A stretch of 62,384 nucleotides of DNA, counting the filler, from Dimorphilus gyrociliatus (Eukaryota; Animalia; Annelida), in NCBI GenBank assembly GCA_904063045.1. It is 3 parts of 3 records of this genome, joined end to end, with 100 filler letters (N's around TTAATTAATTAA, not from the genome) between each part and the next. Parts side by side here need not be neighbours in the genome. Positions count along the whole stretch, not along the records: positions 30,367 to 61,190 come from CAJFCJ010000135.1; 2 more parts are not named here. One strand, 5' to 3'. The position numbers and the translations under genes were made by a program. The notes under the pieces are model-generated. The model saw nothing but the letters and a program-made list of their open reading frames with translations. It was not told where the DNA came from and searched no databases. Shown piece by piece: positions 1 to 62,384 of the stretch (within the stretch, counting starts at the first letter, position 1; every line of letters starts with the position of its first letter).

Positions 1-3
1 ATA

Positions 4-2282
4 CAGTCTGTCTCAAAATTCTTGCAAACCCTATTTTAATACAAACTTTTAATACCAAAATTTCTGAAACTTAATATTTGAAACAATCACCATAATATGA
101 ATAAATTTATTGTTTATTATATTTTTTAATCTACAAAAATGACGGTTTTTTATCAATTTGTGATTAAAAGTGTCTCAAAATTCTTGCAAAAAAACATAAA
201 TATGCTCAGAAACCATATTTAGGGAAAAAGTCTCCAGTAAAAAAGAATGAGCGTTCATGATAAAAAATGCATAAATATATTTTTTATTTTATGAAAACGA
301 CTTTTCATATCGCTAACGTTGATTTTTCCAAATTTGGAAGTTTTTGTGAATTAACGTATCATTGGTGGTTTTATGAAACCAACTTTATATCAAAATGGAG
401 ATAATAGACTTTTATAAAGACATTTGTATACATATAAATAATAAACGTATGCAAAATTGGGGAGTTTTACAGAGAATTTCTTAATCAATTTGATGATCAA
501 TACATAAATATTGATTTTTTGATAGGGTCAAAAAAAATAGACCAAGCTCAATTAATCTAAAATATGATATGAATTATAAATATATAAATTTTTTTAAAGA
601 ACAAAAGACTTTATACCTGTTTACAAAAATTTAACCCCTTTTATGATAAAAAACCTTACAGACATCGAAAAAGGAAAATTTTAGGATTATATGAAGCAGG
701 AAAGTCAATGACACAGATCTCGCTAATAACTAAGCGCTCAATATCAACAATAAGTCGTATAGTTAAAAAAAAAGATAACATTGAGCCAAAAAAGGTGAGT
801 CAAAAGAGAGGCAGGTGTAAGATAGTCACTTCTAACATATCAACAAAATAATTTCAAAAATTACAAAAGATCCTTTTACAAGCTTAAGAAAACTGAGTTC
901 AAATATAAAGGAAACTCATAACGTTAAATTATCGAAGGATACCATCAAACGCTTTTTGAATGATAGAGGGTTTAATGCACATTCTCCGATAAAGAAGCCT
1001 CTTTTAAAACCAATACATATAGAAAGGAGATTCGATATATGCAAAAGCTTCTATTTGACTACGAAATGTTTAAAAATAAGATAATATTTAGCGATGAATC
1101 GAAATTTAATTTGATATCCCATGATGGTAAACAAAAAGTATGGAGGTTGAATGGTAAAGGTTTAGAAGATAAAAATTTAATAAAAACAGTGAAGTTTGGA
1201 GGAGGATCGGTTATGGTATGGGGGTGTTTTAGTTTATATGGTGTTGGTGAAATAAAGTTTATTGAAAAAAGAATGACTGCTATTGATTATATAGAGATAT
1301 TAAGAGATAATTTGATTAAATCAAGTGAGAGGTGGGGAATGAGTAATTATTTTTTATTACAAGACAATGACCCAAAACATAACGCTAAAATAACCCGAGA
1401 CTTTCTTCTGAGACGTAATATAAAAACAGTTCCTTGGCCTTCACAATCACCAGATCTCAACCCCATCGAGAACCTTTGGGATTATGTAAAAAGACGTGTA
1501 TCTGAATCGAACCCTCGAAATATTGATGAACTTAAGGCTTGTATAAGAAGAATATGGTATAGTATACCAGTGAGTTTATGTGTAAGTCTATCTGACAGCT
1601 TTTATAAAAGGATCAAGTCATGTATTAGAGAAAAGGGGAAAGCTTTAAAATATTAAACTTCTTTAAACAGGTATAAAGTCTTTTGTTATTTAAAAAATTT
1701 ATATATTTATAATTCATATCATATTTTAGATTAATTGAGCTTGGTCTATTTTTTTTGACCCTATCAAAAAATCAATATTTATGTATTGATCATCAAATTG
1801 ATTAAGAAATTCTCTGTAAAACTCCCCAATTTTGCATACGTTTATTATTTATATGTATACAAATGTCTTTATAAAAGTCTATTATCTCCATTTTGATATA
1901 AAGTTGGTTTCATAAAACCACCATTGATACGTTAATTCACAAAAACTTCCAAATTTGGAAAAATCAACGTTAGCGATATGAAAAGTCGTTTTCATAAAAT
2001 AAAAAATATATTTATGCATTTTTTATCATGAACGCTCATTCTTTTTTACTGGAGACTTTTTCCCTAAATATGGTTTCTGAGCATATTTATGTTTTTTTGC
2101 AAGAATTTTGAGACACTTTTAATCACAAATTGATAAAACCCCGTCATTTTTGTAGATTAAAAAATATAATAAACAATAAATTTATTCATATTATGGTGAT
2201 TGTTTCAAATATTAAGTTTCAGAAATTTTGGTATTAAAAGTTTGTATTAAAATAGGGTTTGCAAGAATTTTGAGACAGACTG
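4..2282 (+). mobile_element. Tc1/mariner DNA transposon #1 with ~620-bp IR/DR-type terminal inverted repeats
   Basis: TIRs at 4-623 and 1664-2282 start CAGTCTGTCTC. TA flanks both ends (2-3, 2283-2284). The internal direct repeat GTCTCAAAATTCTTGCAAA occurs twice per TIR. Confidence 0.95.
643..1656 (+). pseudogene. Tc1 DD34E transposase, frameshifted in the N-terminal half
   Basis: ATG at 643 (MIKNLTDIEKGKILG, HTH-like) breaks frame near 850 and near 1040. The ORF 1039-1656 has FSDESKF, VMVWGCF, QDNDPKH and WPSQSPDLNPIE, with 34 residues between D and E. Confidence 0.9.
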
Positions 2283-2956
2283 TATCTACTATGTCAATTT
2301 GAAGACTTTCATGGATCGTGTATACTGGAATGGGAATAACCTCTGTAATACTCTGAATCGGAACTGTTCTTTGAAATCCCTTACAATGTTGTATATAGTT
2401 TTTTAATTTTCTTTCTTTGATATCTAAATAGGTTTTTTCTATTTCATTCTTCATTTTTCTAATACATAAATGGCCTGGCAAATGATACTTTTCAATTATA
2501 TTATTTTTGATCCCTGCCTCAAAGTCACAAATATATTCTTGAATTGAATTTCCTATTTTATAAAATAACTTATTATTGGATTCGATAATAAAGTTAATTG
2601 CTTTTTTTAAAGTCTCTTTTTTGGAAACGATCATATCCTTCAGGATATATTCCTAATTTTAGAAATTCAATTATAATTTCTTTCTCGACTTGTGAACTTA
2701 TATTAGATAATCTAGACATAAGGGAGGATTATTTTCTCAAATAAAAGTATTTTTTATATTAAATAGTCAATTTAATACATATCTAGAAGCTATTTTTAAT
2801 GTTAATTTTCATTTTTTTAAATTTTTTTTAATACTAATTTGGTGCGGATTGTTATTCGATTCTTGCAAAGTTTAAAAGTAAGGGTAAAAATAATTAAAAA
2901 AAACTTTTTTTTACTAATTAAATATGAAATTTGTGTGATTGTTATTCAATCCTACA
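2283..2956 (-). mobile_element. Truncated Ginger-like element: TGTAGGA terminus plus integrase N-terminus, cut by Tc1 #1
   Basis: Near-identical to 9564-10230. ATG at 2719 (MSRLSNISS...), then KYHLPGHL...CKGFQR (HH-C Zn finger) and LQIDIVD (first catalytic D). Confidence 0.8.
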
Positions 2957-2964
2957 GTTAGTAA

Positions 2965-3310
2965 CTATGCAGGGACAGGTTCTAGGTAAGTGTTATCCTT
3001 TATGTTTTATTTTACTTTAAAATAGAACTGAAATAATATACAATAAATGCATTGATGTATGAAAAAGAACAACTCTTTTACACGTGTATATATTTTAATG
3101 GATTTTGAAAAGGCATTTATGAACTCATTGAATACAAGATTTAACAAAAAAAGGTAATATAAACGTTGTTTTGATTTCAGTCAATCTATTTGGAAACATA
3201 TACAAAAAATAAGGTTAAAAAGACTACAAAGAAAGTTTTAAGACATAAATCTAATAAGAAAACTTATTAAAGAAGATGTTTTCGATATTTTTCAAGATAT
3301 AAAAATTTAA
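2965..3310 (+). pseudogene. Degenerate Mutator-like (MULE) transposase relic
   Basis: Broken + frames read roughly CYPLCFILL, ILMDFEKAFMNSL and FDFSQSIWKHIQKI. These match the MULE DFExA and FHF.Q.IWRKIQ motifs. Confidence 0.6.
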
Positions 3311-3770
3311 CTTTTAAGTCTGAGAAATATAATAAATTGGAATTTTTATTTGACTATTTCTAGAAAACATATTTTGGAAACTGTCGGCTGGTTCATCAAG
3401 ATATAGCATAGAGTTTAGGCCATGTTTTAATATAATAGAGAAAAGAATACCTCGAATCACAAAGATAATTGAAGCTTGACTTGTATAATAATAAATCAAG
3501 TATTGACAATAGCTTGATTTCATGAACTAATTTGTAAAGAGGAAGAAATATATTGATAAAAAGTAATTCAGTTTCATCTGGAATTAATACTAAAATTCCC
3601 AATAGGTACTTAAAGAAAGAATATAAATTACAATTAATAATAAAAAATCATGAAACTTTAACTGGTAATGGGTGTTCGATTACATTAGAAAATATTACTG
3701 ACTCGCTTTGAAAATTAAATTTAATTCTATTTTTTTAAAAAATTTTAATAAAAATTCTTTTCTCATCTTA

Positions 3771-5240
3771 TCAACTCACTACGCAAGTTTGGTCGTCTGA
3801 ACTAGAACTATCATGATCAGAAACTTCATGATCAGAGACTTCATGACCATAGACTTTTAAAAATGGTTTGCCTCTTTTTAATTTCAACCAATTAACTCTA
3901 ACAACACGCACATCACAATCATCATCGTATATTTCAGGAACTGGAACCTCTTTTTCAGAACTATCATGTATTGTGAAGTCTAAAATTAGGCACTTTTGAG
4001 ATTTAAACATTTCAGGTGTTGACTGTTCTTTAACAAATTGGTAATTAATTTCAAACTTATTAAGAAATCTTTCTACGCCTGGTTTGTCCTCTTCTCTGAT
4101 AATACACTCATTAATTAAGAGAGGTATTTCTGGATTTTCCATGAATAGCTCTATGCAAAGAGTAATAACACTTATATTTGCGTTTATATAAAATAGTTTT
4201 ATATCATCAAGCTCGTAATCTTTAGATGAAAAGGTTGGGATCTCTGAGCTAATTGTTTTTGCAGTTTTGGGAATATGGGAAATTATATCATCCGATCTAG
4301 AGAAAACGATTAAACCATTCTCTATAGAGTTTATATAACTACTAGCTTTTATAAAATCAACTAACGCAAAGTAAGGATTAACACGTTCAAAGAAATTTGT
4401 AGATTCTTTTTTGAAATGACCTGTTCTTTTATCTAACTTTCGTTCTGAATAGTCTTTTAATGGTACATAGTCTTCATAATCAATGGCATATATAACATCA
4501 AAACTCTCACTAAGAGGGACTTCATCAATATTTCTATACGTATCTATCGTAATATTTACTGTAGTGTTTGATTCTTCTCTGTAAAAGTCTGTAACCTTCT
4601 TACACATTATTTTCAAGTCTTTAGATGTTTTTTCGATGACTGAGTCTATTTCAACTAGTGATAAATGTATATCTACTATTTCTAATTCTATTAATTTTAT
4701 GACAAGTACTAATTCTTGTAGGCAGCCGCCTGCACCTAAACTCATCATTTTTACTGGTCCGCTCTTTACGTTTGTCTTGATGTGGTTTAAAATTAGATTT
4801 TCCATTTTGGTACGAGTGTTTCCTTCCATAAATCGACAATGCTTGTAAGTATTACAACAAAAACATTCATGTAGAGTAGTTCCTCCTAGAAATAAGTGTT
4901 CAAAATCTCCTCCAATATATTTTTCCAACTTTGCTAAGAATGAAGATGGCGTAACACCATTTTTAAATTCAACTTCTTCCGGTTTTTTACTATCTGTACT
5001 ATCTGAATTACTTGTACTTTCACTTTCTAAGTTACTATCTGAGTTACTCGTGCTTTTACTTTCTAAGTTACTTTCTTGCTTTAGATTAGTAGAAACACCT
5101 GGGTTGGAAGCAGAAGACGTGTTTTCCAACTTAGTATTTTGTTTTAGACTAGCTGAAGTACTTGAAAAACAATGAAACAGTGCTATGATAAGAACTAAAT
5201 ATCTTTTAATACTCTCGTTTTTTAAAATCTTGCACACCAT
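3771..5240 (-). CDS. Predicted secreted protein, 489 aa, with Ser-rich linker and possible SAM-dependent methyltransferase-like fold
   Basis: Intact ORF with GCCC directly before the ATG. Hydrophobic N-terminus (YLVLIIALFHCFSSTSA), duplicated SNLESxSTSNSD repeat, then MSLGAGG...LVEID...FDVIY motifs. Confidence 0.75.
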   Translation of the reverse strand: MVCKILKNESIKRYLVLIIALFHCFSSTSASLKQNTKLENTSSASNPGVSTNLKQESNLESKSTSNSDSNLESESTSNSDSTDSKKPEEVEFKNGVTPSSFLAKLEKYIGGDFEHLFLGGTTLHECFCCNTYKHCRFMEGNTRTKMENLILNHIKTNVKSGPVKMMSLGAGGCLQELVLVIKLIELEIVDIHLSLVEIDSVIEKTSKDLKIMCKKVTDFYREESNTTVNITIDTYRNIDEVPLSESFDVIYAIDYEDYVPLKDYSERKLDKRTGHFKKESTNFFERVNPYFALVDFIKASSYINSIENGLIVFSRSDDIISHIPKTAKTISSEIPTFSSKDYELDDIKLFYINANISVITLCIELFMENPEIPLLINECIIREEDKPGVERFLNKFEINYQFVKEQSTPEMFKSQKCLILDFTIHDSSEKEVPVPEIYDDDCDVRVVRVNWLKLKRGKPFLKVYGHEVSDHEVSDHDSSSSDDQTCVVS

Positions 5241-5645
5241 GGGCTTTTTTATTGGAATCGGTTTTTATTCTCCCTTTTTGGAAAACTACGTGATCTTCCA
5301 ATTAGAGAAAAAATAATTCAAATTTATATACAAATTTAAACTCTTTAAATTAATAATATTTTATAGTGCTTTTTTTAAGAAAATCACTACTGGTTTTATA
5401 ATATTTTATATTTAAAAAAAAACTGAAAACAGTAAAATAGTAATTTTTTATTATCATAAAACATTGTTAATTTAAGAGTTTAAAATTGTAGCTAAATTTG
5501 TTTTTAGTAAATTTTCTAAATATAATAAGTATGATCTTTAAAATAACTTTTACTGACTTTTTTATAATACAAATTATACAAATTATACAAATTTTGTATC
5601 ATAAAGAAATCTATATTATAAACAAGAACGATTTAATATAAAGTT

Positions 5646-6623
5646 GGCTGGAGTACCAATCTGTTCTACCCATTGGTGTGTGTCAAAAAAAAAAATTTAA
5701 CCCTTGTAAAATGAATAATTTTTTGAATAATGAAACATTAAAAACCTTATTAAAGAGTTTATTGTCCCAAAATTCCCCAAGATATTGTGAATTATGTAAT
5801 GGTAGTGTATCTATTACACTAAAAAACAACCTTAACTTTACATATAAGTGTAAAACACGTTCATGTAGGAAGGAAAATGGTGTATTTAAAAATACTATTT
5901 TTTATAGAACAAATTACCTGCTGTTTTTTAAAGTAATATGGTTATGGTTGCGTAATTATAACATAGATCAAATCATAGAGATATCAGGTTCAAATAAAAA
6001 AACCATACATAAATTTATTAAGTTATTTCTACCTAAAATGGAAAAATTTTATCTAAAAGCATTTGGGAAGATTGGAGGTGAAGGTGTTGTAATTGAAGCT
6101 GACGAATCTAAATTTGGGAGAACTAAGTACAATGTAGGTAGGACTGTAGAAGGTGTATGGGTGGTTGGTTTAGTAGAAAAAACGGAGCAAAGAAAAATCA
6201 TACTAGTTCCAGTAGTTAAAAGGGACAGTATCACTATGAACACAATATTTGATCCATATGTCAAATCAGGATCTGTTGTAAATACTGATCTTTGGAAAGG
6301 ATACAGTAACACCAAAGAAAATTACAAACATTATACTGTCAATCATAAGCAGAACTATAAAGATCCTATAACAGGAGCTCACACAAACACAATTGAGGGG
6401 AATTGGAGGACTATTAAAACTGAAGTACCTAATCATTGTAGAAAATTCACTGAGATTTTACCATAATTATCAAAGTTTATGATAAAAAGATGGTTTTCAG
6501 ACAATTATTTCGAGGTTTTATTAAAATTTTTGATTTGTTAATTGTTTTTTTGTAAAAATAAACAAGGGTTAAATTTTTTTTTTTGACACACACCAATGGG
6601 TAGAACAGATTGGTACTTTAGCC
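5646..6623 (+). mobile_element. Merlin (IS1595/IS1016-like) DNA transposon #1
   Basis: TIRs of about 62 bp start GGCT (two mismatches). Perfect 8-bp TSD ATAAAGTT at 5638-5645 and 6624-6631. Confidence 0.93.
5711..6541 (+). pseudogene. Merlin DDE transposase with one premature in-frame TAA (6464-6466)
   Basis: CxxC...C...C Zn finger, IEADESKF, NTDLWKGY, VNH and HTNTIEGNW motifs. The frame continues LSKFMIKRW...LIC* after the stop. Confidence 0.85.
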
Positions 6624-7149
6624 ATAAAGTTTTATACACATATTTAATACAGCTTAAAATTTTTATCTTTTTAATAATATTTGTATTCTTATTCTTTTAT
6701 GTTTGTAAGCATTTCTTGGTAGATTCTTAGAATGTGTAGGATCGAATAACGATCATACAAAATTCATATTAAATTAGTACAAATTTTTTTTTCATTATTT
6801 TAACCTTTATTTTTAAACTTTGCAAGAATTGAATAAAAATCCGCACAAAATTAGTATTAAAAAAGTTTAAAAAAAATGAAAATTAACAGCAAAAACCTTT
6901 ATTAATCGAGAAATAGTTTTACCATTGTTTTATGAGTTAATTTTAACCGATTTTGGTTGCCTTTTATTGTAACAATATTGGCTGAAATATCATGTATAAT
7001 ATAAATTTCATCATGATAAAACGAAACAAGAGGATGATGTCTTGTATGAAAACCCAAATCAAAGTCTTTTTCTATCAAACATTTATCTCCTATACCCAAA
7101 GTTTCATTTCTTCTTGTTCATCTGTCATGTTCATTTTTATATTAGTTAA

Positions 7150-9056
7150 TGTTGTATATCATTGTGCTGCATGATTCATTGTGCAACTACCAATTTACCA
7201 TAGAATTTACAAAAAATAATTATTTTAACCCCTATTTTACATTTTTAGTTGTATATCATTGCGTTGCGCACCAAATTAGTTAAAATTTTTTTTTAATAAA
7301 TAGGAATTTTTAGTTAAATTTTTTTTTCATGCAGCACTGATTCATTGTGCAACTACCAAGTTAGTAGGGGTATAATCCCCTTTAAATTAAGCAGAAAAAT
7401 TAGTTTTTATAAGTTTTTTAATATAAACTTGAATTTTAATAATATAAAACATTTTTAATTCAACATTTTAAATAAAAACCTTTAATTTTGAATATTTCTT
7501 GCGACATATCTCTTTAGTCTATTAATATGAACAGAACTTTCATTTCCATCGTCTGAAACTATAGTACATACACTATCTCTAATTGATGTTATAGTATATA
7601 TTTCGGCAAAATATAGAAAATCTAAATCATTTCTACGAGTTTGTACGTTCATATCAAAATCTTTTGAAAGTAAAACTCTTTCTCCTATCTGAACCTGTCT
7701 TTGTGTTATTCTAGTGTTATGTTCACTTACAAATTTAGTAGTATAATTGATTATGTTATTCCTCACATCACATCTTTCTAAGTTTGCTTGAATACTAGAT
7801 ATGTTTTGGGTATTTATTGCTCCTTTATAGATAAAAAATGGTGTATATCTAGTGGCTCTATGCCTCGAATTGTTATACTCGAAAATAAGTTTTTTTAATT
7901 TATTTATATATCGATTACTATTAGCTGGCAATGAGCTACGAATTTTATCTTTAATTGTTCTGTTAAATCGCTCGATTTGGCCTTGTGATTGAGGATGTCT
8001 AGGCCTTCCATGAATAATTTGAATTCCCCATTCATTGCATATGTCCATAACTTCTTGGTTTACGAACTCTCTTCCATTGTCTGTGTGCAATATGTCAAAT
8101 TTTCCTTCACTATATAAAAAATTATTTAAAATCTCAGAAAATGTTCTCGCTGTTTTATCTTTAGCTGGAAATGAGAATGCATATTTACTAAAAGTTTCTA
8201 TAAAATTAAACAAATATCTATATCCATCATTATCGTTTCTATATCTTGATAGATCCACCAAATCAACCATAATTCTTTGTCTAAAATAGTCGGGGATTAT
8301 GGGTGTTATTATCTGGTCAGTATTTGTACGTCTTATACGTTGGCATCTCTCGCAAGATGCAACAAATCTTCTAATATCATCACTTTTTATGCCTATGTAA
8401 GAAAGGCTCAGATTGTTTCTGATAGATGTAATTCCAGAATGACCATCACCGTGGGCCCTGTGAATTATTTCTGTTACTCTAATAATATCATAAGATGGGA
8501 TTATTTCCTTGTTTGTATTTCCTTTTGTATAAAACAATTTGCCACCAACATATCTTAGGTATTTAACTTTTCTTAAGAAACTATATCTTTTATTTCTATC
8601 ACTAAAATTTGGTATATTTCCATTCCTTAAATAACATACTATTTGATCTCTTTCTTCAATTGAGTTGATTGTAATATTTTTTACCATTATGGATAATGAA
8701 TTAAAATTTTATTAAAACTTATGAAGGTTTTTATTTAAAATGTTGAATTAAAAATGTTTTATATTATTAAAATTCAAGTTTATATTAAAAAACTTATAAA
8801 AACTAATTTTTCTGCTTAATTTAAAGGGGATTATACCCCTACTAACTTGGTAGTTGCACAATGAATCAGTGCTGCATGAAAAAAAAATTTAACTAAAAAT
8901 TCCTATTTATTAAAAAAAAATTTTAACTAATTTGGTGCGCAACGCAATGATATACAACTAAAAATGTAAAATAGGGGTTAAAATAATTATTTTTTGTAAA
9001 TTCTATGGTAAATTGGTAGTTGCACAATGAATCATGCAACTTAATGGTATACAACA
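7150..9056 (-). mobile_element. Intact Ginger/TDD-like integrase DNA transposon
   Basis: TGTTG...CAACA termini, ~333-bp inverted repeats (7150-7482 and 8724-9056), 5-bp TSD GTTAA (7145-7149, 9057-9061), and a single ORF with no gag, PR or RT. Confidence 0.88.
7482..8687 (-). CDS. Gypsy-type integrase/transposase, 401 aa (HHCC Zn finger, rve DD35E)
   Basis: HxxHGDGH...CERC, IMVDLVD, HTDNGREF and QSQGQIERFNRTIK. There are 35 residues between the second D and E. Confidence 0.93.
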   Translation of the reverse strand: MVKNITINSIEERDQIVCYLRNGNIPNFSDRNKRYSFLRKVKYLRYVGGKLFYTKGNTNKEIIPSYDIIRVTEIIHRAHGDGHSGITSIRNNLSLSYIGIKSDDIRRFVASCERCQRIRRTNTDQIITPIIPDYFRQRIMVDLVDLSRYRNDNDGYRYLFNFIETFSKYAFSFPAKDKTARTFSEILNNFLYSEGKFDILHTDNGREFVNQEVMDICNEWGIQIIHGRPRHPQSQGQIERFNRTIKDKIRSSLPANSNRYINKLKKLIFEYNNSRHRATRYTPFFIYKGAINTQNISSIQANLERCDVRNNIINYTTKFVSEHNTRITQRQVQIGERVLLSKDFDMNVQTRRNDLDFLYFAEIYTITSIRDSVCTIVSDDGNESSVHINRLKRYVARNIQN

Positions 9057-10517
9057 GTTAATATAATTTAAATAATTGTTTCGAGAAGTTTGTAGCGTAT
9101 TATTATAGTTGCCATTTATATTGCTGGGATCTACTCCGCGGAATAGTATAAAGGGATTAGTAGAAGTAGATATATGTATACTGTTATTGTATTGATATAC
9201 AATACTATCATGTATATCAACCCATCTTGTTCTTCCTAGTAAATATTTCCTTAAGCGTAGCTTAAGAGTTCTATTAAATCCCTCTACCACTCCCTGATAT
9301 TGAGGATGTCGTTATTTCCTTCTGATATGATTTATATTATAGCTTCTACAAATATTTACAACGTTTTCGTTAATAAACTCTCTACCATTATCAGAATGGA
9401 GAATTGACCACGGTCCTTCAGCTTTAAAAATCCTATCTAAAATGTTTTTTTATTCTCTCTCCCCGTTTATTCATTAATTTAAAACTAAAAACAAATTTTG
9501 AAAAACAACTTATTGCATTGAGGATATATCTATATCCAGAGTTTGAAATAGAATATCTTGACATATCTACTATGTCAATTTGAAGACTTTCATGGATCGT
9601 GTATACTGGAATGGGAATAACCTCTGTAATACTCTGAATCGGAACTGTTCTTTGAAATCCCTTACAATGTTGTATATAGTTTTTTAATTTTCTTTCTTTG
9701 ATATCTAAATAGGATTTTTCTATTTCATTTTTCTAATATATAAATGACCTAGCAAATGATACTTTTCGATTATATTATTTTTGTTCTCTATCTCAAAGTC
9801 ACAAATATATTCTTGAATTGAATTTCCTATTTTATAAAATAACTTATTATTGGATTCGATAATAAAGTTAATTGCTTTTTTTAAAGTCTCTTTTTTGGAA
9901 ACGATCATATCCTTCAGGATATATTCCTAACTTGAGAAATGCAATTATAATTTCTTTCTCGACTTGTGAACTTATATTAGATAATCTAGACATAAGGGAG
10001 GATTATTTTGTCAAATAAAAGTATTTGTTATATTAAATAGTTAATTTAATACATATCTAGAGGCTATTTTTAATGTTAATTTTCATTTTTTTAAATTTTT
10101 TTTAATACTAATTTGGTACGGATTGTTATTCGATTCTTGCAAAGTTTAAAAGTAAGGGTTAAAATAATAAAAAAAAAATTTTTTTTACTAATTAAATATG
10201 AAATTTGTGTGATTGTTATTCAATCCTACAAATATTATATTAGAAGCACTACTTATGATCCATGTTTATAACTTATTAAAACTTATTTTTAATTATATCA
10301 CATTTGGTCAAACACAAAAATGATTAATTTTAAAATAAATCAGTCATAAAAAGACATTGAAATCTACCTTTTGATATTCTCCTTAAATATGAATAAATGC
10401 TTTATTAATCTATTGAATAGATTATGTAAAGTAAAATTCTAAGTATTTTTTATCTTTAAGATTAAAAATATTACTTTTTTGATTAAAAAAATAAAAATCA
10501 AAATATTCCCTTATATT

Positions 10518-12005
10518 ATGGATATTCTTTGTTTAATATTGTTTTTACTTGGTATTTTAAATAAAGAAGTAAAAATTAACAGTGTAAGCTTGTTTTACAT
10601 TGGAAATAGCTATTCAAAGTTACTAGCAGGACTGAGAAGAAAAGGTGTAAATCCTAATCTTTTTACTAAAATGGAGATCACAGATGATAAAATTACAATA
10701 GCTTCAATGAAAAGTATTATAGAATTTATCAATCTTAAGGTTTTAGTAATATCTAACGTGGTTTTATATAAAAATATAACTAAAAAATTAAACTTACTTA
10801 AAAGCTTAAAAAAAATTGTAATAAAAAATCACAAAACAGGTCTATTTGAAGATTTAGTAGGATTACACTCTCTTAATAGAATAAATAGTTTAGAGTTAGT
10901 TGATTGTAATTTATCAGTTGAATTGGGAATAGAAATTGGTAAAATGTGGATACTTAAAGAATTAATAATAAGAAACTCTATCAACTATGGCGAGAGAACT
11001 TTTTTTTATTTTTTTAATTTGTGTAATTTAAGAATACTTGTCATTGAAAATTGTGATCTCGGCAAAGAAGATTTGACTGGAATTGACAAACTTGTGAAAC
11101 TAAAAACTCTTGAAATTTCAAATTATGACAATTTTACTATCAATGATTCTAAATATTTATTTAATTTGTATTCTTTGAGCAGACTAAAATTAACATCTGT
11201 ATTTTTTACAAAAGATTCTCTAAAGTTAATAAATGAAGCAAATAGACTTACCGAATTGACATTAACAAATTGTAGTGGTTCGATTGATTATAAAGAAATT
11301 TTTAAAATAAAAAAGTTAAAAAGGCTTGAGTTGATGTCTAATAAGATATGCTATAAAGATTTAATTGGAATAAAACAACTTAATAATTTAATAGAGATTG
11401 ATTTATCAGAGAACGAATTAATTGATAAGAAATGTTTTGATTTGTTATTTGAAATGAATACATTACAAGAATTTTATATTTCGAAATGTCAATTAAAGCC
11501 TAGTTCTTTAGAAAATATAACAAAACTTAAACAATTAAAGGCAATAGATATTTCCCATAATTCAGAATTAGCTGAATCCGACTTCGATGCAGTTTTTAAG
11601 ATAATTGGAATTGAAAAAATGAATTTAAAAGATTGCAATTTAAAAAGCGAATTTATTAAAAATATAGTTAATTTGTCAAGATTAGAAAGATTAGATTTAT
11701 CTGATAATACAAATTTACTACAAAATGACTTTGAAATAATATTTAGTTTAAATACACTTAGAATGTTAAAAATGAATAATTGTAATTTATCAGAAGAGAA
11801 TTTAACTGATATCGTAAACTTAAATAAACTTGAAACACTAAATTTAACAAGAAACTTAAATTTATTTAAAAAAGGGTTAATAGCACCTATTAATAAGTTA
11901 GAAAACCTAGAGTTTTTACACCTGACTAAACATAAAGGTGTTAAATACGATGATGATAAACCAGAAAAACTAAAAATTATATATTATGGTGACACTGCAG
12001 TTTAA
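10518..12005 (+). CDS. Signal-peptide leucine-rich-repeat protein (microsporidian secreted LRR type)
   Basis: Start refined to ATG 10518 (TTCCC motif upstream). N-terminus MDILCLILFLLGIL, many LxxLxLxxN/C repeats with ~49-aa periodicity, no introns. Confidence 0.88.
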   Translation: MDILCLILFLLGILNKEVKINSVSLFYIGNSYSKLLAGLRRKGVNPNLFTKMEITDDKITIASMKSIIEFINLKVLVISNVVLYKNITKKLNLLKSLKKIVIKNHKTGLFEDLVGLHSLNRINSLELVDCNLSVELGIEIGKMWILKELIIRNSINYGERTFFYFFNLCNLRILVIENCDLGKEDLTGIDKLVKLKTLEISNYDNFTINDSKYLFNLYSLSRLKLTSVFFTKDSLKLINEANRLTELTLTNCSGSIDYKEIFKIKKLKRLELMSNKICYKDLIGIKQLNNLIEIDLSENELIDKKCFDLLFEMNTLQEFYISKCQLKPSSLENITKLKQLKAIDISHNSELAESDFDAVFKIIGIEKMNLKDCNLKSEFIKNIVNLSRLERLDLSDNTNLLQNDFEIIFSLNTLRMLKMNNCNLSEENLTDIVNLNKLETLNLTRNLNLFKKGLIAPINKLENLEFLHLTKHKGVKYDDDKPEKLKIIYYGDTAV

Positions 12006-24100: not shown

Positions 24101-25700
24101 CATTGATGCACAGTACCTTCTTAGGTCTTGTGTCAAGAGCAACTGCTATGAAGTTGCTATCTACATGGACTAGGGTGGACTGGTTCCTAATCCCGTTCCT
24201 GACAGCAAGGAATAGTCCTCGCTTGCCAGTCGTCCTCTTTGTCTGAGGAGTATATGGTGTAGCCACCTATCTTAGGTGTTCTGCCTGCCCATAGAGTCTC
24301 CTGTATGGCTACAATGTCAGGCTTCTCGCGCGACAGGTATAGCCATATCTCAGACAATTTGGTTCGGATGCCCATTGATGTTATAGCTAAGGATCTTGAG
24401 AGTTTCGATCTCTTGCTTAGGACATCGTGTGGTCTTACTCCGACCTTTGGTGGACTCCTTGATCCACCAATTCTCTCTTCTAGCTAAGGCTTTTAGCCTA
24501 TCATTGCTAACAAGAGGCTGTTTGTTGACTATTACATCTAGTCTTTGGCAACCATTTGGTTGCCTTATTCGCTTCACCTTGGCCTGCTTGAGGCCGAGGG
24601 TGTTTTCAAGCTTGGAGCTCACCAGGTCCCTTTGACCCATGGGAGCTCCCCACAAACATACTTTCTTCCAGTCTCTAGGCTCTTATTCCCAGCCCCTGGT
24701 AAGCCAGGCTGGCGGCCATTCATGATCGTCGGGCTGAGTCAACCTTCTCAGCCCGGTAAAAGAACCTTTCTGGGTTCTCTAAACCCCTTCAGGGGTGGCC
24801 TTGTCCAACACCCTGGAAAATGCTATGTTTGGGCCTCTTTGGCCATTAAGTAGACATTGTGGCTCCTCGCCCTTCGGAGCCACTCCTCGAGCTGGGCCCC
24901 TTTTGGGTGCCTCAGCATGACGAAGCCTTCATTGATCAGCGCAGCATAAACCCTCTTTATTGTGAGGTTAGCTGCTCTGATCTCCAGCTTGTCCATCCAT
25001 GTCCTCACCTGACAGGTCATGGATATTCTTATTTCTTTTCTTTAGAATCTCCATCACCTGTTCAGGTGAGGTAAAGACTGGTACCTGCAGATATGCATAC
25101 TTCCAGTATGACTTCATATCGGAAGGCACCAGGCCCTTCTTTGTCATTTTTTTAGTATTCTTTGCACCTATTGCTTTTTTTACTTTGGTTTTTACTATTT
25201 TTTTTTTATCTCTCTTTTCTTATTTCCTATTTTTTTTACTTTTTTTTTATTATTTTTTTTTCAGCTTTTTTTCATTTCTTATTTTTTTTACGCTGCAATT
25301 TATTTTAGTATTTTTTTTGTACTATTTTTCATGAGGAAGGAGTCTAGATCACTTATGAAGTCATCTAGACTCATTTCCTTCTTTATTTTTTTATGGTTGT
25401 CCTAGAAGAGGAGGGACTTTTCCTCTTCATAGGTTTTATAGTCTTATGATTTTTTTCCTCATTTTTTTTATTATCAACATTTTTACTTTGTTTTTTTTAT
25501 TATAAAATTTTTTTTCTTTATTTTTTTATTATTAATAGTTTTTTTTTCCTTTTTTTTAATTTTATCCTGTTTTACTTTCAGGACCTCCAAAGCTTTCTGA
25601 AGGCGGCTAATGTTAAACATTAGCTCTTTTTCTCTCGTTTCATTGTACTTTTTTTGTTTTTTAGTAAGATATTCTTCCTAGATTGGATTACCCTTGCATT
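21154..25700 (-). mobile_element. Non-LTR retrotransposon (LINE A): ORF1-like region, APE endonuclease, RT, C-terminal CCHC; multiple frameshifts
   Basis: ILSYNING, IVAIQET, VGDWN and SDHKPV (APE). YRGISL, QAGFR, FIDFKKAYD, GLRQGCPLSP and LFANN in place of LFADD (RT). CPVC...HLLLDC. A-tail junction at 21154-21159. The 5' boundary is approximate. Confidence 0.9.
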
Positions 25701-25714
25701 GCATTACTCAAAAA

Positions 25715-26700
25715 TTTTTTTTAAAATAAAAGCATTTAATAAACCACATAACCTACATAAAAAACTCACCACTACTGCTAAGAAAAAGTTTTAGCTACAC
25801 ATCTACTAAAGCCACTTGGGATAAAAAAATTTTTTTAAAATAAAAGCATTTAATAAACCACATAACCTACATAAAAAACTCACCACTACTGCTAAGAGAA
25901 AGTTTCAGCTACACATCTACTAAAGCCACTTGGGATATATCCCTGCCATACCCTTCCGGGCTTCGACTCTCGGAGGTCTTGAGGAGTGGCTATTACCACT
26001 CCCCACAGTTTGCGGACAGGCCTGCTCCCTTCAGAGCTAGCACCCACCCATTCCACATACACCTTGCGGTGCCTGCAGCGCGACACCTGTGCATCTCGAG
26101 TTACGGCAACAGCTGCACAGGCCACCGAGGACTATCGGCATCCCGTTCCCCTCCTAGGAACACCTCCATCCAGCTACCCGAAGACAGAGGTTTTTGGTTG
26201 TTGTCTGACTCTTAGCTACTCATAATCACTGCTTACTGGACTTAGGTCTCTGCCAGTTATACTCAACATCTACACTTCAATCAGCTTGCCTATCTTCATG
26301 GCAAGGAGCTTAATCATTGCATCTCCATTCCTAACTCGTTCTGGCGAGCGGGTCCAGCTAGGCCATCCAGATACCTCTTCTATTGCCAGACTCCGCTATG
26401 ATAACTAACTCTACATGGTACTCCTGCCGACCACTTCTACTTTGTTTGCGGCGCTGACCTAGGCAGGGTCTGGGGCGTTCCTTTGCTTGGGCAATCCCCG
26501 GCCGTGGGTCGTGAGGACTTCGACCCAGTCGTGCAGATACCTTCCCATCCTGAGTGATCCTACCGTCACTGTGTCAGGGGTGTCTACTCATACCCAACCA
26601 CAGGCAGGCTCACTGACTTCCCTGTCTCTGCCTCATACACTAGCCTTCACTAAGCTCTTCAGCTCATCTGCCTTCGAGTCACTACATGGTACTCTGCACA
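25715..26700 (-). mobile_element. LINE-related element B sharing the 3' end of LINE A, plus a 108-nt tandem copy of that 3' end
   Basis: The block CACCGAGGACTATCGGCATCCCG(C/T)TCCCCTCCTAGGA is shared (about 21360 vs 26124), as are the GGGATATATCCC palindrome and the AAAATAAAAGCATTTAAT tail. 25723-25822 repeats at 25837-25936. No long ORF. Confidence 0.65.
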
Positions 26701-26734
26701 CCCCACCTCACTACTAGTCACGTATCCTACTACG

Positions 26735-27059
26735 CTAGTTTTATAGTATCTTACCAAGGAGTATCCTCACAGTATGAACTCAGACCCAGATAGATTGTGG
26801 GTATCTGGGGCGTTCCTAGTATCCATGCTTGCACTGTCATTAGCCGTCTCCCGACGTTACCAAGACGAACCACGTGGAGGTTACAGTGCTGTCGTCTCTA
26901 GTTTTATAGTATCTTACCAAGGAGTATCCTCACAGTATGAACTCAGACCCAGATAGATTGAGGGTATCTGGGGGTGCCTAGTATCCATGCTTGCACTGTC
27001 ATTAGCCGTCTCCCGACGTTACCAAGACGAACCACGTGGAGGTTACAGTGCTGTCGTCT
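26735..27059. repeat. Two tandem ~163-bp units immediately downstream of the LSU rRNA
   Basis: 26735-26897 and 26898-27059 are nearly identical. Each contains a CCCAGATA...TATCTGGG stem. Confidence 0.92.
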
Positions 27060-27119
27060 CCTCACTGACTTTCCCTGTCTCTCTAGACAAACTTTCAATT
27101 TCTACAATGTGTAGGATAG

Positions 27120-27370
27120 AACGACGGTAAGGACTGCGCCGTGCCTCAAATGCTCGCTTGCGGTCGCACCTTACAGCAGGCCGTCCATGTCGTGTCGTTT
27201 TCACGTCCGCCTTCCGACCTTGGGCCCGGTTTCTAGCTTAGAGGCTTTCAGCTATACTCCGGTAGACGTAGCTCCGCGACATGCCCGTCCGGACAATCGC
27301 TCCACCAGTGGTCTCATAGGTCCTTCCTTTCGTACTACTCCCTACTCCCCGCAGTCGTCTGTAGGTAGGA

Positions 27371-27417
<47 letters not shown>

Positions 27418-28002
27418 ATTAGTGGGTGAACAATCCAACACTTCGGCGCTCCTGCACGCCGATGGTAGGAAGAGCCGACATCGAAGAATCAAAAAGCCGC
27501 GTCGCTTTCTGCGCTCGACGGCCACAAGCCAGTTATCCCTGCGGTAACTTTTCTGTCACCCACCTCACAACTGCGGTGTCAAGGTGGGATCCCTAGGCCT
27601 GGGTTTCCCCGCACGTACTCATCATCGTACGCTCAAGCACTCTCAAGCCCTTATGCTCCACGCGGGTTTTCCCGTCCCGCTGCGAGTACCTTCGGTCAGC
27701 TGCGTTCTGCTCCTGCAGCTGTGCCGCCCCAGCCAAACAGTCCATCTAGCATCCATCCCCGAGGGTGTGCCATGAGCTCCGACGCGTAGTGGTCTTTCAC
27801 TTCCGCGTTGCCGCTCCCACCTCCCTACATCACGTCGCAGCTCACCGCTCTGCTACACTACTGTGAAGCTCAACAGGGTCTTCTTTCCCCGCCTACATCG
27901 CCAAGCCCGTTCCCTTGGCACGTGGGTTCGCTAGTCTGCAGGTAGGGACAGTGGGAATCTCGTCTTTCCATTCATGCGCGTCACCAATTAAGTGACGAGG
28001 CG

Positions 28003-28041
<39 letters not shown>

Positions 28042-29748
28042 GACCCGCGCTTAAGAGAGTCTCCTCTCCTTCACGTAACGAGCACCGGGCAGAAATCACT
28101 TCGTATCCCTTCACGAAGCTATGTTTTTATTAAACAGTCAGATTCCCCATGCCACCTTGAGTTCCATAAGAACCAACACTTCTCCCGAAGTTACGCATCC
28201 ATTTTGCCGAATTCCCTTACCTGCGTTCAACATACGCCAGAGGCTTCTCACCTTGGAGACCTGTCGCGGTTTAAGTACGGTCCCGGGGCCCGCTCGCGCG
28301 TCCTTTTCACTGCTGGGCCCGGCGGCCGCAGGGTCGCCCCCTGCCAGCGGCCCGCGCCCTTCGCTGACTGACTCATCTCCACGCGCGCGCCGCACGCACC
28401 AGAGCCGGATGCTCTGCGCGGCCGGACGGCCCATGTCGAACGCCCGATCTCCCGTCGCCGCTCGGCCCCGAGGGATAGGACTCTTAACCTATTCTCTTTC
28501 GCTACAGACCGTGCTCCGTCGCTTAGCACCGCCTCACTCCCTTCTGATCTACATCGCCAGGGAAAACCTTCTCCTCCTCGGCCTTCGCCATTCTCAGACG
28601 AATTACAACTACTGCCACCAAGATAAGCGCTGCCGGCACCTCCACCGCACCTCGCAGTGCGCCTTCCACAGTCCCGGCACACCCCCCTACCCGCGGGCGC
28701 GCATCGGTCGACGCGTCAGCACCGTCAATTTTAGGGCCAGCTGAATTCCGTAGGTACGTTGTAACACGTTTCTTACCGGCTGCCGACTTTCATGGCCACC
28801 GCCCTACCGTCTTCATTCACCTACCGCCTTCCCTCTCTGCCACGCCGTTCGGTACCTTATCGCGCCGCCAGGTTGAATCCTCTTCGCCAGTCCTGCTTAC
28901 CAAAACAAGCCCACTACGCTCGTCCAAGTCCGCGCTGCGTATGCCACGCCGCGCTGAGCACGTTCGGAGTTCGTTCGTCGCCTTAAGGCTAAATGATCCT
29001 AGTTCTACCGCACTCCTCTTCCACTCGCGCGCTGTCCTGAGAGACATTTCGGGGGGAACCAGCTACCAGACTGTTCGATTGGTCTTTCGCCCCTACACCC
29101 AGTTGACGTCAAAGAGTTGCATATCATTACGACTCGCCACCTCCAGCGCATTTTCATCCGCCTTCGTAGCCACCAGGCATAGTTCACCAGTCTATCGGGT
29201 CTTAACCACGCCTCTCCACCGCTCTCGGCGCGCGTCCGGGGCTCTCTCCCTTCCACTCGCTGCGTAGTTAAACCTCCTTGGTCCGTGTTTCAAGACGGGA
29301 CCGACTCTGTCGGCTCCACATGCAATTTCACTTTTTCATCATATTCTGTCTTCGGTCACCCTACTATACGCTATCGGTGTCCACCTGTATTTAGCCTTAG
29401 ATGCGCACTGCCACCTCTTCACGCTGCACTACCGAGCAACGCTACTCACTTCCTAGCGCGGCGTCCCTACGGGGCTAACACCCTCTCAGGCCGGCCCTTC
29501 AAGGCTCGCTCGGGCCGCCGCTCCGCTGACATCTCGCCGGGGCGATTACACGTCGGGCTCCTTCCTCTTCGCTCGCCGCTACTGGGGAAATCTCGTTAGT
29601 TTCTTCTCCTCCCTTTACTCATATGCTTAAATCAGAGGGGTTCTCGTCACTACTGACCATTCAGGCACGCGCGTCCTCGCTGCCGCCGGCGCCTCGCTTC
29701 CTGCCGCGCCCTTCCTCGCAGTGGACCCAAACGATCCCTTGCATGTGG
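27120..29748 (-). rRNA. Microsporidian-type LSU rRNA with fused 5.8S domain (3' end uncertain by about 50 nt)
   Basis: Universal LSU blocks are present, e.g. on + strand AAACTAACCTGTCTCACGACGGTCTAAACCCAGCTCACG, CCGTGTTTCAAGACGGG and ATATGCTTAAATC. The 5.8S-like GGATCGTTTGG...GTGCCTGA runs directly into the LSU with no ITS2. Confidence 0.95.
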
Positions 29749-29770
29749 CTCTTCTATCTCCATTCCTCGC
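29749..29770 (-). other. Very short ITS (about 22 nt)
   Basis: Lies between the SSU 3' end GGATCA and the CCACATG start of the 5.8S-like domain. Confidence 0.7.
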
Positions 29771-30266
29771 TGATCCAACGACAGGTTCTCCTACCGTTGC
29801 TTGTTACGACTTGTATCAGATCTAGAACCCTGCGCTCACTCACTCGTTGTTCGTTCGCACCTGATTCCATCTTCGATAGCGACGGGCGGTGTGTACAAAG
29901 AACAGGGACTCATTCATCGCTCCATACTGAGACAGCGATTACTAGCAATTCCTCGTTCCTGCGCCCTTCCAGGGCACATTCCCTCTCGATCGCATTTCTC
30001 TCTCCTTCCTTCCTCCTGCGACCACTGTAGTGCGCGTGCAGCCCAGTCCATCTAAGGGCTCACTGACCTGTTCTTGACCCCTTCCTTCTGCGCTTGGCGC
30101 GCCAGTACTCTGTCGAGGGTCTCACTAATTACCAGACTTAACCCAAGGATCACTCCATTTGTCGTTAACGGCCATGCACCACTTTCCGACCTATCGCGTA
30201 CCACGCTCATCCGGTCGTCGGCACTGGTAAGCTGTCCCGCGTTGAGTCAAATTAAGCCGCACACTC
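29771..30266 (-). rRNA. SSU rRNA, 3' portion (truncated by contig end), reduced microsporidian type
   Basis: GCGGCTTAATTTGACTCAAC, GGTGCATGGCCG, TTTGTACACACCGCCCGTCGC and AAGTCGTAACAAG...GGATCA, with shortened variable regions. Confidence 0.97.
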
Positions 30267-30366
30267 NNNNNNNNNNNNNNNNNNNNNNNNNNNNNNNNNN
30301 NNNNNNNNNNTTAATTAATTAANNNNNNNNNNNNNNNNNNNNNNNNNNNNNNNNNNNNNNNNNNNN
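30267..30366. other. Artificial contig spacer N44-TTAATTAATTAA-N44
   Basis: Exactly 100 bp with stops in all six frames. Identical to the spacer at 61191-61290. Confidence 0.97.
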
Positions 30367-31720
30367 AAACTATTTATAGGACTTTTTAAGCAATTCACCA
30401 ATCTGTTTTAAAATTCAAATAAGAAGTGAAAATAATATTTATTCATACTATTCTTTTTTCATTTATGGAATTTTAACATTTTTAATTTCATTTTCAATTT
30501 CATTATTTTATTTTTCAATTATTAAAACTATTAAAAAAAGTAAAAAGCAATTTGAAAATATGAAAACGTCATCATTTTCAAAAGATATTTCACCTTCAAT
30601 CTATTTAATTGTTCTTTCAAATTTAATATGTTGGCTACCAATCTCATTTTTAGGTATAAAGTTCTCTATTATTTTGTATCTAATGAATATTTAAAATAGG
30701 TATTTTATCTGTAACTTGGAAAATTGAAATGAGTGATACTACTTATACATGGATTGTTACATTTCTTGTTCCGATCAATTCCGTTTTAAATCCATTTTTC
30801 TATACATTTGGAGAATTTTTGTCCTTTCAGAAGAAAAGGAAGAGTGATAAGATATTAAAACAGTAAAGGGGAAATTCAATTTGAAATCTTTCAAGTCTTT
30901 TTAAAAATTATTATTTTCTTACTTGCAGAAAACTAGAAATTGAAAATTATAGTTATTTAATAAGAATGAAATGTATTACTATCATAGATAAAGACATTAT
31001 TAATGATATATTTTACCCTTTTTTTCCCTATCAGACTGTTCATTCTTTAATCATCTTTACACAACTCACTCAAACATAAACTTGGTGAAAAAGTTTCTTT
31101 TTCAATTAAATTTTGAATCGTATCTCTACCAGAAATTTAGATATTTTAAATGTATTGCAAATTGCATGTCAATTATAAAGGATTGTCATGAAAATGAACT
31201 TTCTTTCCATGGTAATTTCAATGAGAAAATAATTCATTATCATGTAATAATGCAACAAATTAATTTTTTATTGTTACTAATTTCTAAAATGTTATCTTCA
31301 GATTCACAATAGAAATGAGTATGTTTTTTCAATTATTCCAGGAGAAATGGCTGTTGCTGATGATATCAATAAGAAAAATGATATTCTCTCATTTGGAATG
31401 TTTCTTAGAAAAATCTTACAAAAAAAAAAATTTATGCTAAACTGCTAGAAATGTTAACCTTTTACCAAATACACAAAATATATAGTACAAAACAACATTG
31501 TAGGTCTATTATATTTAGTAAGAATTCTAACTATATATAATTAATAATTAAGCCTACATAATGTACACTAAACCATCTGTGTATAGTAACAAATGAAAAG
31601 ACCCTGATCCGAGATAACATTTATAGGGATTTCTACTCACTAAGTGTTCACTTTCCTTGAAAGCAGTATCCTGTCATTGATCCTATGAAAATATAATTAT
31701 TGATTCAGCTAAAAGGGTTG

Positions 31721-31875
31721 ACAGAAAATGTCCACAAATGAGAATTTTTTAAAACTAGATTTTGGATTGAAAAGAGCTAAGAGGAGGAATATAGCAACAA
31801 ATTTCTAGTTAGGAGGGTCTCATCTAAGGGTTAGGGATAAGGAAAAGGGCTAGGTTAGGGTTAGAATAAAGCATT
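31721..31875. mobile_element. MITE-like repeat copy with TTAGGG-like hexamers
   Basis: Begins GACAGAAAATGTCCACAAAT. The internal part matches copies at 41638, 48295, 51019 and 52000. Confidence 0.6.
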
Positions 31876-32070
31876 CTAACAATATAGCAATTGTAGATGT
31901 TCAAGTAGAAACAGTATTGTTGTAACTTGCAAACGCATAAATTTGACAAGCAAGAGCAGTACAAATTTGGTGCAGTCAACAGGATTATTGTTTTAGTTTA
32001 TTCAAAAGTTCGGAGAAAGTAAATATGGTAGAAGGAGGAAATGGAAATGCCAATCGGGCAGTGACAGACT

Positions 32071-34410
32071 CTAACCCTGCAACCCCAGCAACCCATCAAT
32101 GCTACTATTGCAAAAACAGTGGGGGGAAAAATGATTTATATTTCCAACAATCAAATCAGATGTTAAATATTTAAAGTTTTTTGAGTCTATATCTTTAGAC
32201 TTAAAAATAGGATTTAACACCAATTTTGACATTTTTTCTCCTTGTAATTTTCCATCTGGTTTACAATCAATACAACTTTTAAGTTGAATATAATCGTTCT
32301 TTTCCACAAATGAATAATTTTCCTGTTTAGAAACAACAGTTGGTTTTTGATACGATTTGTCTGGAAGGATTATTAATGAATTTTCAGCTCTTAAAATTAA
32401 TTCTTCATCAGTAAAATAAGCTGTTGAAAATGAATTTATAGCATTATTCAACCTATCAAAGACTGGACATTCATCTTCAATCAAGTTCTTATCTTTAGTT
32501 TCCAGTTTGATAGTTAAATTTTTAAATTTTATATATTCAATATAAAATTGTTTATTGTAAATAATTCCCTTTAATAAAAAATTTATTGGAGAGACTGTAA
32601 CATTCAAGTCTCCATTAATTTTAATCCGAATCCAAGCATCTTTCATTGATTCCAATTTGAAATCCTTCAGATAGACAAGATTATTCAAAAAGTTAATGGT
32701 ATTCTTTCGGTGTCTTATTGATAGGTTACAGCATATAAAATTTTCTCCTACATATTCCGCTTGAATGCATAGCAAAAGCACTAACTCTTCTTTACCATTT
32801 TCCCCACTTTCAATTGGGAAGAGGTGATCGTCATTATCAGTATTGATGAGAGGAACATAAATTGATTAATGCTCTATTATTGTACCATTTTCCAATAGTA
32901 CAACATTGTCCATTTTATAATCGAAAGCTGGCACAACAATCCAGCCAATTTGATTTGATATTTTTCTTTGAAACTTACAATTTCCAGTTTGTTTTATTGT
33001 AACAACTAACAGAGATTCATCGAAAGAATCTAGTTGAGTTGTATCTAGAACAAATCCAAAATCATAGTTGGTTTTAAACTCTCTTTTTTTGCCTTTATCC
33101 TTTCCATCCAACCAAAGAATTATTCTAATACTATCCTTATTCCAGAACATGAATGTGTCATTAACCATCCTTTTCAATGCATTGATGAAACATTTGCATT
33201 TTGGACAACTAAAACTTTCTATTTCCTCTTGTTTTTTAAACAAATAGGCTGAAAGCTTCTCAGGATTTTTTGACAAGATATTTTCAGATTGAAAAGAAAC
33301 TTTTTTGAATAGGAGAGAAAAAGAATAGAATAATTTATATATTTTGAATAGAACAATATTTACTTTCAGCAAATACAAGAGATATTTCTCTTTCTGTTAA
33401 AAAGCAATAACAACTAAAATTTCTGATTTTCTCATTAATTTTTTCCATATCTATAAATTTGAATTTAAAATTGAATGAATGAATGAATTGTATGATAGGG
33501 AAATAACCTTTTCTAAATTCATATTCACAATCCATTATATAATTATCTTTAGATGAGTTTTTATAATATTTAAAAGAAAGGGAAATATTTCTGTCTGCTT
33601 CTACCAGTTTATTTGTAATTTCGTGTTCTTTTCTGACTTTTTCAGGTGTGGAGTAAAATGTTGTAATTGTATCACTCAAATTACCAACAGTATAGATTAG
33701 TTTTAGAGAAGAAATTTTATCCTCATTAAACAATATTTCTGTCACTTTATCCATGAATTTCTCTGCAAAACATATGAATTTTAACTTAGAGAGTGGAAAT
33801 TCCCCTTCTTAAACTGGGAAATTAGTTAAGAACCATCAGAAGATTTCACATTTGATAATGTTATTGAATCAGTTTTACAATCAGGTATTTGGTGTGAAAA
33901 TTTTGAAATATCACAGTGCAACTGGAGATAAACGTCATCTGTTTATAGTGATAAAGAAAGGTTGAGAGAAAATTATTAACAAAGTGCTCACCTTCATTAT
34001 AATTTGGGAAGATGAATAATTTTGGTTTATTTTTAAATTCTTTACAAGTATCCTCATTACTTTTCTTTTGAAATTCATTGAATAACATACATTTTGATTC
34101 TGAACGTTCAAAGAGATGAAGACATAATTTATTTTTATTGATAATATGTAATGAAAACCTTCTTGTAAGAGAACAAAGAAGATAAATCTCTCAATGTTAT
34201 TTGAATTTCTCTTTAAACTTTCAATTTTCAATTCAAATTCTCTTTCACTATTAATAATCCATTTTTCAGTACCATGACACTGAGCAGAAAATCTTGGAAT
34301 ATTCAGTTGTTTATCTTTGTTACTTTGCTCCACAGTGGAAGAGGGTAAATCTAGAAAATACAAGAAATTTTAATTCTTAACAGAGAACTTATCTGCTTAC
34401 CTGTGCTCAT
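32071..34410 (-). CDS. Multi-exon cytosolic protein with several ZU5/UPA-like segments (at least one frameshift as assembled)
   Basis: Short GT-AG introns (e.g. ATG AGC ACA G|gtaagc at about 34400). Motifs IRNFSCY, SIRIILWLDGKD...GNCKF (ankyrin/PIDD UPA-like), IDCKPDG and INHFSPH. Confidence 0.55.
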
Positions 34411-34930
34411 TTTAACAATGAATAGTGGCTTTATTCTCTGTGAGTGTATATTATAACCAGCATGATTAATCTTAAGGCCAAATTGAATGATATGATTAAG
34501 AAAGTAGAAATTACTTTATCCACTTTTAGGTTAGGGTTACGGTAAAAATTAAAAATAGGGGATGCATACAAACAATAGCTCAAATTGCATTGATCTTGAT
34601 GTTCACTTCTATCACTTGTTCTTTAAAAACGCTCTATATTTTTTAGAAAAATGTAGACTTCACTCAGTGCTATTTTAAATGAATGGTTAACAATAGTTTT
34701 GGGCCTACTTAGCGACAAAGGCTATTTATATAACCTTTCTTTCTATCTCAATAACATTAAAAAAACCTAATATTTTTATGGGTACGGTTTCACCCCTATT
34801 CAAAAATTCCTACCATTCAATACTACTGAAATGGCTTGTGTTACTGAAAGAGTTAGAGCTTCAACTCCTAAGTGCATTCAGGAATGGTCTTAAAGGAAAA
34901 ATTGTTAATCATGTGGAAAAAGGTGGAAAG

Positions 34931-35589
34931 TGTACTTTGTTGTATTGTAATTGTAGGAATTTCTGCTTCTTCAGAACAGTATTCGTCCTTTCCAATCATT
35001 TATCAATTTACCAAAGTACTCAAACAAATAGAACCTTTCAAATTCGTCCACAAGTAGTCTTAAAAAATGTAATTTTGGTAGAAATTAATCAACAAAATAC
35101 CAGTATTTCGTTTAAAGAATATGTATTGAGTAAATGAGTTTCTAGTTCTAAACAAGTAAGTTTAAACAACCAGTTAATGGTTAAAGAACTGAACTGACAA
35201 GCTGGGGAAATGCATTTCCAAAGCTTGGGTTCAAGTGGTCAAAGGATTACAAAGTTGAAATCTGACAGTCTCATAATTCTCATGTAACAAAAATATGAAA
35301 AACTGTTATATCACACATATAAAATATAATCCTAAGATTAGGGCCACATGCTAAACACATGCCACTGCAAACAGGCCTGCCTCATCAGCATCTGGTGTTT
35401 GACCTGCATCTTTTCCATGTTCTTTGTTCTTTTGTTAATTGCCAAGTAGCCAACATCTGTTACAGTCAAAGAGTCTATTTCTTACAAAATAGAGTTCTTT
35501 CTAAATTACTAAAAGCTAACACTACGAAGTAAAAGTCTTTCTAAAGTTCCACCACTATAATCCCTACAAAATATAAGTATTTCTATAGT
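34931..35589. repeat. ~650-bp dispersed repeat, second copy at 40915-41571 (direct orientation)
   Basis: High identity by eye. Fragments also at about 39875-39918 (inverted), 48538-48608 and 60650-60712. Confidence 0.88.
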
Positions 35590-35771
35590 CAGGTTAATGG
35601 ATTCTAAATTCATCAAGAAAGAAACCACTGGCTTAGTATTTTGTTCCAAATACACCATTTAAATAAAAATATTGATAAAGAAGCCATTGTTAAATGGGTT
35701 TAGATTCTACTATAGCCAGTGAAAGTGAAGTAATCAGTGACAAATTCAATGAAACACAAAAGTTCATGTTC

Positions 35772-38069
35772 TTATTTTGTAGTGACTGTCAAATGTTCAT
35801 TATCATAGCGTCCAAGCAACTCATCATCTATTTTACAATCTCGAACAATTACTTCAATATGATGTAAATTGTTAAGTGAAGTCATGAGTCCATCAAAAAT
35901 TTTCTCCATTTCAATATATGGATTCCCATGTAAGTTTACTTTTTTTATGCTACTGCAATATTTCAACATTTCTCCAATGGCTGTAGAGTCAGTTTTAGCT
36001 AGTCCACAATGCTTAAAATTTATCTGTCTTAAACTCTTTTGTGACGTTGAAAGTCCAGTACAAATGTTTGCTATTCCATTCCCTATTGTATTGTTTCCTA
36101 GATGTAATACTTCCAAAACATTACAACTATTTAACATATCTCCAATTTGATTGCCATGTTCCTGTGTTAAGTTACAACTACTAAAATCAAGGTGTTTTAA
36201 AGTGTTTGATAATTTCCTGAGTCCATTGCAAATGTCCAAAAGTCCATTTCCCATTTTGTCATTAAAAGATAAGTTGATTACCTCTATTTTAGTACAGTTA
36301 TTGAACAATTTTTCAATAAATTTGCATTGATCCTCTTCAATTTTGCAACTGTTAAGTTGTATTTTTTTCAAGCTACTTGATGATGCTTCAAGACCTTGAC
36401 AAATTTCCATTAAACCGCCATCTCCTAAGTTATTATATCTCAAGTCAATCACTTCTATTTTACACAACTTTGACAATATCTTTCCAAGATTAATTGCTGA
36501 ATCATTTTGTAGTGAACAAAATGGAAGTTCAATGCATTTTAATGTAAGTGGTAAGTTTTTAATTGTGTTAAAAATTGTATGTCCATCAGTCCATGAAAAG
36601 TTGATCCTTTCCATTTCATTACAGTTTTTCAACAACTTTCCAATATGTTCACCGTTTAAGACACATTCGTAAAAGTTAATATCTTTTAAGGTATTTGATG
36701 AATTTTCAAGTCCTTCGCAAATTTGTGGAAATCCTTTGTCTATTGACACATTTCCACTTAAATTGATTATTTCTATTTTCTTACAATTTTTCAGTAAGTT
36801 TTCAATTATATTAACTTTTGTTTCATCAGTTATATGAAGATCAGAGATATCACAACATGCAAGTTGTATATTTTTCAATGTTTCTGATGATTTTATTAGC
36901 CCATTACAAATCTTGGAAAGTCCCTTTCCCATCTCCGTATTGAGAGACAAGTTGATTTCTTCCATTTTAGTGCAATGATTGAGCAATCCTCCAATTTGTT
37001 CACATTGATCTTCAGTGATTTCGCAATCATCAAGTTGTATATTTTTCAAAGCTGTTGATGATTTTTCAAGATATTTACATATTTCAGATAAACCATCATT
37101 TCCCATTTTAGGGTTTTTTGTTAACACGACTTTTTCTATCTTAGAACACAAATTTAGTATATTTCCAATTTTTTTACATTCATCCTCAGTGAGTTCGCAT
37201 GCTTCAAAGGCTATACTTGTAAGTGTTTCTGATGATTGTTGAAGTAAACTACATACATTTGATAATGCATTTTTTAAATTTGTATTGTGTGACATATCAA
37301 TTTCTGTTATGTTGTTATAATCATTTTTTAACTCTATCAACTCTTCCTGATAAAGTTTCTTTGCTAAAGAGCCTTGACTATGCACAATAGATATTGAATA
37401 TTTATTCATATCAAAATTTTCTGTAGTAAATTTAACTTTGATATTTTCATTTTTTAATATATGTATTTTAGGTTTCCTTTTAAAATATTCATACATTTTT
37501 TCACTTGTATACTGCTTAGAGTTTTCTCTTATAAACTTCTTTCGATCCAAAACAGCACTTTGTAATCGATTTTTGATTAATTGGAAATCTTCTCTTATTA
37601 ATCTTATATAATTCTCTTCGAATTCTTCAATGTTGTCTAGATTGTTTTTTTCATTTTTGTCTTCTTCTTTTTCCATACTCGAAGGATCCTCAACTATCTT
37701 TTTTGTCATTGTTGAAATATCACAAACAGTATGCCATTTTTCAATGCATTTAGAGCAAAGATCTTCCTTTTCATGTTCCTTGCAATAAAACATGGCCTCT
37801 CTTTTATGGTCAGCACAACTATTTTCTATGACCATTATATTTTCTTCATCAAAAAAGAAAGGCTTTTTTAAATCTTCTATTTTGTTTGCTTCTATATTTC
37901 TACATGAAGGACAAGTCAATGGAATTCGAAGGTTATTCAAACAATCCCTGCAAAATATATGCAGACATTGAAGAATCCTTGGGTGATTTCTCAACCATGA
38001 TCCGTAACAAACAGTACATTTGACAGCATCCTCCTGAAAACCAAGTACTTCAAAATTCTGGTTACTCAT
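35772..38069 (-). CDS. Intronless RING - B-box - (coiled coil) - ribonuclease-inhibitor-type LRR protein, intact copy
   Basis: C3HC4 RING (CTVC...CLHIFCRDC...CPSC), B-box (CADH...CKEH...CSKC...H..C), then paired 28/29-aa LRRs. Likely ATG at 38069. Confidence 0.9.
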   Translation of the reverse strand: MSNQNFEVLGFQEDAVKCTVCYGSWLRNHPRILQCLHIFCRDCLNNLRIPLTCPSCRNIEANKIEDLKKPFFFDEENIMVIENSCADHKREAMFYCKEHEKEDLCSKCIEKWHTVCDISTMTKKIVEDPSSMEKEEDKNEKNNLDNIEEFEENYIRLIREDFQLIKNRLQSAVLDRKKFIRENSKQYTSEKMYEYFKRKPKIHILKNENIKVKFTTENFDMNKYSISIVHSQGSLAKKLYQEELIELKNDYNNITEIDMSHNTNLKNALSNVCSLLQQSSETLTSIAFEACELTEDECKKIGNILNLCSKIEKVVLTKNPKMGNDGLSEICKYLEKSSTALKNIQLDDCEITEDQCEQIGGLLNHCTKMEEINLSLNTEMGKGLSKICNGLIKSSETLKNIQLACCDISDLHITDETKVNIIENLLKNCKKIEIINLSGNVSIDKGFPQICEGLENSSNTLKDINFYECVLNGEHIGKLLKNCNEMERINFSWTDGHTIFNTIKNLPLTLKCIELPFCSLQNDSAINLGKILSKLCKIEVIDLRYNNLGDGGLMEICQGLEASSSSLKKIQLNSCKIEEDQCKFIEKLFNNCTKIEVINLSFNDKMGNGLLDICNGLRKLSNTLKHLDFSSCNLTQEHGNQIGDMLNSCNVLEVLHLGNNTIGNGIANICTGLSTSQKSLRQINFKHCGLAKTDSTAIGEMLKYCSSIKKVNLHGNPYIEMEKIFDGLMTSLNNLHHIEVIVRDCKIDDELLGRYDNEHLTVTTK

Positions 38070-38590
38070 ATCAATTGGAAAGGAAAACCAAAGAGCAGTA
38101 TTCACTCAAATTATCCGTTTCTGTTTACTGTAATTACCATAGTGAAAAGGTTATATTTTTCAATTATAACCTTATAACCACCTATGCCAAACTATCAGTA
38201 TGACCTAGTTAGAAACTTATTTTTCTCAGTACATATTCTTAGGACAAAATACTGCTATTTTGTTGATCAACAATAAAGAACAATAGGCAGCTGATATTGT
38301 ATTTAAATAAAAACCTTTAATAAGCAAAAAATGCATTCAAATATTAATACAATCACATCTTTTTAAATGTAAATTGTGAATGTAATGTGTTAGTTAACTG
38401 CGAAATTTTTTGGTTGTTTAGGAGTTATTACACTTTCATATTAAACGAAACAACATTTATTGTTATTTCTTTTTTACAATTCAACAAAATTAGTTTGATT
38501 ATTAACTTTAAGAACACCAAATTTCTAAAAAATTTTTGAGGGATTCAATGGTTTTGATTCAAATAGCAATTATGGCACAGTTCCAGAATA

Positions 38591-38697
38591 GGGGTGAAAC
38601 TGTACCCGGGTGAAACCGTACCCGAGTGAAACCATACCCATGCCGGGTGAAACCATACCTGAGTGAAACCGTACCCATGCTGGGTGAAACTGGACCC
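38591..38697. repeat. Six tandem G(G/A)GTGAAACCRTACCC units (mirror at 42770-42876; short copy near 34780)
   Basis: Directly visible 16-20-nt units followed by the same ATAAAAATATTAGGTTTTTT flank, typical of a transposon subterminal array. Confidence 0.8.
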
Positions 38698-39037
38698 ATA
38701 AAAATATTAGGTTTTTTTAATTTTATTATTTAGAATTATAATAATGGAACCTACAAAAATAAAAAGACTGTTGAAATATAAACTGACAGCCATTTTAAAA
38801 ATGAAGAAACTGAAGTTAACTTTCACTTTGGAAAGAATTTAATTTGAAAGTCAAGCTTTTTTTGATAATTATATTTGGGCAAAGATTATCATTTTAGATT
38901 TAACTACTTTCAGATGAATGTTTCATTCTTCAGAGTGTCAGAAACATGACTGGTATGTCACAGCCTGAGAAGATAACAATTGATTTTGAGATGGGTCTGT
39001 GGAGAGCTGTATCCAAAATATAGCCAGAATCACTGTT

Positions 39038-42000
39038 CAGACAGAAAACGTCCCCAACAGAAAACATCCCCAAACAGACAGAAAACGTCCCCAAAAATAA
39101 ATTGTCAAAAAAGTTGAAAAAAATTTAAAAAATTTTTACAATGATGGTATAGAAAGATATAGTCTTTTTTGATATATGTCATTATTTCAGCAAAAAAAAA
39201 CAGATTAAATCTATTGGAATTCTTTTCATCAATGATTAGTTTGTTTGCTATTCTTATTCACTTCACTTTTTTAATGATTAACCGATTTTGAGAGATAATT
39301 GATCTATTGGGTATTTTTGTCGTTCATTCATTTTTAATTAAGTTTTTAGGAAAATTGATCACGTGATTCTTTTCAGTCATTGAAAACACCTTATCAATAC
39401 TACTCAACTATCTTCGAAATATTTACTTATTCATGATTGTACTCCAAGTTAGTGTGAAAGATAGAGGAGAAGAGTAAAAAATGACAGACCCATCAACATT
39501 CACTGTTCTATATAGACTAAGAAAGAGACTCAAGACTAAAAGAAGAAGTAGACTTTTCCCTTGTTGGTATTGTATACATTGTAAAACTTGGAAAAACTCT
39601 CTCAGTTATTGATATTTTTTTGTTGACACCATATTCCAAAAAATTGCCTATTTACTTTATAATCTTTGTTTCTCTGTGGGTTCAATTTTAAAGATTATTG
39701 TCCTATAATATATAAAACATTCAAAAATCTTTCAACTAGGCCTACAATGTTTAAGAACATTTATTTCAATATTAAAACTACTATAATACTACAATTGTGC
39801 AAAAACTATACAATAGAAATAAAGAAAGTTTGTCCTTAAAAAAATCATCCACTAGATGGCACTAATTGAATGTGCTTGTTTAGAACTAGAAGTTCATTTT
39901 ACTCAATACATATTCTTTGGAAAAGGTATATGTATTACTGGTTGAGAGAAATATGCTCTGGAAAAGGTTGTTTGCAATGGCTGTGAAGACAGATATTCCG
40001 TATCATCAAATAAACAGTACTGTTTCCAGTGTCCTCACAACTGCAAAGAATGTTCACCAGACATTCAGAATGTTATGAAATTTACTCAATGCAATGACAT
40101 GACATGTATTTTTGAATGATGGTAGCAGAACATTTGTTAGATTTATTTCAAACTGAGCAAATCCATGTTGTAGTAGCTTTTCTTTTGATTTTAACATTAA
40201 AGGTATATCCATTATAGATTAAAATGTCTTTTCCTTTCTGACTTGCTTTTGGTAAAATTTTAAAATGACATTTGTCTGTGTCATTTTTGGTTTGATCAAT
40301 ATCACTTTCAAAAGACCCTTCCTGCACATCAGAGATTTCTCCACCAGTGACTGTAGTCAGTGTACTTATTTCAATTTCATTACTGAACATAATATCCTCC
40401 TCATTCACAACACTTTGAACTCCTTTTGAACAATCAGCAATGCTTTCCATGCTCTCAAAAGAAAATGATAATCTCAACTCCTCTCTGGATTCATTTATGC
40501 TTTGTTCTTTTTCTTCATCTATTCTCTTCAAGATTACAACACAATTTCTTTTTGAGATTTGAAAGCAACTTAAACATAATGGTGAATTTGATGCTGGATC
40601 TGGATTATTTGAATGATTGATATTTTAAAGGCATAAATAATACAAACCCTGAATGCACTTTATATGGCATGTTTTGAAACAAAGATAACATTTGCCTTTA
40701 ATTTGGCTGCCTATGAAGGCATCATTGCAGATATAGCATGTGTTTTCCATTATTGAAAAATTGAGAATATTCTTTTTCAAACCTTGCCAAGTAATAATTT
40801 GTTAGAGTAAAATTGATAAGAAAAGTCAAAATGATTGGATGATATATATTTAAAAGTTGATAATAAGATTACCACAAGCATTACAAGGTAAAAATCACAT
40901 TAAAAGATAAAAATTGTACTTTGTTGTATTGTAATTGTAGGAATTTCTGCTTCTTCAGAACAGTATTCGTCCTTTCCAATCATTTATCAATTTACCAAAG
41001 TACTGGTCCAATTAGAACCTTTCAAGTTTGTCCACAAATAGTCTTAACAAATGTAATTTCGGTAGAAATAATTCAACAAAATGCCAGTATTTCATTTAAA
41101 GAATATGTATTGAGTAAATGAGTTTCTAGTTCTAAACAAGTAAGTTTAAATAACCAGTTAATGGTTAAAGAACTGAACTGACAAGCTGAGGAAATGCATT
41201 TCCTTTTATACATTTCCCAAAGCTTGGGTTCAAGTGGTCAAAGGATTACAAAGTTGAAATCTGATGGTCTCATAATTCTCATGTAACAAAAATATGAAAA
41301 ACTGTTATATCACACATATAAAATATAATCCTTAGATTAGGGCCACATGTCAAACAGGCCTGCCTCATCAGCATCTGGTGTTTGACCTGCATCTTTTCCA
41401 TGTTCTTTGTTCCTTTGTTAATTGCCAAGTAGCCAACATCTGTTACAGTCAAGAGTCTATTTCTTTTGAAATAGAGTTCTTTCTAAAGTACTAAAAGCTA
41501 ACACTACGAAATAAAAGTCTTTCTAAAGTGTCACCACTATAATTCCTACAAAATATAAGTATTTCTATAGTTGCACCAGTCTAATTCTTAAAAAATAGAA
41601 GTGTTTCTAATGTACCCTTATATCTAAAGTCTGGGGCCGACAGAAAACATCCCCAAGTGAGATTTTTGAAAGCAACATTTCGGATTGAAAAATGGTTAGT
41701 GTGAGTGAAGTAGCCATTGATTTGTAGTTAGGGGGGTTCCTTCTAAGGGTCAGGGGTAATCAAAAAGGTTAGGGAGTGACAAGGGCTAGGTTAGGGTTAG
41801 TGTTAAATGCATTTGGGGACGTTTTCTGTTGTAACCCTGAAGTCTAAGTATTGATATATCATTATATCTAAGTGCACAAGAATGAACTTAATATTGTCAA
41901 TTTTTTGGTTAGGATGATATATAAACTTTTGATTATAAAAATCCTTTGTAGTGTTAAAAAATTAATATAATAATAAAGCTTTGAAAATAATAAATAATAA

Positions 42001-42429
42001 ATTTTCACATTACCTCTAATGAGTGATAATAAAGAAGGAAGTAGAATTTTTCTGTCTTACTGCCTGAAGATTTCCAATTGTTTTTAGGAGCATTTATTTT
42101 GAATTTGTGAAATATTGTAAAAAATTTTATATTATTTTGTGCAGATATTTTTTAATTAACATAGCCTGTTCTTCTGTCTGCAATAAGGGATTTTCTCTAA
42201 GCTTGTGGATGTTTTCTGTCACTTTGAGGACGTTTTCTGTTCTTTAGTTTATTTTATATAATTCTGTTTTTTTTTGCTGAAATAATGACATATATCAAAA
42301 AAGACTATATCTTTCTATACCATCATTGTAAAAATTTTTTAAATTTTTTTCAACTTTTTTGACAATTTATTTTTGGGGACGTTTTCTGTCTGTTTGGGGA
42401 TGTTTTCTGTTGGGGACGTTTTCTGTCTG
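39038..42429 (-). mobile_element. Internally deleted Mutator-like element at the centre of the inverted duplication
   Basis: Inward-facing CAGAAAACGTCCCCAA arrays at both ends. A broken PHD finger (MENTCYIC...CHIKC...CLSC from 40750) and a FLYWCH finger (GKDILIYNGYTF...WICSV*NKSNKCSAT) lie inside. Confidence 0.7.
41638..41831. mobile_element. Complete ~190-bp MITE with CAGAAAACRTCCCCAA TIRs and internal TTAGGG-like hexamers
   Basis: Starts CGACAGAAAACATCCCCAA and ends TTGGGGACGTTTTCTGTTG. The TIR motif matches the MULE terminal arrays. Confidence 0.75.
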
Positions 42430-43397
42430 AACAGTGATTCTGGCTATATTTTGGATACAGCTCTCCACAGACCCATCTCAAAATCAATTGTTATCTTCTC
42501 AGGCTGTGACATACCAGTCATGTTTCTGACACTCTGAAGAATGAAACATTCATCTGAAAGTAGTTAAATCTAAAATGATAATCTTTGCCCAAATATAATT
42601 ATCAAAAAAAGCTTGACTTTCAAATTAAATTCTTTCCAAAGTGAAAGTTAACTTCAGTTTCTTCATTTTTAAAATGGCTGTCAGTTTATATTTCAACAGT
42701 CTTTTTATTTTTGTAGGTTCCATTATTATAATTCTAAATAATAAAATTAAAAAAACCTAATATTTTTATGGGTCCAGTTTCACCCAGCATGGGTACGGTT
42801 TCACTCAGGTATGGTTTCACCCGGCATGGGTATGGTTTCACTCGGGTACGGTTTCACCCGGGTACAGTTTCACCCCTATTCTGGAACTGTGCCATAATTG
42901 CTATTTGAATCAAAACCATTGAATCCCTCAAAAATTTTTTAGAAATTTGGTGTTCTTAAAGTTAATAATCAAACTAATTTTGTTGAATTGTAAAAAAGAA
43001 ATAACAATAAATGTTGTTTCGTTTAATATGAAAGTGTAATAACTCCTAAACAACCAAAAAATTTCGCAGTTAACTAACACATTACATTCACAATTTACAT
43101 TTAAAAAGATGTGATTGTATTAATATTTGAATGCATTTTTTGCTTATTAAAGGTTTTTATTTAAATACAATATCAGCTGCCTATTGTTCTTTATTGTTGA
43201 TCAACAAAATAGCAGTATTTTGTCCTAAGAATATGTACTGAGAAAAATAAGTTTCTAACTAGGTCATACTGATAGTTTGGCATAGGTGGTTATAAGGTTA
43301 TAATTGAAAAATATAACCTTTTCACTATGGTAATTACAGTAAACAGAAACGGATAATTTGAGTGAATACTGCTCTTTGGTTTTCCTTTCCAATTGAT

Positions 43398-45694
43398 ATG
43401 AGTAACCAGAATTTTGAAGTACTTGGTTTTCAGGAGGATGCTGTCAAATGTACTGTTTGTTACGGATCATGGTTGAGAAATCACCCAAGGATTCTTCAAT
43501 GTCTGCATATATTTTGCAGGGATTGTTTGAATAACCTTCGAATTCCATTGACTTGTCCTTCATGTAGAAATATAGAAGCAAACAAAATAGAAGATTTAAA
43601 AAAGCCTTTCTTTTTTGATGAAGAAAATATAATGGTCATAGAAAATAGTTGTGCTGACCATAAAAGAGAGGCCATGTTTTATTGCAAGGAACATGAAAAG
43701 GAAGATCTTTGCTCTAAATGCATTGAAAAATGGCATACTGTTTGTGATATTTCAACAATGACAAAAAAGATAGTTGAGGATCCTTCGAGTATGGAAAAAG
43801 AAGAAGACAAAAATGAAAAAAACAATCTAGACAACATTGAAGAATTCGAAGAGAATTATATAAGATTAATAAGAGAAGATTTCCAATTAATCAAAAATCG
43901 ATTACAAAGTGCTGTTTTGGATCGAAAGAAGTTTATAAGAGAAAACTCTAAGCAGTATACAAGTGAAAAAATGTATGAATATTTTAAAAGGAAACCTAAA
44001 ATACATATATTAAAAAATGAAAATATCAAAGTTAAATTTACTACAGAAAATTTTGATATGAATAAATATTCAATATCTATTGTGCATAGTCAAGGCTCTT
44101 TAGCAAAGAAACTTTATCAGGAAGAGTTGATAGAGTTAAAAAATGATTATAACAACATAACAGAAATTGATATGTCACACAATACAAATTTAAAAAATGC
44201 ATTATCAAATGTATGTAGTTTACTTCAACAATCATCAGAAACACTTACAAGTATAGCCTTTGAAGCATGCGAACTCACTGAGGATGAATGTAAAAAAATT
44301 GGAAATATACTAAATTTGTGTTCTAAGATAGAAAAAGTCGTGTTAACAAAAAACCCTAAAATGGGAAATGATGGTTTATCTGAAATATGTAAATATCTTG
44401 AAAAATCATCAACAGCTTTGAAAAATATACAACTTGATGATTGCGAAATCACTGAAGATCAATGTGAACAAATTGGAGGATTGCTCAATCATTGCACTAA
44501 AATGGAAGAAATCAACTTGTCTCTCAATACGGAGATGGGAAAGGGACTTTCCAAGATTTGTAATGGGCTAATAAAATCATCAGAAACATTGAAAAATATA
44601 CAACTTGCATGTTGTGATATCTCTGATCTTCATATAACTGATGAAACAAAAGTTAATATAATTGAAAACTTACTGAAAAATTGTAAGAAAATAGAAATAA
44701 TCAATTTAAGTGGAAATGTGTCAATAGACAAAGGATTTCCACAAATTTGCGAAGGACTTGAAAATTCATCAAATACCTTAAAAGATATTAACTTTTACGA
44801 ATGTGTCTTAAACGGTGAACATATTGGAAAGTTGTTGAAAAACTGTAATGAAATGGAAAGGATCAACTTTTCATGGACTGATGGACATACAATTTTAACA
44901 CAATTAAAAACTTACCACTTACATTAAAATGCATTGAACTTCCATTTTGTTCACTACAAAATGATTCAGCAATTAATCTTGGAAAGATATTGTCAAAGTT
45001 GTGTAAAATAGAAGTGATTGACTTGAGATATAATAACTTAGGAGATGGCGGTTTAATGGAAATTTGTCAAGGTCTTGAAGCATCATCAAGTAGCTTGAAA
45101 AAAATACAACTTAACAGTTGCAAAATTGAAGAGGATCAATGCAAATTTATTGAAAAATTGTTCAATAACTGTACTAAAATAGAGGTAATCAACTTATCTT
45201 TTAATGACAAAATGGGAAATGGACTTTTGGACATTTGCAATGGACTCAGGAAATTATCAAACACTTTAAAACACCTTGATTTTAGTAGTTGTAACTTAAC
45301 ACAGGAACATGGCAATCAAATTGGAGATATGTTAAATAGTTGTAATGTTTTGGAAGTATTACATCTAGGAAACAATACAATAGGGAATGGAATAGCAAAC
45401 ATTTGTACTGGACTTTCAACGTCACAAAAGAGTTTAAGACAGATAAATTTTAAGCATTGTGGACTAGCTAAAACTGACTCTACAGCCATTGGAGAAATGT
45501 TGAAATATTGCAGTAGCATAAAAAAAGTAAACTTACATGGGAATCCATATATTGAAATGGAGAAAATTTTTGATGGACTCATGACTTCACTTAACAATTT
45601 ACATCATATTGAAGTAATTGTTCGAGATTGTAAAATAGATGATGAGTTGCTTGGACGCTATGATAATGAACATTTGACAGTCACTACAAAATAA
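43398..45694 (+). pseudogene. Second RING-B-box-LRR copy with a 1-bp deletion in a T run near 44893 (real or sequencing error)
   Basis: Identical protein to the copy at 35772-38069 up to GHTI. Here AATTTTAAC has 4 T versus 5 in the other copy. Confidence 0.88.
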
Positions 45695-45877
45695 GAACAT
45701 GAACTTTTGTGTTTCATTGAATTTGTCACTGATTACTTCACTTTCACTGGCTATAGTAGAATCTAAACCCATTTAACAATGGCTTCTTTATCAATATTTT
45801 TATTTAAATGGTGTATTTGGAACAAAATACTAAGCCAGTGGTTTCTTTCTTGATGAATTTAGAATCCATTAACCTGA

Positions 45878-46000
45878 TTTCTTTTTCTTTAATAAATGAC
45901 AAAAGTGCTCCTGAATCACATAAAGCAATAACCTCTCTTCCATTATGATTTTTCATTCGAAATTGGAAATCTTTTCTGCCTTTTACCAAAGGAGTACAGT
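45878..46000 (-). pseudogene. Ty3/gypsy-like aspartic protease relic
   Basis: EVIALCDSGALLSFI contains the D-S-G-A retropepsin active-site motif. Confidence 0.55.
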
Positions 46001-46748
46001 AAAAACATGGGAATAAATTCATCATTTTACACAATTATTAATGAACTAAAGAGAGAGTCTGAGCTTATTTCTGTGTATGAAAAATTATTAAGTGAGAAGA
46101 AGATGTTAAGAATGCAAAAAAAGTCTACACAAAAATTCAAAAAGAACTGTTTTCTGTATGGGCAAACTTCAAAGTTGGAGACATCACAACAAGTCAACTT
46201 GTTGAGATGTGTTCTGCTTGGATGCTAATACTACTTTGCTTAGACTGTACTCTTGTAGGAAAGATATTTTCATTCTCACAATATAATTTAATGTTTCTGA
46301 TGATTTAAATCCTTCACAAATATTAAAATTTTTCATATTTTTGGTACAAGTTCCATTTGTTGTTATAAAATGTTATTTAAAATGTTTAATGGATATTCAA
46401 AGTAAAAAAAGTAAAATTTTAGCATGAAATTTATCAATGACTCTGTGTCAAATTATGTTTTCTATACATTTCTCTTATGCAACTTTCAAATATCTTAAAG
46501 GTATATTCAATAAGTTAATGAATGTTTTCCATACTATTTGTGGTCATATCCAAAGACATACTAAAAGTTTATTGCTGCTCTTAACCATTGTGATAACCAC
46601 GAGATTAATCAGGGTGGTTATACTATTTTACAACCATAAAACTGTGACAACCATATCATCTTTGATATCTTTGTAATTCATCTCAAAGAATATCATCTAT
46701 TAAAATATAAATCAGAGAGAAGAAATACTTTGATAAGAGAAATAAAAA

Positions 46749-47423
46749 ATGAACAAAACTAGCAGTAAAACTGTACAAAATGGTTTTCTAAATATTTGTA
46801 AAGGGCTTAAAAAATCATCAAAAACATTAAAGCATATTGCATTTAACAAATGCTGCTTAGAATCAAAAGAATGTATGAATTTGAAAAAACTTTTAAAAAA
46901 GTGTTCAAAAATTGAGACAGTTGATTTATCAGAGAATCACATAGTGGATGATGGATTTATTGATATTTGTAAAGGGGTAAAAAAATCATCAAAAACATTA
47001 AAGCATATTGCTTTTAACAGATGCTGCTTAAAATCGAAAGAATGTATGGATTTGGGAAATGTATTGAAAAAATGCTCTAAAATAGAAACAATAAGTTTAT
47101 CGGGCAACGCAACAATGGCCAATGGATTTTATTATATTTGTGCGGGACTTCAACAGTCAAAAGATACCTTAATTCATATTGCTTTAAAAGACTGCTACTT
47201 GAGTTCTCAACAATGTAGAATATTGACAAAACTTCTGGCAAAATGTTCAAAGATAGAAATATTAGATTTATCCTGGAATGTCCTATTGGTAAGTGTATTT
47301 CTTAATACTTTGGAAGGACACGAACAAACAGCTGGAACACTGAAGTTGACAAATTTTTGCCATTCTTTTTTGAAAACGGAAGAATGTTCAGACTTTGGGA
47401 TTTTTCTGAAAAAAATGTTCTAA
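46749..47423 (+). pseudogene. LRR-only paralog of the RING-B-box-LRR family
   Basis: Same ICxGLxxSSxTLKxIxL...CSKIExIxLS repeat. No RING/B-box is seen upstream, and the ORF ends with a frameshift. Confidence 0.7.
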
Positions 47424-48294
47424 AATTGAAGCAATAGATATATCAAAATAATGTTAATGTGATATGTTTGCAGTAATTATCAGTGATTGGTCAATGAAAT
47501 GAAAATAAATAGAATAATCATCCCCAAAGATTTTGAAAATAGAACACCTCATCCTGTACATAACCCTAATGTGGATATCACAACACTAAGTCAAACTTTA
47601 AAAGCTGCTTTGGGATTGCTCCCAAAAATGTATACTCAGTAATCCATGTCTTTGAACTATTTCAAATAAAACATAGAATGCAACAAAAACATTCTTTATG
47701 CTATTCAAAGCCTGCATGGGAGTTTTTGTAAAACTACAAATTTAACAATCATTTCTGTCTCATCCTTTGAAGAATTACAAGGTCAGCTCTAATCAAATGA
47801 TCTGTTTGGTTTTTGCATAAAATTAACTTTTCTTTGCTGCCATAACAATTGGAGACTACCAGTAATAATCTCTTTGCAGCTATTAATTTTTTAAATGCAT
47901 TCTCATTTTTGTTTGTAAATTTCTGATACAAAGCTTACGCTAACCAAATAGTTGATTTTGAAATAAGAAATCCATCCATCAGATTTATTTCAAAATCTAA
48001 ATCTCTTTTTCCTGCATTCATAAAACTTCTCTTTACAAAGTTCAATGTATTTTCTTGCAAAACGAATATTAATTTTCAAATTGAAGAAAGAAAAAATCTT
48101 TTGGCCCTCTGTACTGAAGAAGAAGAAAAACAAGAGATTTCTGATTTGGGTACCAACAACAATTTAGAATTTCAAAGAAATTCCACCTTTAACCTGTCTA
48201 TTAATAATAAATTGTTTATTTTGGGCTTTACTTGCCATACTTACCAAAATTAATAATTAGAGATTAAATATGAATCATACCTTTTTTCTGGGGT

Positions 48295-48478
48295 CAACAG
48301 AAAAGAACTTTCAAGACTAGATTTTGGATTGAGAAATGGTTAGGAAGAAGAAGAGAGCAACTGATTTGTATTGAGAAAACTCTCCTCTAAGGGTTAGGGC
48401 TAATGCAAAAGGTTAGGTACTGACAAGGTCTGGGTTAGGTTTAGGGTAAAAGCACTCATTTGTGGATGTTTTCTGTCG
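48295..48478. mobile_element. MITE copy with TTAGGG-like hexamers
   Basis: CAACAGAAAA...GTGGATGTTTTCTGTCG. Related inverted copy at 51019-51154 and half copy at 52000-52099. Confidence 0.7.
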
Positions 48479-48792
48479 CATCCCTCCACAAATAGTCCTA
48501 AGAAATGTAATTTAAGTAGAAATTAAGGAACAATATGCCAGTATTTTATTTAAAGGATATGTATTGAGTAAATGAGTTTCTAGTTCTAAACAAGTAAGTT
48601 TAAACAAGCTCCTTGTCCTGCATATATATCACAAAAAGGATCAAAATTCATTGTAAAAAATGAAAGTCATCTTCATACTTGCTTTAGAAAATTTGGTTTT
48701 TGTATTATGGATAGGCCTTAACCCTAACCCTAACACTGTACCAGGAGAAATGGCTAAAGTTTTATTCAGCATTGATGTATACCCCAAATCTC

Positions 48793-51700
48793 CTAATAAA
48801 GAGCTGTACCACTGTAAGAAACATTCATTTGTTGCTCTCCTCTAAAACTGTTTTTTAGTTTATCGTGGAAATCTATCCATCCCTGTTCTTGCAGTTTTGT
48901 CTGAAGCCTTGCTAAAAGCTGTTCTTCCCTCTCTACTAAATTATTGAAATGTTGAAGTTCCATCCAAATATAATTCCTAATTTCTGCTAAGATAGAGAAA
49001 CGTTCCAAAAATGGTTCAGAAGGTTCTCCATAATTATTAGGGTATCTCAAAAGGCTTCCATCCCCAATAACACTAATAAACAGTTTAAAAATATGTGTTT
49101 GATTCCCTTCACTTGCCATTTCTGAAAGAATTGCATCTGTAACCAAGTTAAATCTATATTGGCAAGGATTTATGATTTTAAACAGTTTGTTATCTTTTGC
49201 CATATTCAGAAAAATTTGTTCTCTATCATCAGTACTTCCTTGAAACTGTAAAATGTTAAGGCAATGTTCCGGAATTTCCCAAGTAAAAAGCAATGGCTTA
49301 ACTGAATGAAAATTACTATTTTCATTTCTCCATCGTATGGTAAAGTTTGTTGGATTTAGTGATTCAATAAATATTTTACCATCCCTAGTGCAAGACTCTA
49401 CTGTAATTCTTCTCTCAATTTTCTCATTGACATTGACATTAAATTCTTTCATAAATGATTGTGGTACAAAGCATGTATCGAATTGATTATTCTGAAAAAG
49501 TCAAATCATCATATCATTTCATATTCATATTTTAATAAACAATTTTTTCTTTACCTGAATTTGTGGTGAAATTCTTAAAATCAGCTTTTCTTCATCAGCT
49601 TTGTCACCATAAACATAGAACTTTATGACATTTTTTCCTTCCTTATTGACAATGATATATTCGCTGAAACCAGTAATAGGGATTTCTATAAAGCTAGTAT
49701 CCCAAATCACATTTTCAACTTTTTGCAGACATTTATCATGTTTATGATAAACAAAAACACGTTTAGGGCTTGAAGACAGAAATGGAATCTTTAGAATGCA
49801 GTCTTTATTGAATTTTTGTCCATCTGGTTTACATATTAGATGTTTAATAAATATTTGACCATCACTTCCTTTTCTAATATTTTCCATATTAGGAATTGCT
49901 TCGCCATCTTTGTAGATTTTCTCTTGTAATGAAATCTCTACTGGAGAATTTGTTGCATTGTCAGGAATACTTAGTTGAGCAAATGGACATTTTAAAGTAG
50001 TTGATATTCTATCATACCAACAATGAAAAGTAGGATTTTCAAGTAGATCTTTATTCAAATCGATATTAATACTTTTAAAATTATCCACTGACGATTTCAA
50101 TAGGTTTATTGATAGTTTTGATGAATCTTGTGAGCTGTCTGATCCGCTACTGCTGTACTTGGGAATATGAAATTTGTATTGAAACCTTTCCACTAATGAT
50201 AGATCAAGGCGAGTTCTATCAATTGTGATTTCTTCCGTATCATATTCTTCATTAGATATTTGCCGATTGATTGAAAAGACTAAGTTTTCAGCAGTACTCG
50301 GTACTTTAAAACTACGAATGGCTATGATGTTGGATAATTGCATATTTTCTGTACAAAGGCGAAACATTAATTTCCCCTTAATAGAATCCTTTTCCTCAAC
50401 AATTGATTCATTTGTAACAAATAAGAAGACTCTAATTTCACACCTGGTCTTTTTTAATGTAAATGTTTCTTTTGACTGGAAGAAGTGAATTATTGGGATA
50501 AGGTCAGTTGTGGATTGAAGTTTTATACCAATACCAATCATCTCGTGCAACTTGTCTTCAGTTTGACAAGTGACAGTAATATTCTGACAGTTTTGTTGAC
50601 ATTCACTTTTGATGTCAACTGTTAGATTGTTTGTTGTTGATTTTAAATTTAAATTGTATAGGAAAAGTCCAGATGAATCTCGAAATATTCCAATATTTTT
50701 TGCTAAATTAATTTTCAGCGGAACTTTTAGAAGTTTTCCTGTTTGATTATCCATCTTGGAGGGTTGTACTTTTTCCGGAATAGTAGGTGATGCATTCTCT
50801 AAGAGGGCTTTAAAAAAGAATAATTATTGTATTATTAAGGTTGAGACTTGAAAAAAAGGACAAAATGTAAGAAAGATAATGAAAAACAAAACTTATAGCT
50901 ACATGATTAAGTACTATACTTTGATCAACAATATACAAATTTAATCTCTTTTACATAATCGGGCACTCATCAAAGCATATATACAAGACATATGCTGAGA
51001 AAAATTATTGTACGGATGCGACAGAAAACGTCCACAAATCAGTGCTTTTACCCTAACCCTAACCCAGCCCTTAGCTGTGCCTAACCTTTTGCATTAGCCC
51101 TAACCCTTAGAAGAGACCCTCCTAAGTACAAATCAGTTGCTGTCTTCTTCTTCATGAAAACAGTAACATTGAAAGAACCCCCTCACATTCATATTTGATT
51201 TCTATGTTTCCAGGTTCAGGTAAAATCAAATCTGTAAATATAACAGAGAATTTTCCAACAGTTTCACTATTTTTTAAGCACTTTACCAATAGGCTCAATC
51301 CTTTCACGTTCAGATAAAGTAGGTGTATGCTCATCTGTAAATAAAACAGAGAATTTTTCAACAGTTTGCCTCTTATACAGTCACAGACAACATTTTTCAT
51401 GTAATATCTTTTTTTTTGATCATTTTTTCCAATTTATATCCCTTTAACTAATCAAAATAGCTGTGTTTAATATAAAAAGAACATTGGAAATTCATTAGGG
51501 TTTCATAAGGAAGAAATGGAAATTTTGTTGAAAAAAGAGAGTAAGATTTTATTAATTAAGTATTTTCTGCATATAACCTATATTTTGTAGGAAAATGAAA
51601 ATGGTTTTAAATGTTAAGGGTTAAAAAAGGTATGACACAATATTTTTTGTGTTAGGTTAGGGTTAGACTGTATTTCAATTTTAACCTATCAAGCCTTCAG

Positions 51701-52623
51701 TCTGAGGTACATGTGCTAAAGTAAAAGAAAGAAGTATGTCATTGTTAAAAAATGAAAAAATAGAGGAATTAAATAACCTTCTCCACCTTCTTCCATCATT
51801 AAAGTTTCAGAACGTTTACACCTGAACAGATCTGTTAGTTTAACAAATATTCTTTATTATTATTCAATTGCTGTTTTTAGTTCAATTCTAATAATTTACC
51901 TTTCCCTTTCCTATAACAGAAAATTAAAAGAGCCATAAAAGCCACAAAAAATATCACGAAAATTACAATGGTTAAAGTTTGATAAAAGTTTGTTGCTGTT
52001 GAATTAAAAAGATGAAAAGGAGAGGAGTTAGGTTAAGGAACAGACAAGGGCTAGGTTAGGGTTAGGGTTAAACTGTGCATTTGGGGACATTTTCTGTTGT
52101 ATCTGTAAGAATATATTCAACTTACATGATTCATTATTGCTGTTTCCCACTTGTAGGCATTTGTTTAAATCCATTCGATATCTGTAATTGCTTTTTGTAC
52201 AACTGCACAAGGTGTCTTCCCTTGAATTTCCCTCTTTGAGGACAGTCTCAAATAATCCATTACAAAGTCGTCTATTTTATCAATTGAACAATAAAATCTA
52301 TTTGTATTTACACAGCTTTGTTTTACAAACCTTTTGCTACATTTTTGAATTAGCCAGTAAGATTTAGATACTCCGTCAACAAAGATTCTACTTCCATTTT
52401 TGTCATTGAAATATCCTGGTTTACATTCTCTGCATAAATTGACAATACTGTTCTCGCAGCTTGATGGTTCAAAACCTACATCACAGACTATTTGTTGGCA
52501 ATTTCCTATTGTTGTTGAATTGTGTTCTAAAAAATTGGCTGCTGCTGATTGAAGATGAATTATTACTACATCTGTCCATAGTAAAACAATAGAGACTTTC
52601 CAATGTAATAAACTAGACATCAT
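48793..52623 (-). CDS. Receptor A: signal peptide, TNFR-like cysteine-rich ectodomain, TM, ZU5, UPA, death-domain-like C-terminus (multi-exon)
   Basis: Exons splice in phase (introns 52272-52330 and 49492-49554). CRD C..GF...C......C..C.PG.FND...C...C...DT.C.C. TM IVIFVIFFVAFMALLIFCY followed by RK. ZU5 LICKPDGQKFNKDCILKIPF...ITGFSEY. Confidence 0.8.
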
Positions 52624-53655
52624 ATTTTGGAAGGGAAGGAGGAATTACTGTTGCTAATTATAACCATTGAATTTTATGGTTATTTTTGAACGGAAGTGAC
52701 AATTACTAAGATTCAATTCAGTGGTTATAATTCAATGTTAAGGGAGCATATATTGTACTTTGTTGTAAGATATGTATTGAATATTCTGAGCTTTTATCTC
52801 TAAGCAAGAGGTTAGAAAACTAAGCTAACAACTGTTAAATTCTAAGGGTTTATATACTTTCCCAAGAGTTTAACAGTTCACAATTTCAAAGTTTGAACAA
52901 TGCAAAGTAACATTTTAACACAATTGAAAGTTCTAAAAATGGTTCCACCTTTAATTGATTTCATTCATCCTGAGTAATTAGGTCAGATAAATTTAGATGG
53001 TCAGCTTCTTTGTAAGATGTAGCAATTTTGGTAACATTCAATTCAACCATTGAAAGTGAGAAATTGGAACTGGTCCAAAAGTCAACAATAGTTGAGTTTG
53101 ACCTTTTGATACTCTTTAGCTGGCAACTAAATAAATGTTCTTAAGTGATTAAAGTAAGACTAATGTAGTTCTATAGTTGATGCTAAATTCGTTGCATTTG
53201 TTTTGCAAGAATTTTATATGCTCATGTGCGTACCTGCATTGCGGCATCCATGTATAATAGAATTGTGCTTATCCAGCGCACAATGCTATTGTTAAGTATT
53301 CATATAAAATAGTATTGAATTAAGTCTATGGTTTTCTAAAAGAGCATCTATATCGAACTGAAGTGCACATATATTATCCTTATAAATATTATTTTATTCT
53401 ATTGAAAGACAATTCAACTGCATCTTACAATAGAATTTTAGCTGTAAAAAGGTTATTCATAAATTTCAAAAAATAATCTCTTATAACTTTTTAATAACCA
53501 TATTTCCTGGTTAAGAATAGTATAGTTCTTATCAGCTTATTGATTTTAAGATTGTTGTATTACACAAATCATTTTTTGTTTATTTTTATATATGGTAAAT
53601 TCTAAAGGTGAACAGCTAAAAAAGTACTTTAAGCCTAGATGAAACTAATTTCTTT

Positions 53656-56600
53656 TTAGTAAATACTCTGATTTATGCTAGAATTTGTTGAATATGTTTG
53701 AGACAGATTGTCTTCAATGAAAGAAAGTTGAGTTGGCGTGCTATTTTTTCTCACCAATTCACATTCTCTCTCCAATAGACTTTGTAAAATAAAAAGTCTC
53801 TCCTCGACAAAATATCCATTTAACTCTTGAATAACACGTCTCTCTCTCATTTCTGAATTTTCAATATTGCAACATTTCATCCAAATATAACTTCTAACTT
53901 CCTTTAAACAAATAACACGTCCCTGCCTTGAATTAGACACTTTTTTAGAATATGCCATTTTAAATGCATTTCCATTTGCAAAAATAGAAATGTATAGTTT
54001 AAAAATTTCTGCTTCAGAGCTATGATCTACCATTTTGTAAAGAGTACTATTAGTAATAATTTGGAAATTATGGCCTCTTTTATTCCTGTGAGCAAAAGAC
54101 TCAAGTGGTCTCTGCCATTTTAGTAATATTGTCTGACTATCTCCAGTACTTTCTTCAAATTTAATTGAAAGATTACACATAGCTGGTCTTTTATAAATTA
54201 TCTTTGTAAAATGGGTTGGCATAATGGCATGGCAACCAGTATCATTTTGAACATTAATATTAAATATTGTATTTTCGGATTCAATATCCTGTTCTTCAAC
54301 TGAATGTGCAGGAAGTAATTTCAACTTTATTTCAATAGTCTTTTCAAAATTTATATTAAACTCTTTAAAAAAACATTCAGGAGAAATACACTTGCCAAAT
54401 TGATTATTCTGAAGAAAAAAGAAAAAATGAAAAGCTATAATATTGATATTATTATTGAAATAAAATATATAAAATATTTACCGGATGTTGTGGAATTATT
54501 CTTAAAATTGCGCAATTATCATCAACTTTATCACCATAAACATAAAATTTCAGGCGATCTATGCTTTCTTCATTAACTATAATATATTCATTGAAGCTGT
54601 TCAATGAAATTTTTATATAAGTCTTATGCCATTCAGAAATTTCCACTTTCTCATATTTTCCCTTTTCCTTATGATATACGCAAATATTTTCTTTACTTGA
54701 AGACAGGAATGGAATTCTAAGTGAACACATCTTTCTAAACCTTTGTCCATCAGATCTACAAACTATAGATTTAACAAACATTTGTTTCTTAGTCCTACAT
54801 TGTCCTTTCAACTCTGCAATTTTGCAAATAGCTTTGTCGGTTGTCCAGATTTCATCTTTTAATGAAATCTTTACAGGAGTTTCTGTTGCATTTTCAGGAA
54901 AACTTAATTCAGCGAAAGGACACTTTAAGACCATTGACATTCTATCATACCAACAATAAAAGGTAGGACTTTGAAAAAAATCCTTGTTCAGGTCAATGAA
55001 AATAGTTTCTAAAGTTTGCAATGAGGATTTTGGTTGTACCATAGACACATTTAAAGAGCCCAGTGAAGCGTATGAAATGTCAGAAGTAGACTCATCAATA
55101 GAAAATTCATAGTCAAAATTCAATGCTAAAGAGATATCCAGATGAGTTCTACAAAGAGTGATGCTATTTACTTTTTCTTTTCCAGTAGATGTTTGCAGTT
55201 GGAGAGAAAAGTGTAAATTTTCCTCTTCTTTAGACAATTCAAATTGACGAATGACTATAACATTTGAAGTAGGCTTTTTCATTCTTTCTGTTAATAGTGT
55301 GAAAGTTAAGTGGCCATCAATGCAATTATCTGTTACAATGGCCTTTTTCCTTGTAACAAAAAGAAAAACTGGTATATCAACAAGAGTGTGTGTAAAAGTT
55401 ATTGCTGGATTGTAAGCAAAGGAGCATTTAGTTTCGTAACCATTTCCAAATTTTTGAACTCGTACCCCAATACCAATTTTTTCCTTGAGCTTTCTATCAT
55501 GTTTACCTATAAGAGTAATTAGTTGGGAATCTTGATTAAAGAGGCTTTTGATGTAAATTTTCAGCATAACTGGATGAGAATACGAATTAAAATTATATAA
55601 AAAAATTCCAGACAAATGTTGAAATATTCCAATATTGTCTTTTAAATTTATTTCCAATGGATTATTGTTTTCTTCAAGCTTTGTTGTTGGACTGAATATG
55701 TTAGATGAAGAAAGCCTTTGTTCAATTGTAGGCGTAATGTGGGGATAGGATGTTGCTGTGTAGAAAGTAAAATTGGTGTGAAATCTAAACATAAAGATTT
55801 CGAGAAATAAACCTGTAATCTTATCTTTGTAGCTTAAGCTATTTGGCTCATAGTCCAAGTCCTAAAAAGAAATTTAGATATAGTTTAGAAGAGAAATAGT
55901 GTGGTTTTGCCTTTTTTGAACAGTGGAAAAGGGTTGAAATGTGATGTTTATCTATTGTTAGGAACATTACCTTTTTTCTGATTTCAAGTCCAAGTTGAGC
56001 TAAAAAAAAAGATGTTTATGGTAGTTAATCATTGAATTATTTATCAATATTCAAAGTGAAACCTCGAGAAACTATTCCGCCAAAATGGAAATCTGAATAT
56101 TTAACACTAAAGTTGCAAATATCTGAAATGAAAGCAATGAAAAACTGATGTTGAAAAGACCTCTTAAAACAGACAATGAACTCACCTTTCCACTTTCTGT
56201 TCTTGTAAATTAGGACCATAAATAAGATACAAGAAACACAAAAAGTAATAAAGAATATAATGAAAATATACTGATAAACATCTGTTCATAGAAAATTCAA
56301 AATGTTAATGTTTAAAAAGGAGGATATTAACAAACTTTTTGAACTATCCTTTTTTGAACATTCTTCTCGATCCATTCTATAGATATAATTATTTTGTGAG
56401 CAGTGACATATAGTATTTCTCATGTAATTTCCTTCTTTTAAGACAACTTGGAATCTCCCGGAACATTTTCGTCTAGTGTTTTTTTTTTTATTATTGTAAA
56501 AAATCATACTTGACTATTCAAATTTAATTTTTAAACCTTTTCCGACATCCTTTGGTAAGCCAGTAGGGATTTCCTTCATTTTTTATAAAAATTCTACTGC

Positions 56601-56826
56601 CTCGCTTATCGTTAAAGCTTCCGGGCTTACATTTTATGCAAGAGTCACCAGAATCATTTCCAATGCAAGGAGATGGCTCATAACCAATTTTGCAGACAAT
56701 TTCTGTGCAGTTGTGATCAGTTTTGTTTTCCAGACGAAAATTTGTTGCTAATGGTAAATATCTTGTTGTAATCTGAACCATTAGGCCAAATAGGAGAAGA
56801 AGGTGATAAGCTGAGTGAGAAATCAT
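53656..56826 (-). CDS. Receptor B: paralog of receptor A with the same architecture
   Basis: ATG at 56826. About 9 exons with phase-consistent GT-AG introns (e.g. 54409-54481, at the same position as in A). TM YIFIIFFITFCVSCILFMVLIY followed by KNRK. ZU5 IVCRSDGQRFRKMCSLRIPF. Confidence 0.82.
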
Positions 56827-57238
56827 ATTTGAAAACACATTCAGTAATAATATAATATATAAAATTTATGGTAATATTTTATCATACTAACACAGAGCGC
56901 CACCTTTAGTTTTTTTATTAAATAAAGTTATAATAAAAAAACTAAAGGTTATAAGCATTAACTAAGTATAATCTCTTTTTAGATTGCATTTAGTAAAGCT
57001 TTGGTTAAAAATAAAACTTCTTGGATATGTTCTTTAAAAATAGAATCAAAACTGAAAGGAAAAGTAGAGAATTTCCTATGGTTGTTCTAATTATCTTCCC
57101 CTTTGAATATCCATTGAAAGTACTAATAACTGTACACAAACATTCATCAGCTATACCCTACAATAGCTAAGTAGTATTGAACGAGTATTGTACTATGCAG
57201 ATAGCAGTCATAGAGATAAGCAGGATACAGACTATCTA

Positions 57239-58526
57239 CAGTGGTGAAAGAAATTTTTCGTTCTATGGAATATTTTTTTGTAAGGGCTATTTTGAAGGGT
57301 AATCAATGGCCTTGTTTTAAAAAAATATTGACTAAAATGTAGGAAATTTTGTCTAGTTTTATGAATAGTTTTCAGATACTCTTTACCTCTCCTAGTTTAC
57401 AAATTTTTTGTATATTTTTGTGAGTATGTATAATTCCGTACAGAAATTTTTTGGAAAAGGCAAGCAAATTTTTCATACACCCCCTATATCTTATTTATTT
57501 AATAATTTTTTAATTAAACATACATTTAGAAATATTAGTAGTTTAGTTTCAAGCCATTTTGTTGAATGCAAGTTAATCCTCGCTTTAACAGGGACTTATG
57601 AAGGATGATTAAATCCTTCTTCTGTTTTTTATTCAAAATTTCCAATTTTTGTTGAATACAGTACAACAAATTATCCTTTTTAGTAAATTGGGGGCCGTCA
57701 TATACAAGATTCTTCAACATGTGCCATGCATTCTCTATGGGGGAAAGGTCTGCGGAGTAAGCTGGCCAAGGTAATATTTTGCACCTTTCAGCCTTAAAAT
57801 ATTTTAGGATAATTTTGGCTTGTGGTAAGGAGCATTATCCTGTTGGAAGATGAAACTCTTCCCATATCTTCTTTTCAGGAATGGCATGACCTCTTTTTTC
57901 AAAAAAACCAAGTATCATTCCTTTGTGCACTTTATTTTGATCCTGGAAATGTGCAAGAACCCATCTGGCCCTATACATCCCCAGATCATTACTCCTCCAC
58001 CACCCAATGGATGCTTTGTTCTTAGATTTTCTGTTTCTGGGTTGAACTGCCATGTTTGGAAATTGTCTGGCCCGTCTAAGCTGAATCTACATTCATCAGA
58101 TACAATTGTTTTGTTCAAGTCAAATTTATTTTCAAACCAGCCTCTACACATTTCTACTCGTCTTAGTCTATTTTTCTTCTTTAGTGGGGGATTTTGAGGG
58201 ATTTTTTTAAATTTCCCTCCCATTTCTTTTAGGGCTTTCTGTATGGTGGTCTTTGATACCATTAAGTTGCACTTGGATGTCAACTTTGTACTTGTAACCC
58301 TTTGTTTCTCCTCTTTCATCTTATTAATCTCCCTCTTCATGATGGTTCTGTCTCTTTTCGAAAGGGAGCTTGGTCTCCCTACGCCTCTGCTTTTTTGGTA
58401 TGATGGCTTCAGAATGTATTGAACAGAAGATTTTGGAATTTTCAATAATTCTGAAATCTCTCCATAGGATAATCCTTCTTCATGTTTTCTCTTGATTAAC
58501 GCCTTAATTTCTTGACCATATGCCAT
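57239..58526 (-). mobile_element. Degenerate Tc1 element (transposase 58526 to about 57535, frameshifted; only one terminus recognised)
   Basis: HTH, IVSDECRFSLDGPD, VMIWGCI, FQQDNAPYH and WPAYSADLSPIE. TA-CAGTGG end at 57239. Confidence 0.8.
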
Positions 58527-59573
58527 ATTCAAATTTTATTTTTGATACTGGCCTATTAATATTATGCAAAGTAAAGAGTTTATAGAATTGTGTCAAGAGA
58601 ATTTCCAGACTCAAGTAATATACAGTCATTTTTTTTGGTCTTTTTCGTTTCTGTAAAGTCATCCATTTTCTTCCGGTTAAAAATTTCCTAAACAATTTAA
58701 CTCTGAATATGAAATTCTCATATATCTTTTAGGTTTAACACTTTTTATCTATGCAATTCAAAAAAATAGGATTTTAAATACAGTCCGCGACAGAAATATC
58801 CATATATGAAAAAAAAATAATTTTTTGATAAAAGAGCTTTTTTTTAAATATTTGTTGAAGAATTTGTCTGAAATTGAAATTTGGTTTCAGTTTGCTTTAA
58901 AAAAATATTTTTATACTAAAAAAAAATTTTTTAATTGAATGTTTAATAATCTTAAAAAAGAACAGAAAAATAGTGTGCCAAAAATATCCATATATCATCA
59001 ATTAACTAGTTTGGTTCCATTTTCTTGGTTACATTTCTATATTTTGTATTAATATAAGAGTTATTTTCCTATCCTGTCACCTTTGTTGGCAATATCTCAT
59101 TCTTATAGATATTTGACTAAAACTTCTCACAGACTTTTATAGATCTTTTAACATTCTTCAATTTACTTTTATGACAAACATAATTGCAGCTTTTTCTCAA
59201 AATGGTTAAGGAAAGGAAAATGTATCTTTACATTCTTTCATTGGTGAGTTTGTGGCATGTTCCCACAGGCTCCTCCATGTATTGTATTTATAATGTAAGA
59301 ATTTTTTCACAGGATTCATTTGTAGTTGGTAGAAGTTATTCAGAACTCAGATCTTAGTGTCTAGTTCAACTTTTGTTATAACCTAACATAACCCTAACCC
59401 TAACCCTACAGAGGAAGGAACATAGAATCCGATTCTAGGTCTTCTTTTGATACATTTTTGACAGGCTATAACTTTGATAGTTATCTCATCCATCAACTCC
59501 TTGCATTGAGTTTCCATTTCCATTTCTTTATCTAATTCTTCTGATGTAGTTTCAGTCTCTTCTTCAGATGAAT

Positions 59574-59830
59574 TTATATTGTGTTTGGATTAATTGGGTT
59601 GTTGTCAAATCCTCTTTTAAATTGTTTGAATTCCTTTTCATCTTCTTTCCTTGAATTGTTGAAAAATGCCTCTGCTCTTTTTGCAAGTTTAATATACTGA
59701 TCCACAGAGCTGATATTCCCATCTTTTTCTACGGGATTAACAATTTTTCCTTTAAGGCCATTCCTGAATATAGATAGCAGTTGAAGCTCTCTAACCCTTT
59801 CTGTAACACAAGCCACTTCTGTATTATTGA
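59574..59830 (-). pseudogene. Retrotransposon gag-like relic (related piece at about 34830-34930)
   Basis: LSIFRNGLKGKIV...SSVDQYIKLAKRAE resembles the F..GL...I...A...E gag motif. Confidence 0.45.
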
Positions 59831-59924
59831 GTGGTAGGAATTTTTCCACAAGTTCTTTACTTCTTCTAATAAAACTTTGAACAGTTTCATCATTAAAGTG
59901 TCTCAATGAATAAGACAGAAAACA

Positions 59925-60160
59925 GACCCAACAGAAATTGGCCACAAATCAACAGAAAATGTCCCCAACTTGAACAGAAAACGGCCCCAACTGAGACAGA
60001 AAACGGCCCAAATTGGACAGAAAACGGCCACAAAATTTTAAAATATATAATACTAATAAATTTAATAGAATAAGTTAATTTAAAATTTTTTTATTGTAGT
60101 TAGTAAATAGTGGATGAAAATTATGAATGTCTGGTTTGTCACAATGGTATTCATCCTATT
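59925..60160 (+). mobile_element. Left end of another Mutator-like element with start of a PHD-like exon
   Basis: Tandem CAGAAAA(C/T)G(G/T)CCC(C)AA units, then an AT-rich spacer, then ATG 60114 MDENYECLVCHNG, similar to the PHD start at 40750. Confidence 0.55.
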
Positions 60161-61190
60161 CAAGTTTCATCGTATTTTATACTTATACTATTCTATTATA
60201 TACCACTTATCCATGCACTTAATCAAAAACCTAACCAGAAATACAATCACATTTGGCCAAACTCAGACCTTGTCTGGTCATACTTAAAATTCATCTTTAA
60301 GTGCCACTTAAGGTTTGGCCAAGCTGTGATTGATGAGCCTCTTTAGGGTTTGCTCAAGTTCTGATTGATGAGCTTGTCTAAGGTTTAGCCAAACTATCAT
60401 CAATTAGTTTCTCCAGTGTTGAACTTTGTAACAAATTGTTCCTGAAGGTTAGTTATATACTAAACTACCAACTGTAAAATGATGATTGGATATTGGAGAC
60501 AAACCTTAAGTATTTCAATTCAAATAAACCAGATTAATTAATCACATCATTTAAAGGTTTGAGTAGAACCAGTAGCATTGTAACTTGCAAATACATCAAT
60601 TTACCAAGCAAGAGCAGTACAATGTCTTAAAGAAAGTTCAGAGTTTTACAAAGATTGAATGTGACAATCTCATAATTCACATGAAAGAAAAATATGAAAG
60701 GCTGTTATATCAGTAGCTCCATCTATTATCATAAAGGAATCTATTTCCTACAAAATTCAAGTTATTCCAAAGTTTCTGTATATCTTTAGTCTGAGCATCA
60801 AAATGAAAAATTTTCAATGTTTGCTTCTTTTCATTGAGAAATATTTTATTTCCATCATAAATTTTTCATTCACTTTTCAAGTTGAAGTGAAGATTTTGTA
60901 CACAAGAATTGACTGGATATGTTACATGAGTATCTTCACAACTGTCACAAGTAAAAACTTGATATATACATGAACAAAACAATGCATGCCCCCATGCTGT
61001 GGAATTTTGAATTTGTAAGATAGGCCAATGCAACATTGATCATTGGATAGGAGATATATTCTGAACAGAACGTTTACACATTATTTGCTGGTATGAGTCA
61101 GTGAATGTAGGAATGGGCTTGAGTGGTGAAATAAAGAAGGTAGATGTTGATGCAGATATCAGAAACGTATATATAGGAGTAGGGGGAATA

Positions 61191-61290
61191 NNNNNNNNNN
61201 NNNNNNNNNNNNNNNNNNNNNNNNNNNNNNNNNNTTAATTAATTAANNNNNNNNNNNNNNNNNNNNNNNNNNNNNNNNNNNNNNNNNNNN
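61191..61290. other. Artificial contig spacer N44-TTAATTAATTAA-N44
   Basis: Identical in structure to the spacer at 30267-30366. Confidence 0.97.
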
Positions 61291-61905
61291 ATAAAAACTG
61301 TTCCCATGCTGACTAACTGTTGCTGAACATTTATTTCTTTTGTTCCTAACACTGCATATCCAGAATGTTGTCTTGTTTCTTTTTTCTTTAATATTGTAGC
61401 AGAAATTGTTGAAAAGTAGCAAATCTTTTCCTTTCTGGCTCATTCCCTTTAAGATTTTAAATGAATAACTTTCTTTCTCACAATCTGATGTTTTCTCCAG
61501 TGAACGTTTTCTCCATAATTCGTTAAAAAGAATATCATTTAGTGATACTGTGACATTGGCAGATGGAGATTGAATGATAATTTTATGCATATAGTAGTCA
61601 TCTTTGAGTTTACCAAAAATCTTCATTCCACTGCGAGAGAATCCAGCAATATATATAAATTCTCCCATTTGTCCAGTTACATCATAACATATTTGTTTTG
61701 TGGACATAGATGATTTGTCAACAACATTTTGTGCAAAGTGTGGATCGCCTGTTGCAGATGCAAATGGCGAAGGAACATTAGGTGAAAAGTAAATTGGAAT
61801 ATCAGTACTGAATGATTTTCCACTCCCTTCGCATGTTGCAGTTACAAGAAGAGACTCCTGGGATCCAGTTTTAGACTTGGATTTACTTTTTAAAAAATAT
61901 AAGAA
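61291..61905 (-). CDS. Partial open frame: GDPHF...ICYDV domain (ITIH C-terminal-like) followed by a MULE-type FLYWCH finger
   Basis: The frame is open from 61905 to the gap: ATGDPHFAQ...KQICYDVTGQ...GKDLLLFNNFCY...FWICSVRNKRNKCSATV. Confidence 0.55.
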
Positions 61906-62384
61906 TCATTCAACCTAAGCTCAGAACAAGAAGAGCAAAATTATACATTGTAAAACCCTTCATGATATATCTCTGACAACTGCTGGCAGTGTTGCTGCTT
62001 TTATCAGTTTCTTTTTGAAAAAGCTAAACAAATCTTTAGAAAATTTCTACAGCTATTTTGAACAAACAGATCTGAAAATTTCATTAATAGAATTTAATAG
62101 TTGTGGGCAAGGCAATATTGAATGTAAATATCGCATTCTTTTGAAATCGACCATTAAAAAAATCATAATGCATAAAGTCAACTTTATAAAAATTGGAACA
62201 CCTCGAATTTTGAATAGGCCAACATATTAAAAATGTTTTTCACTAAGAAAAAAGATATTTTTTTAATTTTTTCTGCATAAAATGTTAGATGAAGCTTAAA
62301 TTTATATATAATTTTCTTTCAAATACGATTTAGGTAAGTTTTTATATCATTTTTTTTTGTTTATATTATGTACTGTTTTATTGA

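Follow-up and report, generated by a model that had tools for sequence, protein, structure and literature searches.

The netrin receptors UNC5A-D are type-I membrane proteins in which an Ig-Ig-TSP1-TSP1 ectodomain is followed, on the cytoplasmic side, by a ZU5 domain that does not cleave itself, a UPA domain and a death domain. The same ZU5 fold, bearing the cleavage motif His-Phe-Ser (HFS), is found in cytosolic proteins such as PIDD1, UNC5CL and NLRP1/CARD8 (as part of the FIIND), and ankyrins carry it in the order ZU5-ZU5-UPA-DD. To our knowledge, UPA and a death-fold domain follow the ZU5 in every characterised protein that has it in this position (UNC5, ankyrin, PIDD, NLRP1, CARD8). The death receptors of the TNFR superfamily (TNFR1, Fas, DR6, p75NTR, EDAR) are built differently: behind the signal peptide, they have cysteine-rich modules stacked as a ladder, then one transmembrane (TM) helix and, inside the cell, a bare death domain or TRAF motifs. 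TM-less splice forms are known for several TNFRs.

In this contribution, we describe two tandem paralogous genes, g1 and g2, which occupy positions 48793-56826 on the (-) strand of a window (the whole stretch of DNA that was analysed, 62,384 nucleotides with filler) from the annelid Dimorphilus gyrociliatus. We consider it probable that they are tandem duplicates belonging to a receptor family that places an orphan beta-rich domain and then a genuine ZU5 domain behind a TNFR-type ectodomain, and that ends in a tail at the place of the UPA and death-fold domains. The g1 and g2 proteins resemble UNC5A-D in being type-I receptors with a cytoplasmic non-self-cleaving ZU5 placed ahead of the region where UNC5 carries UPA and the death domain. 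They differ from UNC5A-D in having a short cysteine-rich module (~115 aa) as the ectodomain and an extra orphan domain (~220 aa) ahead of ZU5; moreover, neither UPA nor a death domain could be demonstrated in them and no sequence-level orthology with UNC5 was found. With TNFR death receptors, which come closest in structure to the ectodomain model (albeit at non-significant scores), they share the signal peptide, a putative ladder of cysteine-rich modules, the single TM helix and, in the case of g1, a TM-less splice form. However, g1 and g2 are devoid of the TNFR_c6 signature, contain only ~2.5 modules, interrupted by an unusual insert of 27 residues, and continue into a cytoplasmic part of ~700 aa with ZU5. 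Like PIDD1, UNC5CL and NLRP1/CARD8, they have a ZU5 fold followed by a segment at the UPA position and a helical end, but they are membrane-anchored and no LRR, NACHT or CARD was detected in them. The ankyrin ZU5 (3kbu, 3f59) is the closest fold match, although g1 and g2 have neither ankyrin repeats nor a known spectrin-binding context.

Gene Structure and Transcription

Gene g1 (48793..52623, (-) strand) consists of 9 exons (52623-52331, 52271-52126, 51995-51900, 51831-51778, 51715-51686, 51334-51287, 51231-51187, 50807-49555 and 49491-48793), which are spliced in frame into an uninterrupted coding sequence of 2664 nt (887 aa); position 48793 is the final base of the stop codon. Gene g2 (53656..56826, (-) strand), whose ATG starts at 56826, has 8 exons (56826-56537, 56472-56336, 56281-56186, 56122-56063, 55999-55970, 55860-55813, 55755-54482 and 54408-53656) and an equally uninterrupted coding sequence of 2688 nt (895 aa). 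The two genes have intron positions in common at exons 1-3 and at the last intron, as the earlier note had proposed for this pair of in-phase, multi-exon paralogs; the sequence motifs quoted in it are all present as well. The note had, however, made exon 2 too short. The real acceptors are at 52271 (g1) and 56472 (g2), and therefore the ectodomain gains one more conserved cysteine. Both proteins follow the same order: a signal peptide, an ectodomain of ~115 aa with 10 cysteines, a single TM helix, a juxtamembrane stretch that varies and is encoded by small exons, the orphan beta-rich domain of ~220 aa, ZU5, and a fast-evolving tail of ~255 aa. All these parts recur in P0001, an annotated paralog. 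Between g1 and g2, the identity falls from 51% (ectodomain) and 50% (ZU5) to 23% in the C-terminal part.

Comparison of transcript contigs (run X1) with window positions 50600-56599 revealed 14 GT..AG joints on the (-) strand that coincide with exon borders of g1 and g2. In g2, all seven junctions are seen: the six upstream ones, which lead from exon 1 into the big exon, at a single contig depth of 71.7 (exon 2 lying within a listed 858-nt transcript record), and the last intron, 54408/54482, in a separate 1852-nt contig that also extends the 3' UTR to ~53340. In g1, joints are seen at six of the eight junctions (52331/52271, 52126/51995, 51900/51831, 51778/51715, 51287/51231 and 51187/50807). 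The other two, 51686/51334 and 49555/49491, are bounded by canonical GT..AG sites and preserve the reading frame; the latter is outside the compared stretch, and the former (intron 5) is not among the joints listed and is crossed unspliced by a 409-nt contig. One more g1 joint, 51831->52126, skips the TM exon in frame and thus yields the TM-less splice form. Both genes are transcribed, and in the transcripts of both the ectodomain and TM exons are tied by GT..AG joints to the large cytoplasmic exon that encodes ZU5, a linkage for which the earlier note had asked for RNA confirmation.

The Ectodomain and the Transmembrane Helix

The mature g1 ectodomain (52126..52536, (-) strand, aa 30-146) is encoded by exons 1 and 2 and contains 10 cysteines with the spacing 4-8-7-2-27-5-18-1-13, including the motif C-RE-C-KPGYF. 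The mature g2 ectodomain (56337..56748, (-) strand), which is likewise encoded by exons 1 and 2, also has 10 cysteines, whose spacing departs from that of g1 in one gap (8 in place of 7). The TM exon is 96 nt long in both genes (51900..51995 in g1 and 56186..56281 in g2, both on the (-) strand), and in g1 it encodes the only window of 19 aa in the protein that is strongly hydrophobic (Kyte-Doolittle maximum 3.2). The single TM helix and the conserved cysteine spacing support the type-I membrane receptor topology that had been proposed.

Structure searches were carried out with an AlphaFold (AF2) model of P0001, a contiguous paralog standing in for g1 and g2; its ectodomain is predicted with middling confidence (pLDDT 62). 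Nearly all neighbours of this model are TNFRSF proteins: ~47 of 50 Foldseek matches, individually non-significant (E 0.16-3); the whole top 10 of a VIA search against 48,161 chains, at the equally non-significant Z of 3.2-3.6; and 7 of 10 rows in the Atlas, where TNFR_c6 clusters reach a TM-score of 0.40-0.47, i.e., below 0.5. The cysteine-rich regions of EphA2/EphB2, CaSR and the sweet-taste receptor were also returned by the VIA search, at Z 2.2-3.2 and ranked under TNFRSF. A profile of the second half of the ectodomain matched the TNFR ELR1 among PDB sequences at E 0.042, and the junctions carry motifs like those of TNFRs, C-x2-C-xxG-[YF] and (D/N)T-x-C-x-C. A match of the ectodomain profile to NKCC1 (PDB sequences, E 0.014) was taken as chance. 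On the other hand, Pfam TNFR_c6 (PF00020) gave no match even at E 5 (exon 1 of g1 and g2, P0001:1-140), no Ig or TSP1 domains were found in the ectodomain by Pfam, and the PROSITE TNFR pattern PS00652, applied as a regular expression, does not occur in g1, g2 or P0001. The only sub-threshold Pfam matches are to laminin-type EGF (EGF_LMN_ATRN, E 0.0013; EGF_laminin, E 0.0068), and perlecan laminin-EGF matches at E 0.31. For the TNFR ectodomain claimed earlier, there is thus a possible structural likeness but no family signature, and the best reading of the model, albeit a weak one, is that of ~2.5 divergent TNFR-type cysteine-rich modules.

The Cytoplasmic Part

Across all regions of g1 and g2, no domain scores above a curated Pfam threshold. 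The ZU5 domain (49636..50070, aa 484-628 in g1; 54563..55003, aa 472-618 in g2; both on the (-) strand) is matched below threshold by Pfam ZU5 (PF00791) at the homologous place in four of five paralogs (E 0.0035-0.2), g2 being the one without a match. The scores are 18.0 bits for g1 (E 0.0035), 14.3 for the paralog P0002, 14.1 for the second copy at the related locus L001 and 12.4 for P0001, with a gathering score of 21 bits, and the matches cover profile positions 20 to ~90. With a profile built from the entire cytoplasmic part, no ZU5, UPA or DD chains were retrieved from PDB sequences; the single match there, to the ACT domain of IlvN (E 0.086), is at chance level and was rejected because the P0001 model is all-beta at that place. 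The top 17 Foldseek matches of the P0001 model in the PDB are, however, all ZU5 proteins (E 7e-4 to 1.5e-2). Residues 254-387 of this model (local pLDDT 53-67) align by VIA-align with ankyrin ZU5 at Z 9.4-9.8 (rmsd 2.9-3.0 Å over 117-118 residues), with UNC5b (3g5b) at Z 7.0 (rmsd 3.4 Å, 122 residues) and with the NLRP1 FIIND at Z 7.5. The presence of a genuine ZU5 domain in the family, as had been claimed from its motif, is therefore supported by the predicted beta-sandwich fold.

The family does not keep the His-Phe-Ser of PIDD1, UNC5CL and NLRP1/CARD8: the C-terminal ZU5 strand ends in TGFSEY (g1), NSFNEY (g2), TDFNEY (P0001), NSFSEY (P0002) or NSFCEY (L001 copy), i.e., it has GFS, SFN, DFN, SFS or SFC in place of HFS. 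Judging by these residues, ZU5-gated signalling through autoproteolysis, for which a test had been suggested, is unlikely.

The conserved beta-rich domain upstream of ZU5 (50071..50733, (-) strand, aa 263-483 in g1) is an orphan, with strands at pLDDT 52-74 in the P0001 AF2 model and no relatives in Pfam, PDB sequences or the ESM Atlas, where a feature search with this domain gave no usable match. Ankyrin tandem ZU5A-ZU5B chains align with P0001 model residues 25-387, as might be expected if the orphan domain were another ZU5-like sandwich. We keep this idea as a hint because it rests only on the small gain in Z obtained with the tandem (10.4 vs 9.8). Comparison of family sub-alignments of the two domains by hhalign found no similarity between them (P ~0.5).

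In g1, the tail consists of a UPA-like stretch directly 3' of ZU5 (49147..49635, (-) strand, aa 629-770, split by a 63-nt intron at 49492-49554) and a mainly helical C-terminal part (48796..49146, (-) strand, aa 771-887) with the conserved motif EIRNYIW; in g2, the UPA-like stretch and the helical tail together span 53659..54562 on the (-) strand and are split by a 73-nt intron (54409-54481). Between paralogs, the UPA-like stretch is 27-36% and the helical part 23-31% identical, with conservation of the motif [IL]R[NS]Y[IL]W. When pieces of the tail from four paralogs were submitted singly to Pfam, no match to UPA (PF17217 / PF23679), UPA-FIIND, Death (PF00531) or CARD (PF00619) was obtained even at E 10, and the tail profile retrieved no death-domain chains from PDB sequences; its sole match there, UTP20, was dismissed as chance. 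The cytoplasmic model of P0001 is poor (mean pLDDT 40): the UPA-like stretch is at pLDDT below 35, and the helical end is predicted as about six to seven helices across ~110 aa at pLDDT 50-58. The listed language-model neighbours of the tail without ZU5 are all UPA plus CARD or Death clusters. The language-model neighbours that carry UPA, FIIND or UPA-FIIND domains have scores of 0.76-0.89, and scores up to 0.80 are also attained by one third of shuffled proteins. The best shape match in the ESM Atlas (TM-score 0.30) is a PIDD-like LRR-ZU5-Death cluster covering P0001 model residues 126-624. The UPA and death domain of the earlier note are thus unproven, the language-model leads alone pointing to such a fold. 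The dN/dS ratios (NG86, per-exon codon alignments) are 0.19-0.37 for the ectodomain, 0.29-0.43 for ZU5 and 0.6-0.9, i.e., near neutral, for the tail, a rate not usually seen in death domains that bind adaptors.

Possible Origin and Function

It is quite possible, if somewhat short of an even chance, that no UPA-death module follows ZU5 at all, and that the last 255 aa are a lineage-specific, fast-diverging region with another kind of helical end whose likeness to death-domain helices is due to chance. The blank Pfam and PDB profile searches, the very low pLDDT of the UPA-like stretch, the low identity and high dN/dS of the tail, and the scores reached by shuffled proteins all fit this explanation, but the composition of known ZU5 proteins, the uniform language-model neighbours listed, the PIDD-like overall shape, the six to seven predicted helices and the conserved motif speak against it. 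The ectodomain may similarly be no TNFR homologue. If it is instead a small cysteine-rich stalk of some generic kind (laminin-EGF, ephrin-receptor or NCD3G), g1 and g2 would be orphan ZU5 receptors unlinked to TNF-type ligands. Such a stalk would agree with the missing TNFR_c6 and PROSITE matches, with the sub-threshold laminin-type EGF matches and with the Eph, CaSR and taste-receptor regions found by structure. We hold this to be possible but doubtful, since TNFRSF chains prevail in three independent structural searches and rank above Eph and CaSR, and the TNFR-like motifs and the ELR1 match point the same way. That g1 and g2 are decaying duplicates or mis-joined models, with the ectodomain/TM and ZU5 exons in separate or non-functional transcription units, is very improbable. 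Their absence from the public protein collections searched, the unspliced contig across g1 intron 5 and the pseudogenised remains at related loci (at L001, a fragment with stop codons at 9511-9744 and a partial copy at 13583-15121) could be taken this way, but the explanation is largely refuted by two intact coding sequences of ~2.7 kb, by the chained joints of both genes, by dN/dS well under 1 in the ectodomain and ZU5, and by the same full architecture of annotated P0001.

We read g1 and g2 as a new domain architecture assembled from known modules, with a function that is predicted. An extracellular ligand, not necessarily TNF, would cluster the ectodomains, and the uncleaved ZU5 with the tail may act in the manner of UNC5, as an intramolecular switch or a platform for docking, rather than as a self-cleaving device of the PIDD/NLRP1 kind. 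The output would probably be immune or cell-death signalling because of the local duplication, the rapid divergence of the tail and the neighbouring LRR gene expansions; the TNF-type ligand sensing and the death or NF-kB output suggested earlier are likewise inferred. A bolder proposal, which we regard as unlikely, is that this is the first receptor family in which a TNFR-type, ligand-binding ectodomain is joined to a full ZU5-UPA-death-fold supramodule that does not cleave itself, merging the TNFR and UNC5/PIDD designs, and that a single lineage of miniature annelids invented the family and multiplied it locally for use as a sensor in immunity or cell fate, with the last exon (UPA and death fold) exchanged among paralogs to diversify the output. 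If the reading of g1 and g2 as TNFR-ZU5 receptors holds, it would mean that one small lineage is able to make a new receptor design out of signalling modules already known, even in a genome otherwise noted for conservative compaction, and would provide a natural test of whether a TNFR-type ectodomain can drive a ZU5-based switch.

Distribution and Genomic Setting

When 1.84 billion representative proteins were searched exhaustively, with P0001 and the exon-8 alignment as queries for full-length relatives, only two were retrieved, P0001 and P0002, both from D. gyrociliatus. This supports a family confined, so far, to D. gyrociliatus or its close kin, in line with the lineage specificity proposed before; the family is known from this one organism, and its function and ligand are predicted. 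The search is also of consequence for annotation: the g1 and g2 proteins are missing from the public protein collections searched, and the annotated relative DgyrCDS14392 is truncated, with its 5' end missing. Family HMMs run against six-frame ORFs gave nothing significant in the window flanks, and no relationship to the family was detected for the ORFs with 'CKPDG' at 32071-34363. No report of a TNFR-ZU5 fusion was found in the literature searched. The Dimorphilus genome paper and its supplements make no mention of TNF, ZU5 or the relevant gene ids; the paper describes few expanded families, mostly immune genes duplicated locally (PMC7854359). Expansions of LRR genes neighbour g1 and g2.

Gene models and transcripts

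The observation of two tandem receptor genes is confirmed, and the interpretation given to them in the earlier note is partly supported: judging from sequences and predicted structures, g1 and g2 appear to represent a lineage-restricted receptor family in which a TNFR-like head is newly combined with a predicted non-cleaving ZU5-based tail, both of them known modules. No report of a TNFR-ZU5 fusion was found in the literature searched, the coverage of which is incomplete.

The models were obtained by reading the DNA and then splicing the exons by script. Both genes lie on the minus strand. The exons of g1 (52623-52331, 52271-52126, 51995-51900, 51831-51778, 51715-51686, 51334-51287, 51231-51187, 50807-49555, 49491-48793) encode 887 aa, and those of g2 (56826-56537, 56472-56336, 56281-56186, 56122-56063, 55999-55970, 55860-55813, 55755-54482, 54408-53656) encode 895 aa; neither CDS is interrupted, in keeping with the proposed pair of paralogous multi-exon genes. 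The piece containing them is AT-rich (G+C ~30%), and their introns are short, mostly 54-73 nt, in agreement with the median of 66 bp reported for D. gyrociliatus (PMC7854359). Exon 2 of both genes had originally been made too short; the true acceptors, 52271 in g1 and 56472 in g2, bring one extra conserved cysteine into each protein.

X1, a 2017 data set stored as contigs, is the sole public run containing this stretch; it behaves like a transcriptome and matches the window at 99% identity or more. Within the compared stretch, 50600-56599, 14 skips of intron size have plus-strand ends CT..AC, i.e., GT..AG on the minus strand, and borders exactly as modelled. In g2, six joints with a common contig depth of 71.7 connect exon 1, by way of the TM exon, with the beginning of the big exon, the large cytoplasmic exon carrying an orphan beta-rich domain and ZU5, and the last intron is spanned by a 1852-nt contig extending to 53340. 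In g1, the chain of joints covers exon 1 to 50807. These joints show the ectodomain/TM exons spliced to the ZU5 exon; separate genes, the outcome by which the earlier note would have been refuted, are thus not what the transcripts indicate. The g1 junction 51686/51334 is absent among the joints listed for X1 and is crossed unspliced by a 409-nt contig, while the junction 49555/49491 lies outside the compared stretch; both have canonical splice sites and keep the frame.

One g1 joint (51831-52126, minus) skips the 96-nt TM exon in frame, at a contig depth of 57 versus 47 for the TM-including joints; its product would be a TM-less isoform retaining the signal peptide and the entire tail. In the g2-g1 spacer, one contig joins 52802 to 53273 with 7 other letters between, and the ends, AG..AT, are not intron-like. 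This 470-bp segment is probably an insertion/deletion by which the source of the transcripts differs from the window, and is perhaps a repeat element.

The ectodomain

Both proteins start with a hydrophobic N-terminus. Strong hydrophobicity over 19 residues occurs in each at a single place, encoded by the 96-nt TM exon. The ectodomain contains ten cysteines with a spacing (4-8-7/8-2-27-5-18-1-13) that is nearly fixed across g1, g2 and P0001, an annotated D. gyrociliatus relative. The TNFR assignment of the earlier note is weakly favoured by structural neighbours and finds no counterpart in the standard motifs: Pfam TNFR_c6 has no match in the ectodomain, the PROSITE TNFR pattern matches none of g1, g2 and P0001, and all that Pfam returns are sub-threshold laminin-type EGF matches on the C-x2-C-xPGYF stretch. 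With the ectodomain model (P0001:22-136, pLDDT 62), about 47 of 50 Foldseek/PDB rows were TNFRSF ectodomains, at individually non-significant E values of 0.16-3. The top ten of 48,161 chains compared by VIA-align were all TNFRSF, also at non-significant scores (Z 3.2-3.6), with the cysteine-rich domains of Eph and CaSR, at Z 3.2 to 2.2, from the eleventh place onwards. TNFR_c6 clusters made up seven of ten ESM Atlas rows (TM 0.40-0.47), and a profile of the second half of the ectodomain found TNFR ELR1 at E 0.042. No single score is significant, and the searches are mutually consistent; the best reading, which we hold to be somewhat likelier than its contrary, is that of divergent TNFR-type modules.

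The cytoplasmic part

Pfam ZU5 matches four of the five paralogs at a common site (profile positions 20 to ~90, E 0.0035-0.2), every match scoring under the 21-bit cut-off. The AlphaFold model of the cytoplasmic part (P0001:190-842), built from 8 aligned rows, has a poor mean pLDDT of 40 and is of moderate confidence over residues 266-384 (pLDDT 53-67). Its top 17 Foldseek/PDB matches are ZU5 proteins throughout (ankyrin-R, ankyrin-B, ankyrin-G, UNC5b; E 7e-4 to 1.5e-2). In VIA-align the ZU5 match spans residues 254-387, with ankyrin ZU5 at Z 9.4-9.8 (rmsd 2.9-3.0 Å over 117-118 residues), NLRP1 FIIND at Z 7.5 and UNC5b at Z 7.0; after the ZU5 proteins follow GAIN subdomains (Z 8.2-8.7) and several kinds of sugar-binding sandwich. 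On the strength of the Pfam site and the modelled fold, the proposed ZU5 assignment is accepted. Self-cleavage of ZU5 requires an HFS motif. The last ZU5 strand reads GFS, SFN, DFN, SFS or SFC here, whereas the self-cleaving ZU5s of PIDD, UNC5CL and FIIND have His-Phe-Ser; since the motif is replaced in these paralogs, self-cleavage would not be expected.

The UPA segment and death-domain helices proposed to follow were not recovered by profiles: UPA, UPA-FIIND, Death and CARD have no Pfam match at E 10 in four paralogs, and the PDB profile search gave no death-domain chain. In the model, pLDDT is below 35 across the UPA-like stretch, and the helical end forms seven helical segments over ~110 residues at pLDDT 50-58. 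The language-model neighbours, which count as no more than leads by the calibration of the tool, are ZU5-UPA-Death and FIIND clusters for P0001 residues 440-842 (0.85-0.89) and UPA with CARD or Death clusters for the ZU5-less residues 580-842 (0.76-0.80). Compared as a whole with the Atlas, the model comes closest in shape to a PIDD-like cluster (TM 0.30, residues 126-624). Because of the position after ZU5 and these leads, a UPA and death fold is plausible.

Relatives and divergence of the paralogs

An exhaustive HMMER search of 1.84 billion representative proteins with a big-exon profile found only two real relatives, P0001 (DgyrCDS14866, 842 aa) and P0002 (DgyrCDS14392, 437 aa), both D. gyrociliatus predictions from GCA_904063045.1, which bears out the proposal of a lineage-specific family; the g1 and g2 proteins are not present in the collections searched. 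P0001 has the full architecture of g1 and g2. The P0002 model is truncated at its 5' end, and by family similarity the missing signal-peptide and ectodomain exons lie just upstream (8759-9043 and 9111-9215, stretch 8759-9215 of its locus L002); its big-exon ORF starts at 9335, all within L002 8759-11381. At the P0001 locus, L001, pieces of the family form a local cluster that has been rearranged: it holds a partial g2-like copy (13583-15121) with ZU5 intact and an unclear 5' end, an ectodomain exon pair on the minus strand, opposite to P0001 (15991-15579), and what is left of a g2-like ectodomain exon, riddled with stops (9511-9744). Repeats shared at 84-95% identity, together with the X1 contigs matching at 99% or more, point to D. 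gyrociliatus or a very close relative as the origin of the window.

Identity between g1 and g2 is 51% in the ectodomain, 21% in the juxtamembrane part, 39% in the orphan beta-rich domain, 50% in ZU5, 36% in the UPA-like stretch and 23% in the helical end. The dN/dS values (NG86) are 0.19-0.37 for the ectodomain, 0.29-0.43 for ZU5 and 0.6-0.9 for the tail, the last to be taken with caution as the sequence is poorly alignable and near-saturated. Over exons 1-8, g1 and P0001 are close (dS 0.29-0.41; 68-82% aa identity in the exon pieces compared), whereas in the last exon (window 48796-49491, L001 12077-12754) they stand as far apart as the other pairs do (dS 0.8-1.0, 26-34% aa identity), a mosaic pattern pointing to exchange of the tail exon or to a history separate from that of exons 1-8.

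Genomic surroundings

The g1/g2 pair is flanked by RING + RNI-type LRR genes, and the two other loci of the family likewise have LRR genes nearby. Expanded families are few in D. gyrociliatus and consist mostly of immune genes duplicated locally (PMC7854359); from this context, an immune or cell-fate role may be envisaged for the g1/g2 family. A 3.6-kb inverted duplicate of 99.97% identity (35589-39204 and 42263-45877) carries a RING + RNI-type LRR ORF of 777 aa in the first arm (35772-38105, minus) and a split copy in the second (43362-44927 + 44990-45694, plus); either a very recent duplication or an artefact of the assembly could account for it. A further LRR ORF lies at 46749-47423.

The introns and flanks of g1 contain short interstitial runs resembling TTAGGG, in both orientations (~52040-52075, 51650-51672, 51050-51110, 48715-48735). 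Contig depth rises sharply at two of these runs (2441 at 51000-51199; 1015 at 52000-52199), so that they are probably part of a dispersed, transcribed repeat. Immediately upstream of g2 is a Tc1/mariner-type transposase remnant (57915-58532, minus; HTH_Tnp_Tc3_2, E 9e-8), and the ORF at 40148-40531 (minus) encodes a FLYWCH zinc finger (E 3e-5). A run of ORFs of 236, 170, 139 and 142 aa (32071-34363, minus) has no Pfam match and is undetected by the family HMMs (E 0.096, tiny database); one of them contains CIDCKPDG, reminiscent of the family ZU5 motif.
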